Shown here one piece after another: positions 1 through 64,000 of a stretch of 64,000 nucleotides of DNA (positions within the stretch are counted from its first letter, which is position 1; the number at the start of each line of letters is the position of its first letter). The notes below the pieces were generated by a model that was given only the letters and a program-made list of their open reading frames with translations, was not told the origin of the DNA and did not search any database. The stretch is taken from IMG/VR virus record IMGVR_UViG_3300020810_001156, positions 188,604-252,603 of that record. One strand, 5' to 3'. The position numbers and the translations under genes are program-made.

Positions 1-2
1 AA

Positions 3-1025
3 TGGAAACCAACTGATATCAACAATAAAGAACTAACCATCAAAGAAATTGAAGAGTTAGAACCTTATGTTGAAATTGTAGAGGATTCAGCTGAAGCTAC
101 AAAGTGGACTTATCTTAGAAAGATGATTCACACTATGAGTTGGACAGCTAATCCTGGTCGAAATGTGAAATTGTTTATCAAAGATAAGAAGAGTGGTAAA
201 TTGTTAGGTTTGGTATCACTAGCCTCAGATGTTACTTCTATGAAAGTAAGAGATGATTACATCGGATGGACTAAAGAAGATAAATTCAAAAAGGGAAAGT
301 TGAACTACACAACTATCGCTTCCACCATCGTTTGTACCCAACCTTTAGGTTACAACTTTTTAGGTGGTAAACTCACCGCAATGATGACTACAGTTCCAGA
401 AGTTAGAAATTATTGGAAAGAAAAGTATGGGCAAACATTGATAGGTGTAGGTACAACTTCCCTTTATGGAATTCATTCACAATATAATGGTATTCCGCAT
501 TTTAAAACTTTAGGAGAATCCGCTGGTAAGATTGCAATCAAACCTGATGATGAGTTCTATGACCCTTGGCACCAATGGTTGAAGGAAAATAGAGCAGATT
601 GGTACGAAAATGCAATCACTAACGAAAGAATCAGAAATGGTAAAAATATGGGAACTGGTGAAGGTGCTAGTGGACCTGTAAGTGGTATCAAACAAAAGAT
701 TCTTTCTCAGATTCTAAGAGAATGTGGTATCAAAGCATCTGATTATCATCACGGATTTAAAAGAGGTGTATATCTTGCTATGATGTACGAAAACGGACCT
801 GAGTTCCTCCGTTCAGAAATTGAAGAATCGGAACTTGTTATGAAGAAAAAGTTTGAAGATGGTGTAGATTACATCAACAATTGGTGGAAAAAACAAGCAA
901 TCAAACGATATTCTAAGTTGCATGATGAAGGTAGATTAAAACCTGAAGATTTATTCTATATCGATGGTATTGGTAAAGATTGGGAAACCTTCAAATCAGA
1001 AAGATTAAAAGAAGTAGGTAGATAA
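3..1025 (+). CDS. 5'-truncated DUF4338/DruA-like protein
   Basis: Frame is open from nt 3 (WKPTDINNKE...), so the start lies outside the window; motifs PGRNVKLFI, LGLVSLASD, PLGYNFLGGKL and TTSLYG..SQY recall DUF4338. Confidence 0.5.
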   Translation, partial: WKPTDINNKELTIKEIEELEPYVEIVEDSAEATKWTYLRKMIHTMSWTANPGRNVKLFIKDKKSGKLLGLVSLASDVTSMKVRDDYIGWTKEDKFKKGKLNYTTIASTIVCTQPLGYNFLGGKLTAMMTTVPEVRNYWKEKYGQTLIGVGTTSLYGIHSQYNGIPHFKTLGESAGKIAIKPDDEFYDPWHQWLKENRADWYENAITNERIRNGKNMGTGEGASGPVSGIKQKILSQILRECGIKASDYHHGFKRGVYLAMMYENGPEFLRSEIEESELVMKKKFEDGVDYINNWWKKQAIKRYSKLHDEGRLKPEDLFYIDGIGKDWETFKSERLKEVGR

Positions 1026-1035
1026 AATATAAATT

Positions 1036-1983
1036 ATGGGATTTTTTGAAGAAACTAATAATGAACAAGTAGATAACTCACTTTGGGTAGAATCATATCG
1101 CCCAACTACTTTAGAAAATTATGTGGGTAATGAACACTTAAAAGAAAAAGTAAGTGGTTATTTAGAAACAGGTGATGTACCTCACTTACTTCTTTATGGT
1201 AGAGCTGGTACTGGTAAGACAACTCTTGCCAAATTGATTGTAAAATCATTAGATTGTGATTATATGGTAATCAACGCATCTGATGAGAACAATGTGGAAA
1301 CTGTAAGAAATAAAGTAAAAGGATTCGCATCATCGATGGGATTCAAAAAGTATAAAATCATTATCTTAGATGAGTTTGATTATATGTCTCAGAACGCACA
1401 AGCGATTCTTAGAAATCTTATGGAAACATTTTCACAACATTGTAGATTCATTTTGACTTGTAACTATGTTGAGAAAGTTATTGACCCTATCCAAAGTAGA
1501 TGTCAAACTTTCCAAATCATTCCTCCTACTAAAAAGGATGTAGCAGTTCAAATCTCAAAGATTCTTAAAAATGAAGAAGTAAAGTTTGAACCAAAAGATT
1601 TAGTTCCAATTATTGATGCTGGATATCCTGATATTAGAAAGATTATCAATACTTGTCAATTAAACTCAATCAAAGGTGAGTTGAAAGTAGATACTCAAAA
1701 CCTTTTAGAGAATGATTACAAAATGAAAGTTTTGGATATCCTAAAATCTTCGGATGATAAGAGAAACAAATATGTGAATATGAGACAAACTATCATTGAT
1801 AGTAGAGTAACTGATTTCTCAGAATTATTTACTCTCTTATATGAAAAGGTAGATGAGTACGCTCCACAAAACACAGCGAATGTAATCATCGCTCTTTCTG
1901 AAGGACAGAATAAACACTTCAACGCTATTGATAAAGAGATACCAATGGCAGCAACTTTGATTGAAATTTTAAACTTAATATAA
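1036..1983 (+). CDS. Clamp loader AAA+ subunit (RFC small / T4 gp44-like)
   Basis: WVESYRP, Walker A GRAGTGKT, INASDE, Walker B ILDEFD, SRC motif. Confidence 0.93.
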   Translation: MGFFEETNNEQVDNSLWVESYRPTTLENYVGNEHLKEKVSGYLETGDVPHLLLYGRAGTGKTTLAKLIVKSLDCDYMVINASDENNVETVRNKVKGFASSMGFKKYKIIILDEFDYMSQNAQAILRNLMETFSQHCRFILTCNYVEKVIDPIQSRCQTFQIIPPTKKDVAVQISKILKNEEVKFEPKDLVPIIDAGYPDIRKIINTCQLNSIKGELKVDTQNLLENDYKMKVLDILKSSDDKRNKYVNMRQTIIDSRVTDFSELFTLLYEKVDEYAPQNTANVIIALSEGQNKHFNAIDKEIPMAATLIEILNLI

Positions 1984-2294
1984 TGGCAAATATAATTGGT
2001 AAAGGTGGTAGTAAACCACAAAAAGCATCAGAACAAAGTACACAACAATCACCAAAGATTGATTTAGGTAAATCAACTCCCGTTGTTTGTGCTCATTGTG
2101 GATATGATGTATTTGTAGATGGTGCTAAATTTAGAAAAATCTCAAAACTAATCACTGGTACTCCGCAAGATGTAGTTGTACCAATTGAAGTAATGTTATG
2201 TGGTAATTGTGGTGAGATTTGTGAAGAATTACTACCAGAACAAATGAAAGTATTAAACGAAATTGATAAAAGAAATTCTGAGGAGAATGCCTAA
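1983..2294 (+). CDS. Zn-ribbon hypothetical protein
   Basis: CAHC and CGNC pairs; TAATG coupling to the clamp loader gene. Confidence 0.6.
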   Translation: MANIIGKGGSKPQKASEQSTQQSPKIDLGKSTPVVCAHCGYDVFVDGAKFRKISKLITGTPQDVVVPIEVMLCGNCGEICEELLPEQMKVLNEIDKRNSEENA

Positions 2295-2736
2295 ATCGTT
2301 GTTTGACCACATAAAAGCAATTACCAATGAGCAAGACCCTAAGTATTGGGATAAGTTAGAGGAAGCTGATAAGAAAACATTTTCTAACTATATGGTACTT
2401 CGTTTTCTATCTATGAAATATGAGTGGGTAGAAACCATTGCAGCAGTTCAACCATATTTACAGGAAGTTCCTCCTAAAGCAATGTATTTGGCTATGATTG
2501 ATTTACTTCCAAAGGGTAGGCACTTTATGAAGTATATGAAAGCTAAAACTGCCGATAAATACGAAGGTTGGTTAGTAGAGTTGGTAGCTAAACATTATGA
2601 AACCTCAAAGTTAGAAGCAGAAGATTACTTAAAGATTCTATATGCTAGTAGAACTGGTAAGGAAAGAATCAAACAATTATCAGAGGATTATGGAACTGAC
2701 CCAAAGATAATTAAGAAATTAAAATTAAAAATATAA
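2287..2736 (+). CDS. Clamp loader small subunit (T4 gp62-like)
   Basis: LFDHIKAI...FSNYMVLRFLSM pattern and position next to the gp44-like gene; start moved to ATG 2287 (GAGGAG upstream). Confidence 0.65.
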   Translation: MPKSLFDHIKAITNEQDPKYWDKLEEADKKTFSNYMVLRFLSMKYEWVETIAAVQPYLQEVPPKAMYLAMIDLLPKGRHFMKYMKAKTADKYEGWLVELVAKHYETSKLEAEDYLKILYASRTGKERIKQLSEDYGTDPKIIKKLKLKI

Positions 2737-2746
2737 TTGAGAAAAG

Positions 2747-2778
2747 TTTGGAAATCCCAAACTTTTTTCGTATATTTG
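2747..2778 (+). promoter_or_regulatory. Bacteroidota-type primary sigma promoter
   Basis: TTTG-N20-TATATTTG, matching the -33 TTG / -7 TAnnTTTG consensus. Confidence 0.75.
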
Positions 2779-2796
2779 TATAACAAATAGAAGTTT

Positions 2797-3666
2797 ATGG
2801 CAAAAGTAAGTTTTTCACAATATCAACTATATTCATCTTGTCCTCGTGCATATAAACTGAGGTACATAGATAAGTTGGGTGAATCATCTGCTAACATTTA
2901 TACAATCTTCGGAACAGCTATCCACGAAACCATACAACATTTCCTTTCAGTTATGTATGGAGTTTCGAAAAAACAAGCTATGGAAATTGATACCGATAAG
3001 TTGTTGTTAGAATGGATGCGAAAAGAATACATCAAAGAGAACGAAAAGTTGACGGAAGGGAGTGTATGTACTCAGTTGGAGTTAGAAGAGTTCTATGGTG
3101 ATGGTAGAAGAATATTAGAATGGTTTAAAAAGAAATTAGATAAGTTTTACACAAAGACTGGTTTTGAATTGGTAGGTATTGAATTACCCCTAAACGCAAA
3201 AGTAAAGGAAGGTGTAAACTTCATCGGATTTGTGGATATCGTAATGAAAGATTTATCAGATAATTCAATCATCATTATTGATTTGAAAACATCAACAATG
3301 GGTTGGAACAAATACGCTAAAGCTGATAAATACAAAAACGCTCAGATTGTTCTTTATAAGAAATACTATTCAGAACTATTCAATGTTCCTTTAGATAAAA
3401 TCAAAGTTGAATATCAGATTATGAGGAGAAAACTCTATGAGGATGCTCCTTTCCCAATTCCTTATATGTCTAGGCATGTACCTGCTAATGGTAAACCAAC
3501 TGTAAACAAAGTTTATAATGAGTTTATGGGATTCGTTAATGAGGTATTTGATGATGAAGGTAAGTTCAACGATTTGCCTTATCCAAAGGTGCCGGGTGAA
3601 CGGAAAAAGAATTGTAAGTTTTGTGAATTCCTTCAAAGAGGAATTTGTGATGGAAATCCATCGTAA
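2797..3666 (+). CDS. PD-(D/E)XK nuclease, Cas4/RecB/AddB-like, probable Fe-S cluster
   Basis: SCP, GTAIHE, GFVD..IIDLKT, Q..LY, C-terminal CKFC..C. Confidence 0.85.
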   Translation: MAKVSFSQYQLYSSCPRAYKLRYIDKLGESSANIYTIFGTAIHETIQHFLSVMYGVSKKQAMEIDTDKLLLEWMRKEYIKENEKLTEGSVCTQLELEEFYGDGRRILEWFKKKLDKFYTKTGFELVGIELPLNAKVKEGVNFIGFVDIVMKDLSDNSIIIIDLKTSTMGWNKYAKADKYKNAQIVLYKKYYSELFNVPLDKIKVEYQIMRRKLYEDAPFPIPYMSRHVPANGKPTVNKVYNEFMGFVNEVFDDEGKFNDLPYPKVPGERKKNCKFCEFLQRGICDGNPS

Positions 3667-3712
3667 AAATATATTTCTATATACTTATATATAAACATAT
3701 AATTTGTATATT

Positions 3713-3910
3713 ATGAGTGTAGAAACTAAACTAACAACTGTAAAGATTATAAAGGGTGTTTATTCTAACTTTAAAAGGGTTTCTTTTGAATCTGATGTAA
3801 CACTTCAAAAATTAGTAAACAGAACAGTTGAACGATATGTAACCGATGAACAATTTAGAGAAGAGATGAATGAATATCTTAAACTCCAAATTTCAGGTTC
3901 ACAATTTTAA
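3713..3910 (+). CDS. Small possible ribbon-helix-helix DNA-binding protein
   Basis: LTTVKI strand followed by two helices (TLQKLVNRTVERY); TACTTATA motif upstream. Confidence 0.4.
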   Translation: MSVETKLTTVKIIKGVYSNFKRVSFESDVTLQKLVNRTVERYVTDEQFREEMNEYLKLQISGSQF

Positions 3911-3932
3911 AAAAAAGTTATTTAAATAAGTT

Positions 3933-5324
3933 ATGAGTAAAAAGAAAAAGATTCTTCTTCTTTCAGATGATTTAAGAATGGCGAGTGGTATCGCCACTAT
4001 GAGTAAAGCGTTGGTAATGGGAACTGTTGATAAATACGATTGGTTCCAAGTAGGTGCAGCAATTAACCACCCTGATAAAGGTAAAATTTTAGATGTATCG
4101 GCTGATATTCAAAAACAAACTGGTGTCGAAGATGCATCGGTTAAAATACTTCCGTGGACTGGATATGGTAACGCTGATTTGGTTAGACAATTACTAAATA
4201 CTGAAAGGCCTGATGCTATTCTTCACTTTACTGACCCAAGATATTGGATTTGGTTGTATGAAATGGAACATGAGTTAAGGCAAAACATTCCTATTTTATT
4301 CTATGCAATTTGGGATGATTTACCAGACCCACTTTACAATAGAAATTATTATGAGAGTTGTGATTGGATTGGTTGTATTTCAAGACAAACTTATGGTATT
4401 GTATCTCGTTTGACAAGTAGAACTGATAAACCAACTTGGAAACCTCATAAAGATTGGCAGGTATCTTATGTTCCTCATGGTATTAATCCAAATGAATACA
4501 AACCAATTGATGTACCTAAACCATTTAGAGATGAAATATTAGCTGGAAATGAGTACGATTATGTATTCTTCTGGTCAAATCGTAATATTCGTAGAAAACA
4601 ACCTTCGGATGTGATTATGGCATTTAAGGATTTTTGTAATAGAATAGGTGAAGAAAAAGCTAAGAAAGTTGCATTAGTAATGCATACCCAACCAACTGAC
4701 CAAAATGGTACTGATTTACCAAAAGTTCATCAGACATTAGCACCCGAATGTAATGTAATATTTTCAGATAAACGAAGAAGCGTAGCTGAACTGAATTATC
4801 TTTATAATATAGCAGATTGTACAATTAACATTGCAGGTAATGAAGGGTTTGGGTTAACAACTGCAGAATCGGTAATGAGTGGTACACCTATTATTGTAAA
4901 TGTTACAGGTGGATTACAAGACCAATGTGGATTCAGATTTAAAGATACTGGAGAACTTCTAACTGCTGAAGATTACAAAGAAATCGGTTCACTTCACAAA
5001 TGGAGAGATTGGGAAGATAAACTAACTTGGGGAGAATGGGCAAGACCAGTTTGGAGTAGAGCCCAAACTATGGCAGGGTCAGTTCCTACCCCATATATTT
5101 GGGATGATAAGATTGATGTATATGATGTGGCAACTGCTATGGAAGAAATGTACAAAAAACCCAAATCAGAACTGAAAGAAGCTGGTTTAAAAGGTAGAGA
5201 GATGTTCAAAGGTGAAATGGGGTTAGTAAACACAAATATGTGTCAAACTTTAGTAGATGGAATCGAAGGAACATTTGAAAATTGGAAACCAAGAAAAAAA
5301 TACGAATTATTTAAAATTAAGTAA
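3933..5324 (+). CDS. GT-B (GT4-like) glycosyltransferase
   Basis: VPHGI, NRNIRRKQ, NEGFGL..AE..MSGTPII. Confidence 0.85.
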   Translation: MSKKKKILLLSDDLRMASGIATMSKALVMGTVDKYDWFQVGAAINHPDKGKILDVSADIQKQTGVEDASVKILPWTGYGNADLVRQLLNTERPDAILHFTDPRYWIWLYEMEHELRQNIPILFYAIWDDLPDPLYNRNYYESCDWIGCISRQTYGIVSRLTSRTDKPTWKPHKDWQVSYVPHGINPNEYKPIDVPKPFRDEILAGNEYDYVFFWSNRNIRRKQPSDVIMAFKDFCNRIGEEKAKKVALVMHTQPTDQNGTDLPKVHQTLAPECNVIFSDKRRSVAELNYLYNIADCTINIAGNEGFGLTTAESVMSGTPIIVNVTGGLQDQCGFRFKDTGELLTAEDYKEIGSLHKWRDWEDKLTWGEWARPVWSRAQTMAGSVPTPYIWDDKIDVYDVATAMEEMYKKPKSELKEAGLKGREMFKGEMGLVNTNMCQTLVDGIEGTFENWKPRKKYELFKIK

Positions 5325-5325
5325 T

Positions 5326-5682
5326 ATGAATGATGTAAACAATTGTAATCACATAAATAATCTATACTTTAGAGCATTTAATGAAAAAAATTTAGATGTA
5401 TTGGCATCTCAAGTATATTCACCAAATGTTGTATTAAAAGATTGGGTTGGTGAATGGGTTGGTAGAGATAATGTTTTGTTGGAAAATAAAAAGTTTTTTG
5501 AAAATGAGTTTACTTTAACAGTTGAAAATACAATTATGGGATTTGATAATGATATGCACTTAGTTACTGCAAAAAATGATATTGTTATTGAGATTGGTGG
5601 AGAAACTATAAACGCAGTTGATGAATTAGTATTTGAACAAAATTCATCACGCATAAGAAGTATTACAGCATATAAAAGATAA
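5326..5682 (+). CDS. NTF2/SnoaL-like protein
   Basis: YFRAFNEKNL..YSPNVVLKDW..GRDNV...I.AYK; ATG 5326 preferred over the overlapping start at 5257. Confidence 0.7.
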   Translation: MNDVNNCNHINNLYFRAFNEKNLDVLASQVYSPNVVLKDWVGEWVGRDNVLLENKKFFENEFTLTVENTIMGFDNDMHLVTAKNDIVIEIGGETINAVDELVFEQNSSRIRSITAYKR

Positions 5683-5688
5683 GAAGTT

Positions 5689-6990
5689 ATGAACAAACCT
5701 TTATTAGTATTTCAAGCTCCTGTATTTACTCGAAGTGGTTATGGAGACCATTCGAGAGATATTCTTAGAAGCTTATTTAAAATGGAAAAGTACGATGTAA
5801 AAATTGTACCAATGAGGTGGGGAAATACCCCACAAGACCAAGCAGACCCTTCTACAGAATTTGGTCAGAAGATGTTATCAAATGTTGTAACTCAATTAGA
5901 TAGAAAACCTGATATTTTTATGCAAATGTCAGTTGCAAACGAATTTGAACCAAAGGGTAACTTTAATATTGGTATTACTGCAGGTGTAGAAACTACAATA
6001 CTTCCAAAAGAATTTATTGAAGGTTCTAATAAAATGGATTTAATAATAGTACCATCAGAATTTACAAAAAAATTAATGATTGGAACTGCATATCAAGAAA
6101 AAAATCAACAAACAGGTCAAATTGTACGAGAAATTAGAGTTACAAAACCAGTTGAAGTTTTATTTGAAGGTGTTGATTTGGATAGATACTTAAACTACCC
6201 AAAATCGGATACTGATATCTTAGAAGGTATTCAGACTGATTTCAACTTCTTATTTGTAGGACATTGGTTAAAGGGGCATTTAGGGCAGGATAGAAAAGAT
6301 ATTGGAATGATGATTAAAACATTCGCTACTGTATTTAAATTTTTACCAATGGAAAAAAGACCTGGTCTTATTCTTAAAACATCTCACGCTGGATTTTCTG
6401 TAATTGATAGAGAAAATATTAGAGAAAAGGTTGATAATATTCTTAATGGTATGGATAAAAAGGATATTCCACCAATTTACATATTACATGGTGATTTAGA
6501 TGATACAGAAATGGGTCAACTATATAATCATCCAAAAGTAAAGGCAATGGTATCATTTACCAAAGGTGAAGGATACGGTAGACCACTTGCAGAATTTGCT
6601 TTAAGTGGTAAACCTATTATTGTTTCAAGGTGGAGTGGTCAAGTTGATTTCTTACCTGAACAACATACTGTTTTCTTAGATGGACAATTAACTCCGGTAG
6701 ATGAATCAGCAGCTGATAAATTTATCTTAAAAGATTCTAAATGGTTTAGTGTAAACTACTCAGATGCAGCAAATAAATTTTATAAAGTTTTTAATGAATA
6801 TGATTCTTATTTAAAACAATCAGCTGGATTAAAAACAAATATTATCAATAATTTTAGTTTGGAAAAAATGGATAAAGTTTTTGAAGAAATGATGGAAAAT
6901 TACACATCATCGGTTCCTCAAATAAAACCATTTAATTTACCCAAATTGAATAAAAATAAAATGAATATTCCTAAATTAAATAAAGTATAA
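5689..6990 (+). CDS. GT-B (GT4-like) glycosyltransferase
   Basis: RSGYG, RKDIG, KGEGYGRPLAEFALSGKPII. Confidence 0.85.
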   Translation: MNKPLLVFQAPVFTRSGYGDHSRDILRSLFKMEKYDVKIVPMRWGNTPQDQADPSTEFGQKMLSNVVTQLDRKPDIFMQMSVANEFEPKGNFNIGITAGVETTILPKEFIEGSNKMDLIIVPSEFTKKLMIGTAYQEKNQQTGQIVREIRVTKPVEVLFEGVDLDRYLNYPKSDTDILEGIQTDFNFLFVGHWLKGHLGQDRKDIGMMIKTFATVFKFLPMEKRPGLILKTSHAGFSVIDRENIREKVDNILNGMDKKDIPPIYILHGDLDDTEMGQLYNHPKVKAMVSFTKGEGYGRPLAEFALSGKPIIVSRWSGQVDFLPEQHTVFLDGQLTPVDESAADKFILKDSKWFSVNYSDAANKFYKVFNEYDSYLKQSAGLKTNIINNFSLEKMDKVFEEMMENYTSSVPQIKPFNLPKLNKNKMNIPKLNKV

Positions 6991-7454
6991 TGAATTACAG
7001 TTCACAATATAGACAGTATTTAGATTATGGCAATCGTGTATCTAAATCCAGTATACAGCCATATGGAATTTACAAAATTTCAACCTATAAGTATGTTGAT
7101 GAAGGTAGACAGAGTCTAAAGGGTGAGTATGAAACTTTGATATTCGTTACGGGTATTTTTCAAAAGAAAGTTTCGGCACTGAAACTATCAAATATACAAC
7201 CACTTAAATTTTTAAATTGGTTTAAACGAATAGCTAATAATAAATACAATGAATCCGATTCTCAATATATTGGTTTATATGAAATAGAAACTCCAATGGA
7301 TATTGGTGGTAATCGTATTTATGATTCATACATCAGAAACAATAAAGATTTTGTAGCAAAAGGAGCAGCTTATAGAACTTATAAGTTAGAGGGTATTCAA
7401 TACGCTACTGAAGTATTTTTAAAGAAAAACATATTAGAAAGATATTATGGTTAA
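6990..7454 (+). CDS. Hypothetical protein
   Basis: Coupled ORF within the operon; no recognised motif. Confidence 0.5.
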   Translation: MNYSSQYRQYLDYGNRVSKSSIQPYGIYKISTYKYVDEGRQSLKGEYETLIFVTGIFQKKVSALKLSNIQPLKFLNWFKRIANNKYNESDSQYIGLYEIETPMDIGGNRIYDSYIRNNKDFVAKGAAYRTYKLEGIQYATEVFLKKNILERYYG

Positions 7455-8076
7455 TGTTACATATGCAATTACAGTTTGTAATGAGATAAATGAAATTACA
7501 AAATTAATAAACTTTCTTCACCCAAGAATCCAATCAGATGATGAGATTTTGATTCAGTATGATGAAGATGGTGTTACTGATGATGTTATGGGTTATCTGA
7601 GAATCATAAATGATTTGCATGATAATGTAAATGTGATTGGATTCCCTCTAAATAAAGATTTTGCATCTTACAAAAACAATCTAAAGAATCATGCTAAAGG
7701 TATTTTCATCTTCCAAATCGATGCTGATGAATTACCAAATGAATATTTGATTACAAATATGCATGATTTATTAAATGCAAATTTAGATATCGATTTATTC
7801 TTCGTTCCAAGAGTAAACACAGTTGAAGGATTGACACCAGAACATATCCAAAAATGGAGATGGAATGTAAATGAAAAAGGATGGGTGAATTGGCCTGATG
7901 TACAAACTCGTTTATATAGAAGAACTTCTGAAATTGAGTGGGTTGGTAAAGTACATGAAAGAATCAAAGGTTATAATACAATGACTTATTTACCATTAGA
8001 AGAAGATTTCTCATTGTATCATCCAAAGGATATAGAAAGACAAGAAAAACAAAACGCATTATACGAAACTATATGA
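7447..8076 (+). CDS. GT2 glycosyltransferase
   Basis: YAITVCNE, IDADE, W.GKVHE. Confidence 0.85.
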   Translation: MVNVTYAITVCNEINEITKLINFLHPRIQSDDEILIQYDEDGVTDDVMGYLRIINDLHDNVNVIGFPLNKDFASYKNNLKNHAKGIFIFQIDADELPNEYLITNMHDLLNANLDIDLFFVPRVNTVEGLTPEHIQKWRWNVNEKGWVNWPDVQTRLYRRTSEIEWVGKVHERIKGYNTMTYLPLEEDFSLYHPKDIERQEKQNALYETI

Positions 8077-9053
8077 AAGTAGCTTTTCTAACGGAAATGG
8101 GATTTGAGGGAACTATTCCCAATGAACATCCAAACGCTAGAACTGAGTTTGCTTGGATGAACGCTTTAGATGCGGTTCATTACCCATTAACAAAATACCA
8201 ATCGGTAAGTGGATATGATGTTGTGTTTATCATCTTCCCAAAAGGTAAACTATTTTTATCAGCAGAGGGTTCTAAAATAGGAGAAGGATTCAATCCAGCT
8301 TCTCAATATCTAAATGAACCAATAGTAGATACTTTAAAGAGTGTAAACAAAAAAGTATATTATATTCAAGAAGGACCTCATTGGTGGTGGAATGATTATG
8401 AGATTGTAGACCAAATTCAGTTCTATAATTTTTTAACAAAAACCGATGGTATCTTTGCACACAATGAATCCGATGTAAATTACTATAAAGGATTGTTACC
8501 AAATAAAAAAATAAAAGTGATTAGAACCTTAATGATTGAAGATTTGATTAAAAACATAAAATCACAATCTGAAGATAAGGTGTTGATTGGTGGTAACTTT
8601 GCAAGGTGGTATGGTGGATTCGAATCCTATATGGTAGCAACCGAATTTGGTGTTCCTATTTGGGGACAAGAATCTCATGCTAAGCGAAGTAACGAAGGAG
8701 CAATGGAAGATTTGAATCACTTTGATAGAATGGTTTGGATTGATTGGATGAAAGAAGTATCTAAGTTCAAATATGGGGTTCATCTAATGCCAACTGTAGC
8801 AGCTGGTACATTCTCACTTAATTGTGCATACTTTGGAATACCTGTAATTGGTAACATCAAAGTAGATACTCAAAAAACACTACATCCACTAACTTCAGTT
8901 GAAGTTGATGATGTGAAAGGTGCTAGAGAATTAGCTCAGAAATTAAGAGATGATAAAGATTTCTACAATCAATGTAGTAAGTTGGCTAGACAACAATATC
9001 AAAGTTATTACACCAAAGAAATTTGGTTAAATTATATGAAAGAAAGAATATGA
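8073..9053 (+). CDS. Probable GT-B glycosyltransferase
   Basis: C-terminal AGTFSLNCAYFGIPVIG resembles a GT-B nucleotide-binding region; cluster context. Confidence 0.55.
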   Translation: MKVAFLTEMGFEGTIPNEHPNARTEFAWMNALDAVHYPLTKYQSVSGYDVVFIIFPKGKLFLSAEGSKIGEGFNPASQYLNEPIVDTLKSVNKKVYYIQEGPHWWWNDYEIVDQIQFYNFLTKTDGIFAHNESDVNYYKGLLPNKKIKVIRTLMIEDLIKNIKSQSEDKVLIGGNFARWYGGFESYMVATEFGVPIWGQESHAKRSNEGAMEDLNHFDRMVWIDWMKEVSKFKYGVHLMPTVAAGTFSLNCAYFGIPVIGNIKVDTQKTLHPLTSVEVDDVKGARELAQKLRDDKDFYNQCSKLARQQYQSYYTKEIWLNYMKERI

Positions 9054-9820
9054 TTACAGCAGTACTAAATGGTTACAAACGAGGAGATAACCTCAACGAA
9101 CAATTGGAAGCGTTAAAAAATCAAACCTTACCACCTGATGAGATTTTATTATGGTACAATAATCCAGGTGATAATGATTTATTAAATTATGATATTGGTG
9201 GTGAAATACCAGTAGCTTATTGTAATTACAACTTTGGGGTTTGGGCAAGATTCTACTTTGCTATGAACGCTAGAAATCCATATGTAGTGGTATTTGATGA
9301 TGATACAATTCCGGGTAAAAAGTGGTTAGAAAATTGTATGAACACAATGAATGAAAGGGAGGGTTTATTAGGTACTGTTGGATTACTTTATCCAAATCCT
9401 CTCCCACCACAAAATTCTTCTTATTATGAACACTACCTCAGATTTGGCTGGCCAGAATTAGGTAACAATGATAGAACTGTTCAAGTTGATTTAGTTGGAC
9501 ATAGTTGGTTCTTCAAAAAAGAATGGTTATCTCATATGGTAAGAGAATTGCCTGACCCAAAATACAATACTTGCGGTGAGGATATGCACTTCTCTTATAT
9601 GTTACAAAAGTACGCTAATATTCCTACATTTGTACCACCACACCCTCGTTCAGATATGGAACTTTGGGGAAGTATTAAGGGTGGTGAGTATGGTGGAGAT
9701 GTTAACTCTCTTTGGGAATCAAATCAAGTAAATGTAGAAGGTACACCATTCAAACAATTGATGAATCAATATTTTCACGAACAAAGAAATAAAGGCTGGA
9801 AATTAGTAAATGAAAAATAA
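9050..9820 (+). CDS. GT-A (GT2-like) glycosyltransferase
   Basis: GYKR, FDDD, GEDMHFS. Confidence 0.75.
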   Translation: MITAVLNGYKRGDNLNEQLEALKNQTLPPDEILLWYNNPGDNDLLNYDIGGEIPVAYCNYNFGVWARFYFAMNARNPYVVVFDDDTIPGKKWLENCMNTMNEREGLLGTVGLLYPNPLPPQNSSYYEHYLRFGWPELGNNDRTVQVDLVGHSWFFKKEWLSHMVRELPDPKYNTCGEDMHFSYMLQKYANIPTFVPPHPRSDMELWGSIKGGEYGGDVNSLWESNQVNVEGTPFKQLMNQYFHEQRNKGWKLVNEK

Positions 9821-10811
9821 ACCAATATTACTCTGCTTTGGGACAAGACCCGAATGGTTGAAAATTAAACCATTGATTAAACTTATGGATAGAAGTGAAT
9901 ATAAACTTCTATTCACAGGTCAACACCCTGATTTGTTGAAGGATGTGGAAGTTGATTATCAAATCAATATGAGTACAACTAACAATAGATTGGACTCTAT
10001 CATTTCAGATTGTATGATTCAATTTCCAAATGGAGATTTTAAAGGTGTATTGGTACAGGGAGACACCGGTTCAGCATTTGGTTGCGCATTAGCCGCATTT
10101 AATAGACAAATCCGAATCTATTATTTGGAAGCAGGATTAAGGAGTGGTGATTTACAACACCCATATCCTGAAGAAGGTTATAGACAGATGATTGCAAGAA
10201 TCGCTGATGTAAACTTTACACCAACTGAATTATCGGCACAAAATCTTAAAGATGAAAAAGTACATGGAAGTATCTACACAGTTGGAAACTCAGTATTAGA
10301 TAACTTAGTAGATTTTCCAAAACCTACAATGGAAAATATTATTTTGATTACTTTACATCGTAGAGAAAATCACCATTGGATGGATAAATGGTTTGAGGAG
10401 ATTGAAAAACTTGCAGTTGAATATCCACATTATACATTTGTATTACCAATTCACCCAAACCCAAATGTAAAGAAACATAGACACATTTTAAAGAATGTAA
10501 CTGTGGTAGAACCAATGGAACATACGCATATGATTAATACTCTAATCAAATCAAACCTAATCATTTCAGATAGTGGTGGTTTGCAAGAAGAGGGTTCATT
10601 CTTCAATAAGAAAGTAATTGTATGTAGAAAAACAACCGAAAGACCTGAAGGTATAGAAACAGGTCATTTACATTTGTGTGATTCTCCTGAAGATTTGGGT
10701 GAATTATTTGGAAAACTAATAGAAAATCCGTATATTAGTGAAAATTGTCCTTATGGGGATGGATATACTTCACAAGCGGTATTAGAAATATTAAGAAATG
10801 AAGAACTTTAG
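9810..10811 (+). CDS. wecB: UDP-N-acetylglucosamine 2-epimerase (non-hydrolysing)
   Basis: GTRPE, TGQH, QGDT, EAGLRS, PEE, HRREN, DSGGLQEE, PYGDG. Confidence 0.93.
   Translation: MKNKPILLCFGTRPEWLKIKPLIKLMDRSEYKLLFTGQHPDLLKDVEVDYQINMSTTNNRLDSIISDCMIQFPNGDFKGVLVQGDTGSAFGCALAAFNRQIRIYYLEAGLRSGDLQHPYPEEGYRQMIARIADVNFTPTELSAQNLKDEKVHGSIYTVGNSVLDNLVDFPKPTMENIILITLHRRENHHWMDKWFEEIEKLAVEYPHYTFVLPIHPNPNVKKHRHILKNVTVVEPMEHTHMINTLIKSNLIISDSGGLQEEGSFFNKKVIVCRKTTERPEGIETGHLHLCDSPEDLGELFGKLIENPYISENCPYGDGYTSQAVLEILRNEEL
10707..10738 (+). promoter_or_regulatory. Internal Bacteroidota-type promoter within the wecB 3' end
   Basis: TTTG-N20-TATATTAG about 60 nt before ORF 10798. Confidence 0.55.
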
Positions 10812-11574
10812 AGGAGATTTTGTAAAACTAAAAACCAAATTAGAGAATCAAGAACACTTTGCATTCTCTCGTTATTCTGATGGTGAAATGTATATTCTAC
10901 AAAATAAAGAATTGGTGTTGGATAATGGGTTGATTCAAATTGGTGATGAGAAGCAAGGTGGTGTTTATCAACCTGCTGATTTCAAACATTTTGACCCAAA
11001 AGAACATTCGTTTTACCAACAAAAGTTAGTGGAATCACTTCAGTACAAACAACCAAACTATTATAGAGGAATTAGTTGTAGTTGTTGTGTAGGTAAGGAA
11101 CAATTTGATTGGCAAGTTGATTTAGCTGGTGGGGATGATGAAACTCTAACTTGGGCAAATCTTTGGGTAAATGGAAACTATCCTTTATTCATTACACACA
11201 TTCTACCAATCCTTTATAGTAGAGATTGTGTATTCGTTGGACATGAAGATGCAAACTTAGATAGATTACCATTCTTTGTGAAAGATTTTAGAGTAGGTTA
11301 CAACGCAATGATTAATGATTATGGAAAAATTGAAGAAATGGCTGAGTGGATTAAAGAAAACAACATTGAAAATCATGTATTCCTTTTCTCAGCATCCACA
11401 TTTACAAACTTGGCAGTATATCAGTTGTTCAGAGAGTTTCCTAATAATACCTATATTGATATTGGAACTTGTCTTACTCCTATGATGGATATGCCAACAC
11501 ATAGGGGTTATTTACAAGCCTTTTGGAATTATAGACCTAATCAAGATATTCAAAAAGTATGCATATGGAATTAG
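10798..11574 (+). CDS. GT-D fold (DUF1792-like) putative glycosyltransferase
   Basis: FSRYSDGE at the N-terminus and IDIG at the C-terminus. Confidence 0.6.
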   Translation: MKNFRGDFVKLKTKLENQEHFAFSRYSDGEMYILQNKELVLDNGLIQIGDEKQGGVYQPADFKHFDPKEHSFYQQKLVESLQYKQPNYYRGISCSCCVGKEQFDWQVDLAGGDDETLTWANLWVNGNYPLFITHILPILYSRDCVFVGHEDANLDRLPFFVKDFRVGYNAMINDYGKIEEMAEWIKENNIENHVFLFSASTFTNLAVYQLFREFPNNTYIDIGTCLTPMMDMPTHRGYLQAFWNYRPNQDIQKVCIWN

Positions 11575-11948
11575 TAGAATGTAGTAAAGAATATTGGGAA
11601 TTCGTAAGAGTTCTTAGAAATGATGAAAGAGTTCAAAGTGGATTTATTCACAACAATTTTATCACCGAAGAAATGCAAAAAAAGTATATGAGTGGAAACT
11701 CACAATACTATCGTATTGCTTTAGTAGATGGAGTGCCCGCTGGTTATGTGGGTGTTATCGAAGATGATATTAGAGTATGCACTGACCCTTTCTTTCAAGG
11801 TAAAGGAGTTGGTAAGTTTATGATAAATGAAATTATGAAAGAATATCCAACTGCATTTGCAAAAGTAAAAATAGATAATGAAGCAAGTTTGAGATTATTT
11901 AGAAGTTGTGGATTTAAAAAGAAATTTTATATACTAACAAAAGATTAA
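11565..11948 (+). CDS. GNAT N-acetyltransferase (PseH-like)
   Basis: LRND..V, FQGKGVG, N.ASLRLF...GF. Confidence 0.85.
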   Translation: MELVECSKEYWEFVRVLRNDERVQSGFIHNNFITEEMQKKYMSGNSQYYRIALVDGVPAGYVGVIEDDIRVCTDPFFQGKGVGKFMINEIMKEYPTAFAKVKIDNEASLRLFRSCGFKKKFYILTKD

Positions 11949-11949
11949 G

Positions 11950-12576
11950 ATGAAACATAATCCATATAAAATCGTAAGAATGTTTGAAGAGGAGATTGCT
12001 GAATACACAGGTGCTCCCTATGCTATCTCAGTAGATAGTTGTACAAACGCACTATTTTTGGTTTGTAAGTGGATGGGAGTTAATGAAGTTACCATTCCAT
12101 CTAAAACTTACTTATCAGTTCCTCAATCAATCACACACGCTGGTGGTGAGGTTATCTTTGATAAAAGAGCAGAAACAAATCATTGGAACGGAATGTATCA
12201 ATTGAAACCATACCCAATTTGGGATGCAGCTAAAAGATTGACAAGTGGGATGTATGTAGAAGGGCAGTTTATGTGTTTATCTTTCCACATCAAAAAACTA
12301 CTTCCAATTTGGAAAGGTGGTATGATTCTAACCGATAACGCTGAAGCAGCAGATTGGTTTAAGAAAGCAAGATATGAAGGTAGAAGTGAAAAGTACTATA
12401 AAGATGATGATATCACATTCCACGGATGGAATATGTATATGACACCTCAACAAGCTGCACATGGATTGGCTATGTTCCAAAACTATCCTGAACATATGAG
12501 TGATTTGGGTGAAGATAACGGATATAGAGATTTAACTGAATTTACGGTATTTAAAAATCATAGAACAATCGAATGA
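11950..12576 (+). CDS. Short DegT/DnrJ/EryC1/StrS PLP sugar aminotransferase
   Basis: FEEEIAEY, VDSCTNAL, WDAA, SFHIKK, GGMILT; only 208 aa. Confidence 0.8.
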   Translation: MKHNPYKIVRMFEEEIAEYTGAPYAISVDSCTNALFLVCKWMGVNEVTIPSKTYLSVPQSITHAGGEVIFDKRAETNHWNGMYQLKPYPIWDAAKRLTSGMYVEGQFMCLSFHIKKLLPIWKGGMILTDNAEAADWFKKARYEGRSEKYYKDDDITFHGWNMYMTPQQAAHGLAMFQNYPEHMSDLGEDNGYRDLTEFTVFKNHRTIE

Positions 12577-13193
12577 AAGTAATCATAGGTGGTATGGGGT
12601 TGAGTGGTAGCACTTTGTGTTATAATATATTTAGAGTTTTAAGAGATAACTCTGAATTGAATTATGAAGTCATAAAGATACATGAATATAATCATGCAGC
12701 TACTATGGGAAAAACTATTTTTATGATTAGAGATTTAAGAGATACTGTTGCATCTATGTTAAGGAAAGACCCAGAAAGATGGAATGGTGATGTTGAAGAA
12801 GCATCTAAGTATCAAATGATGTGGTACTATGATACTTGGAAAGATGTAAATAAAGATATTGTTTGGAAATATGAAGAGTATAAATCGAATCCATATGAAC
12901 ACACTTACTCAGCTATTAGTAAATTGGGATTGAATGTATCATATGATTTAGTAAAACAGGTTATAGATACTTGTGAAAATATAAAAGATATGAATATTCC
13001 ACATCACCAAGATTTTATACAAACTGAAGAAGAAGCTATTTTATGGGAAACCACAAAGATGAGTAAAAAACATATTACCAATGGTGGTAAGATTGGTGGA
13101 TATAAAGAATATTTAACCGAAGAGCAAATTAGATTTATTGAAACAAAATATAAATACTTTTTTGAAGAACAAAATTATCAGTTAGATTATTAA
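12573..13193 (+). CDS. Sulfotransferase-like protein
   Basis: SGST PAPS loop, RDLRDTVAS, KYEE, GKIGGYK..L. Confidence 0.7.
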   Translation: MKVIIGGMGLSGSTLCYNIFRVLRDNSELNYEVIKIHEYNHAATMGKTIFMIRDLRDTVASMLRKDPERWNGDVEEASKYQMMWYYDTWKDVNKDIVWKYEEYKSNPYEHTYSAISKLGLNVSYDLVKQVIDTCENIKDMNIPHHQDFIQTEEEAILWETTKMSKKHITNGGKIGGYKEYLTEEQIRFIETKYKYFFEEQNYQLDY

Positions 13194-13197
13194 AAAT

Positions 13198-13923
13198 ATG
13201 AAAGTAGCACTTTGTTTACATGGCTTATTTGATTCTTTGACAGATGAAAATTCAAAGGGATTGGATGGTTATAATCATATCAAAAAAAATATTTTGGATG
13301 TGGTTGATACCGATGTATTTGTACACAGTTGGGAAATTGAAAAAATGGATGAGATTACTAAATTATATAATCCAAAATCTTCCATATTTGAAGGACAGAA
13401 AGATTTTACTAATATAATAAACAAAAACAAATTAAACACATTATCAGCTCCACCAAGACCACCATTTAGTGTTTTATCTCATCTTTATAGTGTAACTGAA
13501 TCTATGAAGTTGGCATTTAATAGTGAGGTTGAATATGATATTATCATTAAGGCAAGATTTGATTTAGGAAGAATTAATAGAAGAACATCTGGGCCGGGTA
13601 GAGGTAATCCATATCCAGTTCAATGTATCAATTTTCAAACTGATATTGAAAAAGATAAGATTTATATGGCGAATTGGCAACACTTTCATATGGGACCTGC
13701 TGATATGTGGTTTTATGGTTCATCAAAAGTAATGAATCCTTTCACAACTTTATACAAATCGGTAGAAAAAAATATGAAGTTAGGTGGTGAGTTTCATCAA
13801 TTCGCTACATCAATAGAAGGTAATCCAAATGATTTATCGAATGCTATTGCATTTTATAAATGGTGGATGATAGGAAATGGATTATGGAATAAAAAAATAA
13901 AATTAGATACAATATGGGAATAA
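13198..13923 (+). CDS. Putative glycosyltransferase (KVALCLxG / RFD family)
   Basis: KVALCLHG, DVFVHSW, YDIIIKARFDL; paralogous to ORF 52879 and to the C-half of ORF 34338. Confidence 0.6.
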   Translation: MKVALCLHGLFDSLTDENSKGLDGYNHIKKNILDVVDTDVFVHSWEIEKMDEITKLYNPKSSIFEGQKDFTNIINKNKLNTLSAPPRPPFSVLSHLYSVTESMKLAFNSEVEYDIIIKARFDLGRINRRTSGPGRGNPYPVQCINFQTDIEKDKIYMANWQHFHMGPADMWFYGSSKVMNPFTTLYKSVEKNMKLGGEFHQFATSIEGNPNDLSNAIAFYKWWMIGNGLWNKKIKLDTIWE

Positions 13924-14612
13924 ACGTACCTTTAATAATTTATACACATTCGGATTATAAAGATGTGTGGAAACTTTTATTTGGTCAGTTAAAAAAATAC
14001 TTACCAAATCAAAAAGTATATGTTTTAAGTGATTCTAATGCAGAAGAAATACCATCGAATTATACTACAATAGTTTACGATGATTCTAAAGTTTATACTG
14101 ATAGATTAAAACAATGTCTTTCTCAGATTAATGAAGATGTGGTTCTATTTCAGCATGAGGATATGGTTCTTTTTAATGAACCTAAATTTGAATTGTTTGA
14201 TAAGTACATAGATTATGTTAAAAATGAGATGGTTGATAGTGTTAAGTTGATTTATGTCCAAGAAAACGATGTGGTATCTGAATTAGATTCTACATTAATT
14301 TCTAATTCATATTCTAAATTTTCTATTCAACCTACTTTGATAAAATTAAAAAATTTCGTATCTTTGTTAGATTCAACCGAACCTTTAAATATTTGGGATT
14401 TTGAATTAGCAGTTCCTGCTGAAGGAAAACACTATATGGTAAGATTGGGTGATGAGAAAAAACGAGGATTATATCACTCTGATAGTATCATATATCCTTA
14501 CATAGCAACTGCTATTACAAAAGGAAAGTGGAACTATGGTGAATATTCATTTGAATTCGATAAATTATTTAATGAATATGGTATTATACCATTTGAAAGA
14601 GGAATTTCATAA
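13914..14612 (+). CDS. Putative GT-A glycosyltransferase
   Basis: HSDYKDVW, FQHEDM, IWDFE, KGKW. Confidence 0.5.
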   Translation: MGINVPLIIYTHSDYKDVWKLLFGQLKKYLPNQKVYVLSDSNAEEIPSNYTTIVYDDSKVYTDRLKQCLSQINEDVVLFQHEDMVLFNEPKFELFDKYIDYVKNEMVDSVKLIYVQENDVVSELDSTLISNSYSKFSIQPTLIKLKNFVSLLDSTEPLNIWDFELAVPAEGKHYMVRLGDEKKRGLYHSDSIIYPYIATAITKGKWNYGEYSFEFDKLFNEYGIIPFERGIS

Positions 14613-15220
14613 TGAATAAAATAAAATTTGATATTGGTGCTAATAGTGGAAGTGATACTAGAAGAATGGCTTCGGATGGTTCTATTGTTTACGCATTTGA
14701 ACCAACACATGAATTATTAATGAATCATCTCTGGCCACTTTCTAATCAGAATCCAAATATAAAAGTTATACCATTTGCGGTTGATGTTAAAAACTCATTC
14801 CAAACATTCAATATTTCTGCAAATAGAGATTGGGGTTGTAGTAGTTTATATGAGTTTTCCGATGATATAGAGAAGAAATGGCCAAACAGACCCGATTTCA
14901 AAAAAACTCATTCTTATGAAGTTCCTACAATAACTTTATATGATTTTTGTAATTTGTATAACATAGATAGGATTGATATGTTACACATAGATGCACAGGG
15001 TAATGATTTTAATGTTCTATTGAGTTTAAAAGACAAAATATCAATAGTTAAAGAAGGGGTGGTTGAAGCATCTGATAAAGTTGATTTATACAGTGGAGCT
15101 ACCAATAGAATAGAATACATAAGATATTTTTTAATATCGAATGGATTTAAGATTGTAAAAGAAACACCTAACGATGTTGTAGGTGCCGAAGTTAATATAA
15201 GGTTTATAAAAAATGATTAA
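14612..15220 (+). CDS. FkbM-family methyltransferase
   Basis: DIGANSG, AFEP, HIDAQGND. Confidence 0.88.
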   Translation: MNKIKFDIGANSGSDTRRMASDGSIVYAFEPTHELLMNHLWPLSNQNPNIKVIPFAVDVKNSFQTFNISANRDWGCSSLYEFSDDIEKKWPNRPDFKKTHSYEVPTITLYDFCNLYNIDRIDMLHIDAQGNDFNVLLSLKDKISIVKEGVVEASDKVDLYSGATNRIEYIRYFLISNGFKIVKETPNDVVGAEVNIRFIKND

Positions 15221-16577
15221 GTTAGTTATATTTGATTTGGATGGTGTTCTTGTTGAAGCAAAAAACATCCACTATGATGCACTCAATGAAGCTTTGGGTG
15301 AACAATACGCAATTAGTTGGGCTGAACACCTATCAACTTACGATGGATTAAAAACCAATCAAAAGTTGGAGATGTTGAGTGAGATAAAAGGATTACCAAC
15401 CGAACTACACAAAGAGATTTGGGAAGGTAAACAAAAATTGACATTACAAAAGTTGAAAGAGTTAAAACCAAACCAAACTCTACAATCGGTAATGAACGCA
15501 TTGGTTGAGGATGGATACAAAATAGCAGTTTGTTCCAATTCAATCAGAAAGACAGTTTTGACTGTACTTTCAAAGTTGGGTATTATGGAGTTTATGGATT
15601 ACATCATCTCAAACGAAGATGTACAAAACTCTAAACCACACCCTGAGATGTATTGGAGAGCAATCTCAAAGATGGGATGTTTACCATCTGAAACTCTAAT
15701 CGTAGAGGATTCACCTTATGGGTTACTTGCAGCATCTCGTTCTAACGCTCATGTGTTGAGAGTTAGAAATCCACAAGAAGTAACCTACACAAACATATTT
15801 AAAAAATTAACTGAAATAGAAATGGGACAAACAAATGATAAACCAAAATGGGTGGATAATAAGTTAAATGTATTAATTCCAATGGCTGGAGCTGGTAGTA
15901 GATTCCAACAAGCAGGATACACATTTCCAAAACCACTAATTGATGTGGAAGGTAAACCTATGATTCAGGTCGTGGTAGAAAATCTAAACATCGAAGCAAA
16001 TTATATCTATGTAGTTCAGAAATCACATAGGGAGAAATTCAATTTGGATACCTTACTTAATCTTATTACTCCTAATTGTAAGATTGTAGAAGTAGATGGT
16101 ATTACCGAAGGAGCAGCTTGTACTGCACTTTTGGCTAAAGAACATATTGATAACGATAATCCATTATTCTTCGCTAACTCAGACCAATTTGTAGAATGGG
16201 ATTCAAATGAGTTCTTCTACAAAATGAATGAGAACGATGCTGATGGTGGTATCCCAACATTCAAAGCAACTCACCCAAAGTGGTCATTTGCTAAGTTGGA
16301 TGAAGATGGTTTTGTGACCGAAGTGCAAGAGAAAAACCCAATCTCAGATTTAGCAACAGTGGGTTTCTATTATTGGAAACATGGTTCTGATTTTGTGAAA
16401 TACGCTGAAGAAATGATTGAGCAGGATATTAGAGTAAACAATGAATTCTATGTTTGTCCTGTTTACAACAACGCAATTAAAGGTGGATTAAAGGTGAGAA
16501 CATTTGATGTACCAAAGATGTGGGGACTTGGAACACCTGAAGATTTGAATAGATACTTAGAGAATTATGGTAAGTAG
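15213..16577 (+). CDS. HAD phosphatase fused to sugar nucleotidyltransferase
   Basis: FDLDGVL, SKPHPE and EDS in the N-half; IPMAGAGSRF..PKPLI and LGTPEDL in the C-half. Confidence 0.88.
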   Translation: MIKLVIFDLDGVLVEAKNIHYDALNEALGEQYAISWAEHLSTYDGLKTNQKLEMLSEIKGLPTELHKEIWEGKQKLTLQKLKELKPNQTLQSVMNALVEDGYKIAVCSNSIRKTVLTVLSKLGIMEFMDYIISNEDVQNSKPHPEMYWRAISKMGCLPSETLIVEDSPYGLLAASRSNAHVLRVRNPQEVTYTNIFKKLTEIEMGQTNDKPKWVDNKLNVLIPMAGAGSRFQQAGYTFPKPLIDVEGKPMIQVVVENLNIEANYIYVVQKSHREKFNLDTLLNLITPNCKIVEVDGITEGAACTALLAKEHIDNDNPLFFANSDQFVEWDSNEFFYKMNENDADGGIPTFKATHPKWSFAKLDEDGFVTEVQEKNPISDLATVGFYYWKHGSDFVKYAEEMIEQDIRVNNEFYVCPVYNNAIKGGLKVRTFDVPKMWGLGTPEDLNRYLENYGK

Positions 16578-17256
16578 TGATAACAAATATACCAAAATGC
16601 AAAAGGGTGCGTATAGAAGTGGAACTTCTAACCATCCTGAGCATAATGGTAATCCCGATTATTGGAATATTCTTTTAGGTGATTTAAAAGATAGAGATAG
16701 TTGGGTAAATAAAGTTGGTTTAGATTTTGCTTGTGGTAAGGGTAGAAATGTAACAAATATGTTATCTTTATCCGATTGGAAACGAATTGATGGTATTGAT
16801 ATCTCAGAAGCTAACATTGTTTATTGTAAGGAAAATTATAAAGGACAAGATAGTGATTGGTATGTAAATAATGGAGTTGATGTATCTCAATTGAAAAATA
16901 ACGAATATGATTTCATCATGTCAACCATCGCACTACAACATATTCCAGTATATGATATCAGAAAATCACTAATAACCGATTTACTTAGAACTTTGAAACC
17001 AGGTGGAATATTTTCATTCCAAATGGGATATGGTCAGGAAATAAAACCAAATGAAAATAGATATCCATACCACACAAACCATTATGATGCTGGTGGAACT
17101 AATTCACATTCTGATGTGAGGGTACAAAGTGAATCTGAAATTATAGAAGATTTAACAAACATTGGATTTATCAATATAGAAACATATGTGAGAGATACAT
17201 TCTCAGATAATGGACATCCTCAATGGATATATGTAAAAGCTTATAAACCAGAATAA
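16567..17256 (+). CDS. Class I SAM-dependent methyltransferase
   Basis: LDFACGKG, GIDIS, LQHI, LKPGG. Confidence 0.85.
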   Translation: MVSSDNKYTKMQKGAYRSGTSNHPEHNGNPDYWNILLGDLKDRDSWVNKVGLDFACGKGRNVTNMLSLSDWKRIDGIDISEANIVYCKENYKGQDSDWYVNNGVDVSQLKNNEYDFIMSTIALQHIPVYDIRKSLITDLLRTLKPGGIFSFQMGYGQEIKPNENRYPYHTNHYDAGGTNSHSDVRVQSESEIIEDLTNIGFINIETYVRDTFSDNGHPQWIYVKAYKPE

Positions 17257-18486
17257 ATGAAAAGAATAACATTTGTAATACCTTGTAGAAGTAATCTACC
17301 ATATCTACAACAAGCCGTAGGTTCTATTGAAGAACACTATGGTAATTCGCATGATGTGGTAATCTTAGATGATGCATCTGATGATAATAGTTGGAATTGG
17401 ATTACTGAATACTCAGAAGGTAGGGATAATATAATCGCTTATAGAAACGAAGGACCTGATAGAGTTGGACACACTGTATTGTATGATGTTGGTTTTGATT
17501 TAGCAAAAACCGAAGTAGTATCAATTCTACACTCGGATATGGTGGTAACACCAAACTATGTGGAAAATATGTTGAAACACTTAGAAGTAAAAAAGGTAGT
17601 TTCAGCAACTCGAATTGAACCACCACTTCATCCACCTGGTCCTGAAAAGTATGTACAAAACTTTGGATTAGAAGTAGATGAGTTCTCAGAACAAAAAGAA
17701 AACTTTTTAAACTTCGTATCACAAAAGGAAATAGAAAATGAGGGTAAAGTTACTGATGGTATATTTGCACCTTGGATGATGTACAAAGAAGATTTTGTTG
17801 ATATTGGTGGGCATGATTTCTTATTCGCACCAATGGAGTTAGAAGATTCTGATATCTTTAATAGATTTTTTCTAAATGGATACGAGTTGATTCAAAGTAG
17901 AGATGCATTTGTATATCATATGACTTGTAGGGGTAGTAGGTTCAAAGATGGAATTGAAATTGAAAAAGAAATTCCACTACCCGATGGCACAATTTGGTAC
18001 AAACCAAAAGATTCCGAAGAGTACACTATTCTAAGACAACACAAATTTAGAGAATGGTGGAGAAAGTGGCATACTGATGTATTACATGATGAATTTATGA
18101 TGCCAATCGTTCCAAGTAGATATGATACTGGATTTATTGTTAAAAATTGTAATACTCAAATTCTATCCATCTTAGAACCTTGGTGTGATACAATCTATGT
18201 TGATTGTGATTACAAAGCATATGTAGATGCTGAAAACGAAAAATCTGAATATGATATATCGGAATCGGTTAAACCATATGATAATGAAAAGAACAATCAC
18301 ATATTGATTTCATTTGATGCAAGTAAATTAACAAATCAACACTTTACTGAATTCATCAAACAATTACCATTCATCATTGAAGAAACTGGTCAAACTGGTT
18401 CATTTAATTGGGATATCTTTCAAATAGATATTATCTCTTTAGAAGAAGTTGATATGATTAAACCACATTTTAAAAATATATTTTAA
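17257..18486 (+). CDS. GT2 glycosyltransferase
   Basis: FVIP, DDASDD, HSDM, EDSD. Confidence 0.85.
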   Translation: MKRITFVIPCRSNLPYLQQAVGSIEEHYGNSHDVVILDDASDDNSWNWITEYSEGRDNIIAYRNEGPDRVGHTVLYDVGFDLAKTEVVSILHSDMVVTPNYVENMLKHLEVKKVVSATRIEPPLHPPGPEKYVQNFGLEVDEFSEQKENFLNFVSQKEIENEGKVTDGIFAPWMMYKEDFVDIGGHDFLFAPMELEDSDIFNRFFLNGYELIQSRDAFVYHMTCRGSRFKDGIEIEKEIPLPDGTIWYKPKDSEEYTILRQHKFREWWRKWHTDVLHDEFMMPIVPSRYDTGFIVKNCNTQILSILEPWCDTIYVDCDYKAYVDAENEKSEYDISESVKPYDNEKNNHILISFDASKLTNQHFTEFIKQLPFIIEETGQTGSFNWDIFQIDIISLEEVDMIKPHFKNIF

Positions 18487-19364
18487 TGAAAAATAAATCA
18501 ACTTTAGTATGTATGCATGTAATGCCTCAAGAGATAGAGATGTTCATACAACTAATAAATAATTATAAATTATCTCTTAAACATTTAGATGATAGTGATG
18601 ATGTTACTCTAAAAATATCATTAAACTTAAATCCTGAGTTAACGGATTGGGATAATACAAACGTACCTAAAGATGAATTTATCGGTGTTTTTAATGATGT
18701 TACAAATGATATATCCAATTTAGATAAAGAAATTATAACCGATACTTCTTTGTGGGGAACAACCCAACAAAAAAGAGAAGCTATAAAATTAGATTATGAC
18801 CAATTTATCTTTTGTGATACTGATATAGTTTTACATCAACATCAATTAAAACATCAATTAAATGCAGCTAAACAATTAAATGGTATGTACATACTATCAC
18901 CAGCATTACCAAGATGGTGGGATAAAACATGGGATGTATTGGTATCATCAAATAGGTTAAATGGTGAATTTGGCGAAGCGTTTGAGAAAGAATGTATAAA
19001 AGATGTACTAACACAAAAATATACCGATTTATCTTTAAGACTGGTTGCACCAATTAAATTTGGTAATGGTATGCACACATTATATTCAAAGGAGTTTTGG
19101 GATTTCATAAAAATACCAGAATCATTTGGTGGATATGGGCCTGAAGATACTTTTGCTATGTATGCATCCCATAACGCTATTGTAAGTAAACAATACCCAA
19201 TAAAACAGTATGTATTAGATGGTATCTATATAACTGAAGATTATACTCATAGAATCCCAAGCTTTAACGATAACTTTACTTCTTTTAATAAAAAAGATGA
19301 ATTCTATAAAAAAGCAGAATCTCTCTTTGATAAAGAAATGGATAACTTTTTACAAAGAATCTGA
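18486..19364 (+). CDS. Putative GT-A glycosyltransferase
   Basis: CDTD, GYGPED. Confidence 0.55.
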   Translation: MKNKSTLVCMHVMPQEIEMFIQLINNYKLSLKHLDDSDDVTLKISLNLNPELTDWDNTNVPKDEFIGVFNDVTNDISNLDKEIITDTSLWGTTQQKREAIKLDYDQFIFCDTDIVLHQHQLKHQLNAAKQLNGMYILSPALPRWWDKTWDVLVSSNRLNGEFGEAFEKECIKDVLTQKYTDLSLRLVAPIKFGNGMHTLYSKEFWDFIKIPESFGGYGPEDTFAMYASHNAIVSKQYPIKQYVLDGIYITEDYTHRIPSFNDNFTSFNKKDEFYKKAESLFDKEMDNFLQRI

Positions 19365-19426
19365 TATTTATACCAAATAAGTTTCATTAATAGGTTATAG
19401 TAAATTTAATCTAAAAGAAATTTATT

Positions 19427-19654
19427 ATGGCATTTAAAGATATGTTCAAAGACCAAAATGACATCAACGAAAAATCAGTAGTAGGGTTTGCATCATTCGC
19501 AATGATGTGTTTATTTGCAATCGCTGATATAGGTACTGGATTTTTCGGTAAAGATTTAGTTATCCAAGAATTCATTTACAATTCATTCGTAATCATCACT
19601 CTTGGTTCGTTTGGTATTGCTGAAGTTGGTAAAGTCTTTGGTAAGAAAGAATAA
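19427..19654 (+). CDS. Small two-TM membrane protein
   Basis: Two hydrophobic segments; own TATTTATA motif and terminator. Confidence 0.6.
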   Translation: MAFKDMFKDQNDINEKSVVGFASFAMMCLFAIADIGTGFFGKDLVIQEFIYNSFVIITLGSFGIAEVGKVFGKKE

Positions 19655-19662
19655 AACATAAC

Positions 19663-19686
19663 CCCTCTTCGGAGGGTATTGTTTTT
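19663..19686 (+). terminator. Rho-independent terminator
   Basis: CCCTC-TTCG-GAGGG followed by a T-rich tail. Confidence 0.7.
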
Positions 19687-19738
19687 CCTTTAAATCAAAA
19701 TAGATTATATTTATCTTTAGATAACAAAGGTAACTGAT

Positions 19739-20329
19739 ATGGAAAAGTTAAAAAGGTATATCGTTGAAAACTATGATGGACAATTCACTTGGAAACAATT
19801 AGTAAGTGAAGGAATCCCCAAGTTGTTTTTGAAGATAGAGGCTGTCAAAAAGGAAATTGCAAGATTAGAGGCTGAAAGAAGAGAAGCTGTAAAACCTTGG
19901 AAAACCGAAAAAGACCCAAAAAAGAAAGAAAAAATCCTAAATGTACTTAGAGATTTAACTAAGAAGATTAACGCTAGACAAAAGAATCTAACGCAAATGT
20001 TAGATATGGAGGAGAAGTATATTTCTCAGATGGCTAAAGATACTGAGTTAGATGCTAAAGCATTTGATGGTGTTTTTGAAGATACTGATTTGGGACACCA
20101 AGACAATGAACCTGGTATGTTAAGAGCTGATTTAAGTATCATCGAAAGATATGCTGAGGAATTGGGTGAAATGATGAAAGATTTCGATGAAATGAATACT
20201 GAAATCGATTTACCTCATTGGTGGCAATCTAAAATCATCAAAGCAAAGGATTACATAGTTGGGGCTAAGCACTATTTAAGAGCTGAGTTAGAAAAAACTG
20301 ACGGTATATTACATAATAAAGATAAATAA
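19739..20329 (+). CDS. Hypothetical two-module protein, candidate head-internal protein
   Basis: Coiled-coil module, then GVFE|DTDLGHQDNEPGM...LPHWWQSKI..AKDY module. Confidence 0.5.
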   Translation: MEKLKRYIVENYDGQFTWKQLVSEGIPKLFLKIEAVKKEIARLEAERREAVKPWKTEKDPKKKEKILNVLRDLTKKINARQKNLTQMLDMEEKYISQMAKDTELDAKAFDGVFEDTDLGHQDNEPGMLRADLSIIERYAEELGEMMKDFDEMNTEIDLPHWWQSKIIKAKDYIVGAKHYLRAELEKTDGILHNKDK

Positions 20330-20331
20330 GA

Positions 20332-20646
20332 ATGCAACTAGAATCAATCTACGCAGTAATCATTACTCTTATCACAGTATTGGGTTCAGCAGGAGCTTGG
20401 AGATACTATGAAAAGCGTGCGCAAGAAAAGAAAGAAGAAGATGATTACATCAAAGATGATTGTGCGAAGAGAATAGATAGATTAGAAGAACTCTTAGAAA
20501 GAAGTTCAAGAGAAAAGGATGAACTTAGAGAGAAAATCTTAGAACTTACCAAAGATGTAGCCGAATTGACTATCAAAGTCAAATATCTTGAAATGGAAAA
20601 CAAAAGATTATTAGAATTAAACAATCAGATTCTAAATAAATCGTAA
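20332..20646 (+). CDS. Membrane-anchored coiled-coil protein
   Basis: N-terminal TM followed by heptad repeats. Confidence 0.6.
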   Translation: MQLESIYAVIITLITVLGSAGAWRYYEKRAQEKKEEDDYIKDDCAKRIDRLEELLERSSREKDELREKILELTKDVAELTIKVKYLEMENKRLLELNNQILNKS

Positions 20647-20651
20647 AAATA

Positions 20652-20683
20652 TTTGGATTTTTCCAAAAAATTTCGTATATTAG
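20652..20683 (+). promoter_or_regulatory. Bacteroidota-type promoter
   Basis: TTTG-N20-TATATTAG. Confidence 0.65.
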
Positions 20684-20684
20684 T

Positions 20685-21242
20685 ATGTTTATCAAAGAAC
20701 AAGAGGATATGATAGCTAGAAGTTTATTCACAGAATCAAAAAAACTCAGAGTATTTGATTTCGATGACACACTTGTTTTTACGAATTCTTACATTTATGT
20801 AAAAACTATTGATGGTAAAGAGAAAAAGTTAACACCTGGTGAATATGCTCTTTACAATGAAAAGCCAGGTGAAGAATACGATTTCAGAGATTTCTACTCT
20901 GTTCAAGAACCCCAAGAATTAAAAAAGATTACCAAAGTTCTTAAAAGAATAATCAATAAGAACAAAGGAGAGGGTGTATTCATTCTAACCGCAAGACCTC
21001 AAGCGGTAGATAAGCATGTACAAAGATATTTAAAAGATATTGGTATTAATCAAAAAATACCAGTAATAGGTTTACAATCTAATAACCCAAAAGATAAATC
21101 AGATTGGGTTGAAAAAAAGATTGATAACGAAGGTTATGATGATGTTTACTTTGCAGATGATTCTATTAAGAATGTTAATCAAATGAAAAAGATGTTAAGG
21201 GGTAAAAATATCAAATGGAGAGTTCAACACATTAAACATTAA
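20685..21242 (+). CDS. HAD-superfamily phosphatase (RNA-repair/PNK-phosphatase-like)
   Basis: FDFDDTL, ILTAR, K, FADDS..N; start may be ATG 20709. Confidence 0.75.
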   Translation: MFIKEQEDMIARSLFTESKKLRVFDFDDTLVFTNSYIYVKTIDGKEKKLTPGEYALYNEKPGEEYDFRDFYSVQEPQELKKITKVLKRIINKNKGEGVFILTARPQAVDKHVQRYLKDIGINQKIPVIGLQSNNPKDKSDWVEKKIDNEGYDDVYFADDSIKNVNQMKKMLRGKNIKWRVQHIKH

Positions 21243-21261
21243 AATCTTATATTTATAGTAT

Positions 21262-21510
21262 ATGATTAGATTAACCGAAATATTGAACGAAGGAAAAGAA
21301 CCTGAAATCATTACTCAATTAAGAGATGTATTGAAGAATGGGTATAAAACTCTTAAAGACCCAAAAAGTGGTAAGAGAATGAAAGTGGATACTTACTCAG
21401 CATCTGCAATCGTTGGTGTATATGATAAATTAAATCCATCTAATCAAGAAAAGTTTGTGAAGCAGGGTTTGTTGGGTATGCAATCATTAGCATTTAAATT
21501 TATAAAATAA
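21262..21510 (+). CDS. Small protein with MIRLTEILNE leader
   Basis: Leader shared with the next two ORFs; VDTYSASAI..VYDKLN..NQ module. Confidence 0.6.
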   Translation: MIRLTEILNEGKEPEIITQLRDVLKNGYKTLKDPKSGKRMKVDTYSASAIVGVYDKLNPSNQEKFVKQGLLGMQSLAFKFIK

Positions 21511-21511
21511 A

Positions 21512-22189
21512 GTGATTAAGTTAACTGACATATTAAATGAAGATTGTTGGAAGGGCTACAAACAAATTGGTGGCAAAATGAAGAATGGAAAGATGGTGCC
21601 AAATTGTGTTCCTGAATCGGTTGAAGAAAACTCAATCAATGAAGCTTCAATGACTGTTTCAATTGCAAATGTTGTAGATGAACTTTTTCCAAAGGAATTC
21701 TTTTGGGTTTATAATCCACAAGATAAAGAAAGAGTAAAATCTGTGATTGGTGATTTGGTTAGAACTCTAAATACTTTCTACAAAAAGCAAGGTATTAAAG
21801 TTAGATTTACAGATTCTAATATTAGAATGAAAATGTACACTAAAGAATCGGCAAGAGAGGATTTAACATCTTCAGAGAGATTAGAACTATATAAGTTATA
21901 CTCAAAGGCGATGAAAGCAATGCCACAATCTCCAAACCAAAAAAAGATTATCAAACAAATTAATGTGTTAAGAACCAAAGCTGGTATGAAACCATTAAAA
22001 GAGGTAACTTTGAATGAGATTGGTATTTTTAATATACAAAGTTACACAAAGGGGATTTTACCTGCAGGATATATGGATACAACAACTCCTCAGAAAAAAG
22101 AAAAATATCGTTCAACAGTTAGAGATTTAATGCAAACATTAAATTCTTTTTGGAAAAGAAATAATATACCATTTAGAGTAAGAAAATGA
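21512..22189 (+). CDS. Modular protein with MIKLTDILNE leader and CWKGY..VPNCV module
   Basis: GTG start; internal NSINE and TLNE linkers; duplicated module. Confidence 0.6.
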   Translation: MIKLTDILNEDCWKGYKQIGGKMKNGKMVPNCVPESVEENSINEASMTVSIANVVDELFPKEFFWVYNPQDKERVKSVIGDLVRTLNTFYKKQGIKVRFTDSNIRMKMYTKESAREDLTSSERLELYKLYSKAMKAMPQSPNQKKIIKQINVLRTKAGMKPLKEVTLNEIGIFNIQSYTKGILPAGYMDTTTPQKKEKYRSTVRDLMQTLNSFWKRNNIPFRVRK

Positions 22190-22524
22190 TAAAGTTAGAT
22201 GATTTATTACATGATATCGTAAACCATCCACTAAACGAAGATTTGAGAAAGTGGTTTGGTAAAGGAAAGACTGGTTCATCATCTGGTGGTGGTTGGGATA
22301 GATACGGAACTGATGGACAGAAGTTAGGTAAATGTGGCGATGGTGAAGAAGGTGATGCTTATGCAGCTTGTTTATCTAAAGAAAAGGCAGCTAAGTTAGG
22401 ACCTAAAGGTAGAGCTGCATTTGTAAAAAGAAAAAGAGCTGACCAAAAGAAAGCTGGTGATACTAAAAAAGGTGGAAATAGAAAAAAGGGTAAGACACCT
22501 ACCTTTTCAAAAACAGGTGCATAA
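22186..22524 (+). CDS. Basic protein with MIKLDDLL..PLNE leader
   Basis: EDLRKWF...CG...ACL...KRK module typical of large phages. Confidence 0.6.
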   Translation: MIKLDDLLHDIVNHPLNEDLRKWFGKGKTGSSSGGGWDRYGTDGQKLGKCGDGEEGDAYAACLSKEKAAKLGPKGRAAFVKRKRADQKKAGDTKKGGNRKKGKTPTFSKTGA

Positions 22525-22535
22525 TTGTTATTTTA

Positions 22536-22796
22536 ATGGGTAAAAAATTAGTTACTATAAAGGTAATAAAGGGAGATATTAATCGAGCTCTTAAAAAGTT
22601 TAAACGAGCGTGTTTTGATTCTGGACACTTACAAGAACTTAGGGAAAGGCAAACATATACTAAACCTAAAACAGTAAGAAGAACGAAAAAGTTAGAAGCT
22701 ATCAGAAGGCAAGAGTGGGAAACTTTAAAAGAAAAGATTGATGGTGGGGATACCTCACTAAAATTATCTCCAAGAAAGAAAAAGAAAAAAAGATAA
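22536..22796 (+). CDS. rpsU: Ribosomal protein bS21
   Basis: I.V..GDINRALKKFKR...G.LQELRERQ.Y.KP..RR. Confidence 0.85.
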   Translation: MGKKLVTIKVIKGDINRALKKFKRACFDSGHLQELRERQTYTKPKTVRRTKKLEAIRRQEWETLKEKIDGGDTSLKLSPRKKKKKR

Positions 22797-22813
22797 GGAA
22801 TATTTATTAAGGT

Positions 22814-25300
22814 ATGGCAGATAATGTAAAAATATCAGATTTAACGGAATTAATATCGGGCTCTCTTAGAGATGTTACGATTTTTCCGGTTGTAGATGGT
22901 GGTGCAACCCAAAAAGCTACATTACTATCTCTACAACAATATCTTGCTGATACTTTAGCAACTGATAGTGAATTAACAGCACAAATTTCTAATGTAAATT
23001 CTACAATAAATGGATTGGATACAGATGATATAAGTGAGGGTTCAACTAATCAGTATTATACAAACGCAAGAGTTAATCAAATAATTCAAGGATTAACAAT
23101 CATAAGTGGTTCGGGTCAAATTGAAGATTTAGGATTTATTTCTTCAGGTACTAATATTGGACCACTAAATATATTTACAGCATCTTACTACGAAGATTCT
23201 GCATCCTTTGAGACAAGAATTTTAGCAATATCTGCTAGTAGTGGAGATACTACGCCACAAGGAACTGTATCTAGTTCACAACAAATTACCGATTTAGGGT
23301 TTATACAATCATCAACAATTGATTCTTTATTTATTGCAGATAGATTACCAATTGATATTCTATCTTCATCAGAACAATTAGGACAATTAATTGCAATTAA
23401 TGGTGGTACTAATGTAACTGTTACTTCTGGTAGTGGTGACCAATTAAGTATTGAAATTTCATCTACTGGTGGTGGAGGTGGCGGAGTTGAATATGATTCT
23501 GAATATGAAATCGTTTCACAATCAAACATTACTGATGAATCTAATGCTAGATTGAGTGGTATGTTGATAAGAGCTAATGATGAAACTACATTCGCTAACT
23601 TCTCAGCATCTGTTGCTGCTGGTGCTGGTGGAGGTGGTGGTTCTACTGATTACATTTCAAATGTATCAAACACAATAGCTCATACAATTTCATTTACTGG
23701 AGTTGGTTCAGCATTTAATGGAAGTATAAATCTACCCGATGGTATTGTATCATCATCAACTCAAATTGAAGATTTGGGATTTGCTGGTGGTGGAGAAAAC
23801 ATTATAGTTAGTGGATTACAAGCATATACTCAATCATTAAAATCAGTAGCTATAATTTCTGGCTCACAACAAATTACTGATTTTGGATTCGTTTCAGAAT
23901 CATCAACAACTATTCCACAGGGAACTATTTCTGGTTCACAACAAATTACCGATTTAGGATTTCTTAGTAGTTCAGCCGATTTAACTGGTATTACATCATC
24001 TGCTGGTGTTGTACTTGCTGACGCTGATAACACTGGATTTGATACATCATTTGTAGGAGAGAACCCATCTAACTTATATTATACTGATGCTAGAGTTGAA
24101 ACTCACTTAGGGGTTATAGGTTTATTAACAGGTTCACAAGGATTAGCTAGTGGTTCGGTAACTTCATCCGCACAAATTAATTATGGTGAAATTAGAAATA
24201 TTCCTAAATTTTGGGGTGATGGCGTAACTATATCATCTGGTTCATCAGGTGATACTGCAAATTATATCCAAATTACATCAGCTGGTGGTGGTAGTGGTAC
24301 ATTATCATCCGAGTTCTACTCATTTACCGCATCATATGAATTAGAAAAAGTTAATTTTATAACTGGTTCTTCACAAATTGAAGCTTTAGGATTTGACCCT
24401 AATGCTGGTGAAGTTGTAACTTTAAACGCTTGGACTGGTTCTGGTGGAGCATTTGGTATATTCTCACAATCAGTAGTAAACCAAATTGAAAACTTAGAAA
24501 CTGGTTCACTTACTGATGATTTCAACTCATTATTGGAAAAAGATTTATTCTCAGGTTCTGCTCAAGTTAATTACGCACAAATACCTGATATACCAGACTT
24601 TGTAGCTGGTCCTGGTATAGTAATCGCAATTAGTGGTAGTTCATTTGGACAAACCTTTGAAATTAGTAGTAGTGCAGCTTCTGGAGATTTTACAACATTA
24701 ACTGGAGTTCCAGAAGGATTAGTATCATCATCAACTCAAATTGAAAATTTAGGATTTGCAACAACTGGATACGCTGATGGTGTTGGTACAACAACTTCAC
24801 AATCATTAGAATCAACATTTAATGGATTTAGAGGTGATATAGGTGCTATTCAAGCCGATTACGCTAATTTGGGTGGTAACACATTTACTGGTTCTCAATT
24901 AATCAAAGCTTTAGTAACAGTTGATGAGGTTTATGTAACTGGTTCATTATCTTTAACTTCTGGTGAGGGTAAAATAAAAGTTAATACTGGGATTCCTTCG
25001 GATATAGTACAAATGACTGGTTCATTTAAAGTAACGGGTTCGATTGAAGCAGATGAGTTTATTGTAGGTTCTGCAGGAACACCAACCATTTCATCAGCAA
25101 CTAATATTGAAGTATCGGCATCGGCTGATATTAATATGATAGCTCAGGAAGTTAACATTACTGATGTATTAACAATAACTCCAAGAACAACAACACCTTC
25201 ATCACCATCATCTGGTAGTTTTATTGTAAGTGGTAGTGGAGCAACTATAAAGCCATTCTTCTATGATGGCAATCAATGGCAAGAGATATCATTCGTATAA
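22814..25300 (+). CDS. Ser/Gly/Thr-rich virion structural (tail fibre-like) protein
   Basis: N-terminal VKISDL, TDDISEGSTNQYYTNARV motif, about 10 S[GS]S.Q[IV]..LGF-type repeats, C-terminal FYDGNQW. Confidence 0.7.
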   Translation: MADNVKISDLTELISGSLRDVTIFPVVDGGATQKATLLSLQQYLADTLATDSELTAQISNVNSTINGLDTDDISEGSTNQYYTNARVNQIIQGLTIISGSGQIEDLGFISSGTNIGPLNIFTASYYEDSASFETRILAISASSGDTTPQGTVSSSQQITDLGFIQSSTIDSLFIADRLPIDILSSSEQLGQLIAINGGTNVTVTSGSGDQLSIEISSTGGGGGGVEYDSEYEIVSQSNITDESNARLSGMLIRANDETTFANFSASVAAGAGGGGGSTDYISNVSNTIAHTISFTGVGSAFNGSINLPDGIVSSSTQIEDLGFAGGGENIIVSGLQAYTQSLKSVAIISGSQQITDFGFVSESSTTIPQGTISGSQQITDLGFLSSSADLTGITSSAGVVLADADNTGFDTSFVGENPSNLYYTDARVETHLGVIGLLTGSQGLASGSVTSSAQINYGEIRNIPKFWGDGVTISSGSSGDTANYIQITSAGGGSGTLSSEFYSFTASYELEKVNFITGSSQIEALGFDPNAGEVVTLNAWTGSGGAFGIFSQSVVNQIENLETGSLTDDFNSLLEKDLFSGSAQVNYAQIPDIPDFVAGPGIVIAISGSSFGQTFEISSSAASGDFTTLTGVPEGLVSSSTQIENLGFATTGYADGVGTTTSQSLESTFNGFRGDIGAIQADYANLGGNTFTGSQLIKALVTVDEVYVTGSLSLTSGEGKIKVNTGIPSDIVQMTGSFKVTGSIEADEFIVGSAGTPTISSATNIEVSASADINMIAQEVNITDVLTITPRTTTPSSPSSGSFIVSGSGATIKPFFYDGNQWQEISFV

Positions 25301-25311
25301 AATAAACACCT

Positions 25312-26922
25312 ATGAGAACCTACAATGTAATACTCAAAAAAGGTGTAGATTATGAATCGTTTTGGGATGATATGGAAAATGAAAACGATGGGGGTAATCT
25401 TTATATCCCTAATCGTAGAGTAGATTCTCCTAACCTTAGACCAGATTCACAAAGACAAACTTGGTACACTCTTTCGGATGAAGAAGCTGAAACTGTAAGA
25501 AATGATGAAAGAGTTCTTGCAGTTGAAATTCCACCCGAAGATAGGGATGATATCGTAATTGGACATCATGCAATCCAAGAGGGTGTATTTACCAAAACAA
25601 CTTCTGATAGTGGTAATTATCAAAATTGGGGATTAATAAGAACTTTATCTAAATCAAATAATTATGGTAGTTCAAATACCTCACCAACTACTGAATATCC
25701 ATATTCATTAACTGGTAAGGGGGTTGATGTTGTAATTCAAGATAGTGGTATTCAAATAGACCATCCAGAATGGGCAGATAGATTTGAATCGGTAGATTGG
25801 GATACATGGGGTGCTTTTACACAATCATCAAATCACGATAGAGATTATGATGGACATGGTTCACATTGTGCTGGTATTGTAGCAGGTAAAACATTTGGGT
25901 ATGCTAAAAAAGCAAAAGTATATCATCAAAAGATAAGTGGATTAGAAGGTAGTGGTGATAGTGGAACTGGTATTTCACCAACCTATGCATTTGATGCTAT
26001 TAAAGGTTGGCATAATGCTAAATCAGTTGACCCAAATACTGGGTATGTTAGACCAACTGTGGTAAATATGAGTTGGGGTTATCTGAGAACATTTACAAAT
26101 GCTCAAATATCAAACATAAATTATAGAGGTACTGATTATAGTGGTACTGATATTGATACTACAACTGAAAGAGAAAACAATTACGGATTGATGTATTCAT
26201 TGTATTCAGTATCAGGTCCAACATATGCTAGTAATTTAAGAATAGCATCGGTTGATACTGATATTGAAGAGTTGTTAGAAGCGGGTGTTCATGTGTTTGT
26301 TGCTGCTGGAAATAGGAGTAATAAAGTAGATGAGAGTGGTGGTGCGGATTATGATAATAATTATACACACACATCATCGGGTACAACTTACTATCACAGA
26401 GGTTCTTCTCCATATGGTGATGCAGGGCAAGATGGAACTGGACCAAGAGCAATCATAGTTGGTAATATGGATTCATCAGTACATGATACCACAACTGATA
26501 GAAAAGCAACATCATCGGAAACTGGACCTGGTGTTGATATCTATGCACCTGGTACAAATGTTATGAGTGCAACTTCTAATACAAATAAGTGGGGAAGTGG
26601 TTCTCAAAATTATTATTTGAATTCATCATTTAAGCAAACTAATATATCTGGTACATCTATGGCATCTCCTCAAGTTGCAGGTGTTGCTGCATGTATTTTA
26701 GAATTATATCCACAATGGACACCATCTCAATTAAAACAATGGTTACTGGATAATGCAGGTTCTGCAATCTTAAATACTGGTACTGATAATGATTGGACAA
26801 ATGATAGAAGTTTGAAAGGTGGAGCAGAAAAAGTATTACATTTACCATTTACTTCATCAGAACCTGCAAAAATAAGTGGTTTCGATAATTTAACCTTTAA
26901 CATAAAAATCAAAGAACAATAA
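25312..26922 (+). CDS. Subtilisin-like S8 serine protease
   Basis: Triad motifs VVIQDSG, DGHGSHCAG and SGTSMASPQVAG; oxyanion AAGN; N-terminal prodomain. Confidence 0.92.
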   Translation: MRTYNVILKKGVDYESFWDDMENENDGGNLYIPNRRVDSPNLRPDSQRQTWYTLSDEEAETVRNDERVLAVEIPPEDRDDIVIGHHAIQEGVFTKTTSDSGNYQNWGLIRTLSKSNNYGSSNTSPTTEYPYSLTGKGVDVVIQDSGIQIDHPEWADRFESVDWDTWGAFTQSSNHDRDYDGHGSHCAGIVAGKTFGYAKKAKVYHQKISGLEGSGDSGTGISPTYAFDAIKGWHNAKSVDPNTGYVRPTVVNMSWGYLRTFTNAQISNINYRGTDYSGTDIDTTTERENNYGLMYSLYSVSGPTYASNLRIASVDTDIEELLEAGVHVFVAAGNRSNKVDESGGADYDNNYTHTSSGTTYYHRGSSPYGDAGQDGTGPRAIIVGNMDSSVHDTTTDRKATSSETGPGVDIYAPGTNVMSATSNTNKWGSGSQNYYLNSSFKQTNISGTSMASPQVAGVAACILELYPQWTPSQLKQWLLDNAGSAILNTGTDNDWTNDRSLKGGAEKVLHLPFTSSEPAKISGFDNLTFNIKIKEQ

Positions 26923-26959
26923 CAACTTTTTAGGTTTTTAATATATATTTATAGAGTAG

Positions 26960-29431
26960 ATGGGATGGAGTGAGAAATATAAGAAATCAATAGATTGTAA
27001 CAACCCAAAAGGTTTCAGTCAAAAAGCCCATTGTGCTGGTAAAAAGAAAAACGAAGATATGGTATTTGAAGAAATAACCGAAGATATTCTAAATGAAAAG
27101 CTGATTACCTATGGTAATAGAAAACCATATGGTCAAGTAGTTTTTATGGCAGGTGGAGCTGGTAGTGGTAAAGGATTCGCTATCAAAAACTTTGTAGATT
27201 CTGCATCTTTCAAAATTAGAGATGTGGATGAAATGAAGAAACAACTTCAAATTCTCAATAGATTAGGTAAATTAGATATTAGAAGTATCCTAAAAAAGTA
27301 TGGTAGAAATATCAAACTTAAAGATTTAGATTTAATCAGAAAGATTGAAAAGGATGGGTACAAACTTCAAAACTTTAATCTTAAAAATCCAGACCATGTA
27401 ATGGCCCTTCACATTTTAGTAAAGGCAATGGGTATTAAAGATAATACTTTAGAAAAACTATTATTGGGTAAAAATAATCCTGAAACTCTTCCAAACATTT
27501 TATTTGATATCACCGCAAAGGATGTAACCGATATCACTTCAGTTGTTCCAAAATTAAAAGAAGTTGGATACAAAGCAGATAATATTCACTTAACTTGGGT
27601 ACTTACAAATTATGTAACTGCAATGGTTAATAATAAGAATAGAGCTAGAATGGTACCTGAGGATATCCTTTTAAAAACACATGAAGGTGCTGCAAATACT
27701 ATTTGGGGATTAGTAACTAAAGCTCTTCCAAAAGGAATGAATGGTAGAGTTGATGTAATCCTTAATAACCCAGAACACACTGTATTCTATACTGATACAG
27801 ATGGTAAAACTATTAGTGGTGGTGTAAAGGGATTCCTCTCACTTCCACTTAAAAAAGAAAAGGGTGGTATCTTTCCAGAAAAAGTTTGGAAAGATAAGTT
27901 ATTCAATTGGGTTAAAGATAATGCACCAGAATCAATCACATCAAATATGAAAGAATCAGTAAACGAAGGTAAGAAATCCAAAGATTCTACCGGTGTAAGA
28001 AAAGCAGAAGCTATTCATAATAATGCAGATACAATCATTGATTTGGTACTTAAAGATAAAAAAGATGTTAAAGAAGTAGTAAGTGTAATGGGGCCTGTAT
28101 TGATTAATGCAATAAAAGCAACTTTAAAACATAAGTTCAAACCAATTACTGGTAATGAAGATGCATTAAAAAAGTTTCAATCTAAACTAAAAGATTTCCT
28201 TAAATTCACAGAAGCGTTAGTTAAAAAACCATCAAAGGTTGGTGTTAAAAGACTTGAAACTATGCACAGAGAATGGTGGAATTGGAACCATGGTGCAGAT
28301 GTAGTATTAAATGGAAAAATAGGAAATACTATCATTGAATCAGTAAACGAAGGAAAATTCAAACCATCACAAGTTCGTTCAGCAATCTCAAAAGTTAAAA
28401 AAGGACTAATGAGAAAGTGGAAACAAAAAGGTGGATACGAAAACTTTGGACAAAAAGAACTATCTCAAATGAAAGATAAGTTTGATTACAATGCATATGG
28501 AGATAAGGATGAAAGAGAAATTTCACATATGTTAGATGCATTTGATAATTGGGCAATGAACTACGATGGTAATATGAGAGAAGCAAGAAGGTCAGTAGTT
28601 CACAAAGCTGCAAAGAAAGGAAGTTTTCCAGTATCTTTAGTAGTGGTTAAAAATGGTAAAGTAATTGACCAAGAGTTAGTAAAAACTCCAGAAGCTGTAC
28701 CTGCTGCATTTAATGTTATTCAATCAAAACACAAAGGAGCTACTGTTCATATTGAAGATAAAACAGGTAAAAGATTATTTTCAGAATCAATAGATGAGGG
28801 TATGTTCTCCCTTATAGACCAAATCAGAGATGAATCTAAGAATGTTAAAGATTTTATTAAGAATGTTCTTTCTGATAGAAACTTTAAGGATATGAAAAAC
28901 GATAAACAATTTATCCAATACTTAGGTTCTATCTATGAATCGGTAAACGAAGCAATGGATATCAATGACCCTATCTTAGTAAGATTGAGAGCATCAGCGA
29001 TTGAAAAAGCTGAAAAAGAAAAATTAGCAAAAATAAGAGCAGCCCAAATGAAGAAAAACCAAATGGCTGCTAAAAAACTCCAACAAGCAGAACTCAAAAT
29101 CAAAGCACTCAAAAAGAAGAGAGCAGAGGTAATGAGAGATATGGAACAAGAAGCTGAAGCAGAAGGTGGACCAATCGCTGATAGATATGGTAACTTATTA
29201 AATAAGATTGATAACGATATCATCAAATTGGGAGGTAATCCAATGAGTGAATCAATCGAAGAAAGAATCAATCTATTCGTAGAAGAAAACGTACCAACTA
29301 AACCAGACAAATGGTCATATGCAGTTTCTCAAGCAAAAGAGAAATTTGATGTATATCCATCGGCATATGCAAATGCATGGGCTTCCAAGAAATATAAAGA
29401 ACTTGGTGGTGGTTGGAGAAAGAAAAAGTAA
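26960..29431 (+). CDS. Modular polyprotein-like protein containing a zeta-toxin/AAA_33-like P-loop kinase domain
   Basis: FMAGGAGSGKG, N..R.RMVP; modules separated by ESVNE, ESIDE and ESIEE. Confidence 0.65.
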   Translation: MGWSEKYKKSIDCNNPKGFSQKAHCAGKKKNEDMVFEEITEDILNEKLITYGNRKPYGQVVFMAGGAGSGKGFAIKNFVDSASFKIRDVDEMKKQLQILNRLGKLDIRSILKKYGRNIKLKDLDLIRKIEKDGYKLQNFNLKNPDHVMALHILVKAMGIKDNTLEKLLLGKNNPETLPNILFDITAKDVTDITSVVPKLKEVGYKADNIHLTWVLTNYVTAMVNNKNRARMVPEDILLKTHEGAANTIWGLVTKALPKGMNGRVDVILNNPEHTVFYTDTDGKTISGGVKGFLSLPLKKEKGGIFPEKVWKDKLFNWVKDNAPESITSNMKESVNEGKKSKDSTGVRKAEAIHNNADTIIDLVLKDKKDVKEVVSVMGPVLINAIKATLKHKFKPITGNEDALKKFQSKLKDFLKFTEALVKKPSKVGVKRLETMHREWWNWNHGADVVLNGKIGNTIIESVNEGKFKPSQVRSAISKVKKGLMRKWKQKGGYENFGQKELSQMKDKFDYNAYGDKDEREISHMLDAFDNWAMNYDGNMREARRSVVHKAAKKGSFPVSLVVVKNGKVIDQELVKTPEAVPAAFNVIQSKHKGATVHIEDKTGKRLFSESIDEGMFSLIDQIRDESKNVKDFIKNVLSDRNFKDMKNDKQFIQYLGSIYESVNEAMDINDPILVRLRASAIEKAEKEKLAKIRAAQMKKNQMAAKKLQQAELKIKALKKKRAEVMRDMEQEAEAEGGPIADRYGNLLNKIDNDIIKLGGNPMSESIEERINLFVEENVPTKPDKWSYAVSQAKEKFDVYPSAYANAWASKKYKELGGGWRKKK

Positions 29432-29463
29432 TTTGGAAAATCCAAATTAATTTCGTATATTTG
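29432..29463 (+). promoter_or_regulatory. Bacteroidota-type promoter
   Basis: TTTG-N20-TATATTTG. Confidence 0.75.
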
Positions 29464-29481
29464 AACAATTAAAATAAAGTT

Positions 29482-29967
29482 ATGGCAAAAGGTAACATAT
29501 ACTGGTTTACAGGCCAACCGGCTCACGGAAAAACTGTACTCGGTAAGAAGTTAGTCGAACTCCTCCAAACCGAGAAAAGAAATTGGAGAAAAGATGTATT
29601 CCATGTAGATGGTGATGACCTAAGAGCCCTCACTGTAAATAAAGATTATTCAGAACAAGGTAGAATTGATAACATTCGTAGAGCTCAGATGATTGCTGAG
29701 TATCTTTGTAATAACGAATGTGATGTGGTCGTATCATTAGTAGCACCTTATGAATGGTTAAGAGAAGAATTTAAAGAAAGAATCGGTTTAGATAATTTTC
29801 AAGAGTTCTATGTACATTGCGCTACTCCAAGAGAAAGAGACCACTTCCATGCAAAGGATTATGTAGCACCTCAAAAGAATTTTTTTGATGTTGATACTAC
29901 AAAAGACAATCCGAATCAATCATTCACAAAAATCGTAAATCATTTAAGAGAAACAAATAAGTTATAA
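29482..29967 (+). CDS. cysC: Adenylyl-sulfate (APS) kinase-like protein
   Basis: WFTGQPAHGKT, DGDDLR, YSEQGRIDNIRR, VSLVAPY..RE, Y.AP. Confidence 0.8.
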   Translation: MAKGNIYWFTGQPAHGKTVLGKKLVELLQTEKRNWRKDVFHVDGDDLRALTVNKDYSEQGRIDNIRRAQMIAEYLCNNECDVVVSLVAPYEWLREEFKERIGLDNFQEFYVHCATPRERDHFHAKDYVAPQKNFFDVDTTKDNPNQSFTKIVNHLRETNKL

Positions 29968-30365
29968 TGGCAAATTTTCAAGCAAAAGCAGACAAAGAGA
30001 GTTCCTCTACGGAAAAGAAATATTCAGTATTTTTCGGGAGATGGCAACCATTTCACAAAGGTCACTATTGGCTAATTAATGAAAGGTTGAAAGAAGGAAA
30101 AAATGTGTGGGTAGCAATCAGAGATGTAAAACCTGATGAGAAAAACCCTTGGACAGCACATGAAATAATGATGAACCTTTCAGAGGAATTAAAAGACCTC
30201 ATTGAAGAAGGTAAAATCTTTTTATCAATTGTTCCTGATATTGAATCAATCAATTATGGAAGAGGGGTAGGATACGATGTAATTGAACACGTACCACCAC
30301 AAGAAATAGGTGAAATCTCTGCAACTTCTATTAGAGAACAAATGAAAAAAGATGGTAAGTTATAA
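29967..30365 (+). CDS. HxGH nucleotidyltransferase (cytidylyltransferase-like)
   Basis: GRWQPFHKGH, ISATSIR. Confidence 0.8.
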   Translation: MANFQAKADKESSSTEKKYSVFFGRWQPFHKGHYWLINERLKEGKNVWVAIRDVKPDEKNPWTAHEIMMNLSEELKDLIEEGKIFLSIVPDIESINYGRGVGYDVIEHVPPQEIGEISATSIREQMKKDGKL

Positions 30366-30564
30366 GAGACACATTGCTAAAACTATAAGTTGGAGGATTA
30401 TTGGTACATTAGATACAATGATACTATCAGCTGTAATCACTGGAAGTTGGGAAATGGGATTAGCTATCGGAGGTGTAGAAGTATTCACAAAAATGATACT
30501 TTATTTCCTTCACGAAAGAGCTTGGTATAGATTTTCTAAGTTTGGTGTAGAAAAAAAGGATTAA
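30352..30564 (+). CDS. DUF2061 membrane protein
   Basis: KRHIAKTISWRIIG...LYFLHERAW. Confidence 0.85.
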   Translation: MVSYKRHIAKTISWRIIGTLDTMILSAVITGSWEMGLAIGGVEVFTKMILYFLHERAWYRFSKFGVEKKD

Positions 30565-30610
30565 TCTATATTTATATACATAGAAACAAAAACATAAATA
30601 GTATATAAAA

Positions 30611-31177
30611 ATGGAAGATGTTACAAATGGGGAATCATTATTTCCCCAATATGACCCAACCAAAGATTTATCACAAGCACCTAAACAAAGAACCAAACGA
30701 GGTTTAGGAGCCAGACCACTTTTAGAATCTGAAATCAAAGAGATACAACAAAAGGCTCGTTCTGCGGCAGAAGCTGCAAGAATGTTGGGTGTATCCTATA
30801 ACACATATAAAAAATACGCTAAAGAATATGGTATCTTTGAGGATTTGAAAAATCCACATGGTATTGGTATTCGTAAGGGAACTAATCCTGGTACATTAGC
30901 ACATTCTTTAGATGATATTTTAGAAGGAAAGTATCCAGATTATCCAGTTTGGAAACTTAAAAAGAGATTACTCAATAATGGGTATATGTTAGAGAAGTGT
31001 AACAACTGTGGATTCGAAGAAAGAAGGGTAACTGATTTCAGAGTTCCATTGGTGTTAGATTTCTTAGATGGGGATAGATGTAATCATAAACATGAGAATC
31101 TTAGGATGTTATGTTTTAATTGTTCATTCCTTATAAATGGCAACCTTACAGGTCCAAAAAAAGAGTACGAATATTAA
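30611..31177 (+). CDS. HTH + degenerate HNH-fold protein
   Basis: SAAEAARMLGVSYNTYKKY HTH; C..CG, LDFLDG...N....NL..LC.NC. Confidence 0.65.
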   Translation: MEDVTNGESLFPQYDPTKDLSQAPKQRTKRGLGARPLLESEIKEIQQKARSAAEAARMLGVSYNTYKKYAKEYGIFEDLKNPHGIGIRKGTNPGTLAHSLDDILEGKYPDYPVWKLKKRLLNNGYMLEKCNNCGFEERRVTDFRVPLVLDFLDGDRCNHKHENLRMLCFNCSFLINGNLTGPKKEYEY

Positions 31178-31189
31178 TTTAATATTAAA

Positions 31190-31221
31190 TTTGGTTTTTT
31201 TGAATTTTTTTCGTATCTTTG
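31190..31221 (+). promoter_or_regulatory. Bacteroidota-type promoter
   Basis: TTTG-N20-TATCTTTG. Confidence 0.75.
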
Positions 31222-31253
31222 TTAAAATTAACAATATATAAAAATATAAACTT

Positions 31254-31463
31254 ATGAAATATTTTGAAGTTACAGTAGAAGTGGAAGTTGCAACACTTAA
31301 AAATGGCAACCCAAAACTAAGAAAAGAAATCTACTTGGTTGATGCTCAATCAGTAACCGAAGCAGAGGCAAGAGTTGTATCAGACTTTACCGATGCTGGA
31401 GTGAACATTGACTACAAAGTAAGTGGAGCAAAGGAGAGCAGAATTATAAGAGTTATTGAGTAA
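31254..31463 (+). CDS. DUF4494-like protein
   Basis: YFEV.V...NG..K...E.YLVDA.S.TEAEAR. Confidence 0.7.
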   Translation: MKYFEVTVEVEVATLKNGNPKLRKEIYLVDAQSVTEAEARVVSDFTDAGVNIDYKVSGAKESRIIRVIE

Positions 31464-31729
31464 TGAGTAAAGAACCAGAAGTTATTACCGAAGAAGTAAA
31501 AGTAAAAGTTGCTAAAAGAGTTCCACCTGGTGATAGGTGGTCTCCTTTGGACAATACTTCTGTTGTTTTAGATTCATTGACAGATGTATTAGAGTACATT
31601 TATCAAAAAAATGGAAATACCCAATTCTATATGGATGCGAGAGAGGGCTTCACTTATGTGATTCAACAAGAAGAAAAAGTTATAGAGCCCGAACCACAAA
31701 AAACGTATTCATTATATGGAGAGTATTAA
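31463..31729 (+). CDS. Hypothetical protein
   Basis: Coupled ORF; RVPPGDRW motif. Confidence 0.55.
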   Translation: MSKEPEVITEEVKVKVAKRVPPGDRWSPLDNTSVVLDSLTDVLEYIYQKNGNTQFYMDAREGFTYVIQQEEKVIEPEPQKTYSLYGEY

Positions 31730-31901
31730 ACGGTATTTCCGAAACGCATTAATTGGATTAGCAAGCATGATTTTGGCATCAATGTCTGTTCATAACAACC
31801 CAGAGTTACAAAACTTGGGTAAAAATGATGATGATAGTGACCAAGATTACCATATGTTTATCTAACCTTTTAATATTTATTAATAAATAAAAATCAATTT
31901 T

Positions 31902-32333
31902 ATGGACACTATTTTAATTATTTTAGGACTCGTAGTAGTAGCTGCTGCAGTTTATTATTTCGGATTCTACAAACAAGGCAAAATCAATGACAGAGATGGG
32001 GATTTTATTCCTGATGAAGTTGAAGATGCAGTAGAAGATGTTAAACAAACTGTAAAAACAGTTAAGAAAAGAGCTAAAAGAGTAGCAGAAGAAGCAAAAG
32101 ATGTAGTGGAAGCTGTTAAAGAAGTTGTAGAACAATCAAAAGATGTTGTTGAAGCAGCTAAAGGTGGGGGTAGGAAAGGTAGAAAATCTAACAAAGTAAC
32201 AAAATCTTCGTTAAGAGGAAAAACAAAAACAGAGTTAGTTTCTATTGCAAAATCAGAATTCGATGTAGAATTAGATTCTTCACTTACCAAAACAAATCTT
32301 ATCAATAAAGTTTACGCGTTATATAACAAGTAA
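31902..32333 (+). CDS. Membrane-anchored protein with a C-terminal Rho-N/SAP-like helical domain
   Basis: TM, DRDGDFIPD, VKE repeats, KTELVSIAK...TKTNLI. Confidence 0.55.
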   Translation: MDTILIILGLVVVAAAVYYFGFYKQGKINDRDGDFIPDEVEDAVEDVKQTVKTVKKRAKRVAEEAKDVVEAVKEVVEQSKDVVEAAKGGGRKGRKSNKVTKSSLRGKTKTELVSIAKSEFDVELDSSLTKTNLINKVYALYNK

Positions 32334-32347
32334 TTTTATAGGTAAAG

Positions 32348-32659
32348 ATGGAAATGGAGTATTTTATCATATTTGGTTGTATATTAGTAGTAATAGCATC
32401 ACTAACATTTGTTATAATCAGATTAATGAGTTCACTTTCTGATTTGAAGTACGAACTCAAACTTGGTAAAATAAACTGCCAAAAAGATTTAGATAGATTG
32501 GAGGACAAGATTAATAGGTTCTCCAATCAATCTTCTTCACAATCGCAATATTCAAAAGATATTGAAAAGTTAGATAAACTTATAAAATCTTTGAATAAAA
32601 TGGTAGATGGGAAAATTGATGATATTCAATCTACTAAAAGGATTTTGGGAGATGAGTAG
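32348..32659 (+). CDS. Membrane-anchored coiled-coil hypothetical protein
   Basis: N-terminal TM. Confidence 0.5.
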   Translation: MEMEYFIIFGCILVVIASLTFVIIRLMSSLSDLKYELKLGKINCQKDLDRLEDKINRFSNQSSSQSQYSKDIEKLDKLIKSLNKMVDGKIDDIQSTKRILGDE

Positions 32660-32828
32660 AATACCTTTATCAGAACTTATATTACTAATGTGTGTAGCGT
32701 TCTCTATTGGGTTCTCACTTTTCTTGTTTTTAATATTAGAAGAAAAAATGTTGGGATTGTTCATCGGAATGTGGGCACCAACGATTATGGGTTTAATAAA
32801 CTACATAAACATAAAATTTAAACGATAA
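32652..32828 (+). CDS. Small membrane protein
   Basis: GLFIGMWAPT; two TMs; ATG 32652 preferred. Confidence 0.5.
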   Translation: MSRIPLSELILLMCVAFSIGFSLFLFLILEEKMLGLFIGMWAPTIMGLINYINIKFKR

Positions 32829-32839
32829 CTTTAATTTTA

Positions 32840-33607
32840 ATGAAAAATGTTACAATTCTTTTGCAGGGTAAAATCTTGCAACCTACAATAGATTTCTATG
32901 TTGAGAACTATCCAACCGCAAATGTGGTTATTTCTACTTGGATAGGTTCAGAATTGAATTTTTCAAATTTACCTGAAACTTACAAAGTGGTACTTAGTAA
33001 ATTACCACCAAATTCCGGTTTCCAAAACATAAACTATCAACTTATATCTACGCTTACTGGTTTGAAGTTAGTAGATACTGATTATGTAATAAAAATAAGG
33101 GGAGATGAATATTTTTCAAATATGGAATATGTAGCTAATGAAGTTGCTATGAATCCAAAAAAAATACATTGTTCTCCGATATTTTTTAGACATTGGAGTT
33201 TCATACCATTTCATTTTTCAGACCATCTAATTGCATCAACTAAAGATAACCTTCAACTTATGTTTGAAAAAACTAAATTAAATGTTGATAACTTACTTAT
33301 ATGGTATGAAAAAGATGGTAAAAGGCAATCTTATTGGGAACCTGAAATTAATTTTACTCGTTCTTATTTAATGGCTAAAGAACCTGAAAGATGGGGTAAT
33401 GTAGATGGTAGAAAATTAATGGTAGATAATTTTGAAATATTGAATATAAAAAAATTACATCCATATAAGATTGTAGCAAATATATTCAAAGCACAATGGA
33501 CAGATGGATTCATCCCAGAAAGAAATTTTAGTATATCTGATGTAAGACGATTATACTTAAACAAAGAACAAGCATATGATACTAATATCACACCGAGGCA
33601 ACATTAA
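32840..33607 (+). CDS. WavE-like polysaccharide synthesis protein
   Basis: ILLQG, VISTW, NINYQ..ST..GL, KIRGD, FHFSD, PE. Confidence 0.75.
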   Translation: MKNVTILLQGKILQPTIDFYVENYPTANVVISTWIGSELNFSNLPETYKVVLSKLPPNSGFQNINYQLISTLTGLKLVDTDYVIKIRGDEYFSNMEYVANEVAMNPKKIHCSPIFFRHWSFIPFHFSDHLIASTKDNLQLMFEKTKLNVDNLLIWYEKDGKRQSYWEPEINFTRSYLMAKEPERWGNVDGRKLMVDNFEILNIKKLHPYKIVANIFKAQWTDGFIPERNFSISDVRRLYLNKEQAYDTNITPRQH

Positions 33608-34031
33608 TCGTAAAAATATCGAAAAAGAAAATCATCCATCATATATCGATGAAGCTATTGAAGCTGGTTATGATGTTGAGATAGATATTTGGTATTTGGA
33701 GGGTAGGTTATTTTTAGGACATGATACTCCTGATTATTTAGTTGATATCAATTGGTTAGAAAATCGTTCTAATAAACTTTGGATTCATTGTAAGAACATG
33801 GATGCATTATCTTACTTCAATGAATATGAATGGAAGAAATCAATTCAATTCAATTACTTTTCACATGATGTAGATATGGGAGTTTTGACTTCACATAGCT
33901 ATATTTGGTCAACCAATTTATATGATAGGGGTATTTTGGTTCTACCTGAGGTATTTAATAAAGAACCATTTAAAGGTACGATAGGAATTTGTTCAGATGT
34001 AATAGAAAAGTATAAAGATGAAAGTAAATAA
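33576..34031 (+). CDS. Short GDPD/PLC-like phosphodiesterase
   Basis: ISHRGN, EN.P, GYDVEID, LGHD, WIHCKN, GICSD. Confidence 0.75.
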   Translation: MILISHRGNINRKNIEKENHPSYIDEAIEAGYDVEIDIWYLEGRLFLGHDTPDYLVDINWLENRSNKLWIHCKNMDALSYFNEYEWKKSIQFNYFSHDVDMGVLTSHSYIWSTNLYDRGILVLPEVFNKEPFKGTIGICSDVIEKYKDESK

Positions 34032-34341
34032 ACTAAACGATATGTTCAGAGGATGGATAGTTGGAAACTTTGAACCATCACTTTGGAAAACTGATGATGT
34101 TGAGGTTGCAGTAAAAACCTATAAAAAGGGTGATTACGAACAAAAACATTACCACAAAGTAGCAACTGAAATCACCATCATTTCAAAGGGTAGAGTTTTG
34201 ATGAATAATGAACTTTACGAAGAAGGTGATATTATTACAATAGAGCCAGGAGAAGCAACTGATTTTAGAGTATTGGAAGATACTATAACAACTGTAATTA
34301 AGTTTCCTTGTTTAACTGATGATAAATATTTAGTTAAGTGA
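34018..34341 (+). CDS. Cupin protein
   Basis: GWIVGNFEP, HYHKVATE. Confidence 0.8.
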   Translation: MKVNKLNDMFRGWIVGNFEPSLWKTDDVEVAVKTYKKGDYEQKHYHKVATEITIISKGRVLMNNELYEEGDIITIEPGEATDFRVLEDTITTVIKFPCLTDDKYLVK

Positions 34342-35810
34342 ATTTAAGATTTATAAACATACCATTAACCGGTGGATTTCATTTTGAAAAAAACTTTGAT
34401 TCAAGATGGGGAACTATAAACTCCCATCCATATAAAATAGTGAGTGTTGGTCATTCTTGGAACTACAAAACTCAGATTAAAGGATGGCAAGATTGGGATT
34501 TTCCCAACCAACCTCAGAATGTAATGAGGGATGTAGCAGTATTTTCAGTTCCTAAAGATGATATATTGGTTACAACAATTAGAAATCCATTTGAAATATT
34601 ATTTGAATATTACAATTATAATTGGGCTAGATGTAAAGTTCACACTAAATCAGAAACGTTTGAACACTTTGTTGATTCTTACTTAAATGAGGAATTTCAT
34701 GCACCTGCATTTTCAAAAAGTTTATTTTCTCAATTAAAGGATATTGATGGCAATTGGTTAATCGATGATACATCAATAGTATTAAGATGGGAAACCTTAA
34801 AATTGGATTTTGAAAAGTTTGGAAAACATATAAAAGTAGATGTTACAGATTATAATTTTCCTAAAACAAATTTTGATTGGAAACAAAAATATAGAAAAGA
34901 CCAGATTCATCAATTATCTAAACTATGGAAAGCTGATTTAGAATACTTTGGATATTCTTTTAATGGATTAACCCAAACAGTATCTAAAATAGAAATAAAA
35001 AAACCAAAGATAGCTATTTGTTTTTCTGGACACCTTAGAGATTTGGAAAGAACAAAAGATTATTGGAATGAGATGATTCGGAAGTATGATATGGATGTAT
35101 ATGCATCCTTTTGGGATATTGAAAATGAAAAATTGGGTGATACCTTAAATAACTTTAAAAAATTGTATAATACAAAGATAATTGAAGTGGATAACTATTT
35201 AAATTTTCACAAATCAACTCAGGTATTAGTACAACCAACCTTAAATCCACCAAAAGAATTAGCACCTCAGTTGCAAGAAGCTACCAAAAGATTTGGACAA
35301 TTACCAATGTGGTATAAGATTTGGAAAGCTAATATGCTGACCAAAACGTTTGATATAGATTACGATATTGTGGTTAGAGCTAGAACCGATTCTTTTTTTA
35401 TTGGAGATATTTCAATTGATAAAACCGATATGATAAATGTACCTATTGGTAGAAATCATATTAAAGTTTGGCCTAATTCCGAAGGTATTAATGATATATT
35501 TGCATATGGTTCTCCGAAACTTATGGATTACTACTCATCTACATTTATTCACATGATGGAATATCTTAATATGGGATATTACCCATTTCCACCAGAACAC
35601 TTTTTAAGAGTTCATTTAAGTAGAATAGATACTATTGTTAGATTTATTCCCAATTATATTACAATAACAAGAACATCACTGGGCCGAGAAGATGAAATTT
35701 ATAATAACTTCGTAAAAAATCTTCAAGAAGAGCGAATACATACTTCTAATATGCGATTTGAATTACCAAGTTCAAATAAATTTACAAAACCAATATCTGA
35801 TTCTTTTTGA
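34338..35810 (+). CDS. Sulfotransferase-like domain fused to a KIAICFSG-type putative glycosyltransferase
   Basis: IPLTGG, RNPF, R.ETL..DF and D..YFGYSF in the N-half; IAICFSGHLR and RARTD in the C-half. Confidence 0.65.
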   Translation: MNLRFINIPLTGGFHFEKNFDSRWGTINSHPYKIVSVGHSWNYKTQIKGWQDWDFPNQPQNVMRDVAVFSVPKDDILVTTIRNPFEILFEYYNYNWARCKVHTKSETFEHFVDSYLNEEFHAPAFSKSLFSQLKDIDGNWLIDDTSIVLRWETLKLDFEKFGKHIKVDVTDYNFPKTNFDWKQKYRKDQIHQLSKLWKADLEYFGYSFNGLTQTVSKIEIKKPKIAICFSGHLRDLERTKDYWNEMIRKYDMDVYASFWDIENEKLGDTLNNFKKLYNTKIIEVDNYLNFHKSTQVLVQPTLNPPKELAPQLQEATKRFGQLPMWYKIWKANMLTKTFDIDYDIVVRARTDSFFIGDISIDKTDMINVPIGRNHIKVWPNSEGINDIFAYGSPKLMDYYSSTFIHMMEYLNMGYYPFPPEHFLRVHLSRIDTIVRFIPNYITITRTSLGREDEIYNNFVKNLQEERIHTSNMRFELPSSNKFTKPISDSF

Positions 35811-35855
35811 TTTTTTAAAAACTCTATATTTAATCCAAACAATATTAGATTAACT

Positions 35856-36008
35856 ATGGAAGATAAAGTTAGAGATATATTAGAAAATTTAGAAGAAGCT
35901 ATTTCTTATGAGGATTGGAGTAGAGTTGAAGATGTAAGAAAAGAATTACTCTTCTTATTAGATGAGTTAGAGTCCGATTTTCCATCCAACTTCGATGAAG
36001 ATTATTAA
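35856..36008 (+). CDS. Acidic 50-aa hypothetical protein (not in ORF track)
   Basis: Read by hand: MEDKVRDILENLEEAISYEDW...FDEDY. Confidence 0.5.
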   Translation: MEDKVRDILENLEEAISYEDWSRVEDVRKELLFLLDELESDFPSNFDEDY

Positions 36009-36071
36009 AAAATAATTCACAAAAAGCTTGCATGTTTCAATAATTATTTGTATATTAGTACTGTAATTGAT
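36007..36071 (+). repeat. Promoter-bearing direct repeat, copy 1
   Basis: AAAATAATTCACAAAA.GCTTG-N20-TATATTAGTACTGTAATTGA, repeated at 36313. Confidence 0.8.
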
Positions 36072-36077
36072 TGAGAT

Positions 36078-36314
36078 ATGAATAATAATACACTACTTAC
36101 CAACGCTGTAAACCAAATGATTATCAACGGATTTCATAAATTGGAATCAGTTGGATGTTTATTGGATTCAGATGTTGGTTCTGTTTATCCTATGAATGAG
36201 GATGGAACTCCTGATTGGAATTGTGAAATTTCCCTTATCGATGATGAGGTAAATTCTGAATGGTGGGAAGCTCTTTCCCCAGAAGATTACAAACTTTGTA
36301 AAGAATTTTATTAA
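36078..36314 (+). CDS. Acidic hypothetical protein
   Basis: Lies between the two repeat copies. Confidence 0.55.
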   Translation: MNNNTLLTNAVNQMIINGFHKLESVGCLLDSDVGSVYPMNEDGTPDWNCEISLIDDEVNSEWWEALSPEDYKLCKEFY

Positions 36315-36375
36315 AAATAATTCACAAAAGGCTTGTATATGTCAAAAATTATACATATATTAGTACTGTAATTGA
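36313..36375 (+). repeat. Promoter-bearing direct repeat, copy 2
   Basis: CTTG-N20-TATATTAG followed by TACTGTAATTGA. Confidence 0.8.
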
Positions 36376-36404
36376 GAGATAAGTTAAAACCTAAAACAAA
36401 TAAT

Positions 36405-38522
36405 ATGAGTAAATACGGAAATTCTTCTTACTGGTTGCAAGATTGGGAAGATGATGATATTGTAGTTGATACGATGACCGATGTAGAGAAGAAATCACAT
36501 GACCTCTACAAATTATCAGCTGGTAAACGAGCTATCTCAAACTTCGTTAATATCGTTACCAATGATTCCATTCCAGTAAAATTCAACACTAGAGGTGATT
36601 CCTACACCGATGGTAAATCAGTAGTAATTGGTTCTAATATTGTAGAACCTAAAGATTTCGATATCGCTGTTGGTTTGGCACTGCACGAAGGTTCACACAT
36701 CAAACTTTCAGATTTTAATGTTCTAAGAGATATTTACAATTTGATTCCCGATTATGTAAAGGATGGGGCAATCAAAAAAGGTATTTACAATGTAACCTCA
36801 GTAATCAAAGATATTTGGAATGTGATTGAGGACCGAAGAATTGATAGATTCGTATTTGATTCGGCTCCAGGTTATAGAGATTACTACCGAGCAATGTACG
36901 ATAAGTACTTCAACGATAAGTTGATTGATAAAGGATTACTTTCAGATGAATATACTGAAGAGAGTGTTGATTCTTATATGTTCCGAATTATCAACCTTCA
37001 CAACAAAAATACTGACCTTAACGCTTTAAAGGGGCTTAGAGAGATTTATAAGGTAATTGGGTTAGGTAGTATAGATAGATTAAAAAACACCTCAGATTCC
37101 TTTGAAGTGGCTCTAAAGGTATTCCAAATCATTATGAGTAACTTACCATCGGCTGAAAATGGTGAAGGTGAGGGTTCTGGTAATGGTGACCAGAACGAAG
37201 AACTTCAACCTCAGAATTCTGAAGGTAATGGTGGTAATAGTTCTGATGAGCCAAGAGAGATGACTGATGAAGAGTTCGAAGATTTTTCAAATGGAATGAA
37301 TGGTTCAGCTCCTTCTGGTGGTGGTGATGATACTCCAACTGGTGGTAGTGGAATGAATGTTGATAATATGCCCGATGAGATGGGTGGTAACCCATCTAAT
37401 TCATCATCTAAGGGTGGTAAAGAAGTTGAAAAGGTAAAACTATCAGATAGACAAAAAGACCTTCTTCAAAAGAAGATTGAAAAACAAAAGAAGTTTATGG
37501 ATGGTGATATTCGTAAGAAAACCATCTCTAAAAAAGATAATGATAACCTTCAAGCAATTGATGAGAGTGGTTCTGAAGCAGTAACTGTTGGACAGAATAT
37601 TGAGCAAGGTTGGGGAAGTGTTTCCAAAGGTGTTCAATGTATTGTGGTTAAGAAATTAACTCAATCACTATTGGAATCAGAAATGTTCCCAATGACTTAC
37701 AATAACTATTGGAATACTTCTGAAGAGGGTGTAATCAAACGATATAACGAAAAAGAAGTAATCGAAGGTATCAAACTTGGTACTATCTTAGGTAAGAAAC
37801 TTCAAGTAAGAGGTGAAGATAGAAACACAATCTTTAATCGCCAGAAGCATGGTAAGATTGATAAGAGAATGATTTCTTCTTTAGGATTTGGTAATGAGAA
37901 TGTTTTCTCTTACATTGAAACTGATTCTTACAAAAAAGCTAATCTTCACATCTCAATCGATGCTAGTGGTTCGATGAATGGTGATAAGTGGAATAAGACT
38001 ATGACTAATGTGGTTGCACTTTGTAAGGCAGTTGATATGATTCAGAATCTTTCAATTCAGGTTTCATTTAGAACTACTTCACAAAATACTCCTTACATTG
38101 TGATGGCTTATGATTCTAAAGTAGATAAGTTCTCTAAAGTAAAAAAGATGTTTCCAACACTTAATCCTGGTGGAACTACTCCTGAGGGGTTATGTTATGA
38201 AGCAATTATGAAAAACTTTTTGAGTTCTAACAATGATATGGATTCATACTTCCTTAATATTTCAGATGGTGAACCTTACTTTGGTACTACTGGAATGTAC
38301 TACTCTGGTGATATCGCTTTCAATCACACTAGAAAAATGGTGAAGCAGATTGAGGGAATGGGAATCAAAACTCTTTCTTACTTTGTAGAGACTTGGGTAA
38401 AAGAAGGTGGTGAACCATCCGATGGATTTAAGAAGATGTATGGTAAGGCAGCAAAACTGATTGATGTAACCAATGTTGCTCAGATTACCAAAACAATGAA
38501 TCAACTATTTTTAACAAAATAA
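36405..38522 (+). CDS. HExxH metallopeptidase-like domain + acidic linker + vWA domain protein
   Basis: LHEGSH, N..EDRRID, E/G/S-rich linker, MIDAS IDASGSM, GGTTP, ISDG; ATG 36405 preferred. Confidence 0.85.
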   Translation: MSKYGNSSYWLQDWEDDDIVVDTMTDVEKKSHDLYKLSAGKRAISNFVNIVTNDSIPVKFNTRGDSYTDGKSVVIGSNIVEPKDFDIAVGLALHEGSHIKLSDFNVLRDIYNLIPDYVKDGAIKKGIYNVTSVIKDIWNVIEDRRIDRFVFDSAPGYRDYYRAMYDKYFNDKLIDKGLLSDEYTEESVDSYMFRIINLHNKNTDLNALKGLREIYKVIGLGSIDRLKNTSDSFEVALKVFQIIMSNLPSAENGEGEGSGNGDQNEELQPQNSEGNGGNSSDEPREMTDEEFEDFSNGMNGSAPSGGGDDTPTGGSGMNVDNMPDEMGGNPSNSSSKGGKEVEKVKLSDRQKDLLQKKIEKQKKFMDGDIRKKTISKKDNDNLQAIDESGSEAVTVGQNIEQGWGSVSKGVQCIVVKKLTQSLLESEMFPMTYNNYWNTSEEGVIKRYNEKEVIEGIKLGTILGKKLQVRGEDRNTIFNRQKHGKIDKRMISSLGFGNENVFSYIETDSYKKANLHISIDASGSMNGDKWNKTMTNVVALCKAVDMIQNLSIQVSFRTTSQNTPYIVMAYDSKVDKFSKVKKMFPTLNPGGTTPEGLCYEAIMKNFLSSNNDMDSYFLNISDGEPYFGTTGMYYSGDIAFNHTRKMVKQIEGMGIKTLSYFVETWVKEGGEPSDGFKKMYGKAAKLIDVTNVAQITKTMNQLFLTK

Positions 38523-38544
38523 ATGAAAAATAAATGAGAAAAGG

Positions 38545-38606
38545 CTTGCATGTTTCAAATCTTTTTCTTATATTAGTATAGTAATTGAGTGGGAGAGAAA
38601 CTCCCA
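38545..38606 (+). promoter_or_regulatory. Promoter (third variant of the repeat) with a 5' stem-loop
   Basis: CTTG-N20-TATATTAG, GTAATTGA, then TGGGAG-AGAAA-CTCCCA. Confidence 0.65.
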
Positions 38607-38635
38607 AAGTTTAAAACCCTAAAATAATAAAAGTT

Positions 38636-39847
38636 ATGACAGATTTTAAAATTGGTTTTGTAAAGAATGAAGTTTATAAGGTGGAGGCCTTTGGTAACTC
38701 ATTTAAACTGATTGATACTAAAGGTACGAAAGTTGGTACTTTGGGTATCGGAACTGGTACTCGTAAGAGCGCCTATGAGAATGGAGAAGCTCTCCAAGCT
38801 TATGTTCAAAAGAATGGTAAGAAAGTTTACCGAAAAGTTGGTATGGATGTTTACAACAACTTAGTTGCTCCGATGGCTACCGAAAATGGTGGTGTTCAAT
38901 TCGAAGATAAATCGGACCATACGGCTATTAAAGATTTTATCCACAAAGGTTCAGTAAACCTTAAACCAACTGAGTTGGTGATGACTGAACTAAAGTGGAA
39001 GTATCTCATCAGAAGTGCGGTGAGAGCTAAGAATATTATGATGACAGGACCTGCTGGTTGTGGTAAAACTATGGCCGCTAAAGCATTGGTTAAAGCACTT
39101 GACCGTCCTGATTTTTACTTCAACTTAGGAGCAACGCAAGACCCGCGAGCTACCCTAATTGGTAACACACAATTCGATTCTAAGAATGGTACTTACTTCT
39201 CAGAATCATCATTCATCAAAGCAATCAAAACTCCAAACGCAGTTATCCTATTGGATGAGTTGAGTAGAGCTCACCCTGATGCTTGGAACATTTTGATGAC
39301 CGTTTTAGATGGTGGACAACGATACATCCGATTGGATGAAGCAGAAGGTTCACCAATTGTGAAAGTTGCTGAAGGAGTTACCTTCATCGCTACGGCTAAC
39401 ATTGGTAATGAATATACATCGACCAGAGTTATTGACCGAGCGATTCTTGACCGATTCGTTACCATTGAAATGGATGTTCTAAATGATGAGCAAGAATTTG
39501 GTTTGTTGAAGTTTATGTTCCCTGAGGTGAACGAAGAAGATTTAAAAGCTGTAGCGGAAATCGCACACCATACTCGAACTCAATCGATGAGTGATAGTGG
39601 TAAAGTTACAGCAATGGTTTCCACTCGTGCTAGTGTTGAGATGGCTGGATTGATTTATGATGGTTTCGATTTATTCGAAGCAGCTGAGATTTCAATCTTC
39701 CCATTCTTCTCTAACGATGGTGGAGTTGATTCTGAAAGAACTTACATTAAGCAGTTAGTTCAGAAGTATGTGAAAGATGAGGGTGAAGCTCTCTTCAATG
39801 AGCAGGAAACCGAAACGAATTCGGAAGATGAGATTCCGATGTTTTAG
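38636..39847 (+). CDS. MoxR/CbbQ/NorQ-like AAA+ ATPase
   Basis: GPAGCGKT, LLDELSR, ATAN, D.A..DRF, STR. Confidence 0.9.
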   Translation: MTDFKIGFVKNEVYKVEAFGNSFKLIDTKGTKVGTLGIGTGTRKSAYENGEALQAYVQKNGKKVYRKVGMDVYNNLVAPMATENGGVQFEDKSDHTAIKDFIHKGSVNLKPTELVMTELKWKYLIRSAVRAKNIMMTGPAGCGKTMAAKALVKALDRPDFYFNLGATQDPRATLIGNTQFDSKNGTYFSESSFIKAIKTPNAVILLDELSRAHPDAWNILMTVLDGGQRYIRLDEAEGSPIVKVAEGVTFIATANIGNEYTSTRVIDRAILDRFVTIEMDVLNDEQEFGLLKFMFPEVNEEDLKAVAEIAHHTRTQSMSDSGKVTAMVSTRASVEMAGLIYDGFDLFEAAEISIFPFFSNDGGVDSERTYIKQLVQKYVKDEGEALFNEQETETNSEDEIPMF

Positions 39848-39870
39848 GGTTAATCAATTACGCTGAGAAA

Positions 39871-39904
39871 TGGGGGAGCTCTCAACTCCCCCAAATCTCT
39901 TTTT
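39871..39904 (+). terminator. Rho-independent terminator
   Basis: GGGGGAG...CTCCCCC hairpin followed by a T-rich tract. Confidence 0.65.
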
Positions 39905-39920
39905 AATTAAAACCTAAATT

Positions 39921-40241
39921 ATGTTAAGAAAAATAAACTGGAAATTTAGAAAAACACATATATCAATCACACCTATCAGCTTATTCATAAATGAAAGATG
40001 GGAAGGTTGGGGATTTGATATTTTGAATGTAAAGTATAACCTTTGGGAAGGTTCTCTTCTCAAAATGACTTGGACTCTACCTAATGGAGCCGAAAAGAAA
40101 TTCTCGTTTAGTGGTGATTTCCTATTCCTCAGACAAAAGTTGATAAAACAAATGTCTGATGTAAGTGATAGAATGTTATGGGGAACTGCTACTACTTGGG
40201 ATGTAAACAAATATTGGATATTAAAATTTATATTTAAATAA
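39921..40241 (+). CDS. Hypothetical protein
   Basis: ORF on the coding strand. Confidence 0.5.
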   Translation: MLRKINWKFRKTHISITPISLFINERWEGWGFDILNVKYNLWEGSLLKMTWTLPNGAEKKFSFSGDFLFLRQKLIKQMSDVSDRMLWGTATTWDVNKYWILKFIFK

Positions 40242-40381
40242 TGAGTAAGCAAACAAAAGATTGGATGGAAAAGTTAGTTGAAAACTATCGGATTCCAACT
40301 GAGGAAGAAACTCAGAAAAAAGTAGAACCTAAAAAGATGTTAAACGAATCTCAGCTTAAAAAGATTTTAAGTAAAGATTAA
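40241..40381 (+). CDS. 46-aa hypothetical protein (not in ORF track)
   Basis: Read by hand: MSKQTKDWMEKLVE...MLNESQLKKILSKD. Confidence 0.4.
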   Translation: MSKQTKDWMEKLVENYRIPTEEETQKKVEPKKMLNESQLKKILSKD

Positions 40382-40386
40382 TAATG

Positions 40387-40418
40387 TTTGTTTAATTAAA
40401 CATTTTTTCGTATATTTG
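40387..40418 (+). promoter_or_regulatory. Bacteroidota-type promoter
   Basis: TTTG-N20-TATATTTG. Confidence 0.75.
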
Positions 40419-40581
40419 TATTATTAATTAAACATTATGAAAATTAAATCTGAATTACATAAGTTGCACGAAATAGAAAGAACTCTAAAGTTCGATATTG
40501 AGGCAAGTTATGATGAAGTAAAATCAGATAAGTTATCTAAACATCACGATAATATATTAAGTTTAATCAAAGATTTAGAAG

Positions 40582-41070
40582 ATGGGATATAATCCGTTTA
40601 GATATTATACTCAGGGTAAATATAGAAAAAGACCTTTAAAATCATATTCACCATTATTACTAAAAATCAGAAATGGTGATTTCGAATACTCACCTTACTT
40701 TTTAGAAGCAGATGATAATCATAAGTTGTACGATAAGATGTACAATGAATATATGAAAACTTCTCATCTTAAAAATATAAACGATAAGAAGCATGAAGCT
40801 CATCAAGTTGCTAAGATGAAAAGAATCAAAGCACATAAGTTGATGGAAGTCGGTATGGTAGAAGAACAAAGTAGATTATACCAACTTAGAAAAGAACTAA
40901 CTGCTGAGTTCGGAAAAGATTTGTGGGATAAAGCTCATGAAAGACAGAGAGGTAAAGGAACAACCGAAGATTTGTATTGGTGGTATAAGAAGCAAGTAGG
41001 AATGGGACAAACACCATCAGAGATGGCAATCACGTTAGGTAGAAAAACAACTAAAGGATTACAACCATGA
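40582..41070 (+). CDS. Hypothetical protein
   Basis: ORF; LLLKIRNGDFEYS motif. Confidence 0.55.
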   Translation: MGYNPFRYYTQGKYRKRPLKSYSPLLLKIRNGDFEYSPYFLEADDNHKLYDKMYNEYMKTSHLKNINDKKHEAHQVAKMKRIKAHKLMEVGMVEEQSRLYQLRKELTAEFGKDLWDKAHERQRGKGTTEDLYWWYKKQVGMGQTPSEMAITLGRKTTKGLQP

Positions 41071-41257
41071 TAGAATCATATATGAAAGTAGTTAGAACCA
41101 TTCAAAGTGCTCATTATCAACATATGACCAATGGTTCAGTAATTAATCTAATAAATAATTTTGGTAATATGTATAATAAGGATAGGCATTATAGTGATTT
41201 AATGCGTATCTATAACGAAAAGTTAAATCAATTAGAAACAACTAAGAGTTAATAAAA

Positions 41258-41533
41258 ATGGAAATTGTAAAGAGTAGATATGGTTTAGATAGAACCATTG
41301 AGAAAATCGGTTCAGACCGATTAAGAGTTATGGGGGAATCACAGTTCTCAAGACAAGCTCAAAATGATGAAGGTAAAATTACAATGTTTGACTTTGAAGG
41401 AGGTCCTTGTTTATCTGTTGGTGGAGATATTCACTACCAAAAGATGAAATGGAAAATCAAATCAATCACACCCGAAGTAAGTCCACATGAGGGATTAGGT
41501 AGTTGTATCCTTTCAGTAGTACCAAACTATTAA
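41258..41533 (+). CDS. Hypothetical phage protein
   Basis: KSRYG..R, DFEGGP..SVG. Confidence 0.55.
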   Translation: MEIVKSRYGLDRTIEKIGSDRLRVMGESQFSRQAQNDEGKITMFDFEGGPCLSVGGDIHYQKMKWKIKSITPEVSPHEGLGSCILSVVPNY

Positions 41534-41741
41534 TGAACAACATATTCAATTATATTACAGATAATGATGATAGTATCATCAAAGACCCATTAATTACAAA
41601 GGAAATATTATCACAACTTACTCCTGCTCAGAATAGATTTTTGAATAAAGGTAAAATGTTATTTAATCCTATTAATGGTGATATGATTGTACCAATGATG
41701 ACTCAAAACGGAATAGCAAAAATCATAGTAAATATATTCTA

Positions 41742-41906
41742 ATGGTTAATAAAAAAGAAGTATTCGTATATTTCAACGAAGAGTGGAACGAGCACCCCAC
41801 CGATGGAGATGACGGGGATGAAGATTTTATAGATGGTGTGGATACATATTATCCACCAAAAGAAGATTTAACTTATTACGATGATTACGAAGATTATGGT
41901 TGTTAA
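41742..41906 (+). CDS. Highly acidic 54-aa protein (not in ORF track)
   Basis: Read by hand; 18 of 54 residues are D/E; followed by a hairpin at about 41907-41936. Confidence 0.5.
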   Translation: MVNKKEVFVYFNEEWNEHPTDGDDGDEDFIDGVDTYYPPKEDLTYYDDYEDYGC

Positions 41907-42447
41907 CCCCATTACCTCCTTTTGGTGGGGTGGGAGTCGTTGACCTAATTTTTTTTGATAGTAAATTTTCGTTATATTTATACATATAAATTAATATATG
42001 AAGATTGATTACATCATATACTCAGTTCAACATTCGATAGGTATCCAGCCCAAATGGGAAACCGAGCTTATCGAATCGGATACTCACTTAAAAACCTATA
42101 AAGGGTGGATGAGTAAAGAAAGGGTATGTAAGAAAAAATGTGATGAGTTATATCACAATCGATTAAACTTTCTAAAGGGATGGCTAAGATAAAGAAGTTC
42201 ATCCTTCGTATGGGAGAGGAAATGTGGAAGAGTATTGAAATGGGATTTTATCCCTTTTGGTTTTAATATGGGGCACTTAAAAGAAAATAATATTACTTAT
42301 TGGAAACATTGGGCCTTTGCGATGAAACTTTCCCTCGCTCTTTTTATACACGGATGGTTTCCTAACATCCTCACCGATTACGCATCCAAAGAGATGGAAA
42401 AATCAAAAGGAAAAAAGGATATCAACATTACGGATTATTTTTAACAA

Positions 42448-43071
42448 ATGGAAAACAAAATGAAAAAATACTTAAATTTATTACTACTTATCATCCTATT
42501 TGGATGTACTGCTGAAGCGCAGGAAATCACTCCATCTCAAGACCTGAGAGAAGAGGTAATTGTGGAAACTCCTATCTTTAAAGTGTGGTACTCTGAAGTG
42601 AAGGAACAACCCACAAAAGTGACCTATACGGTCTTATGTCCTACACCCGGTGTGAGTAGAGATGGATTAGATTTTTATACGGAATCGGATTATCATACTT
42701 CGGATGATGATGATTATTATTCTAATCCTTGGGATAAGGGACATATGGCACCTGCTGCGGCATTTAATTGTAGTAGGGATATGTTGAAACAAACATTTAC
42801 TTATCTAAATTCTGCTCTACAATATGAATCTCTAAATAGAGGAGTTTGGAATAAGTTAGAGGAATTTGAAAGAAATCTTGCTAACTTTTATGAAGTTAAT
42901 GTAGAGATACAAATTAACTTTGTAGAGAATCCACCTAAAGTAAGTGGTGGAGCTTCAATACCCGAATCGTTTTTAAAGATAATTAGATGGGGAGATAAAG
43001 AAGAGAGATTTTTATTTCCTAATCAAAATACTTCGGGAACGGATTGGACTGATTATATAGTAATAGATTAG
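42448..43071 (+). CDS. DNA/RNA non-specific endonuclease (NucA-like), probable lipoprotein
   Basis: DKGHMAPA, N..LQ...LNRG.W..LE; lipobox LFGC. Confidence 0.88.
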   Translation: MENKMKKYLNLLLLIILFGCTAEAQEITPSQDLREEVIVETPIFKVWYSEVKEQPTKVTYTVLCPTPGVSRDGLDFYTESDYHTSDDDDYYSNPWDKGHMAPAAAFNCSRDMLKQTFTYLNSALQYESLNRGVWNKLEEFERNLANFYEVNVEIQINFVENPPKVSGGASIPESFLKIIRWGDKEERFLFPNQNTSGTDWTDYIVID

Positions 43072-43090
43072 AAAAAATTAAATAAAGGTT

Positions 43091-44431
43091 ATGATAACAC
43101 CCTTTTCGGTATTAGATACTCGAACAAAGGAATGGAAGAAAAAGAAAGAAGAGTGGATTGCTACCTACGGAATTCAATCTGAGTTAGGTAGGGAGGATAC
43201 CCAATCGAAAACCCAATTTTGGGATTCTCCAACTAACGTTTCTATTTTTGACCCGGTTCTTTGTGAAGTAATGTACGATTGGTTCGTACCGAAGGGTGGA
43301 AAAATCCTAGACCCATTTGCTGGTGGAAGTGTAAGAGGAATCGTAGCTGAAGAAATGGGGTACAAATATGTAGGTATCGACCTTTCTAAAAAACAAATCC
43401 TTGCAAATCAAAAACAAAGTTCAAAACCCTTTTGGATTGATGGAGATGCTGATAAAGTTCTCTTTAATTTAGAAGGTGGATTCGATTTTGTATTTACCTG
43501 CCCTCCTTATTATGATTTAGAAGTGTATTCGGATTCTCCTTATGATTTATCGAATATGAAAGAAAAACAATTTGATGATAAATTGGATTCTATCATTTAT
43601 AAATCTGCTCTGAAGTTGAAAGAGAACCGATTTTTTGGGATTGTGGTAAGTGAGGTGAGAAATCCTTCAACGACTGGGAATTATTCCATAGGTAATTATA
43701 GAGGATTGGTTTGGAAAACAATAAAGATGTGTGAATCACACGGATTGAAGTTCTATAATGATATGATATTATTCAATTCCCAACATCAGGCATCTCGAGT
43801 AGGTAAAACTTACTTTGAAAGAAATAGAAAAATACCATCAGTACATCAAAATGTATTGATATTTGTTAAGGGGAATCCCGATATTGCTACCGAAGAAATC
43901 AAAGGTGGTGAGTTTGAATGTCAAGTAAAGGGTACAAAATACTTGACTTTCAGACACGCTGCTATTTCAATCGACCCAAACAAATTAGTTGCTTCTGAAG
44001 TTAAAAGAAGATGTGTAAGTAGAAAATCAAAATATAAAGATTGGCAGATAATTGGTGAGGAGACTCGACCAGAGATAAAATATGTTATAGGAGATATTCC
44101 ATTTGAATCACCTTTACAAGTTTTGGAAGTTATTCCTGAATTAACTGAATCACAATGTAGAAATTACTTTGAATCAAACTCTAAGAAGTTTCAACATTGG
44201 AAAAGAGTGAATCCATCGGATTGGAATATATCTTATAAACAAATGGAGGATTTATGGAATTTATCTGATAAAGCAGGTGGAATAAGTATTTACTCCGAAA
44301 CCATTCAATGTGGTGATAAAAAATTCATTTCAGTTAACGAAGCTGCAAAGGAATTTGGAATAAGTGGAGAACGAGTTAGACAAAAGTTAAGGTCTGATAA
44401 TTATAAAGACTGGAAATATTTGGATAATTAA
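43091..44431 (+). CDS. N4/N6 DNA methyltransferase with C-terminal NUMOD1-like HTH repeats
   Basis: DPFAGGS, GIDL, TCPPY; tail FISVNEAAKEFGIS. Confidence 0.8.
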   Translation: MITPFSVLDTRTKEWKKKKEEWIATYGIQSELGREDTQSKTQFWDSPTNVSIFDPVLCEVMYDWFVPKGGKILDPFAGGSVRGIVAEEMGYKYVGIDLSKKQILANQKQSSKPFWIDGDADKVLFNLEGGFDFVFTCPPYYDLEVYSDSPYDLSNMKEKQFDDKLDSIIYKSALKLKENRFFGIVVSEVRNPSTTGNYSIGNYRGLVWKTIKMCESHGLKFYNDMILFNSQHQASRVGKTYFERNRKIPSVHQNVLIFVKGNPDIATEEIKGGEFECQVKGTKYLTFRHAAISIDPNKLVASEVKRRCVSRKSKYKDWQIIGEETRPEIKYVIGDIPFESPLQVLEVIPELTESQCRNYFESNSKKFQHWKRVNPSDWNISYKQMEDLWNLSDKAGGISIYSETIQCGDKKFISVNEAAKEFGISGERVRQKLRSDNYKDWKYLDN

Positions 44432-44450
44432 AATAAATTTCGTATATTTG
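44419..44450 (+). promoter_or_regulatory. Bacteroidota-type promoter of the TonB-receptor unit
   Basis: TTTG-N20-TATATTTG. Confidence 0.75.
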
Positions 44451-44468
44451 TAAAATTAAACTAAAAAA

Positions 44469-46445
44469 ATGAAAAAAATATTGGTAATTATGTTGAGTAT
44501 GGTGAGTATTTCCCTATCTGCTCAACAAAGTGATACGACTATCGTATTAGATGATGTAGTAATAACTGCTACTAGAAGTGAGATAAGTTTGGAAGATTCA
44601 CCCGTACCAACGGAAGTGATTGGAAAGAAAGAGATTGAAGAACTAAATTTAATTACGATGCAAGACCTCCTTAATTTAAAAGGATTTGTTGCACCGATGA
44701 AAAGTGGAGGTTTCCAATTAAGAGGATTATCTTCCGAATATGTTTTAGTAATGATTGATGGAGTTCCAATCGCAGGTAGAGAAAGTGGTGCATTAGATAT
44801 CTCGAATATCAACCTTGCAAATGTGGAAAGAGTTGAAATTGTAAAAGGTTCAATGTCTGCACTTTGGGGTAACCATGCAATTGGTGGTGTAATCAACATC
44901 ATTACAAAGAAGAGTGGAGAACCATCTATAATGTTGAATACACAATATGGAACAAACAACACATCATTAGTTGGATTAACTTCAACAGTGGGTAAAGATA
45001 AATTTAAGAACATATCTAAGATTACATTAGGAAGTTCAGATGGTTTTGATATCGACCCATTAACTTATGGTCAAAATCAATTACCATTTAAGTTGTTGAA
45101 TATTACCAATAGAACTACTTACGATGATGGAACGAACCAATACTCATTAGGATTAACTCACTTAGGAAAAACATCCGAAGGTGAAACTGTAACTGAAACA
45201 AATACTCAGGGGCAATTAGTACCAGTTGATGAGGTAAACGAATCCCAAAACTTTATTGTTGATTTGAACTACAAAAGAAGTTTTGGTAAATATGTGAGTG
45301 AGATTAAAGTATCTAATTCAAACTTCAGTAACTCAAACAAATCTTCTTTTGAATATTTCGGACAACAAGTAGTTCAGTTAGATGAGAGTGACCAAAACAT
45401 TTTCCAACCTGAGATGATTAACAATTACAATTGGAATTCTAAAAACTCAACTACATTTGGATTTGGTTATAGAGGACACGATTACGATACTGAAAGATAT
45501 GGTGGTGATAAATCTCTAAACTCTTACTTTGGATATGTTCAACATTATCTAAACTTAGATAAACTAAATTTAGTAGTTGGTGGTAGATACGATAACTATT
45601 CAGATTTTGGAAACAACTTCTCACCAAAAGTATCTGCAACTTATGATTTGGGGAAATTCAAATTGAGTTCATCGGTTGGTTATGGATTCAGAGTACCTGA
45701 TTTTAGAACCTTATACATTAACTATGGTGGATTCTCATCTGGGTATTGGGTATTAGGTTCGTATAACATTGAAGAACAAATCAATTTTTATTCTCAACAA
45801 AATCTAATTGCATTTGTATCTTATGGATTAGAAGATATTACTCAACTAAGTCCTGAAACTTCTATCTCATATGATTTTGGTGTATCGTATAAATTAAATG
45901 AGAGTAGTAAAGTAGGATTAAACTTATTTAGAACCAATACAACTGATTTGATTGAATCAGTTCTTGCTGGAATGTTTGTAAACCAAACTTTACTTTTTGG
46001 ATACACAAATATCTCAGAAGCAACATTTACAGGTTTAGAGTTTGAAACTTTGATTCAAAAAGATAGATTTAGATTTGATGGTTCTTATCAGTATTTAGAA
46101 ACTGAAGCAAATAAAGCAGATGGAACTGAATTCTTTTTGGGTGAAAGACCTAAACATTTAGTTAACCTTGCAACTACTTATACATTGAAGAATGGTTTAT
46201 CATTAACTTTAAATGGAGTTCATAAATCAGAGTACTTCTTTAGAGATGTTGATAGAAGTGGAACTCAGGACGCAAATGAGTTTGTACCTTCTCACACATT
46301 GTTGAATACTTTGATAAGTTCTCCTGTTGTTAAGAATATGACAGTTGGTGTTGGTGTTAACAATATTTTAGATTTTACTAATGTAGAGTATCTAAAACAA
46401 CAAAATGGTAGAACCATTTTTGGAAAAGTAACTTATAAATTTTAA
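44469..46445 (+). CDS. TonB-dependent outer-membrane receptor (CirA/BtuB/HmuR-like)
   Basis: Signal peptide, VVITATR, plug IDGVP...VERVEIVKGS.SALWG..AIGGVINIITK, beta-barrel, C-terminal YKF. Confidence 0.92.
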   Translation: MKKILVIMLSMVSISLSAQQSDTTIVLDDVVITATRSEISLEDSPVPTEVIGKKEIEELNLITMQDLLNLKGFVAPMKSGGFQLRGLSSEYVLVMIDGVPIAGRESGALDISNINLANVERVEIVKGSMSALWGNHAIGGVINIITKKSGEPSIMLNTQYGTNNTSLVGLTSTVGKDKFKNISKITLGSSDGFDIDPLTYGQNQLPFKLLNITNRTTYDDGTNQYSLGLTHLGKTSEGETVTETNTQGQLVPVDEVNESQNFIVDLNYKRSFGKYVSEIKVSNSNFSNSNKSSFEYFGQQVVQLDESDQNIFQPEMINNYNWNSKNSTTFGFGYRGHDYDTERYGGDKSLNSYFGYVQHYLNLDKLNLVVGGRYDNYSDFGNNFSPKVSATYDLGKFKLSSSVGYGFRVPDFRTLYINYGGFSSGYWVLGSYNIEEQINFYSQQNLIAFVSYGLEDITQLSPETSISYDFGVSYKLNESSKVGLNLFRTNTTDLIESVLAGMFVNQTLLFGYTNISEATFTGLEFETLIQKDRFRFDGSYQYLETEANKADGTEFFLGERPKHLVNLATTYTLKNGLSLTLNGVHKSEYFFRDVDRSGTQDANEFVPSHTLLNTLISSPVVKNMTVGVGVNNILDFTNVEYLKQQNGRTIFGKVTYKF

Positions 46446-46452
46446 AAACTAT

Positions 46453-47619
46453 ATGAAAAAGATGATTTTATGTGGATTGATGTTGCTGATGGGTACATCA
46501 TCTTTTGCTTCTCACCTATTGGGTGGGTACATTCAAACAACTCAAAGGAATTCAAGTGATACTGTTGATGTGGTAGTAACTTTATTTACTGACCCTCAAG
46601 GAATTGGTAATCCAACTTCTATTTCTTTAGCGGAATGGAAATTGGTAAATGGTTTTTATCAAACCAATGGTAACTTTACACTTTCTCAACAACTAACTGG
46701 AAGTTGGCAAGGTGTAAATGTGTATGTGTATAGTGGTATTAGAATATTAAGTAGTGGTGATTATCGTTTCATCTACACCAATTGTTGTAGAGGAATGTTG
46801 AGTAACGCATCATCTGCAATGAATAGTAACTTTACTATTGCAATGGATTACAAAAAATCACTTCTACCAAACTCAGCACCTATCATTCTCAACCCACTTC
46901 CAATCAATTGGGTAAATGGTGATACTGCACAATCAATTCTATTTGCGGTAGATGTAGATGGTGATTCGGTAATGGTTGAAAAGGATGATGCTATTAACCA
47001 ACACTCAAACAATACATTTGTACCACTTTCACCATTTACTCAATTAGGTAGTTATGGTAGTTATTATGTGGATGTAAATGGAACAATTGAATGGGCTCCA
47101 AATACCAATGGAACATTTGGTACTGGATATAAAGTAAGTGAAATCAGAAATGGACAAGTTATTGGAGTGAATAGAATTCAACAAGTCTATATGGTTCAAC
47201 CTGGTTCAACACCAAATGTACCAAACTTAAACCCAATGATTACAGCCGATTTGGTAAATGGTGATTCACTTCAATATACCACATCCATTTCAAACGCAAC
47301 TTCAACTGAGTTGATTATTCCAAATGTAGATGTAACTCAAACTTCAGATTCAACTTGGACTTTGAATAATCTTCAAATGGGAACATACAATGGAGTATTG
47401 AGAGCTAGTAGTAACTCATCAAATATGGATTATTACATTACTTTAGTGGTAACATCTACAATCGGAATCGAAGAGAATGTTTCAGATATGGATACTTCTT
47501 ACGAAGTTTACGATTGGACTGGAAAATACATTGGTAAAGATGTAAATTGGGAGCAATTAAATGGTTTGTATATAATTAAACATAGTAACGGAACAATAGA
47601 AAAAATCTACAATATATGA
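46453..47619 (+). CDS. Secreted protein with a T9SS-type C-terminal domain
   Basis: Signal peptide + ASHLLGG, NCCR, NSAP, DVDGDS; tail IGIEE..YDWTGK..GLYIIK..GTIEK. Confidence 0.65.
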   Translation: MKKMILCGLMLLMGTSSFASHLLGGYIQTTQRNSSDTVDVVVTLFTDPQGIGNPTSISLAEWKLVNGFYQTNGNFTLSQQLTGSWQGVNVYVYSGIRILSSGDYRFIYTNCCRGMLSNASSAMNSNFTIAMDYKKSLLPNSAPIILNPLPINWVNGDTAQSILFAVDVDGDSVMVEKDDAINQHSNNTFVPLSPFTQLGSYGSYYVDVNGTIEWAPNTNGTFGTGYKVSEIRNGQVIGVNRIQQVYMVQPGSTPNVPNLNPMITADLVNGDSLQYTTSISNATSTELIIPNVDVTQTSDSTWTLNNLQMGTYNGVLRASSNSSNMDYYITLVVTSTIGIEENVSDMDTSYEVYDWTGKYIGKDVNWEQLNGLYIIKHSNGTIEKIYNI

Positions 47620-48473
47620 AGATATTAGTAACTGGCGGGAACGGCTTTATCGGTTCAAATCTAATTAAGAAACTATTATCTGAAGGACACGAAGTGGTAT
47701 CTTTGGATGATTTATCAACTGGGTTAAAAGAGTACGAAGTTGAAGGATGTAATTATGTTTATGGAGATATTGAAAATCTTCTGTATTGGAAAGGTGAATC
47801 TTTTGATTTATGTTATCATCTCGCTGCGTTAGCTAGAATCGTTCCATCATTTGAGGACCCGATGGAAACCTTTAGAGTAGACACTCAAGGTGTAATGGTA
47901 GTTGCTGAATGGGCTAGACAAAATAATGTAAAGGTTGTATATAGTGGTTCATCATCTCGTTGGTGTAATCCCGAAACTTCACCATATGCAACTTGTAAAA
48001 AATTAGGTGAAGATATTCTCAAAATGTATCGAACTGCTTATGGATGTGATTTTGAAATCGCAAGATTCTATAATGTATATGGACCAAATGAATTGGTTGA
48101 TGGACAGTGGGCAGCTGTGATTGGTATTTGGAGAAAACAAATCGAAGAAGGTAAACCAATCACAATTATATCAGATGGAGAACAAAGAAGAGATTTTACT
48201 CATGTAGATGATATTTGTGATGCTCTATATAAGATTGGTACAAGTGATAAAAAGCATGAAGATGCTTGGGAATTGGGTACAGGTATGAATTACTCAATTA
48301 ATGAAGTATTTGATTTCTTCCAAGAATCATTTGGTGATTTGGAAAAAGTACATCTGCCTGATGTACCAGGAAATTATAGACAAACTCTTAGAGAGAATGA
48401 TGATACTTTGGAGAGATTGGAATGGGCACCCAAAGATAGTTTAAGAGATTATATTTTATCTCTTAACAAGTAA
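47616..48473 (+). CDS. NAD-dependent sugar epimerase/dehydratase
   Basis: TGGNGFIG, YATCK, RFYNVYGP, RDFTHV. Confidence 0.9.
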   Translation: MKILVTGGNGFIGSNLIKKLLSEGHEVVSLDDLSTGLKEYEVEGCNYVYGDIENLLYWKGESFDLCYHLAALARIVPSFEDPMETFRVDTQGVMVVAEWARQNNVKVVYSGSSSRWCNPETSPYATCKKLGEDILKMYRTAYGCDFEIARFYNVYGPNELVDGQWAAVIGIWRKQIEEGKPITIISDGEQRRDFTHVDDICDALYKIGTSDKKHEDAWELGTGMNYSINEVFDFFQESFGDLEKVHLPDVPGNYRQTLRENDDTLERLEWAPKDSLRDYILSLNK

Positions 48474-48505
48474 AAAGAGGTTTAACGAATAAAATATTAT
48501 CGGTT

Positions 48506-48700
48506 ATGAAATATGGTATATTGTTTATCATTGTTATTTTATTTTCTGGTTTTTCACAAACTGAAAGTGAGTGGGAAAAGAAATACAACTCGGTGAAGGA
48601 AGAAAGAGATATGTACAAAAAGACATCAGAGATGTTGTTGAAAAATTGGAAAGAGTGTGAAGAAAAAGTAACAAAGATTATTAGTGAGCAAGTTAATTAA
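48506..48700 (+). CDS. Small secreted/membrane coiled-coil protein
   Basis: N-terminal hydrophobic stretch. Confidence 0.4.
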   Translation: MKYGILFIIVILFSGFSQTESEWEKKYNSVKEERDMYKKTSEMLLKNWKECEEKVTKIISEQVN

Positions 48701-49238
48701 TTTATTTGGAGGACCAGGCATAGGAAAATCAGGCATATCAGCTGGATTAACTTATGAATTAAAGAAAAGACATATTAGTTGTAATAACCCATATGAGTTT
48801 CCAAAGAGATTAGCATGGGATAACAACATACCAGCGATACAAGACCAATTGTATGTATTCGCTAACCAACATAGAGGAATCGCAGAATCCTTTGGTAAAG
48901 TAGATTATATCGTTATTGATTCACCAATTCTATTTTCTACAATTTATCACACATATTATACTGAAGGGTATCCTGCTGAGTTTTATGGTGAAGAGTTTCA
49001 CAAATTTGTGATTCATCTTCACAAACAATACACAAGTATCAATATTCTTTTGGAAAGAGGTGATACAATTCACAATGATGATGAAAGATTCCAAAATCTA
49101 AAACAATCATTGGAGATAGATGATTTGTGTAAAAAAATATTAAAAGATAATGATGAAACTTATCACACAATCAAAGTAGATGAGTTTACTGTTGAAAAGA
49201 TTTTAACATTATTGGATTTAAATAATGAAAAAAGATAA
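48684..49238 (+). CDS. P-loop NTPase (NadR/AAA_28-like)
   Basis: INLFGGPGIGKS, IDSP, R.Q. Confidence 0.75.
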   Translation: MSKLINLFGGPGIGKSGISAGLTYELKKRHISCNNPYEFPKRLAWDNNIPAIQDQLYVFANQHRGIAESFGKVDYIVIDSPILFSTIYHTYYTEGYPAEFYGEEFHKFVIHLHKQYTSINILLERGDTIHNDDERFQNLKQSLEIDDLCKKILKDNDETYHTIKVDEFTVEKILTLLDLNNEKR

Positions 49239-49430
49239 ACGCTGGAATAGGGAAATGAAAAGGTATCGTATCATTGAACACAAACATCGGGATAAATCTG
49301 TGTTCATTGTTGAGTGGAATGATAGATGGTTTTTAGGATTGTGGGGAAGATGGCATGGTAAATTTCAGAGTTTAAAAATTGAAGAAGCTATTTCTAAAAT
49401 ACAAAGATTAGTACACATTAAAATAAATAA

Positions 49431-50333
49431 ATGAGAATAGTAGTTACAGGCGGTTGTGGGTTTATTGGTTCATCTTTTGTAAATCTTATAAATAAAGTTC
49501 CAAATACTGAAATAGTTGTTATAGATAAATTAACCTATGCAGCTAATCCATTTTTAATTTCCAAAGATATACCTCTTATTAAAAAAGATATTTGTGATAT
49601 CACTTTAGATGATATTGGATATGCTGATTATATTGTAAACTTTGCTGCTGAATCTCATGTTGATAATTCAATCTCAAATGGATTACCTTTTGTGAAAACT
49701 AATGTAGAAGGTACATTCAATATGTTAGAGGTTGCTAGAAAAATTCCTAACCTAAAGAAGTTCATTCAAATATCTACTGATGAGGTTTATGGTGATATGG
49801 AAAGTAGAAATATTATGGAAGCTAATGAAAACACATCATTAGAACCATCCTCTTATTATTCAGCTACTAAAGCAGCAGCTGACCATTTAGTTGAATCTGC
49901 TGGTAGAACTTATGGTTTACCTTATTTAATTACGAGAACTTGTAACAATTATGGTGTAAATCAACACCACGAAAAATTCTTACCTACAATAGCTAAATCA
50001 ATCAAAGAAGATAAACCAATTCCTCTTTATGGAGATGGTAAACAAATGAGAGAGTGGATTTGGGTTGAAGATAATGTTCAATTGATTTATGATTTGATGA
50101 TATCACAAAACGGAATATGGAATATTGGTAGTGGAGATACTTGGACTAATAGAAGTATCGTTCAACAAATTGGAGTGATTCTAAATAAAAAAGTAAAGTT
50201 AGAGCATGTTGAAGATAGATTAGGACATGATAGAAGGTACTCAATAAATTTCAGTAAATTGATGCACTTCAAAAATAGCTATAACATAACCACAAAAAAT
50301 TTAGAAAAATTTCTTACAGAAACATTTGGATAA
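49431..50333 (+). CDS. rfbB: dTDP-glucose 4,6-dehydratase
   Basis: DKLTYA, FAAESHVD, STDEVYG, YSATK, NNYG, DRLGHDRRY. Confidence 0.92.
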   Translation: MRIVVTGGCGFIGSSFVNLINKVPNTEIVVIDKLTYAANPFLISKDIPLIKKDICDITLDDIGYADYIVNFAAESHVDNSISNGLPFVKTNVEGTFNMLEVARKIPNLKKFIQISTDEVYGDMESRNIMEANENTSLEPSSYYSATKAAADHLVESAGRTYGLPYLITRTCNNYGVNQHHEKFLPTIAKSIKEDKPIPLYGDGKQMREWIWVEDNVQLIYDLMISQNGIWNIGSGDTWTNRSIVQQIGVILNKKVKLEHVEDRLGHDRRYSINFSKLMHFKNSYNITTKNLEKFLTETFG

Positions 50334-50356
50334 TTCAAATATTTTTCTTATATTAG
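50325..50356 (+). promoter_or_regulatory. Bacteroidota-type promoter
   Basis: TTTG-N20-TATATTAG followed by TGTAATTG, as in the 36 kb repeats. Confidence 0.7.
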
Positions 50357-50382
50357 AGTTGTAATTGTAAAAAGACCTTAAT

Positions 50383-50724
50383 ATGAGTAAAGTAATTGGA
50401 ACAAAGTACGGAATTGAGATTACCAAACCTTGGAATCAAAAGATGTACGATTGGAACGAATTAGTTGGAAAGCTAATTAAAATTGATTTGTATAATAAAT
50501 TAGAAGAGTTCTACAAAAAAGGTGATAAAGCTGGTATGAACAAAATTGCTAATTCATTCGGACCTTCTTATGGTGATGGTTATGATATTGATGCAGTATT
50601 CGATGGTGTATTTGAAGATATTGCACAACTTCAAAATTATCAAATCAATGAAGAGTTGGAATACTTAGTAAAAGATGGATTAGTTAAAGAACCAAAGTAC
50701 GGATTTGTTGGATACGATAAATAA
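50383..50724 (+). CDS. Hypothetical protein
   Basis: ORF directly after a promoter. Confidence 0.55.
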   Translation: MSKVIGTKYGIEITKPWNQKMYDWNELVGKLIKIDLYNKLEEFYKKGDKAGMNKIANSFGPSYGDGYDIDAVFDGVFEDIAQLQNYQINEELEYLVKDGLVKEPKYGFVGYDK

Positions 50725-51217
50725 AAGTTATGAGTTTAAGAGATACAGTAAAAGATTGGTTAAAGGAGGGTAAAGAAATTAAAGCTCCAAATCCTCTTTG
50801 TTCGAAAAGATTGGTTATTAAAAATCTAAATCAGATTCAACAACTATTGGAAGAAGATTCTCCAATGATTGCAAAAATGAGAATAGAGATGTTGATATCT
50901 GATATTGAAAATGGTAAATTAAACGCAGGAGAACTATAAGAGTGGAATATCTAATTTACATCGGCTTATACTTGTTTATAACTGGTTCAATAATATTTTG
51001 GGCAGTAATAAACGCACCAATGGTTGATGATGATTATAAAATTATAGAAGAATCAAAATGGCAAAAATGGAAAAAACGGAGAAAAAAGTAAGACAGTATA
51101 GAAGTAGACAAGGTAGAAGTGATAAACAATATGAATCATCTATGAAGGCAATGACTTATGGCTGTGGTTTATTTTTAGTTATTCTTATAGTTTATGGTAT
51201 TGTAAATACACTTATGA

Positions 51218-51715
51218 ATGTATTGGGTTAAACGAAAAATCCAACAAATCAAAAGGGTGATTGATTTTTTCCCTTTAATTTGGAATGGGTTTGATTTTGA
51301 TTATCGTTATGCATTAGACCTTTTCAAAAAACAATTGGAAAGGCAAGTTAAGTTTATGGAATCCGATAGAGCAATGACTTTAGAGGCTAAAAACAATGCT
51401 AATAAAATCAAAACTGCAATCCAATTGATGGATAAAGTTTATGATGGGGAATATGCAATGGAGTATCATTCTACAATAGATAAACTCTATGGAACAACAC
51501 ATTATGATTTTGAAGAATTGGATAAGTTAGATGAAAATGGAGAACCTTTGTATCGAATGAAACTTTGGAATGAGAATGCAGTTGATGATTCTCATCAGAA
51601 AGAGATTGATGAGGTTCGAACCGAAATGATGTTATTAGGTAGAGATAAACAAAGGAGAGCACATAAACTACTTTGGGATTTTATAGAACATAATATACAA
51701 AGATGGTGGGATTGA
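51218..51715 (+). CDS. Hypothetical phage protein
   Basis: P.IW..FDFDY...WWD C-terminus. Confidence 0.55.
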   Translation: MYWVKRKIQQIKRVIDFFPLIWNGFDFDYRYALDLFKKQLERQVKFMESDRAMTLEAKNNANKIKTAIQLMDKVYDGEYAMEYHSTIDKLYGTTHYDFEELDKLDENGEPLYRMKLWNENAVDDSHQKEIDEVRTEMMLLGRDKQRRAHKLLWDFIEHNIQRWWD

Positions 51716-51942
51716 TATGGGAAATATGAATAGTCAATTACCTGTTGTGGTGGTTCACAAAGGGCCTCGTAAAAACTCTAAAATACATTTAGAGGTCTTT
51801 GAAAATACCAGAGTTGATGATATTATATCAACAACAAAAAGGAAACCTCTGATACCAAAGGATAATGAAATATTAGACTTAGGTGTTGGTGAAAGTTTCA
51901 TTGAAAAATATAAACACAAACATAAATTAAAATAAAAGTATT

Positions 51943-52524
51943 GTGAAAAACCTAATAGTAATAGGACATCCTAACAAAGATTCATTTTGCTATAATGGTA
52001 TTATGAAAACCATTAAACGGGAACTTCGTAAACACAATGAACCAATCAAAGTTATTGATTTGTATAGAGATTCCTTTGCGAGACCAAGAACCGATTTGGT
52101 TAAAAGATATCAAGAATTAGTAACTTGGTCAGATAGAATTTATTTTATCTCACCAGTTTGGTGGTTTAGATTAACTCCACGAATGGAAGTATTCTTTGAT
52201 GAAGTATTCACACCAGGATTTGCTTATAACTTTGTAAACATTACAAAATTATATGCTTATCCTAAACCACATTTAAGTGATAAAAAAGTTAGAACTTATA
52301 TCACACATGGAGCACCTTCATTACCAGTTAGAACTTTGTATCTTAACTCAGTCAAACTAAGATTGGTGTTGGGTGTATTTACTTTTGTATTTGGTTGGAA
52401 GTTGGGTAGATGGAGAAAAACTAAACAATTTTGGTCAGTACCATTTGTATCTGATGAAAAGAGAAGAAAGTACTTACAACGAGTTAAAAAAGATGTTAGA
52501 AAAGATTTAAAGTTTGAAATATGA
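51943..52524 (+). CDS. Flavodoxin-fold NAD(P)H:quinone oxidoreductase (MdaB-like)
   Basis: GHPNKDSF, IDLY, PVWW, D.VF.PGFAY. Confidence 0.85.
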   Translation: MKNLIVIGHPNKDSFCYNGIMKTIKRELRKHNEPIKVIDLYRDSFARPRTDLVKRYQELVTWSDRIYFISPVWWFRLTPRMEVFFDEVFTPGFAYNFVNITKLYAYPKPHLSDKKVRTYITHGAPSLPVRTLYLNSVKLRLVLGVFTFVFGWKLGRWRKTKQFWSVPFVSDEKRRKYLQRVKKDVRKDLKFEI

Positions 52525-52886
52525 TAGGTGGAGTACAACCAAAAGTATTACTAACTCAAGATGAGGATGGTAATTTGAAATTAGATGAAAACTTTAAGGA
52601 AATGATTTATGGTGACCCAAAAATGAATTGGAAATTGGTTAGAGAAAGAGATGGATTAACCAAAGAATCCAATGGTATTATGTGGATTGAATTCAATGAA
52701 GAAGGAAGAGGTAAATCGAAACACGAAGAACCAGCAATTGGTAGAAGTTTAATCATGTCTCCATTCAATGATTTCTTTACTTGGCAAACCACTACAATCA
52801 CCGAAATTGTGGAACAAACTAATAATTATATTAAGTTCAAAACAATGAACTCTAACTACGAATTATTTAAATTAGAAAATGAGTAA
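52521..52886 (+). CDS. Hypothetical protein
   Basis: WQTT...F.T.NS.YEL motif. Confidence 0.5.
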   Translation: MIGGVQPKVLLTQDEDGNLKLDENFKEMIYGDPKMNWKLVRERDGLTKESNGIMWIEFNEEGRGKSKHEEPAIGRSLIMSPFNDFFTWQTTTITEIVEQTNNYIKFKTMNSNYELFKLENE

Positions 52887-53553
52887 AAAGACTTGTGTTT
52901 TATTATCAGGTCAGTTAAGAGAAGCTACCCATTATTATAAAAACATTAAGAAAAATCTTATTGATGTTTATAACGCTGATGTTTTTATTTCTACTTGGGA
53001 AAATTCTGGTAGAGATTGTTCAATCGAAGATGTGGTTGATTTATATAAACCAATAGCTTATGAAGTTGAAAATGAAAATCTTCAATTTTTAAAACAAATG
53101 GTTTCCCCATATGAGTGGAGAAAGCCAGATACAGCTACTGATTCAGTATCAACATTTGCTATGTTCTATAAAATATTGAGAGTACATAGATTAAAACATA
53201 TCCACGATAGTATGCGATTGGATAAATATGATACTGTAATTAGATGTAGATTTGATTTAGAAATAAATTCTCCTATTACATTGATAGAACCAAAAGAAAA
53301 TACACTATACATTCCAAAAGGATGGGATTGGCATAAAGGTTATAATGATTTATTTGCATTAGGTGATTCTAAAGTTATGAATTACTATTCAAATATATTC
53401 TATCATTTATTGGGGTTATTGGATGAAGGTTATATGTTACATCCAGAATATTTATTAAAAACATATTTAGATAAATCAGTATTTAATATAGAAAGACCAT
53501 TAATGGATATATCATTATTAGGTAGAAAAATATTTGAACACGGAGTCAATTAA
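52879..53553 (+). CDS. Putative glycosyltransferase (SGQLR / RFD family)
   Basis: LSGQLR, DVFISTW, RCRFDL, NDLFA, HPE. Confidence 0.6.
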   Translation: MSKKTCVLLSGQLREATHYYKNIKKNLIDVYNADVFISTWENSGRDCSIEDVVDLYKPIAYEVENENLQFLKQMVSPYEWRKPDTATDSVSTFAMFYKILRVHRLKHIHDSMRLDKYDTVIRCRFDLEINSPITLIEPKENTLYIPKGWDWHKGYNDLFALGDSKVMNYYSNIFYHLLGLLDEGYMLHPEYLLKTYLDKSVFNIERPLMDISLLGRKIFEHGVN

Positions 53554-53565
53554 AAACAAAAACAA

Positions 53566-54393
53566 ATGAGTAACATAGAAAAACAATATCAAGGTATCCT
53601 CAGAAAGTTGGTACTTTATGGAAAAGAAAAGGGAGATAGAACTGGAACTGGAACTCTATCTTACTTTGGGGAACAAATCAGACACAATATGGCTGATGGA
53701 TTTCCACTTCTTACTACAAAGAAGATGGCTATTAAATCTGTAATGACTGAACTAAAATGGTTTCTAAAAGGAAGAACTGATATCCAATATTTGAGAGATA
53801 ATAATTGTAAAATTTGGGATGGTGATTATGAAAAGAGTGGTAGAACCGATGGAACATTAGGGCCAATCTATGGTAAGCAATGGAGAGATTGGGATGGTAG
53901 ACAAGAACGGGATGGTTCTTATGATATGAGCCTTGACCAAATTGCTAATCTGATATTTCTATTGAAAAGAAATCCAGACTCAAGGCGTTTAATGGTTAAT
54001 GCTTGGAATGTAGGTGAGTTAAATGAAATGGTTCTACCACCTTGCCACTACGGATTCCAATGTTATGTATCTGAAGGTAAACTATCTCTAATGTGGAATC
54101 AGAGAAGTGTAGATACGTTCTTAGGTTTACCATTTAACATTGCAAGTTATGGAACACTACTCCTTTTATTATGTGAAGAGACAGGGTTACAACCTGGTGA
54201 ACTGATTGGGAACTTAGGTGATGTACATTTATATAAGAATCACATTCAACAAGCAAAAGAACAAATTGTAAGAGAACCATATAAGTTACCAACTATTGAA
54301 CTTTCAAATGTGGATATACTTAAAGGAGAGTTCGATTACGAAATCAAAGATTATGAATATCACCCAAGTATAAAGGCACCATTAAGTAACTAA
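53566..54393 (+). CDS. thyA: Thymidylate synthase
   Basis: DRTGTGT, FPLLTTKK, LPPCH, QRSVD..LGLPFN, D.H.Y.NH. Confidence 0.96.
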   Translation: MSNIEKQYQGILRKLVLYGKEKGDRTGTGTLSYFGEQIRHNMADGFPLLTTKKMAIKSVMTELKWFLKGRTDIQYLRDNNCKIWDGDYEKSGRTDGTLGPIYGKQWRDWDGRQERDGSYDMSLDQIANLIFLLKRNPDSRRLMVNAWNVGELNEMVLPPCHYGFQCYVSEGKLSLMWNQRSVDTFLGLPFNIASYGTLLLLLCEETGLQPGELIGNLGDVHLYKNHIQQAKEQIVREPYKLPTIELSNVDILKGEFDYEIKDYEYHPSIKAPLSN

Positions 54394-54603
54394 TATGGGT
54401 TTAGAACTAAAATCAATTGATGATAATAATATAGAGGTTTACTCTAATTTAAAATTGGCAGGAACTATTATAAGACCAGAAATACCTACTCATCCTGATG
54501 GAACCTTTAAGTGGTTCTTTAAACCCAATAAAGATTGTGGTTGTGTTTGGACAGATGTAAGTTTATTAGAATTGGGAACTATAATTAAAAAGATGAATCA
54601 AAA

Positions 54604-54786
54604 ATGAAAAAATTCAAAAGAAGTAAATTAAATAGAAAATTAAGTGGAATTTGTGGAGGATTGGGTGATTACTTTGATACTGACCCATTACTTTGGAGAT
54701 TATTATTTGTATTACTATTCTTTATCCCCGCAATTCCAATTTTTATTCTATACATCATAACAACATTAATAACTGAATCCGAATGA
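54604..54786 (+). CDS. pspC: PspC-domain membrane protein
   Basis: RS..NR.LSGICGGLGDYF..DP...RLLFV. Confidence 0.85.
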   Translation: MKKFKRSKLNRKLSGICGGLGDYFDTDPLLWRLLFVLLFFIPAIPIFILYIITTLITESE

Positions 54787-55298
54787 AACCATTAAAAGAA
54801 GCAACGCACGATAAACACAAAGAGGCTGAAAGAATGTTGTTCAACACTAAAATGTTCAAAGGTGAATTAAGTGTAGAACAATATACAAAGTATCTTCTTT
54901 CACAATTAGAAATCTTCTCAACTATTGAAGAAAACTTTGAAATGCCACACAATGGATTGAGAAGAAAAGAAGCAGTTATGAAAGATTTAAAAGGAATGGG
55001 TGTAAGACAATTAGAAATCTCAGACCCTGCTACTTTAAATTATACTACATATCTGAGAGGATTATCACAAGAGGATATTAATCCACATATTTATCTTAAC
55101 TATCTTGCGATTATGTTTGGTGGACAGATGATGAAAAAAAATACACCCGGTCCTGGTAATATGTATGATTTCGATAACATGATGGAGTCAATGCAATCAG
55201 TTAGAAATATACAAAAAGATGAGTGGGCAGATGAAGTGAATCGTGGATTTGATTTTATGATTGATATATTTAAAGAGTTAGAAAAATGTATAAACTAA
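54783..55298 (+). CDS. Heme oxygenase (Ho1/HemO-like)
   Basis: LKEAT.DKH..AE, L.R......DL, H.Y..YLA.MFGGQ. Confidence 0.88.
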   Translation: MKPLKEATHDKHKEAERMLFNTKMFKGELSVEQYTKYLLSQLEIFSTIEENFEMPHNGLRRKEAVMKDLKGMGVRQLEISDPATLNYTTYLRGLSQEDINPHIYLNYLAIMFGGQMMKKNTPGPGNMYDFDNMMESMQSVRNIQKDEWADEVNRGFDFMIDIFKELEKCIN

Positions 55299-55957
55299 AA
55301 GATAGAATATTCCATCATTCAGAAAAGTTCAAAAATCTAATTGAACAACAAGAGGGTGTTCAGTTAATTGATACTGATGATTATGGTTGGGAAAACTATC
55401 GTTATGAAAATGATAGATTCAGACTTGCCCATGTTGAACGATATTCTCATATGGGATTGGAGGTTGTACACATAACTTGTTTTCCAAGAGAAAACTCAAA
55501 GATGCCTGTTTTTGGATTTGATGTAGTTGGATATCAAAACGATGAAAAAGAAATGTCAAAAATTAGTGGAGTGTTTATTGATTGGTCACCAATCTTAACT
55601 CACGATAAATGGCACGATACTCAATGGAACAAAGATAGAAAGTTACCTTATTGGGCAACTGTATTTTCAGAAGATTTTATAGCAGTAAGACCTACTGAAG
55701 ATGAATACGAAAAAGTATTCGAAGTTGGGTTTGATGCATTCGAAAGATGGTTAGAAAGATTAAATACCGATGAGGATTTAACTGATGATGTAAGTGAGAT
55801 TGAACAAATTATTGAAAGGCAAAACACTTATTGTGAACATCAAGCATCAAACAAACGAACAATGGGTGCTTTAACTGCTAACATTGGAGAGGAAAAAGCA
55901 AGACATTTTATGACAGAAGTTCTATTCCCTAAGATAAAAACTGACAATTTGTCATAA
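55286..55957 (+). CDS. Ferredoxin-dependent bilin reductase (PcyA/PcyX-like)
   Basis: FRLAHVE, VVHITCFP, PVFGFDVV, DWSP, R.LP.W..VFS, Q..YC..Q..N..T...L, FM.EVLFP. Confidence 0.85.
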   Translation: MYKLKDRIFHHSEKFKNLIEQQEGVQLIDTDDYGWENYRYENDRFRLAHVERYSHMGLEVVHITCFPRENSKMPVFGFDVVGYQNDEKEMSKISGVFIDWSPILTHDKWHDTQWNKDRKLPYWATVFSEDFIAVRPTEDEYEKVFEVGFDAFERWLERLNTDEDLTDDVSEIEQIIERQNTYCEHQASNKRTMGALTANIGEEKARHFMTEVLFPKIKTDNLS

Positions 55958-55967
55958 TTGAGGATTA

Positions 55968-55999
55968 TTTGGAATTGTGGAATAAATTTCGTATATTAG
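55968..55999 (+). promoter_or_regulatory. Bacteroidota-type promoter upstream of the groES/groEL unit
   Basis: TTTG-N20-TATATTAG. Confidence 0.7.
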
Positions 56000-56004
56000 T
56001 AGAT

Positions 56005-56268
56005 ATGTTTAACGCAGAAGAAATTAAAACAGTAGAAGGTTTCAAAAGACATTTTGGTGAACCTAAAGAAGGAATGTTAATCGATTTAACTCAAGAGTTC
56101 ATTGAAGCATACCATAGACATGGGGTTGACCCATTTGAATTGGTAGATGGATTTGGATTGGATTGGGTTCAACTAATAATGAATTACAATGAAGATGTAG
56201 AAGAATATGAATTATGCGCAATCTTCAGAGATTTAATAAATGATTATATAAAAATAAAAACAAAGTAA
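56005..56268 (+). CDS. Hypothetical protein with a UVR-like tail
   Basis: EEYELCAIFRD; the track start at 55969 lies inside the promoter, so ATG 56005 is preferred. Confidence 0.55.
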   Translation: MFNAEEIKTVEGFKRHFGEPKEGMLIDLTQEFIEAYHRHGVDPFELVDGFGLDWVQLIMNYNEDVEEYELCAIFRDLINDYIKIKTK

Positions 56269-56277
56269 ATTAAGTTT

Positions 56278-56568
56278 ATGGCAAATATTGGTAAACCCCT
56301 TGCAGATAGGGTTCTTCTTAAATTAGAAGATGTATCTGAATCAAAATCAAGTGGTGGTATTATACTCAACACAACCACACAAACCATTCAAACTGCGGAA
56401 GTAGTTGAAGTATCCGATGGATTTATTGGAAACAATGGTGAATTAATCAAATTAAGTGTAAATAGAGGTGATAAAGTTCTCATCAATAACGGAGCTGGGC
56501 AAAAGGTAAAGTTAGATGGAGTAGATTATCACTTAGTTAGAGAATCAGAAATTTTAATGGTAGTATAA
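56278..56568 (+). CDS. groES: Co-chaperonin GroES
   Basis: PLADRV, SGGIIL, GDKVL, RESEIL. Confidence 0.92.
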   Translation: MANIGKPLADRVLLKLEDVSESKSSGGIILNTTTQTIQTAEVVEVSDGFIGNNGELIKLSVNRGDKVLINNGAGQKVKLDGVDYHLVRESEILMVV

Positions 56569-58197
<1,629 letters not shown>

Positions 58198-58224
58198 TAT
58201 CGCATATTCCGATATCCGATATTC

Positions 58225-58256
58225 AAAAGGGAGGACGGTTGGTTCTCCCTTTTTTT
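58225..58256 (+). terminator. Rho-independent terminator
   Basis: AAAAGGGAG...CTCCCTTTTTTT. Confidence 0.75.
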
Positions 58257-58334
58257 ATGTCCAAATTGTTAAATTTTTACAATTTCTTTACAATTTCTTA
58301 ACATTGGATATACTTATATATAAAGGAGGATATT

Positions 58335-58688
58335 ATGTTAAATCGAAAAAGAGTATTTTACCTCCTCTTTATTACATTCATTCTTACTATTGGAAATGTG
58401 TTTGGTCAAGAAAGAGTTATTCATCAAATTGATGATAATTTGTATTCTTACAAGTATGTAAATGAAGAAGGAGAAGTAACACAAAAAGGCTTCTACAAAA
58501 AAGTAGATAATGTATTCAGACCGCATGGAATTTGGAGTGATTTTGTGGGAACAAAGGCTGAATACAAAGAAGGTATTATGGTATGGATTAAACCAAAAGG
58601 TGATAAAAAGTACACATATAAAGACCTAGAAATCCAAAGATTGAGGAATCGAATCACAAGATTGGAGAAAAAAATTACCTCATTATAA
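58335..58688 (+). CDS. Secreted MORN-variant-like small protein
   Basis: Signal peptide; G.V.QKG.Y...HG.W; strong AAAGGAGG upstream. Confidence 0.5.
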   Translation: MLNRKRVFYLLFITFILTIGNVFGQERVIHQIDDNLYSYKYVNEEGEVTQKGFYKKVDNVFRPHGIWSDFVGTKAEYKEGIMVWIKPKGDKKYTYKDLEIQRLRNRITRLEKKITSL

Positions 58689-58728
58689 CACACAAAACTT
58701 CATAATTGTTTATTGTAATATATAAAAG

Positions 58729-58752
58729 ACCCTACTTCGGTAGGGTTTTTTA
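58729..58752 (+). terminator. Rho-independent terminator
   Basis: ACCCTAC-TTCG-GTAGGGT-TTTTT. Confidence 0.85.
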
Positions 58753-58839
58753 TTTTATTTCCATATTTATTTTTGGAATTCCGATGTTTTTGAAAAGGGA
58801 GAAGTTATATCGACTTTAATTAAAACAAAGGAGAACATT

Positions 58840-59076
58840 ATGGACTTTCTTAAAAAGATTGGCTCTTGGGCTAATCAACTTGTAGAAGTAGGTACAACTC
58901 TAATTGCATTAGGTGTAGTTTTTGAAGTACTATTTAAAGGGATGAGCATTCCGTTCTGGCCAAACATTTCTGTAGTAGATAATATTATGGGAATCATCGG
59001 TGGATTATCTGCTGAAGGATTGGTTGGATTAGTAGGGGCATTCGTTCTTTACCACATCCTTAAAAAGAAGGATTAA
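58840..59076 (+). CDS. Small two-TM membrane protein
   Basis: Hydrophobic helices; GLVGLVG. Confidence 0.6.
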   Translation: MDFLKKIGSWANQLVEVGTTLIALGVVFEVLFKGMSIPFWPNISVVDNIMGIIGGLSAEGLVGLVGAFVLYHILKKKD

Positions 59077-59111
59077 GTTAACCAATAAAGGTTAAGAAGA
59101 AATAGCTATTT

Positions 59112-59146
59112 GAAACCCTCAACTTATGTTGGGGGTTTCTTTTTTT
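59112..59146 (+). terminator. Rho-independent terminator
   Basis: GAAACCCTCAAC-TTAT-GTTGGGGGTTTC-TTTTTTT. Confidence 0.8.
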
Positions 59147-59174
59147 GTAATATTTATATACAAAGAATAAAAGA

Positions 59175-59663
59175 ATGGCATTACCAGCATCAGGACAATT
59201 AGGACTATCTCAGATAAATTCTGAGTTAGGTAGAACTGCATCTTCACAAATCTCTTTGGATACTGCTGAAAATGGTGGATATGGTGCAATTAATAGAAAC
59301 TCTCGAAGTTATCCAAATGCAACAAATCCTGCTTCAGTATCAGAATGGTATTCCTATAACCACAGTGCAGGTGGTGGTGGTGGTGGAGGACTTACTGCAA
59401 TTGATTTGGGATATTCAGGTAGAGCTGAGGATTCTAATTTTGGTGAACTTGAAGCATGTAGTGAATTCTCTTCAGAACGAACACCAACCTATTACAACGC
59501 AAGTGGTGGTGACTGGTGGAATGTACCGATTTTCTCAAACAGCGCTGGAAGTGTTTATGCTACAGCGGGTTGGTATTCTGACCAACCTTATGCTGGTGGA
59601 TTTACTGTTAGATATTGGAGAGGTTCAAGTTGGTCTTCCGAAGCAGCACTTTGTACACTTTAA
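59175..59663 (+). CDS. Small virion/tail-tip-like protein
   Basis: [15 protein letters not shown]-terminus, Gly-rich linker, variable C-domain (resembles fibre-tip adhesins). Confidence 0.55.
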
Positions 59664-59684
59664 TTTATACTTATATTTATATAC

Positions 59685-60515
59685 ATGAGAAGAATAATCA
59701 TTTTAATACTTTTAGGATTTCTATTAACATCTTGTGGAAGTATGTATCAATTTTCCACAATCAATCACACACCAGAATATATTGGTGATGTGAGAGTTGA
59801 TAAGATTGAAAATAGAATGGATTTGAATTGGAAGTTAAGAACTGATAATCAATTCAGATGGAATTTTGCTCAATATGCACAGAACCAACCTTTGAGTTGG
59901 TATTACGATAACTCTTGGGAGTTAGGATTATATACGAACCCATACTTTACTACTTGGGATTTTTACTTCAATAGAACTCAACTTTGGTGGGATTGGAGTT
60001 TCAACTATCCTTACAATTGGGGATGGAACCGTTGGTATCCATTTGGATACAATAGATGGGGTTGGAACTATGGATTCAGAAACAATTGGGCATGGGGATA
60101 TAATCCTTACAGATGGAATAGTGGATTTGTTCATAATCCTCAACCAATAAGAAATAGAAATGTTGTTGTGGTGAATGGTAGAAGAGGTTCTAACAACACA
60201 AACATTATAATAAACAGAGGCAGGTCGAATAATTCGACCACCAATAATTCCAATGTTAGAGTTAGAAGGTATGATAACAAAGATAGAATTGTACCTCGTA
60301 GAGATTATAACGATATAAAGAGTAGAGTTAGAACACCTATAAACAATAACTCAACACCTACGAGAAATTATAATGTACCAAGACCTAATAACAATAACAA
60401 TATAAGAAGAACTCCACCACCGCCTCCAACAAGACCTGTGGTTAGACCAAATGTAAGTAGAGGTTCAAATGTAGGTAGAAGTTCATCTCAGGTTATCAAA
60501 AGAAATAATGAGTAA
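59685..60515 (+). CDS. Lipoprotein with W/Y/N-rich and R/N/P-rich low-complexity regions
   Basis: Lipobox LTSC; WGWN repeats; disordered tail. Confidence 0.65.
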   Translation: MRRIIILILLGFLLTSCGSMYQFSTINHTPEYIGDVRVDKIENRMDLNWKLRTDNQFRWNFAQYAQNQPLSWYYDNSWELGLYTNPYFTTWDFYFNRTQLWWDWSFNYPYNWGWNRWYPFGYNRWGWNYGFRNNWAWGYNPYRWNSGFVHNPQPIRNRNVVVVNGRRGSNNTNIIINRGRSNNSTTNNSNVRVRRYDNKDRIVPRRDYNDIKSRVRTPINNNSTPTRNYNVPRPNNNNNIRRTPPPPPTRPVVRPNVSRGSNVGRSSSQVIKRNNE

Positions 60516-62625
60516 TCTAAAACTAAACATACCAAAGGATGTAATCAAGATACATAAGGCATTCAAAAAGAATGGTAAAAAACTTTATGTAGTTGGTGGT
60601 GCGGTTAGAGATGCCATCTTAGGTAAATCACCTAAAGATTTCGATTTAGCAACTGATGCAAAACCTGAAGAAGTTGAGAAGATAGCAAAAGATAATGGAA
60701 TATCATCTAAACCACTTGGAAAGGCATTTGGTGTTGTTTCACTTTTTATTAATAATGAAGAATATGAGATTGCAACTTTCAGAAAAGATATCGGAAAAGG
60801 TAGGAGACCTTCATCGGTAGATTACACAGATATACATGGTGATGTTAAGAGAAGGGATTTAACTGTAAATGCCTTATTCTATGACATCGATAGAAAAGAG
60901 ATTGTAGATTTAGTTGGTGGTATAGAAGATTTGAAAAAGAAAAACATCAGAACTGTTGGTAAAGCAAAAGAAAGATTTGATGAGGACCCGTTAAGAAAGT
61001 TAAGAGCATTAAGATTTTGGACAAGATTGGGTGGTAAGTTAGATAAAGAGTTATTAGATGCTTTACAAAATGACCCATCAATAAAAGGAGTTAGTTCTGA
61101 AAGAATTAGAGATGAATTCTTAAAATCAATCAAATCATCAAAGAATACAAAAGAGTATATGGAGATGTGTGATAAGATTGGATTTACTTCTCAGATACTT
61201 CCAAATCTAAAAGTATCAAAACCATATCCTAAAACAAACGATTATATTTTATTCTTAGCATGGGTATTAAGAAAGAACTCACCAGTTGTACTATCTAAAA
61301 TTCTAAATAAGATAAACTATACAAATGATGAAAGAGATGAAATAGTTTATCTAAATACACTTCAAGATTTCAAACCTGAAAATGTTTTAGTTTATAAAAA
61401 AGGGCAGAGAAAAGCAGAAGATAGTAGAATAATTACCTTTGGTAAAATGATTGGTAAAGATTTTACTAAGTTTGTAAAGTTCAAAACATCAGTAACTGGT
61501 AAGGATGTTCCATCAGATATTAAAGGACCTGAAATTGGATTGTGGATAGCAAGTAAAGAAAAGGAAAACTATCTAAACGAAGGTTTGAAAGAATTAGGAA
61601 TCACCGATTTCAAATCACTCTTTAAGAAAATGCCATCTGATTTACAAAAGAGAGTGTATAACTTAAAGAACTTTGGACAGAGAATTGATAAACACCCTGA
61701 AGGGAATGTACTTAAACATACAATCACAGTTGTAAATCGTTCAATCAAAGAAGATGATATCGATATTGCAATCGCAGCAATGTTCCACGATATAGGAAAA
61801 GATGAAACTGCTGGTATCCATCCAAAGAAAGGACATATTACACATTTTGGACACGAAAAAGTATCAGCTAATTTAGTTAAGAAATATAAAAATTGGATTG
61901 AATCAGTTGGTGGTAACACTGCCAATGTTTATTACATTGTAAAGAATCATATGAGATTCAAACAATTAGATAATATGAGAATCCAAAAGGTAATGAAGTT
62001 AAAGGCATTCAGAGCATTTGATAAGTTAGGTAAATTCTCTAAACACGATAGAAGTGGGTTAGATATAAGTGAAGATAAAATTCCTGGCGGATTAGCTGGT
62101 GAGATGAATATCTACGATATTGCAAATATGCACAAAGTTGATATTGATGATTTAAATAAGGAATTACAAATGGGTATTAAAGTTGAAATGGAACACACTT
62201 CAGATAGAGAGATAGCAAAAGAAATTGCATTAGACCATTTATATGAGGACCCAAAATATTACACTAAACTTGCCGATATTGAAGAAAGTAAAGGTAAATT
62301 AAGACCAGCTGATAAGTTAAGAAGAAAAAGAGCCATGGCTGGTAAGAAAGCTGCTATTCAAAGAAGGAAGTTAAGAACAATGAAGAGGAAAAAACCTCTT
62401 GCTAAACTAAAAAAGATTGCATATAAAATGGCATATTTACAAGTTTATAAACAATTTATGGAGGATTTATTTCCTGGTATGAATAAAAGTGATTTATCCA
62501 TTCAACAGGCAAAGATAGTTCATAAGAATGTATTAAGAAAGAAAGGTAGAGTTTTAAAACGAGCTAAGTTCAAATTCTTACCAGCTCTAAGAGCAAAAGA
62601 AGCAGAAAAATTTAAAAAGGATTAA
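60508..62625 (+). CDS. cca: CCA-adding/polyA polymerase-family nucleotidyltransferase fused to HD, DUF5661-like and basic modules
   Basis: VGGAVRD, DFDLAT, RRDLTVNA, RFDEDPLR.LR; HPEG..HT..HDIGK; GIKVEMEH..IALDHL.E.P.YY. Confidence 0.8.
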   Translation: MSNLKLNIPKDVIKIHKAFKKNGKKLYVVGGAVRDAILGKSPKDFDLATDAKPEEVEKIAKDNGISSKPLGKAFGVVSLFINNEEYEIATFRKDIGKGRRPSSVDYTDIHGDVKRRDLTVNALFYDIDRKEIVDLVGGIEDLKKKNIRTVGKAKERFDEDPLRKLRALRFWTRLGGKLDKELLDALQNDPSIKGVSSERIRDEFLKSIKSSKNTKEYMEMCDKIGFTSQILPNLKVSKPYPKTNDYILFLAWVLRKNSPVVLSKILNKINYTNDERDEIVYLNTLQDFKPENVLVYKKGQRKAEDSRIITFGKMIGKDFTKFVKFKTSVTGKDVPSDIKGPEIGLWIASKEKENYLNEGLKELGITDFKSLFKKMPSDLQKRVYNLKNFGQRIDKHPEGNVLKHTITVVNRSIKEDDIDIAIAAMFHDIGKDETAGIHPKKGHITHFGHEKVSANLVKKYKNWIESVGGNTANVYYIVKNHMRFKQLDNMRIQKVMKLKAFRAFDKLGKFSKHDRSGLDISEDKIPGGLAGEMNIYDIANMHKVDIDDLNKELQMGIKVEMEHTSDREIAKEIALDHLYEDPKYYTKLADIEESKGKLRPADKLRRKRAMAGKKAAIQRRKLRTMKRKKPLAKLKKIAYKMAYLQVYKQFMEDLFPGMNKSDLSIQQAKIVHKNVLRKKGRVLKRAKFKFLPALRAKEAEKFKKD

Positions 62626-62627
62626 TT

Positions 62628-62780
62628 ATGGCAACATGTGTAAAGTGTGGATGTGAATCACATCATGGTGATGTAGACCCAATTTCATCACATAAGTTTA
62701 TCAGAAAAAACGATTGTACTGAATGTGAATGTGCAAAATGTAGTTGTGAGGAGTGTAACCCTTATTTAGAAAGTAAATAA
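62628..62780 (+). CDS. Metallothionein-like Cys/His-rich 50-aa protein (not in ORF track)
   Basis: MATCVKCGCESHH...CTECECAKCSCEEC: 9 Cys, 3 His; fills the intergenic gap exactly. Confidence 0.6.
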   Translation: MATCVKCGCESHHGDVDPISSHKFIRKNDCTECECAKCSCEECNPYLESK

Positions 62781-63089
62781 ATGGAAGAACAAGAAGAACA
62801 AAGAGGATTTCAGAAACTACTTCTTTCTATGATGAATAGAAGATGGTTAATGACTTTAGTTGTTTTAGTTACCTTTATGGCAATCGCAATAGGAATCTTA
62901 ATCTCAATTCACATTGGTAGTGAAGTAAGTGGAGAATGGAAAGAATTACTACTTTTATTATTAGGTGCACTAATCGGTTCATATGGTAAGATTATAGATT
63001 ATTGGTTTAGTGATACTGATAAGGATAAAATGCTCGTTCAAAAGATGGATGAGGAAGATGGGGAATCACTTTCAAATACAAATCAATAA
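62781..63089 (+). CDS. Two-TM membrane protein (holin-like)
   Basis: Two TMs; LLGA.IG...IIDYWF. Confidence 0.5.
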   Translation: MEEQEEQRGFQKLLLSMMNRRWLMTLVVLVTFMAIAIGILISIHIGSEVSGEWKELLLLLLGALIGSYGKIIDYWFSDTDKDKMLVQKMDEEDGESLSNTNQ

Positions 63090-63092
63090 GTT

Positions 63093-63329
63093 ATGGGAAA
63101 TCCAATAGATTGTATAAAAGCAATACACAATGTAAATGAATCAGTTGAGGGAAATGACCCAAGAGGTTGGATGAAAGCATGTGCTGAAGAAACCTTGTTG
63201 AAAATGGGGAATGGGAATGATTTCAAAAAGTGTTTGATTAAAAAGATGGAATCTACGGAACAACATATTGAGAATCCCAAAGGATATGCAGATATGTTAT
63301 ATGATAAAATTAAAGGAAAGTGTTCTTAA
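63093..63329 (+). CDS. Small Cys-containing hypothetical protein
   Basis: 4 spaced Cys residues. Confidence 0.5.
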   Translation: MGNPIDCIKAIHNVNESVEGNDPRGWMKACAEETLLKMGNGNDFKKCLIKKMESTEQHIENPKGYADMLYDKIKGKCS

Positions 63330-63352
63330 TAGACTTTAAAAAATAATTAGTT

Positions 63353-63556
63353 ATGGCATTACCCTGTCCATCGTGTAGACAACCATTGGGAATCAATTTA
63401 GAATTTATCTTAAAGAATCCAATGTCAATCTGTCCAAATTGTAATACAATTTTTAATTTCAATGTGGATGAAGAAACGAAAAAACTATATAGAGAAGCAA
63501 TCTCAGAAATAAATAAAATTAAGAAAGAATATAAAGGTTCGGTTAAGTTTGGGTAA
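63353..63556 (+). CDS. Zn-finger protein
   Basis: CPSC and CPNC. Confidence 0.65.
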   Translation: MALPCPSCRQPLGINLEFILKNPMSICPNCNTIFNFNVDEETKKLYREAISEINKIKKEYKGSVKFG

Positions 63557-63636
63557 AAATCCATCTTAACTGATTTTTTATTGTATTTATATCAAATGGT
63601 TACATCAAAAACTAACACATAAAAAACAAAAAAATT

Positions 63637-64000
63637 ATGGCAAATGGTATCGCAAATCAATTCGTAGGTTTACCTATTGAAGATTTGATTGTAGCTCCTT
63701 TAGAGGGAATGGCTAAAGGGCAAGCAAAATTAAACGATGTAACTTGGAGATATATCAACGAAGTTGCATTTGTTAAAGATAAGGATGGTAAAGCTGAAGC
63801 AAGAGCATTGGATGTTCAAATGAACAGAGTAATGACAGATGGTGATACTGGTGAACAATCAGTTCAAACTCTGTACTCTAAAGTTCCAATGTTACCTTTA
63901 GTACCACTACCTTCTTTAGCTATCACATCAGCTGATATTAATTTCACAATGGAAGTTTCAACTTCTAATATGGATAAATCATCAACTGATACTGAATCAT
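63637..64000 (+). CDS. DUF2589-family protein, 3'-truncated by the window edge
   Basis: Read by hand: F.GLPIEDLIVAPL...A.GQ..L...VPMLPLVPLPSLAI...I.FTMEV. Confidence 0.75.
   Translation, partial: MANGIANQFVGLPIEDLIVAPLEGMAKGQAKLNDVTWRYINEVAFVKDKDGKAEARALDVQMNRVMTDGDTGEQSVQTLYSKVPMLPLVPLPSLAITSADINFTMEVSTSNMDKSSTDTES

What the first reader, a model, noticed from the sequence alone, without database searches (positions are those of the whole stretch)
29482..30564. Compact APS kinase + 132-aa HxGH nucleotidyltransferase + DUF2061 operon: possible minimal PAPS supply
Seen: three coupled genes behind their own promoter, and two sulfotransferase-like domains elsewhere (12573, 34338). Established: PAPS synthesis needs ATP sulfurylase plus APS kinase, and Sat-type sulfurylases belong to the HxGH nucleotidyltransferase superfamily. 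Inference: the tiny enzyme may be an unrecognised minimal ATP sulfurylase feeding glycan sulfation.
Basis: partly seen in the sequence, partly recalled or inferred. Interest (0 to 1): 0.65.

Follow-up and report, generated by a model that had tools for sequence, protein, structure and literature searches.

The report
Phage PAPS module with NMNAT-derived candidate sulfurylase
A salt-marsh/marine jumbo phage carries a three-gene cassette (APS kinase, a 132-aa nucleotidyltransferase and a small membrane protein) that most likely makes the sulfate donor PAPS, and comparative genomics suggests the small enzyme is an undescribed type of ATP sulfurylase derived from NMN adenylyltransferases.

Summary
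The three overlapping genes exist as described: ORF1 (APS-kinase family with a shortened lid), ORF2 (132-aa HxGH/ISxTxxR nucleotidyltransferase) and ORF3 (DUF2061). The "own promoter" is no better than chance. Only one of the two proposed sulfotransferases (12573) holds up.

- ORF2-type enzymes are fused to APS kinases in both orders, and also to DUF2061.
- In viral contigs the kinase lies directly upstream in 74/76 loci and DUF2061 directly downstream in 69/80.
- In 29 cellular genomes the complete ORF2-type NTase is fused or adjacent to an APS kinase in almost every case. A sulfotransferase lies within 8 kb in 13 of them.
- 19 of the 29 have neither Sat nor CysD, although two universal markers are found in 29/29. 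Their kinases pass the strict apsK cut-off in 7 of the 8 tested.
- By contrast, 49 of 52 apsK-positive Omnitrophota genomes without the NTase, and 6 of 6 reference genomes, have a canonical sulfurylase.

ORF2 is not a reduced Sat. It is an archaeal-type NMNAT that lost the ~25-residue block holding NMNAT's invariant Trp and gained two conserved arginines.

No assay exists, and some genomes have cysDN beside the fusion. I put sulfurylase activity at about 0.6. I found no prior description.

The parts
29432..29481 (+). 50-nt AT-rich spacer upstream of ORF1, with a weak sigma-70-like match at 29433-29461
   Evidence: The promoter-like match is 9/12 and the number of such sites is not above the shuffle expectation, so a dedicated promoter is not shown.
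29482..29967 (+). ORF1, 161 aa: APS-kinase-family P-loop kinase with a shortened lid; proposed APS 3'-kinase (APS + ATP -> PAPS + ADP)
   Evidence: PF01583 58 bits, above cut-off. TIGR00455 62.4 bits, below the equivalog cut-off of 138.7. PDB APS kinases at E 2.4e-10. The alignment with equivalog-grade kinases keeps the P-loop, DGDxxR, YS..GR, NIRR and APY but lacks ~19 lid residues. 2,780 relatives found.
29967..30365 (+). ORF2, 132 aa: HxGH/ISxTxxR nucleotidyltransferase of an NMNAT-derived family that is almost always linked to APS kinase; proposed ATP sulfurylase (ATP + sulfate -> APS + PPi)
   Evidence: PF01467 24.8 bits. Model pLDDT 91.5. NMNAT Z 10.4, PPAT 10.1, Thermus Sat Z 8.1. hhalign to NMNAT E 1.3e-30 with a ~25-residue deletion. 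Family signature: GRWQPxHxGH, (I/V)RD, NP, PDI, YGRxVGY, ISATxIR. Fusions to APS kinase.
30352..30564 (+). ORF3, 70 aa: DUF2061 protein with two hydrophobic helices, a phage-specific partner of the pair; proposed membrane anchor or organiser
   Evidence: PF09834 79.6 bits. Directly downstream of the NTase in 69/80 viral loci. Fused to the NTase in P0297 (37% identity to ORF3, E 5e-12; PF09834 precomputed). Not seen within 8 kb of the cellular fusions.
12573..13193 (+). Probable small PAPS-dependent sulfotransferase inside the glycan cluster; the likely consumer of the module's product
   Evidence: It is the only sulfotransferase candidate in the 252.6-kb phage.
3933..19364 (+). Glycan-synthesis gene block: GT1, three GT2, UDP-GlcNAc 2-epimerase, DegT-type aminotransferase fragment, GNAT, FkbM and other methyltransferases, HAD + sugar-phosphate nucleotidyltransferase
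34338..35810 (+).
   Evidence: Only a weak atlas lead to Sulfotransfer_2.

Best explanation
The cassette is a compact, self-contained PAPS synthase. ORF2 is an NMNAT-derived minimal nucleotidyltransferase that adenylylates sulfate (ATP + sulfate -> APS + PPi). ORF1 is a lid-reduced APS kinase that immediately phosphorylates APS to PAPS, which pulls the unfavourable first step. This is why the two are fused or translationally coupled almost everywhere. ORF3 (DUF2061) probably holds the pair at the membrane. During infection the PAPS feeds the probable sulfotransferase at 12573 in the phage's glycan cluster. Shown here: gene identities, coupling, fusions, neighbourhoods, phyletic patterns and fold. 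Inferred: sulfate as the acceptor, the role of the two family-specific arginines (R52, R99) as the anion site, the DUF2061 role, and the sulfated glycan as end product.
For: (1) Rosetta-stone fusions. 27/150 representatives of the ORF2 family carry a fused APS kinase and no other catalytic partner recurs. Fusions occur in both orders, with kinase halves scoring 139-231 bits on PF01583 and 150-257 bits on TIGR00455.
(2) In cellular loci every full-length ORF2-type NTase is fused or adjacent to an APS kinase, apart from one contig-end case (L024), one locus with the kinase 1 kb away (L048) and one with none (L040). True NMNATs from the same scan have no kinase nearby.
(3) Viral loci: kinase upstream in 74/76, DUF2061 downstream in 69/80.
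(4) PAPS consumers. A sulfotransferase hit lies within 8 kb in 13/29 genomes, plus orthologues in G002 and G005 and L096 (flippase, fusion, sulfotransferase). 21/29 genomes have a sulfotransferase hit against 2/14 reference genomes (p 4e-4).
(5) Pathway hole. 19/29 have neither Sat nor CysD, although ribosomal protein S2 and RpoB are found in 29/29. One of the 19 is a 4.5-Mb assembly labelled as a chromosome (G005). Their kinases pass the apsK equivalog cut-off in 7 of 8 tested.
(6) Baseline. 49/52 apsK-positive, NTase-negative Omnitrophota genomes and 6/6 reference genomes have Sat or CysD. Fisher p is 0.019 within the phylum sample and 1e-8 for 19/29 against 3/52.
(7) ORF2 lost the ~25-residue NMNAT block containing the invariant Trp, changed NMNAT's invariant GS to RD, and gained the invariant YGRxVGY loop, which fits a small anionic acceptor.
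(8) The phage itself has no Sat or CysD but has a probable sulfotransferase.
(9) RNA-library contigs span the gene junctions in metatranscriptomes, one of them DNase-treated.
Against: No biochemical data exist. By sequence and fold the nearest relatives are NMNAT and PPAT, not Sat; similarity to Sat is limited to the shared ISxTxxR end. 10/29 genomes also have Sat or CysD, and in G001 cysD/cysN lie immediately beside the fusion, so the NTase is not always needed as a sulfurylase. The window's ORF1 scores well below the apsK equivalog cut-off and lacks most of the lid. Salvo- and DLP_6-type phages carry lid-less fusions among DNA-metabolism genes with no visible sulfotransferase. Most genomes are MAGs and are not phylogenetically independent, so the p-values are indicative only. 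The complex prediction gave no verdict. I could not map residues in 3D because no coordinates were available.
Confidence: 0.6

Rival explanations
1. ORF1 is a real APS kinase fed by host-made APS. ORF2 is a non-sulfurylase accessory, a nucleotide-binding regulatory or scaffolding partner of the kinase, as described for the catalytically dead sulfurylase-like domain of Entamoeba APS kinase.
For: The precedent is in bioRxiv 10.64898/2026.04.02.716029. cysD/cysN sit beside the fusion in G001, and Sat or CysD is present in 10/29 carriers. Phage cysC alone is a known auxiliary gene (PMC10914622).
Against: The catalytic HxGH and ISxTxxR motifs and the GR(W/F)QP arginine are invariant or nearly so across 68 diverse members, unlike a decayed domain. 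19/29 carriers would then have an equivalog-grade APS kinase with no APS source, against 3/52 in the baseline.
Confidence: 0.15
2. The pair makes a different activated compound. Either ORF2 adenylylates (or otherwise nucleotidylates) another small anion and ORF1 then adds the 3'-phosphate, as PPAT and dephospho-CoA kinase do. Or ORF1 phosphorylates a sugar or alcohol that ORF2 then nucleotidylates (HldE-like) for the glycan cluster.
For: The kinase-plus-HIGH-NTase architecture also occurs in NadR, CoA synthase and HldE (general knowledge; NadR, PPAT and HldC appear in the fold lists). The window's ORF1 is below the equivalog score. The family has rare fusions to a methyltransferase, DUF6717 and GDP-mannose dehydratase. 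Relatives insert radical-SAM, 2OG-oxygenase and HAD genes into the cassette.
Against: ORF1 keeps the APS-kinase-specific phosphosulfate positions. The same NTase is fused to equivalog-grade apsK domains and sits next to sulfotransferases. A phage contig (L010) joins a 257-bit apsK to this NTase and DUF2061, which links the phage and cellular forms.
Confidence: 0.12
3. ORF2 is simply an NMN adenylyltransferase for NAD+ salvage (NadR-like, with ORF1 as a riboside kinase), for example to counter NAD-depleting defence.
For: The best sequence, profile and fold matches are archaeal NMNAT and NadM. Phage NMNAT/Nudix enzymes appear among weaker hits.
Against: TIGR01527 scores 30 bits against a cut-off of 181. 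The block with NMNAT's invariant Trp is deleted and GS is replaced by RD. True NMNATs recovered in the same scan score about 50-70 bits on the family profile against 90-176 for ORF2-type, and never sit next to a kinase. Some carriers have separate NMNAT-like genes. The partner is an APS kinase, not an NR kinase, and the neighbours are sulfotransferases.
Confidence: 0.05
4. In phages the cassette is a nucleic-acid end-healing or modification set (P-loop kinase + HAD 3'-phosphatase + nucleotidyltransferase), unrelated to sulfur.
For: 23 of 80 viral relatives insert a ~112-aa HAD phosphatase resembling polynucleotide-kinase 3'-phosphatase domains. The Salvo and DLP_6 fusions lie among DNA-metabolism genes.
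Against: The HAD hits are at or below threshold, and a nucleotide 3'-phosphatase fits PAP removal equally well. The kinase is specifically APS-kinase-like (the next family is 12 orders of magnitude weaker). The window has no HAD insert. DUF2061 and the sulfotransferase links are unexplained by this model.
Confidence: 0.03

Closest known systems
Archaeal-type NMN adenylyltransferase (MJ0541 / NadM family; PDB 1f9a, 1ej2, 2qjt)
   Same: Closest relative by every measure: hhalign probability 99.85%, E 1.3e-30 over the full length; Z 10.4. Shares the GRxQPxHxGH and ISxTxxR nucleotide-binding motifs and the NPxT motif.
   Different: The ORF2 family lacks ~25 residues that include NMNAT's invariant Trp, replaces the invariant GS with RD, carries an invariant YGRxVGY loop, fails the NMNAT equivalog score (30 against 181), and is almost always tied to an APS kinase, which true NMNATs are not.
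Sat-type ATP sulfurylase and bifunctional Sat-CysC / PAPS synthase (PDB 1v47, 1j70, 2gks, 1x6v)
   Same: Proposed same reaction. Same HxxH nucleotidyltransferase superfamily fold (Thermus Sat Z 8.1 over 116 residues). Same habit of fusing to APS kinase in either order. The shared C-terminal (I/V)SGTxxR-type motif gives weak PF01747 hits in 13/150 members.
   Different: The catalytic unit is ~110 aa instead of ~200 aa plus a PUA-like domain. There is no QxRNP or GRDHAG motif by alignment, hhalign probability to Sat is only 42% over 40 columns, and ORF2 itself gives no PF01747 hit. Descent is from NMNAT, not Sat.
CysD/CysN heterodimeric sulfurylase
   Same: Functional analogue that supplies APS to CysC. 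CysN is often fused to CysC, just as this NTase is.
   Different: Unrelated fold (PAPS-reductase-like ATP pyrophosphatase plus GTPase) and GTP-driven. It co-occurs with the NTase fusion in 8/29 genomes, once as a direct neighbour.
Phage-encoded cysC auxiliary metabolic gene
   Same: ORF1 belongs to what surveys call viral cysC. It is reported as typical of larger phage genomes and as transcribed in situ (PMC10914622).
   Different: That work places cysC in assimilatory sulfate reduction and, in the passages read, does not mention the NTase or DUF2061 partners. Here the context points to PAPS supply for sulfotransfer, with its own candidate sulfurylase.
Entamoeba histolytica APS kinase with a sulfurylase-like domain
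   Same: An APS kinase carrying an extra nucleotidyltransferase-superfamily domain.
   Different: That domain is Sat-like and has lost substrate binding. The ORF2 family is NMNAT-like and keeps all nucleotide-binding and catalytic motifs.
NadR and CoA synthase (HIGH nucleotidyltransferase + P-loop kinase pairs)
   Same: Same two-fold architecture and the same logic of consecutive adenylyl transfer and phosphorylation. NadR and PPAT are structural neighbours (Z 8.6-10.1).
   Different: Different kinase families and substrates, and no sulfotransferase association.

Membership tests
APS kinase (Pfam PF01583) - ORF1 | Score above the Pfam gathering threshold | tested here: met
   58 bits against 21.1; 57.4 bits in the genome scan.
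APS kinase equivalog (NCBIfam TIGR00455 apsK) - ORF1 | Score above the curated equivalog cut-off of 138.7 bits | tested here: not met
   62.4 bits. Cellular and L010 phage fusion partners do pass, at 150-257 bits.
APS kinase - ORF1 | P-loop, DGDxxR, (F/Y)S..R, NIRR and (S/A)PY core motifs that hold ATP and the phosphosulfate | tested here: met
   All are present in the alignments with PDB APS kinases and with equivalog-grade kinases. The roles of these residues are from general knowledge.
APS kinase - ORF1 | Complete lid segment (RD.KGLYKKA..G.I..FTGI..PYE) | tested here: not met
   About 19 residues are missing; only RD..H.AK and a downstream aromatic remain.
HIGH-motif nucleotidyltransferase superfamily (PF01467) - ORF2 | Pfam threshold, HxGH motif, ISxTxxR motif, Rossmann-like fold | tested here: met
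   24.8 bits against 21. FHKGH and ISATSIR are present and conserved in the family. Confident model with Z 10.4 to NMNAT.
NMN adenylyltransferase, archaeal type (TIGR01527) - ORF2 | Equivalog score, and the acceptor-side block with the invariant Trp | tested here: not met
   30.3 bits against 181.2. The block is deleted in the whole ORF2 family. That this Trp contacts the nicotinamide is from memory and was not tested.
Sat-type ATP sulfurylase (PF01747) - ORF2 | Pfam threshold; QxRNPxHxxH and GRDHAG motifs | tested here: not met
   ORF2 has no PF01747 hit. 13/150 relatives hit weakly through the C-terminal motif only. hhalign to three genuine Sat domains gives 42% over 40 columns. The YGRxVGY loop only resembles GRDHAG by eye.
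ATP sulfurylase (as an activity) - ORF2 | Forms APS from ATP and sulfate | not testable with these tools
   Only indirect support: fusions, neighbourhoods, and the missing Sat/CysD in 19/29 carriers against 3/52 in the baseline.
DUF2061 (PF09834) - ORF3 | Pfam threshold | tested here: met
   79.6 bits against 23.1, profile positions 1-51 of 52.
PAPS-dependent sulfotransferase (PF00685) - ORF at 12573 | Pfam threshold; 5'-phosphosulfate loop and 3'-phosphate motif | tested here: inconclusive
   20.1 bits against 22. Atlas score 0.96 with 194 shared features. GLSGSTL and IRDLRDTVAS are present; the assignment of these motifs is from general knowledge.

The most novel reading that the evidence does not exclude
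The ORF2 family is a third, independently evolved class of ATP sulfurylase: a ~110-residue NMNAT derivative that, fused or coupled to APS kinase, forms the smallest known PAPS synthase. It is widespread in aquatic phages (with a DUF2061 membrane partner) and is the only sulfate-activating enzyme in many CPR, DPANN, Omnitrophota, Planctomycetota, Chlamydiota and Acidobacteriota genomes.
Probability: 0.55. Interest if true: 0.82.

Novelty: new variant of a known kind. Interest (0 to 1): 0.72.

Why it matters
Sulfate activation is thought to rest on two enzyme types, Sat and CysDN. If this family is a third type, genome-based metabolic reconstructions currently miss PAPS synthesis and glycan or lipid sulfation in many small-genome lineages (CPR, DPANN, Omnitrophota) and in thousands of aquatic phages. 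The viral "cysC" counted in sulfur-cycle surveys would then be part of a self-sufficient PAPS and sulfation module rather than a booster of assimilatory reduction. A ~300-residue two-domain PAPS synthase would also be useful for enzymatic and cell-factory sulfation. The claim can be tested directly with simple assays.

Tried and rejected
- **Complex prediction on ORF1+ORF2:** no verdict (score 0.00, controls not run). It is not evidence either way.
- **The search for related loci with the broad alignment A3:** failed for lack of a conserved stretch. The tighter A5 and A8 worked.
- **Word search on the DUF2061 part of P0297:** returned only itself and one other protein, so it gave no view of DUF2061 architectures. 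The DUF2061 literature only lists it in Fur/iron regulons.
- **Pfam-level control for orphan APS kinases:** not clean. PF01583 hits 11/14 reference genomes, and Lactococcus and Methanosarcina have no Sat or CysD hit. I replaced it with the equivalog model.
- **"Shrunken Sat" idea:** rejected by hhalign.
- **"132 aa is exceptionally small":** rejected; the fold-search list includes comparably small superfamily members of 115-126 residues.
- **Sequence-to-PDB searches for the 12573 and 34338 proteins and for the Pyrinomonadaceae sulfotransferase-like gene:** nothing useful.
- **3D residue mapping of R52 and R99 onto Sat or NMNAT ligands:** not possible, because model coordinates are not exposed.
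- **Promoter claim:** not supported.
- **Genes inserted into the cassette in relatives** (twitch radical-SAM, 2OG-Fe(II) oxygenase, a 270-aa unknown, a methyltransferase): gave only generic family hits.
Full report
**Setting.** The window is the last 64 kb of a 252.6-kb virus record rated complete. It has about 32% GC, and almost all genes are on the + strand. It also carries GroEL, a CCA-adding enzyme, a CobS-like ATPase and a DNA methyltransferase. Its only nucleotide match among deposited phages is a 69-nt stretch shared with Flavobacterium myophages. The exact module recurs in salt-marsh and marine metagenomes from many studies.

**Observation.** The three ORFs lie at 29482-29967, 29967-30365 and 30352-30564. 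They overlap by 1 nt (TAATG) and by 14 nt. ORF1 passes the Pfam APS_kinase threshold, ORF2 passes CTP_transf_like, and ORF3 is a clear DUF2061. The "own promoter" is not supported: promoter-like sites are no more frequent than in shuffled sequence. It has a sub-threshold Pfam hit, a strong atlas match and both PAPS-binding motifs, and it is the only candidate in the whole phage. The ORF at 34338 remains a weak lead. The region from 3.9 to 19.4 kb is a genuine glycan-synthesis block.

**The three genes are one conserved unit.**
- PHROG 10255 already unites ORF1-like and ORF2-like halves, and Salvo gp32 and DLP_6 AAY80_227 are such fusions.
- An exhaustive search found 1,107 representatives of the ORF2 family. 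Of the best 150, 27 carry a fused APS-kinase domain, and no other catalytic partner recurs.
- The fusions occur in both orders, with kinase halves that are full-length and high-scoring.
- P0297 is an NTase-DUF2061 fusion.
- On 80 IMG/VR loci, custom profiles place the kinase directly upstream in 74 of 76 evaluable cases and DUF2061 directly downstream in 69 of 80.
- Relatives sometimes insert a radical-SAM enzyme, a 2OG-Fe(II) oxygenase, a 270-aa unknown, or (in 23 loci) a ~112-aa HAD phosphatase.

**Cellular genomes tie the pair to PAPS use.** A scan of species-representative genomes recovered two sharply separate groups. Full-length ORF2-type domains (profile scores 90-176) are always fused or adjacent to an APS kinase, apart from one contig-end case (L024), one locus with the kinase 1 kb away (L048) and one with none (L040). 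Ordinary 170-200-aa NMNATs (scores about 50-70, N-terminal match only) have no kinase nearby.

Among 29 carrier genomes, a Sulfotransfer_1 or Sulfotransfer_3 hit lies on the same contig within 8 kb of the fusion in 13; two of these are weak. In the Pyrinomonadaceae loci a conserved GNAT plus sulfotransferase-like pair follows the gene, including in G005. L096 reads flippase, fusion, sulfotransferase. L012 reads cysD/cysN, fusion, ABC exporter, glycosyltransferase-sulfotransferase fusions. Sulfotransferase hits occur in 21 of the 29 carriers against 2 of 14 reference genomes.

**The missing sulfurylase.**
- Only 3 of the 29 carriers have Sat and 8 have CysD. The union is 10, so 19 have neither.
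- This is not an effect of incomplete assemblies: ribosomal protein S2 and RpoB are each found in 29 of 29, and G005 is a 4.5-Mb assembly labelled as a chromosome.
- The kinases in sulfurylase-free genomes are genuine. Seven of the eight tested pass NCBI's apsK equivalog cut-off, at 150-207 bits against 138.7.
- As a baseline, I used 121 Omnitrophota genomes of at least 80% completeness. 55 of them have apsK. Of the 52 without the NTase, 49 have Sat or a strong CysD and 3 have neither. Of the 3 with the NTase, 2 have neither, and the third has a separate Sat beside a second apsK-like gene.
- All six reference genomes with an equivalog-grade apsK have Sat or CysD.
- Fisher tests give p = 0.019 within the phylum sample and about 1e-8 for 19/29 against 3/52. 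These are indicative only, because the genomes are related.
- An APS kinase without a source of APS makes no metabolic sense, and the domain attached to it belongs to the superfamily that performs exactly this type of adenylyl transfer.

**What ORF2 is.** The AlphaFold model is confident (pLDDT 91.5). Its best structural neighbours are archaeal NMNAT (Z 10.4), PPAT (10.1) and NadM (10.0). Thermus Sat aligns over the whole model at Z 8.1. Profile-profile comparison settles the descent: 99.85% probability and E 1.3e-30 to archaeal NMNAT from end to end, against 42% to Sat over the last 40 columns only.

Compared with NMNAT, the family differs in four ways:
- It lacks about 25 residues that hold an invariant Trp.
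- It replaces the invariant GS after strand 2 with RD.
- It carries an invariant YGRxVGY loop.
- It keeps GRxQPxHxGH, NPxT and ISxTxxR.

So the nucleotide side is intact and the acceptor side is rebuilt, smaller and more basic. That is what one would expect for an acceptor such as sulfate. This last step is inference.

**The window's own version.** ORF1 keeps the P-loop, DGDxxR, YS..GR, NIRR and APY but lacks about 19 lid residues, hence 62 bits on TIGR00455. A phage contig (L010) that joins a 257-bit apsK to the same NTase and DUF2061 bridges the phage and cellular forms. The phage has no Sat or CysD. RNA-library contigs cover the operon in four metatranscriptomes. One contig from a DNase-treated library runs from 29918 to 30577, across both junctions. 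This is consistent with expression as a unit but does not prove a single transcript.

**DUF2061.** It partners the pair only in phages and is absent within 8 kb of the cellular fusions. Its gene overlaps the NTase gene in most loci, and it is fused to the NTase in P0297. A membrane-anchoring or organising role is my inference; nothing tests it.

**Rivals.** The rivals I considered are a regulatory, non-catalytic partner (precedent), a different activated product, plain NMNAT, and an end-healing set prompted by the HAD insert. They are scored in the Rival explanations section. The strongest counter-evidence to the main model is that canonical sulfurylases co-occur in a third of the carriers, once as direct neighbours, and that there is no assay.

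**Literature.** Viral cysC is known as a transcribed auxiliary gene of larger phages (PMC10914622). Six full-text searches found no description of an NMNAT-like sulfurylase, of NTase-CysC fusions or of the DUF2061 link. The library is incomplete, so absence of prior work is not proven.

**Verdict.** I rate the module as a PAPS-supply cassette at about 0.8 and ORF2 as a sulfurylase at about 0.6. It is a new variant of a known kind, with interest 0.72.

Noticed in passing
L104:9676-10020 (also L117:9666-10004, L098:5488-5829); absent from the window: In 23 of 80 viral relatives a ~112-aa HAD phosphatase sits between the kinase and the NTase. It carries DIDGT...LTTAR motifs, with Acid_phosphat_B at threshold, HAD_PNKP below threshold and PDB Pnkp1 at E 3e-3. 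It could remove PAP (a 3'-phosphatase) or hydrolyse PPi.
   Followed up: partly
L006:4471-5520 and 5908-6402; L008:4471-5283 and 3213-4004: Other relatives insert a twitch-domain radical-SAM enzyme, a 2OG-Fe(II) oxygenase, a 270-aa unknown protein or a Methyltransf_24 gene into or next to the cassette. This suggests further chemistry on the product or acceptor.
   Followed up: partly
window 26960-29431: The 823-aa protein directly upstream has a P-loop near its N-terminus (weak Zeta_toxin hit), matches phrog_5268 and, at its C-terminus, phrog_27331. Relatives keep a DUF3008-type protein and an Amidase_2 lysin upstream of the cassette. A 69-nt stretch is 90% identical to Flavobacterium phage immuto.
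   Followed up: no
window 30611-31177: An HTH + HNH endonuclease gene lies immediately downstream of DUF2061. It may be a homing-type element marking a variable junction. RNA-library contigs of related strains diverge from the window at about 29464 and 30624.
   Followed up: no
L001:4575-5321 (Xylella phage Salvo gp32) and L002:3614-4345 (Stenotrophomonas phage DLP_6): Lid-less kinase-NTase fusions annotated 'kinase' or 'hypothetical' sit among MazG, topoisomerase and ligase genes in cultured phages with no obvious sulfotransferase. These are handy, cultivable test cases, and a warning that the phage branch may have another use for the product.
   Followed up: partly
P0324, P0332, P0305 and two members of alignment A2: Rare alternative fusions of the same NTase: to DUF6717, to a class-I methyltransferase, to an unknown 238-aa N-terminal region, and to GDP-mannose 4,6-dehydratase/epimerase domains.
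   Followed up: no
window 11950-12576: A DegT/DnrJ-type aminotransferase ORF of only 208 aa (the profile is 360 long) directly precedes and overlaps the probable sulfotransferase. It may be truncated or split.
   Followed up: no
window 32840-33607: A WavE-family lipopolysaccharide-synthesis protein (PF07507, E 1.6e-10) lies 2.3 kb downstream of the cassette, so glycan-related genes flank the module on both sides.
   Followed up: no
window 56572-58197, 60508-62625, 38636-39847: The window encodes a phage GroEL, a CCA-adding tRNA nucleotidyltransferase and a CobS-like AAA ATPase, typical jumbo-phage auxiliary genes.
   Followed up: no
G098 (Omnitrophota), contigs C8 and C16: This genome has both an NTase-apsK fusion (C8) and, on another contig, a Sat next to a second apsK-like gene. 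It is a natural case for comparing the two routes in one organism.
   Followed up: no

What the first reader, a model, noticed from the sequence alone, without database searches (positions are those of the whole stretch)
44469..46445. Full-length TonB-dependent receptor in a phage genome, possibly linked to heme/iron capture
Seen: an intact receptor with its own host-type promoter, and heme oxygenase plus bilin reductase 8 kb downstream. Established: such receptors import heme, siderophores or B12, and heme oxygenase releases iron. Inference: a phage-encoded uptake-to-release route for iron, or alternatively a B12 importer or a receptor decoy. The substrate cannot be read from the sequence.
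Basis: partly seen in the sequence, partly recalled or inferred. Interest (0 to 1): 0.7.

Follow-up and report, generated by a model that had tools for sequence, protein, structure and literature searches.

The report
Phage-borne heme-type outer-membrane receptor
A 253-kb marine phage that probably infects flavobacteria carries its own intact TonB-dependent outer-membrane transporter of the heme-receptor lineage, genetically tied to the phage's heme oxygenase, which suggests that the virus makes infected cells scavenge heme for iron.

Summary
Window 44469-46445 (+) encodes an intact 658-aa TonB-dependent receptor: signal peptide, TonB box, plug, 22-strand barrel. The genome is a real 252.6-kb phage, and heme oxygenase plus a PcyX-like bilin reductase lie 8.3 kb downstream. 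A chimeric assembly is excluded.

The "host-type promoter" is a Bacteroidota-type -33/-7 element that occurs 14 times in the genome.

The receptor belongs to a phage-only clade: at least 68% identity inside it, at most 35% to any cellular protein, median dN/dS 0.17. Two trees nest this clade among Bacteroidota receptors that are always followed by an HmuY hemophore gene, and apart from E. coli BtuB, CirA and FepA. None of ten nearest cellular loci has a cobalamin riboswitch.

In a related phage lineage, heme oxygenase, bilin reductase, a small ORF and the receptor form one tight cassette.

The best reading is a virus-encoded heme (tetrapyrrole) importer that feeds the viral heme oxygenase. This is inferred, not shown. 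The phage has no HmuY partner, the classic heme-receptor motifs are only partly present, and transcript evidence is weak.

The phage also carries a second receptor of 906 aa.

The parts
44419..44450 (+). Promoter-like element of Bacteroidota type: -33 TTTG (44419-44422), 20-nt spacer, -7 TATATTTG (44443-44450). The extended phage motif TTCGTATATTTG lies at 44439-44450, 18 nt before the ATG. The A-rich leader has no Shine-Dalgarno sequence.
   Evidence: 9 matches in the window against 2.3 expected; the extended motif occurs 14 times in the genome against 0.25 expected, always on the + strand; the motif or a near variant lies upstream of the receptor in 35 of 38 distinct relatives.
44469..46445 (+). 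Gene for the 658-aa TonB-dependent receptor (P0001), stop codon included
44469..44522 (+). Signal peptide (aa 1-18, MKKILVIMLSMVSISLSA; cleavage predicted before QQ)
   Evidence: Read from the sequence. AlphaFold2 gives a helix at aa 2-13 followed by a disordered stretch.
44550..44576 (+). TonB-box-like segment DDVVITATR (aa 28-36)
   Evidence: Read from the sequence by analogy with the E. coli BtuB segment DTLVV, read here. V30, A34, T35 and R36 are invariant in 34 clade members. Mean conservation is 0.81 in 52 genes.
44589..44891 (+). Plug domain (aa 41-141)
   Evidence: Pfam PF07715, E 3e-21. It is the most conserved part of the clade, at 0.94.
44925..46439 (+). 22-strand beta-barrel (aa 153-657), with a long extracellular loop 7 (aa 409-462) that begins with FRVP; the protein ends in Phe
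   Evidence: Pfam PF00593. DSSP on the AlphaFold2 model shows 22 strands. Foldseek gives TM 0.70-0.77 to BtuB, Cir, PhuR and FepA.
46453..47619 (+). Accessory gene P0282 (388 aa): a secreted protein of tandem Ig-like beta-sandwiches. It is present next to the receptor in only some relatives. It is not HmuY-like, and no link to the receptor was shown.
   Evidence: Its depth is about 2.4 times that of the receptor in DNA runs.
54783..55298 (+). Heme oxygenase (171 aa). The motif around the proximal His, LKEATHDKHKEAE, is present.
   Evidence: Pfam PF01126, E 1e-12
55286..55957 (+). Ferredoxin-dependent bilin reductase, PcyX-like (223 aa); it overlaps the heme oxygenase gene by 13 nt
   Evidence: Pfam PF05996, E 3e-23. 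The best solved relative is PcyX_EBK42635, 5OWG, E 1e-19.

Best explanation
The gene encodes a working TonB-dependent outer-membrane transporter that the phage has made in the infected cell. The host is probably a marine member of the Flavobacteriaceae.

Proposed steps:
1. The gene is transcribed from a phage promoter that looks like a host (Bacteroidota) primary-sigma promoter.
2. The protein is exported by Sec, inserted by the host BAM machinery and energised by host TonB-ExbBD.
3. It imports a tetrapyrrole, most likely heme, from outside the cell.
4. Host periplasmic and inner-membrane carriers bring the heme into the cytoplasm.
5. The phage heme oxygenase opens the ring and releases iron. 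The phage PcyX-like reductase removes the biliverdin product.
6. The iron could serve iron-requiring phage and host enzymes, for example the phage class I ribonucleotide reductase R2 subunit.

Shown here: an intact, conserved, selected transporter gene in a phage; its place in the HmuY-linked receptor lineage; and its physical linkage to heme oxygenase and the bilin reductase in two different gene orders.

Inferred: the substrate, expression during infection, use of host TonB and inner-membrane transport, and the fate of the iron.
For: Intact architecture and a good model.

Phage identity.

The gene is old and kept in the phage lineage:
- More than 120 protein clusters at 70-95% identity, nearly all 648-662 aa long.
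- One 50% cluster in 1.8 billion representatives; the next relative is at 34%.
- At most 35% identity in 401 Flavobacteriaceae genomes.
- Median dN/dS 0.17 over 52 distinct genes. Conservation is 0.94 for the plug, 0.84 for the outer loops, 0.82 for the strands and 0.81 for the TonB box.

Lineage:
- The phage clade is sister to P0135 (SH-like 97, SH-aLRT 98). It lies inside a clade whose named members all have an HmuY gene next to them, across a 95-96% split from E. coli BtuB, CirA and FepA.
- 16 of 17 immediately downstream genes of the nearest cellular relatives are Pfam HmuY. My own HMM finds an adjacent HmuY-like gene at the other full-length homologues whose ORFs could be read.
- Other neighbours include Peripla_BP_2, FecCD, ABC transporter and ABM monooxygenase genes.
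- In Flavobacterium psychrophilum, a receptor (HfpR) followed by an HmuY-like gene (HfpY) is a proven heme uptake system, and the receptor alone supports growth on hemin (bioRxiv 10.1101/2022.04.04.486927).

Linkage:
- Heme oxygenase and the bilin reductase lie 5-9 kb downstream in 21 of 22 relatives with enough flank.
- In a related phage lineage (receptor 81%, AAA ATPase 73% identical) the order is SOD, a 297-aa ORF, HemO, bilin reductase, a 78-aa ORF, then the receptor. All lie on one strand, and the receptor ATG overlaps the preceding stop. This was seen in 5 contigs from 5 samples.

Against B12: no cobalamin riboswitch, and a class I ribonucleotide reductase with R2.

The phage was active in the sampled marsh: major capsid protein RNA depth is 10-20 times the DNA depth and falls sharply at the gene end.
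Against: No curated receptor family cut-off is reached. TonB-hemin scores 140 bits against 317 needed, and TonB-B12 scores highest at 161 against 600.

The classic heme-receptor signature is only partly present. FRVP stands for FRAP, but loop 7 (aa 409-462) has no histidine, and DITQL stands where NxxL is expected (motif definition).

The phage has no HmuY. It also has no periplasmic binding protein, FecCD permease, ferredoxin, ferritin, TonB or ExbB, so most of the route must come from the host.

The stem of the phage clade is long (1.0-1.15 changes per site), so the substrate may have changed.

The sequence of F. psychrophilum HfpR itself was not in my trees.

Structure and PDB sequence searches do not discriminate: BtuB, Cir, PhuR and FepA all score about the same.

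In metatranscriptome assemblies the receptor has a depth of only about 4 against 200-1700 for the capsid gene. That is similar to its neighbours and not clearly above possible DNA carry-over.

In this window the genes between the receptor and the heme oxygenase are unrelated: epimerases, thymidylate synthase and others.

Genomes with the closest relatives of the phage's other receptor lack this receptor family. They might also lack the inner-membrane heme carrier.
Confidence: 0.45

Rival explanations
1. It is a working TonB-dependent importer, but for a substrate other than heme: a corrinoid (B12), a ferric siderophore, or another metal complex. After its long separate evolution in phages, its substrate need not match that of its HmuY-linked relatives.
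For: The best NCBIfam score is TonB-B12 (161 bits), and the top Foldseek hit is E. coli BtuB (E 2e-32). The best PDB sequence hit is the colicin I receptor Cir, over the plug only. JGI labels clade members as ferrienterochelin/colicin receptors. The clade stem is long and the phage has no HmuY. The classic heme histidine is missing. The nearest relative, P0135, sits beside copper-handling genes: SCO1, an LpqE-like gene and DUF411.
Against: All family scores are far below their cut-offs, and the hits cover conserved plug and barrel features only. The trees separate the clade from BtuB, CirA and FepA at 95-96% support. There is no cobalamin riboswitch in ten nearest cellular loci or in the window. 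The phage ribonucleotide reductase is iron-dependent, not B12-dependent. The operon-like cassette with heme oxygenase and the bilin reductase in relatives is hard to explain for a ligand that is not a tetrapyrrole.
Confidence: 0.25
2. It is not there to feed the cell. It may remodel the infected cell's surface in one of three ways: as a superinfection-exclusion device that masks or replaces a receptor used by competing phages, as a sink for host TonB, or as a decoy that binds phages or bacteriocins.
For: TonB-dependent receptors are common phage and colicin receptors (established knowledge). [quoted passage not shown] This phage carries two different receptors. No partner lipoprotein and no downstream transport genes are phage-encoded.
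Against: Selection is strongly purifying (dN/dS 0.17). The plug and TonB box, which are the transport machinery, are the best conserved parts. The outer loops are as conserved as the membrane strands, with no sign of an arms race. The tight cassette with heme oxygenase and the bilin reductase in a related lineage points to metabolism.
Confidence: 0.15
3. It is an artefact: a bacterial gene joined to phage DNA by misassembly, or a piece of host DNA in a mis-binned contig.
For: TonB-dependent receptors are typical cellular genes. The hits in the public phage collection were bacterial contaminants.
Against: Unitigs from two independent DNA runs bridge both junctions without a mismatch, at an even depth of about 20x. 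Thirteen runs hold at least 92% of the stretch. The same methylase-receptor-epimerase order recurs in dozens of assemblies from different studies, on contigs up to 267 kb. The gene has the phage's own GC content, strand and promoter motif. No cellular genome holds a close copy.
Confidence: 0.01

Closest known systems
HfpR-HfpY of Flavobacterium psychrophilum and the wider group of Bacteroidota receptors paired with an HmuY-like hemophore (including HmuR-HmuY of Porphyromonas gingivalis)
   Same: It has a plug-and-barrel TonB-dependent receptor architecture. It nests inside the clade of receptors that have an adjacent HmuY-family gene. Loop 7 is long and conserves the FRAP/NxxL motifs only partly, which the authors also report for HfpR. 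HfpR can use hemin without its hemophore in vitro.
   Different: It is encoded by a phage. It has no HmuY partner anywhere in the genome. Identity to any cellular member is only 27-35%, on a long stem. It lacks the N-terminal carboxypeptidase-regulatory-like extension that its nearest relative P0135 and many other members have. Its promoter is a phage consensus element; the hfp operon by contrast responds to iron. Function was not tested.
Phage heme oxygenase / PcyX bilin reductase cassette of uncultured marine phages (Ledermann et al. 2016, cited from my own knowledge; PMC11480375)
   Same: The heme oxygenase and bilin reductase genes overlap. The reductase is closest to the solved PcyX structure 5OWG. 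The cassette lies in a marine phage whose host is not a cyanobacterium. Its purpose is regarded as open, with iron supply discussed.
   Different: Here the cassette is linked to a phage-encoded outer-membrane receptor of the heme-receptor lineage. It lies 8 kb away in this genome and directly adjacent in a related lineage. I found no paper in the searchable library that holds both PcyX and TonB. There is no AlaS gene here.
TonB-dependent receptors reported in huge phages (SusC-like in marine megaphage Mar_Mega_1, PMC9723777; the Lak phage receptor and 1,603 outer-membrane proteins in bioRxiv 10.64898/2026.10.24.761521)
   Same: A 22-strand receptor encoded by a large phage with a predicted Bacteroidota host.
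   Different: Those were read as SusC-type glycan importers or as surface-remodelling proteins. This one is a small receptor of 658 aa with no SusC match, placed in the HmuY-linked lineage and tied to heme catabolism genes. The second receptor of this phage (P0403, 906 aa) is the one that resembles the SusC-like cases.
E. coli BtuB, CirA and FepA
   Same: Same fold, with TM 0.70-0.77. The plug sequences are similar.
   Different: They fall on the other side of a 95-96% supported split. Family scores are far below the cut-offs. There is no riboswitch.

Membership tests
TonB-dependent transporter superfamily | N-terminal plug domain (PF07715) inside a 22-strand beta-barrel (PF00593) | tested here: met
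   Plug E 3e-21 and barrel E 3e-35. AlphaFold2 gives pLDDT 88.9 and 22 strands. Foldseek TM is 0.70-0.77 to solved transporters.
TonB-dependent transporter superfamily | Signal peptide, TonB box near the mature N-terminus, and a C-terminal aromatic residue | tested here: met
   Sequence reading: signal peptide aa 1-18, DDVVITATR at aa 28-36, terminal Phe. The TonB box is conserved across the clade.
Heme/hemoglobin TonB-dependent receptors (TIGR01785, TIGR01786; HemR/ShuA/HmuR type) | Score above the curated family cut-off | tested here: not met
   140.5 bits against 316.9 needed, and 121.4 against 323.8
Heme/hemoglobin TonB-dependent receptors | FRAP and NxxL (NPNL) boxes with a conserved histidine in loop 7 | tested here: not met
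   FRVP is present at aa 407-410, but loop 7 (aa 409-462) has no His, and DITQL stands for NxxL. The same partial pattern is reported for the functional HfpR.
HmuY-linked receptor lineage of Bacteroidota/FCB (HfpR/HmuR-like) | Phylogenetic placement inside the clade | tested here: met
   FastTree with 131 rows and IQ-TREE with 61 rows: nested with 96-98% support and sister to P0135
HmuY-linked receptor lineage of Bacteroidota/FCB | Adjacent HmuY-family hemophore gene | tested here: not met
   No PF14064 match in the phage genome. No match to my HmuY HMM in the genome or in 87 related phage loci. Present next to 16 of 17 nearest cellular relatives.
HmuY-linked receptor lineage of Bacteroidota/FCB | Binds and imports heme | not testable with these tools
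   This needs binding or complementation assays.
BtuB cobalamin receptors | Family score, cobalamin riboswitch upstream, and clustering with BtuB | tested here: not met
   161 bits against 600 needed, and 105 against 836. No Rfam cobalamin match in the window or in 10 nearest cellular loci. Separated from BtuB in both trees.
Catecholate siderophore receptors (CirA/FepA) | Family score and clustering | tested here: not met
   76-82 bits against 493-745 needed. On the other side of the 95-96% split.
SusC/RagA glycan transporters | N-terminal carboxypeptidase-regulatory-like extension, SusC family match, SusD partner | tested here: not met
   No such domain and no TIGR04056 match for P0001. The downstream gene P0282 is a protein of Ig-like repeats, not SusD. 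The phage's other receptor, P0403, does have the extension.
Phage HemO-PcyX cassette | Adjacent or overlapping heme oxygenase and four-electron bilin reductase genes, with the reductase closer to PcyX than to PcyA | tested here: met
   PF01126 and PF05996. The genes overlap by 13 nt. PcyX 5OWG scores E 1e-19 against 3e-15 for PcyA. The product, PEB or PCB, is not testable here.

The most novel reading that the evidence does not exclude
A cosmopolitan group of marine jumbo phages of Flavobacteriaceae carries a virus-specific heme transporter that works together with the viral heme oxygenase and PcyX. During infection it would give the cell a heme-scavenging route that the likely streamlined hosts do not have themselves. 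That would explain why phages of non-photosynthetic bacteria carry heme oxygenase and bilin reductase genes: the cassette would serve iron piracy, not pigment synthesis.
Probability: 0.3. Interest if true: 0.75.

Novelty: new variant of a known kind. Interest (0 to 1): 0.62.

Why it matters
Heme oxygenase / PcyX cassettes in phages of non-photosynthetic marine bacteria have had no accepted purpose. The authors of the latest study write that they can only speculate and mention iron supply (PMC11480375).

A phage-encoded receptor of the heme-receptor lineage, kept under selection and fused into one cassette with those genes in a sister lineage, turns that speculation into a concrete, testable pathway: viral heme piracy.

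Heme is a relevant iron source in iron-poor seawater. The clade occurs in Tara Oceans, coastal and salt-marsh assemblies, so the effect on iron cycling by infected flavobacteria could be widespread.

The finding also adds a clear case to the emerging picture that large phages rebuild the host outer membrane. It gives a host lead (small-genome Flavobacteriaceae) for an uncultured jumbo phage group.

Tried and rejected
Searches that found nothing or did not discriminate:
- Nucleotide and protein searches of the public phage collection found no relative of the receptor. The protein hits were bacterial contaminants filed as phages.
- IMG/VR scans gave only three related loci. The metagenome scan was needed.
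- The PDB sequence search and Foldseek did not discriminate between substrates.
- NCBIfam gave only sub-threshold hits, for the phage protein and for 39 relatives.

The downstream gene P0282:
- I suspected it was a partner lipoprotein (HmuY- or BtuG-like) or type IX secretion cargo.
- hhalign against HmuY gave probability 0.4%.
- Pfam and NCBIfam found no C-terminal sorting domain.
- The fold is tandem Ig-like domains, with only weak structural likeness to gliding-motility and T9SS-domain proteins.
- It is absent from most relatives. I dropped it as part of the system.

The small ORF before the receptor in the cassette lineage is not HemP-like by Pfam.

Other negative results:
- An E. coli-type promoter scan gave no excess.
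- No tRNAs were found for host inference.
- No glutamyl-tRNA reductase in this genome.

Expression: metatranscriptome contigs cover the receptor at a depth of about 4. This tracks its neighbours and cannot be told from DNA carry-over, so I do not claim expression.

I sent no complex prediction. No protein-protein claim needed one, and a ligand job gives no verdict.
Full report
**What is there.** The window is the last 64 kb of a 252,603-bp virus record (Ga0181598_1000003). CheckV rates it complete. GC is about 32% and almost all genes lie on the + strand.

The record is a real tailed phage. The large terminase (G000 94537-96117), portal (97004-98764), major head protein (105614-107230) and a baseplate wedge protein match PHROG families with E-values from 1e-16 to 1e-73. 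The head protein is 52% identical to that of Flavobacterium phage vB_FspM_immuto and of Microcystis phage Mel-JY01, and 39% to Rhodothermus phage RM378. There are no tRNAs.

**The receptor.** ORF 44469..46445 (+) encodes 658 aa with Pfam Plug (E 3e-21) and TonB-dependent receptor barrel (E 3e-35). Reading the sequence gives a signal peptide (aa 1-18), a TonB-box-like DDVVITATR (aa 28-36) and a terminal Phe.

An AlphaFold2 model built on 141 sequences has pLDDT 88.9 and pTM 0.86, and shows a plug and 22 strands. Foldseek matches BtuB, Cir, PhuR, PirA and FepA about equally (E 1e-29 to 1e-32, TM 0.70-0.77). The fold is therefore certain, but it does not tell the substrate. The same holds for the PDB sequence search, which aligns little more than the plug, and for NCBIfam, where nothing reaches a cut-off. 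The best scores are TonB-B12 at 161 bits against 600 needed and TonB-hemin at 140 against 317.

**Promoter.** The gap to the upstream methylase gene is only 37 nt. An E. coli-type scan shows no excess. The Bacteroidota consensus does: TTTG, 19-21 nt, TAnnTTTG occurs 9 times in the window against 2.3 expected. One copy lies at 44419-44450.

Its extended form TTCGTATNTTTG occurs 14 times in the genome. All copies are on the + strand. In 12 of them an ORF starts within 150 nt downstream, five of them exactly 18 nt before the start codon. Only 0.25 copies are expected by chance. The same element, or a one-base variant, precedes the receptor in 35 of 38 distinct relatives.

No transcription start was mapped.

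**Not a chimera.** Thirteen salt-marsh DNA runs hold at least 92% of the sampled words of 43000-47700. In two of them, unitigs run from the methylase into the receptor (43000-44626) and from the receptor into the next gene (45674-46482) without a mismatch, at an even depth of about 20x. The order methylase, receptor, epimerase recurs in Tara Oceans and many other assemblies.

**A phage-specific clade under selection.**
- The word-index search returned more than 120 clusters at 70-95% identity, nearly all 648-662 aa long, on contigs up to 267 kb.
- In the exhaustive search of 1.84 billion representatives, the clade collapses into one 50% cluster plus a few fragment representatives. The next protein is 34% identical.
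- No species genome scanned held a closer copy. In 401 Flavobacteriaceae genomes the best match was 35%.
- Fifty-two distinct gene sequences give a median dN/dS of 0.17.
- The plug is the most conserved part (0.94). The outer loops (0.84) are as conserved as the strands (0.82), and the TonB box scores 0.81.

This is the pattern of a transporter in use, not of a decaying passenger gene or a surface protein in an arms race.

**Which lineage.** The best full-length cellular relatives (27-34% identity) come mostly from Bacteroidota and neighbouring phyla: Flavobacterium, Maribacter, Chitinophagaceae, Schleiferiaceae, Rhodothermales, Ignavibacteria and Poribacteria.

The gene immediately downstream is an HmuY-family gene (PF14064) in 16 of 17 cases. 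An HMM built from these finds an adjacent HmuY-like gene at the other full-length homologues whose ORFs could be read. It finds none in the phage genome or in 87 related phage loci.

A FastTree of 131 receptors and an IQ-TREE (LG+C20+F+G4, PMSF) of 61 agree:
- A split with 95-96% support puts the phage clade and nearly all HmuY-adjacent receptors on one side.
- E. coli BtuB, CirA and FepA and their relatives fall on the other side. In the FastTree, three Alteromonadaceae-type rows with only weak HmuY-like hits also fall there.
- The phage clade is sister to P0135 (97-98%) within a 96-98% supported subclade.
- The Porphyromonas HmuR-like receptor is on the same side but further out.

Other recurrent neighbours of the cellular relatives are Peripla_BP_2, FecCD and ABC transporter genes, PepSY_TM and ABM monooxygenases. 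None of ten such loci, nor the window, has a cobalamin riboswitch.

In Flavobacterium psychrophilum, a receptor (HfpR) followed by an HmuY-like hemophore (HfpY) is a proven heme uptake system. HfpR supports growth on hemin even without HfpY. Its loop 7 is long and conserves the FRAP/NxxL motifs only partly (bioRxiv 10.1101/2022.04.04.486927). The phage protein shows the same partial pattern: FRVP is present, loop 7 has 54 residues with no histidine, and DITQL stands in place of NxxL. I could not put the HfpR sequence itself into the tree.

**Link to heme oxygenase.** The 171-aa heme oxygenase (54783..55298, PF01126) and the 223-aa bilin reductase (55286..55957, PF05996) overlap by 13 nt. The reductase's best solved relative is PcyX 5OWG.

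Among 22 related loci with at least 9 kb of downstream flank, 21 have both genes 5-9 kb after the receptor. That alone is weak evidence, because these loci share one conserved backbone and the genes in between are unrelated.

The stronger evidence is a second arrangement. In contigs L089 and L192-L196, from five samples, the order is Fe/Mn superoxide dismutase, a 297-aa ORF, heme oxygenase, bilin reductase, a 78- or 103-aa ORF, then the receptor. All lie on one strand. The receptor's ATG overlaps the preceding stop, and the 12-kb locus held for L192 has no copy of the promoter motif. That phage is a relative: its receptor is 81% identical, its AAA ATPase 73% and its large neighbouring protein 52%.

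Two gene orders that keep these genes together, one of them operon-like, argue for a shared function.

**What the phage does not bring.** It has no TonB, ExbB, HmuY, periplasmic binding protein, FecCD permease, 2Fe-2S ferredoxin or ferritin. The outer-membrane step and the cytoplasmic ring-opening step would be viral; everything between would be the host's. The phage ribonucleotide reductase is class I with an R2 subunit, which needs iron and not B12.

**Host.** Four lines point to Bacteroidota, most likely Flavobacteriaceae:
- The promoter type.
- The relatives of the receptor.
- The nearest cultured phage.
- A second phage receptor, described next.

That second receptor (P0403) lies at G000 20180-22900 on the minus strand. 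It is 906 aa long, with a carboxypeptidase-regulatory-like extension, a plug and a barrel. It is conserved at 85-97% in related phage contigs. It has 67-75% identical homologues in Flavobacteriaceae genomes, most of them small (1.5-2.4 Mb). Five of those genomes have no relative of the first receptor at E 1e-20. The family was found in only 75 of 401 Flavobacteriaceae genomes. The phage may therefore add a capability its host lacks. This is a lead, not a result, because the host is not identified and these genomes may be incomplete.

**Expression.** The metatranscriptome libraries reflect real transcription. In run X14 the capsid gene region has depth 200-1700 against about 21-25 in DNA, and depth falls to about 13 right after the gene's stop. 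The receptor is covered at a depth of about 4, like the methylase beside it, and DNA depth there is about 20. That fits a weakly or early expressed gene, but it cannot be told from DNA carry-over. I count it as inconclusive.

**The gene after the receptor.** P0282 (46453..47619) is a secreted protein of tandem Ig-like domains. It is not HmuY-like. It is present in only a few relatives, and there it is nearly identical even where the receptor is only 78% identical. It has more than twice the receptor's depth in the DNA runs. It is a mobile accessory gene, and I do not count it as part of the system.

**Prior knowledge.** Receptors in huge phages have been reported:
- A SusC-like one in the marine megaphage Mar_Mega_1 (PMC9723777).
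- A Lak phage receptor, within a survey of 1,603 phage outer-membrane barrels (bioRxiv 10.64898/2026.10.24.761521).

Phage heme oxygenase/PcyX cassettes are also known, and their role in phages of heterotrophs is called speculative, with iron supply mentioned (PMC11480375). No paper in the searchable library contains both PcyX and TonB.

The new element is the combination: a phage-only branch of the heme-receptor lineage, without its hemophore, tied to the viral heme-degrading genes.

**Verdict.** A working importer of some kind is about 70% likely. The finding is a new variant of known kinds and gives a testable answer to an open question about phage heme oxygenases.

Noticed in passing
Outside the window: G000 20180-22900, minus strand (L007:180-2900): A second TonB-dependent receptor in the same phage (906 aa, P0403). 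It has a carboxypeptidase-regulatory-like N-terminal extension, a plug and a barrel, and it is the only large minus-strand gene. It is conserved at 85-97% in related phage contigs next to a DEAD-box helicase gene. Homologues at 67-75% identity occur in Flavobacteriaceae genomes, most of them small (1.5-2.4 Mb). This is the best host lead.
   Followed up: partly
Loci L089 and L192-L196 (for example L192:7949-12361): A related phage lineage has a tight same-strand cassette: Fe/Mn superoxide dismutase, a 297-aa unknown ORF, heme oxygenase, bilin reductase, a 78/103-aa ORF, then the receptor. The receptor start overlaps the preceding stop.
   Followed up: yes
Whole genome; in the window at 2767, 14355, 29452, 31210, 40407 and 44439: A 12-nt motif, TTCGTATNTTTG, with TTTG(G) about 17-20 nt upstream, occurs 14 times. 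All copies are on the + strand, and in 12 an ORF starts within 150 nt downstream. Only 0.25 are expected by chance. It is probably the phage's class of host-RNA-polymerase promoters, of Bacteroidota -33/-7 type.
   Followed up: partly
window 46453-47619: A secreted 388-aa protein of tandem Ig-like domains. It is present after the receptor in only some relatives and is 97-99% identical even where the receptor is 78% identical. Its read depth is about 2.4 times that of its neighbours, so it looks like a mobile accessory gene shared between co-occurring phage strains.
   Followed up: partly
Locus L191:9163-10173: A related phage contig carries a glutamyl-tRNA reductase gene (GlutR_N plus Shikimate_DH), the first step of C5 tetrapyrrole synthesis, next to the second receptor. 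No such gene is in this genome.
   Followed up: partly
window 56278-58197: Phage-encoded GroES (96 aa) and GroEL (541 aa, Cpn60 E 1e-75) lie directly after the bilin reductase region. They are conserved in relatives.
   Followed up: no
window 43091-44431: The upstream gene combines an N6/N4 DNA methylase domain with a weak match to the I-TevI DNA-binding domain at its C-terminus. The receptor's -33 element lies inside its last codons.
   Followed up: no
window 47616-48473, 49431-50333, 51943-52524 and 53566-54393: Between the receptor and the heme oxygenase lie two NAD-dependent epimerase/dehydratase genes, an AAA_28 kinase-like gene, a Flavodoxin_2/FMN-reductase-like gene and thymidylate synthase. 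Relatives also carry serine hydroxymethyltransferase and an S1-P1 nuclease. The flavoprotein could be an electron donor for the heme oxygenase, but nothing shows this.
   Followed up: no
Outside the window: G000 110811-125297, 126219-139991 and 142082-153682: Three giant ORFs of 4828, 4590 and 3866 aa lie in a row on the + strand. They were not examined.
   Followed up: no
L011:4400-7213 (G000 104400-107213): In metatranscriptome run X14 the major capsid gene region has depth 200-1700 against about 21-25 in DNA runs, and depth falls to about 13 just past the gene's stop. The phage was actively replicating in the sampled salt marsh.
   Followed up: yes
Locus L016:4367-5960: The nearest cellular relative of the receptor (P0135, with an HmuY gene after it) sits beside copper-handling genes: SCO1/SenC, an LpqE-like gene, DUF411 and a cation efflux gene. 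This is a reminder that the substrate of this subclade is not settled.
   Followed up: no

What the first reader, a model, noticed from the sequence alone, without database searches (positions are those of the whole stretch)
46453..47619. Phage protein apparently built for export by the host type IX secretion system
Seen: Sec signal, SHLLGG/CCR N-domain like Bacteroidota surface proteins, and a short CTD-like tail; it starts 7 nt after the TonB receptor gene. Established: T9SS is essentially Bacteroidota-specific and uses a C-terminal sorting domain. Inference: the phage uses the host T9SS to decorate the infected cell surface, perhaps as the receptor's partner.
Basis: partly seen in the sequence, partly recalled or inferred. 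Interest (0 to 1): 0.6.

Follow-up and report, generated by a model that had tools for sequence, protein, structure and literature searches.

The report
Phage surface protein with shortened T9SS tail
A giant T4-like phage of Bacteroidota carries an exported, adhesin-like protein copied from its hosts' type IX secretion cargo, but its export tag is cut down to about 40 residues; it belongs to a large phage-only family and is not a conserved partner of the neighbouring TonB receptor.

Summary
The ORF at 46453-47619 (+) is real. It encodes 388 aa with a conserved Sec signal peptide and starts 7 nt after a TonB-dependent receptor gene. The window lies in a 252.6-kb T4-like phage.

Standard models (PF18962, TIGR04183, TIGR04131) give no hit.
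- **N-terminal module.** The invariant ASHLxGG and CCR motifs are shared with hundreds of Bacteroidota proteins that end in a full type A or type B T9SS sorting domain.
- **Tail.** The last ~40 residues are a truncated homologue of the type A domain. Profile-profile comparison gives probability 92%, P 6e-7. The only superposable PDB folds are T9SS CTDs. The glycine/tyrosine motif and the near-terminal lysine are kept; the YPNP strand and the next strand are missing.
- **Cellular counterparts.** Similar short tails end large proteins in SprA-positive Bacteroidota genomes.

The receptor-partner idea is not supported. In seven other distinct genomic contexts, only the nearest relative has the receptor. 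The recurrent neighbour is an exported Endonuclease_NS gene.

The protein belongs to a phage family of at least 171 sequence clusters. A related contig shows the body exchanged between conserved signal and tail ends.

T9SS-dependent export is inferred, not shown. Phage-encoded T9SS cargo has been reported before (Bellas 2020). I rate this a new variant of a known kind.

The parts
46453..47619 (+). Whole gene: 388-aa exported, adhesin-like phage protein (P0001). Stop codon at 47617-47619.
46453..46509 (+). Sec (signal peptidase I type) signal peptide, residues 1-19. Predicted cleavage is SFA|SH.
   Evidence: Read from the sequence. Conserved in alignment A1. Low-pLDDT N-terminal helix. 97% DNA identity to L021 here although the body has diverged.
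46510..46860 (+). Domain 1 (residues 20-136): beta-sandwich that starts with the invariant SHLxGG and ends with the invariant CCR. It is the head module shared with Bacteroidota T9SS cargo.
46861..47202 (+). Domain 2 (residues 137-250): beta-sandwich with an invariant D-x-DGDS motif (cadherin/Big_9-like calcium-site pattern) and an EYRNG...IG motif.
   Evidence: The calcium-binding reading is inference from the motif.
47203..47460 (+). Domain 3 (residues 251-336): I-set-like Ig domain. It is the most variable part and is absent from the ~305-aa phage relatives.
   Evidence: (Z 9, rmsd 2.3-2.7, ~82 aa)
47461..47499 (+). Linker (residues 337-349). The conserved 'STIGIEE' junction spans the end of domain 3 (S335, T336) and the start of this linker. 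A similar GIE(D/E)N junction precedes the full CTD in the cellular relative P0161.
47500..47616 (+). Short tail (residues 350-388): four beta-strands, homologous to the C-terminal two-thirds of the T9SS type A CTD. It keeps the G-x-Y motif and the invariant lysine K384. The YPNP strand and the following strand are missing.
44469..46445 (+). Upstream neighbour: 658-aa TonB-dependent receptor (Plug plus barrel) with a signal peptide ending SLSA|QQ. Adjacency is conserved only in the closest relative.
42448..43071 (+). Endonuclease_NS family nuclease with a lipoprotein signal (..ILFGC). Its homologue lies directly before the family gene in five other contigs, so it is the recurrent neighbour.
43091..44431 (+). 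DNA methyltransferase gene. Together with the receptor gene it separates the nuclease gene from the family gene in this lineage.
47616..48473 (+). Downstream NAD-dependent sugar epimerase gene. It overlaps the stop of the family gene by 4 nt and is probably co-transcribed.

Best explanation
The gene encodes a phage accessory protein made in the infected Bacteroidota cell. It is exported across the inner membrane by Sec. It is built from three beta-sandwich domains: an H/CC-motif head, a DGDS cadherin-like domain and a variable Ig domain. The body descends from a cellular family of adhesin-like T9SS cargo.

Its C-terminus is a minimised type A sorting domain. It keeps the strands carrying the G-x-Y motif and the near-terminal lysine, and it has lost the first two strands.

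The most likely mechanism is that this mini-tail still delivers the protein to the host SprA/PorV translocon. The protein would then be released or displayed on the infected cell surface and change the cell's adhesive or receptor landscape, for example in superinfection exclusion or attachment.

Shown here: homology of body and tail, the signal peptide, the phage-only family, and cassette exchange of the body. Inferred: use of the T9SS, the final location and the biological role. It is not a dedicated partner of the adjacent TonB receptor.
For: - **Structure matches.** The best non-viral ESM Atlas neighbours are a Bacteroidota 475-aa cluster that is 100% PF18962 (TM 0.77) and CHU_C type B cargo of 750-925 aa (TM 0.72-0.75 by query).
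- **Sequence relatives.** The profile search gave 941 hits. The ~455-485-aa relatives share the N-terminal H-x-x-GG and CCRN motifs and carry PF18962 at 1e-7 to 6e-13.
- **Tail homology.** The tail-only profile against the CTD-only profile gives probability 92%, P 6.4e-7, mapped to CTD columns 24-79 of 79. The reversed control gives probability 10%.
- **PDB sequences.** The best single-stretch hits of the tail profile are RgpB CTD structures 5hfs and 7pq4, at E 0.23-0.39.
- **Tail fold.** The tail-only model has pLDDT 77. Its only superposable PDB hits are T9SS CTDs: NucA in the translocon (8glk_D, probability 0.99, TMq 0.53, rmsd 2.7 A), and RgpB (7pq4 and 5ag8, probability 0.90-0.92).
- **Conserved residues.** The G of DWxG and the K of EK are invariant in 40 tails.
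- **A longer tail in the family.** Family member P0118 carries a longer YPNP-type tail at the same place, with PF18962 at E 3e-4.
- **Cellular short tails.** Short tails without YPNP end 691-1425-aa proteins in SprA-positive Bacteroidota genomes.
- **Literature.** The last 22 aa of a type A CTD (motifs D and E) sufficed for GFP secretion, and the motif E lysine is required (PMC10202324). An almost invariant lysine lies near the CTD end (PMC10994853). Phage-encoded type A cargo was already seen in 'Cryophage' (PMC7468147).
Against: - No curated model (PF18962, TIGR04183, TIGR04131) reaches even E<=10 on the tail.
- The tail has 4 strands and about 40 aa. Type A CTDs are described as 7-strand sandwiches recognised by shape in the SprA/PorV pocket (PMC10994853), so a partial domain may not fit.
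- The Foldseek and PDB-sequence E-values are not significant on their own.
- The host is unknown, so nothing shows that it has a T9SS.
- No other protein of this phage shares the tail, and no PF18962 match was found in the phage.
- No expression or localisation data are available.
Confidence: 0.5

Rival explanations
1. Relic tail. The protein is Sec-exported but the cut-down CTD no longer engages the T9SS. The protein acts in the periplasm or at the inner face of the outer membrane, and the tail serves only as a small folding or oligomerisation unit.
For: The tail fails all curated CTD models. It lacks the YPNP strand and the following strand. CTD recognition is largely by shape of the whole domain (PMC10994853).
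Against: The tail is kept in all 3-domain and 2-domain phage versions, with an invariant G and K. It stays 82-95% identical in DNA where the body has been swapped. Comparable short tails end large cellular proteins in SprA-positive genomes. Motifs D and E alone have been reported as sufficient (PMC10202324).
Confidence: 0.25
2. Receptor partner. The protein is the surface-exposed binding partner of the phage TonB-dependent receptor encoded 7 nt upstream, in the manner of SusD or BtuG.
For: The 7-nt spacing and the absence of a terminator suggest co-transcription. The arrangement is kept in the 91%-identical relative. Both proteins are exported.
Against: None of the six more distant contexts has a receptor. 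The gene follows an Endonuclease_NS gene in five contigs. It sits between the ribonucleotide reductase subunit genes in another phage and between TspO and ClpP genes in another. It is not a lipoprotein. Its cellular relatives are stand-alone T9SS cargo.
Confidence: 0.07
3. Decoy. The truncated CTD binds but does not clear the SprA/PorV translocon. This would throttle host T9SS output (gliding adhesins or phage receptors) during infection, as a form of superinfection exclusion.
For: The tail keeps the lysine and hydrophobic strands that contact PorV and SprA but lacks part of the fold (PMC10994853). To my own knowledge (not checked here), Flavobacterium phage sensitivity depends on T9SS/gliding genes.
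Against: There is no direct evidence. Similar short tails on large cellular proteins argue that they are ordinary working signals. A conserved three-domain body would be unnecessary for a plug.
Confidence: 0.07
4. Virion Ig-like decoration protein; the N-terminal hydrophobic stretch is not a working signal peptide.
For: Ig-like domains are common on phage particles (own knowledge). PDB matches are generic Ig arrays.
Against: A canonical signal peptide is conserved across the family. The gene lies among nucleotide- and sugar-metabolism accessory genes, not structural genes. The cellular relatives are secreted cargo.
Confidence: 0.03

Closest known systems
Bacteroidota T9SS type A cargo of ~455-485 aa with an N-terminal A[ST]H-x-x-GG / CCRN head (unnamed family; e.g. 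the 475-aa Taibaiella soli ORF in L016, and P0161)
   Same: Signal peptide, head domain with the same invariant motifs, DGDS domain, EYRNG motif, the GIE(D/E)N junction, and a C-terminal sorting region. TM 0.77 to the cluster model.
   Different: The cellular proteins carry a full ~75-aa PF18962 domain with the YPNP strand. Identity is only about 28%. The phage protein is ~80 aa shorter and its tail has ~40 aa.
T9SS type A C-terminal domain (PF18962 / TIGR04183; structures RgpB 5hfs, 5ag8 and 7pq4; NucA and RemZ in the translocon, 8glk and 8gl8)
   Same: Position at the extreme C-terminus after a Sec-exported passenger. Homology to CTD columns 24-79. The G-x-Y strand and the near-terminal lysine are present. 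The fold superposes at rmsd 2.7-3.5 A.
   Different: It lacks the YPNP strand and the next strand, giving 4 instead of 7 strands. It scores below every curated threshold.
'Cryophage' T9SS cargo genes (Bellas et al. 2020, PMC7468147)
   Same: Phage-encoded proteins with T9SS sorting domains that vary between phage variants (flexible genes). This matches the cassette exchange seen here.
   Different: Those are enzymes or PA14 proteins with recognisable full type A domains in a different phage. This is an adhesin-like family with a minimised tail in T4-like jumbo phages.
Gliding-motility-associated / CHU_C (type B CTD, PF13585) surface proteins of Bacteroidota
   Same: The N-terminal ~340 residues have the same predicted architecture (TM 0.72-0.75 by query).
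   Different: They are 750-925 aa with a type B sorting domain. No PF13585 or TIGR04131 signal is found in the phage protein.

Membership tests
T9SS type A sorting domain (PF18962 / TIGR04183) | Match to the curated HMM above its cut-off | tested here: not met
   No hit at E<=1 on the whole protein or at E<=10 on the tail alone. Of 30 family members only P0118 hits, at E 3e-4 and below the cut-off.
T9SS type A sorting domain (PF18962 / TIGR04183) | Seven-strand beta-sandwich of about 70-100 residues at the extreme C-terminus | tested here: not met
   The tail has about 40 residues and four strands. Profile alignment shows CTD columns 1-23 missing. What remains superposes on solved CTDs.
T9SS type A sorting domain (PF18962 / TIGR04183) | C-terminal motifs D (G-x-Y hydrophobic strand) and E (conserved lysine a few residues from the end) | tested here: met
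   The GLYII strand is conserved and K384 is invariant in A1 and A2. Motif definitions are taken from PMC10202324 and PMC10994853.
T9SS type A sorting domain (PF18962 / TIGR04183) | N-proximal motif B (YPNP-type strand) | tested here: not met
   Absent from P0001 and from all short-tail members. Present in P0118, P0129 and the cellular relatives.
T9SS cargo (functional class) | N-terminal Sec signal peptide | tested here: met
   Sequence features and conservation. No dedicated predictor was available.
T9SS cargo (functional class) | Host possesses a T9SS, and secretion depends on it | not testable with these tools
   The host is unknown. Bacteroidota is inferred from the relatives. Cellular genomes with similar short tails have SprA.
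T9SS type B sorting domain (PF13585 / TIGR04131) | Match to the curated HMM | tested here: not met
   No hit.
Surface partner of a TonB-dependent transporter (SusD/BtuG-like logic) | Conserved gene adjacency with the transporter, and a lipoprotein anchor | tested here: not met
   Adjacency is found only in the window and its 91% relative and is absent in six other contexts. There is no lipobox cysteine at the cleavage site.

The most novel reading that the evidence does not exclude
The ~40-residue tail is a natural minimal T9SS signal, a short class that current HMMs miss. It is used both by a large family of jumbo-phage proteins and by some cellular Bacteroidota cargo. Phages exploit it to place exchangeable adhesin-like bodies on the infected cell, or, in the boldest form, to jam the translocon and so exclude competing phages.
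Probability: 0.3. Interest if true: 0.75.

Novelty: new variant of a known kind. Interest (0 to 1): 0.5.

Why it matters
If the mini-tail works, it defines the smallest natural T9SS type A signal. Current annotation pipelines would then overlook a class of cargo, phage and cellular alike.

It would also show that large phages of environmental Bacteroidota routinely remodel the host surface through the host's own secretion system. The passenger body would be swapped between phage variants. This makes phage use of the T9SS, and the minimal requirements of CTD recognition, directly testable with a short fusion tag.

Tried and rejected
- **Family scans.** Pfam, NCBIfam and PHROGs on the whole protein and on tails alone gave nothing.
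- **Cultured phages.** tblastn against phage records gave no match.
- **PDB.** The whole-family profile found nothing among PDB sequences. Whole-model Foldseek and VIA-align returned only generic Ig arrays, which say nothing about function.
- **Second tail-bearing protein in this phage.** None was found. PF18962 gave no match in the genome, although that search rang only weakly in its control genomes. A home-made CTD HMM found only a weak CTD-like 125-aa lipoprotein.
- **IMG/VR scan.** It returned only three loci.
- **Species-genome scan.** It returned only a 28%-identical Taibaiella protein, so no close cellular copy was found in the genomes searched.
- **Promoters and terminators.** The scan was uninformative for promoters, with counts below the shuffles.
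- **Complex prediction.** I did not run it. The host PorV and SprA are unknown, and I do not claim receptor binding.
- **Thioester or metal-site reading of the H / CC / Q residues.** I considered it but could not test it without model coordinates.

Full report
**1. What is there**

The ORF 46453-47619 on the + strand encodes 388 residues. The TonB-dependent receptor ORF upstream (Plug plus barrel) stops at 46445, and the ATG follows after 7 nt. The downstream NAD-dependent epimerase gene overlaps the stop codon by 4 nt. No terminator-like site lies between 42254 and 50500, so co-transcription is likely; this is an inference.

The window is the last 64 kb of a 252.6-kb IMG/VR virus record. That record has a T4-type major capsid protein gp23 and gp32. 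All long ORFs in the window run on one strand. So this is a T4-like jumbo phage.

**2. Checking the three observations**

*Signal peptide.* The sequence reads MKK, then a hydrophobic core, then SFA|SH. All 30 aligned homologues have the equivalent.

*N-terminal motifs.* A19, S20, H21, L22, G24, G25, C111, C112 and R113 are invariant in the family.

PF18962, TIGR04183, TIGR04131 and PF13585 give nothing on the whole protein at E<=1. They also give nothing on the tail alone at E<=10.

**3. What the body is**

The word search found 171 clusters at 50% identity or more. The listed hits are about 380-435 aa, none carries a Pfam domain, and all come from metagenomes.

The AlphaFold model (pLDDT 75) shows three beta-sandwich domains followed by a four-strand tail. 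The PDB searches return only generic Ig arrays. The ESM Atlas is more informative:
- The best match is a 100%-viral cluster of 400 aa.
- Next is a Bacteroidota 475-aa cluster in which every member has PF18962 (TM 0.77).
- Then come 750-925-aa Bacteroidota proteins with the type B CHU_C domain (TM 0.72-0.75 by query).
- Two viral clusters of about 300 aa lack the C-terminal part.

The exhaustive profile search gave 941 hits at E<=1e-3. The ~455-485-aa relatives start their mature chain with A[ST]H-x-x-GG. They keep CCRN, DGDS and EYRNG, and they end in PF18962 at 1e-7 to 6e-13.

One cultured example is a 475-aa ORF of Taibaiella soli, at 28% identity. No close cellular copy was found in one genome per species. 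Only 7 of 201 sampled Bacteroidota genomes matched the phage profile at 1e-5.

So the protein is a phage branch of a Bacteroidota T9SS-cargo family.

**4. What the tail is**

Within the family, P0118 carries a longer YPNP-type tail at the same position, with PF18962 at E 3e-4. The ~305-aa two-domain phage versions keep the same short tail directly after domain 2.

I compared a profile of 103 short tails with a profile of 62 full CTDs from the cellular relatives:
- With the linker included, the probability was 87% and P was 4e-6.
- With tail only against CTD only, the probability was 92% and P was 6.4e-7. The tail mapped to CTD columns 24-79 of 79.
- The reversed control gave probability 10%.

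The tail therefore corresponds to the C-terminal two-thirds of the domain. It has lost the YPNP strand and the next strand, and the middle loop is shortened.

In 40 diverse tails, the G of DWxG and the K of EK (fifth residue from the end) are invariant.

Two independent checks point the same way, although neither is significant alone:
- The tail profile's best single-stretch PDB sequence hits are the RgpB CTD structures 5hfs and 7pq4, at E 0.23 and 0.39, aligned to their C-terminal parts.
- A tail-only model (pLDDT 77) superposes only on T9SS CTDs. These are NucA bound in the translocon (8glk_D, probability 0.99, TMq 0.53, rmsd 2.7 A), RgpB (7pq4 at 0.92 and 5ag8 at 0.90), and RemZ (8gl8_D at 0.60). 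The E-values are 0.18-0.7.

The tail profile also hits 23 of 401 Bacteroidota genomes, always 1-6 residues from a C-terminus. Some hits lie inside ordinary YPNP domains. Others (open frames of 744, 1425 and 691 aa in L024, L026 and L033) are short tails without YPNP, like the phage's. PF18962 misses those as well. Those genomes encode SprA.

*Literature.* The last 22 residues of a type A CTD (motifs D and E) sufficed to secrete GFP, and the motif E lysine is required (review PMC10202324). An almost invariant, functionally important lysine lies near the CTD end. However, the CTD is recognised mainly through its shape in the SprA/PorV pocket (PMC10994853). The tail therefore keeps the parts reported as most important for secretion, but it is not a complete domain.

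**5. Neighbourhood**

The 91%-identical relative keeps the order nuclease, methylase, TonB receptor, family gene, epimerase. Other contexts differ:
- The family gene directly follows an Endonuclease_NS gene in five contigs.
- It lies between the small and large ribonucleotide reductase subunit genes in a 142-kb phage contig with gp32, a RecA-like gene (faint RecA_N match) and DnaB. That contig also encodes a protein with a full PF18962 domain.
- The long-tail member lies between TspO and ClpP genes.

The window's nuclease has a lipoprotein signal. The receptor has a signal peptide followed by Gln, and its look-alikes are all from Bacteroidota.

The recurrent neighbour is thus an exported nuclease. 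In this lineage the receptor and the methylase appear to have been inserted between the two genes.

**6. Cassette exchange**

A contig encoding a 64%-identical homologue (L021) was compared with the window at the DNA level:
- 97% identical over the signal-peptide codons.
- 48-74% over the body.
- 82-95% from the start of the tail into the epimerase gene.

The body has therefore been exchanged, or has diverged rapidly, between conserved ends. Flexible T9SS cargo genes were described in 'Cryophage' (PMC7468147).

**7. Verdict**

*Shown.* This is a Sec-exported phage protein. Its body is homologous to Bacteroidota T9SS cargo. Its tail is a truncated homologue of the type A sorting domain. It belongs to a large phage-only family and is not tied to the TonB receptor.

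*Inferred.* The tail still works as a T9SS signal (about even odds), and the protein alters the infected cell's surface.

*Rivals.* A relic tail with a periplasmic role; a translocon decoy; a receptor partner; a virion decoration protein.

Phage T9SS cargo has been reported before, so this is a new variant of a known kind. What is new is the minimised tail and its cellular counterparts, which standard models do not see.

Noticed in passing
window 42448-43071: Phage Endonuclease_NS nuclease with a lipoprotein signal peptide (..ILFGC). Its homologue sits directly upstream of the family gene in five other phage contigs. An exported phage nuclease paired with the adhesin-like protein may form a functional module.
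   Followed up: partly
window 44469-46445: Phage-encoded 658-aa TonB-dependent receptor. Its best NCBIfam similarities are to BtuB and haem receptors, all far below cut-off. Its signal peptide is followed by Gln. PHROG 5687 shows such receptors exist in other phages. In the relative L010 the last ~56 residues are in another frame, which may be a frameshift or an assembly error.
   Followed up: partly
window 46443-47620 versus L021: Mosaic identity to a related contig: 97% over the signal-peptide codons, 48-74% over the body, and 82-95% from the tail into the next gene. This suggests cassette-like replacement of the passenger domains.
   Followed up: partly
phage genome 24696-33258 (outside the window; G000:C1): A run of eight consecutive ORFs with signal-peptide-like or lipoprotein-like N-termini, several cleaving before Gln. 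It includes a 125-aa lipoprotein (26851-27228) with a weak CTD-like beta-sandwich match (E 3e-6 to a home-made CTD profile). The phage encodes about 20 candidate exported proteins.
   Followed up: partly
L024, L026, L033 (cellular Bacteroidota genomes G120, G076, G250): Large cellular proteins (691-1425-aa frames) end in ~45-residue tails of the same short type, without a YPNP strand, and PF18962 does not detect them. This may be an unannotated short class of T9SS signal.
   Followed up: partly
window 43091-44431: A 446-aa DNA methyltransferase with a weak C-terminal match to the I-TevI DNA-binding domain (E 1e-3). This hints at a mobile-element-derived fusion next to the inserted receptor gene.
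   Followed up: no
window 56572-58197, 60508-62625, 47616-50333: Accessory genes: GroEL, a tRNA nucleotidyltransferase, two sugar-nucleotide epimerase/dehydratase genes (including a dTDP-glucose 4,6-dehydratase) and an AAA-type ATPase. No tRNA genes were found in the window.
   Followed up: no
P0001 residues H21, Q31, Q86, C111, C112, R113 (window 46513-46791): An invariant histidine one residue after the predicted cleavage site, together with an invariant vicinal Cys-Cys-Arg. Both are also conserved in the cellular relatives. This suggests a metal or covalent-chemistry site in the head domain; its function is unknown.
   Followed up: no
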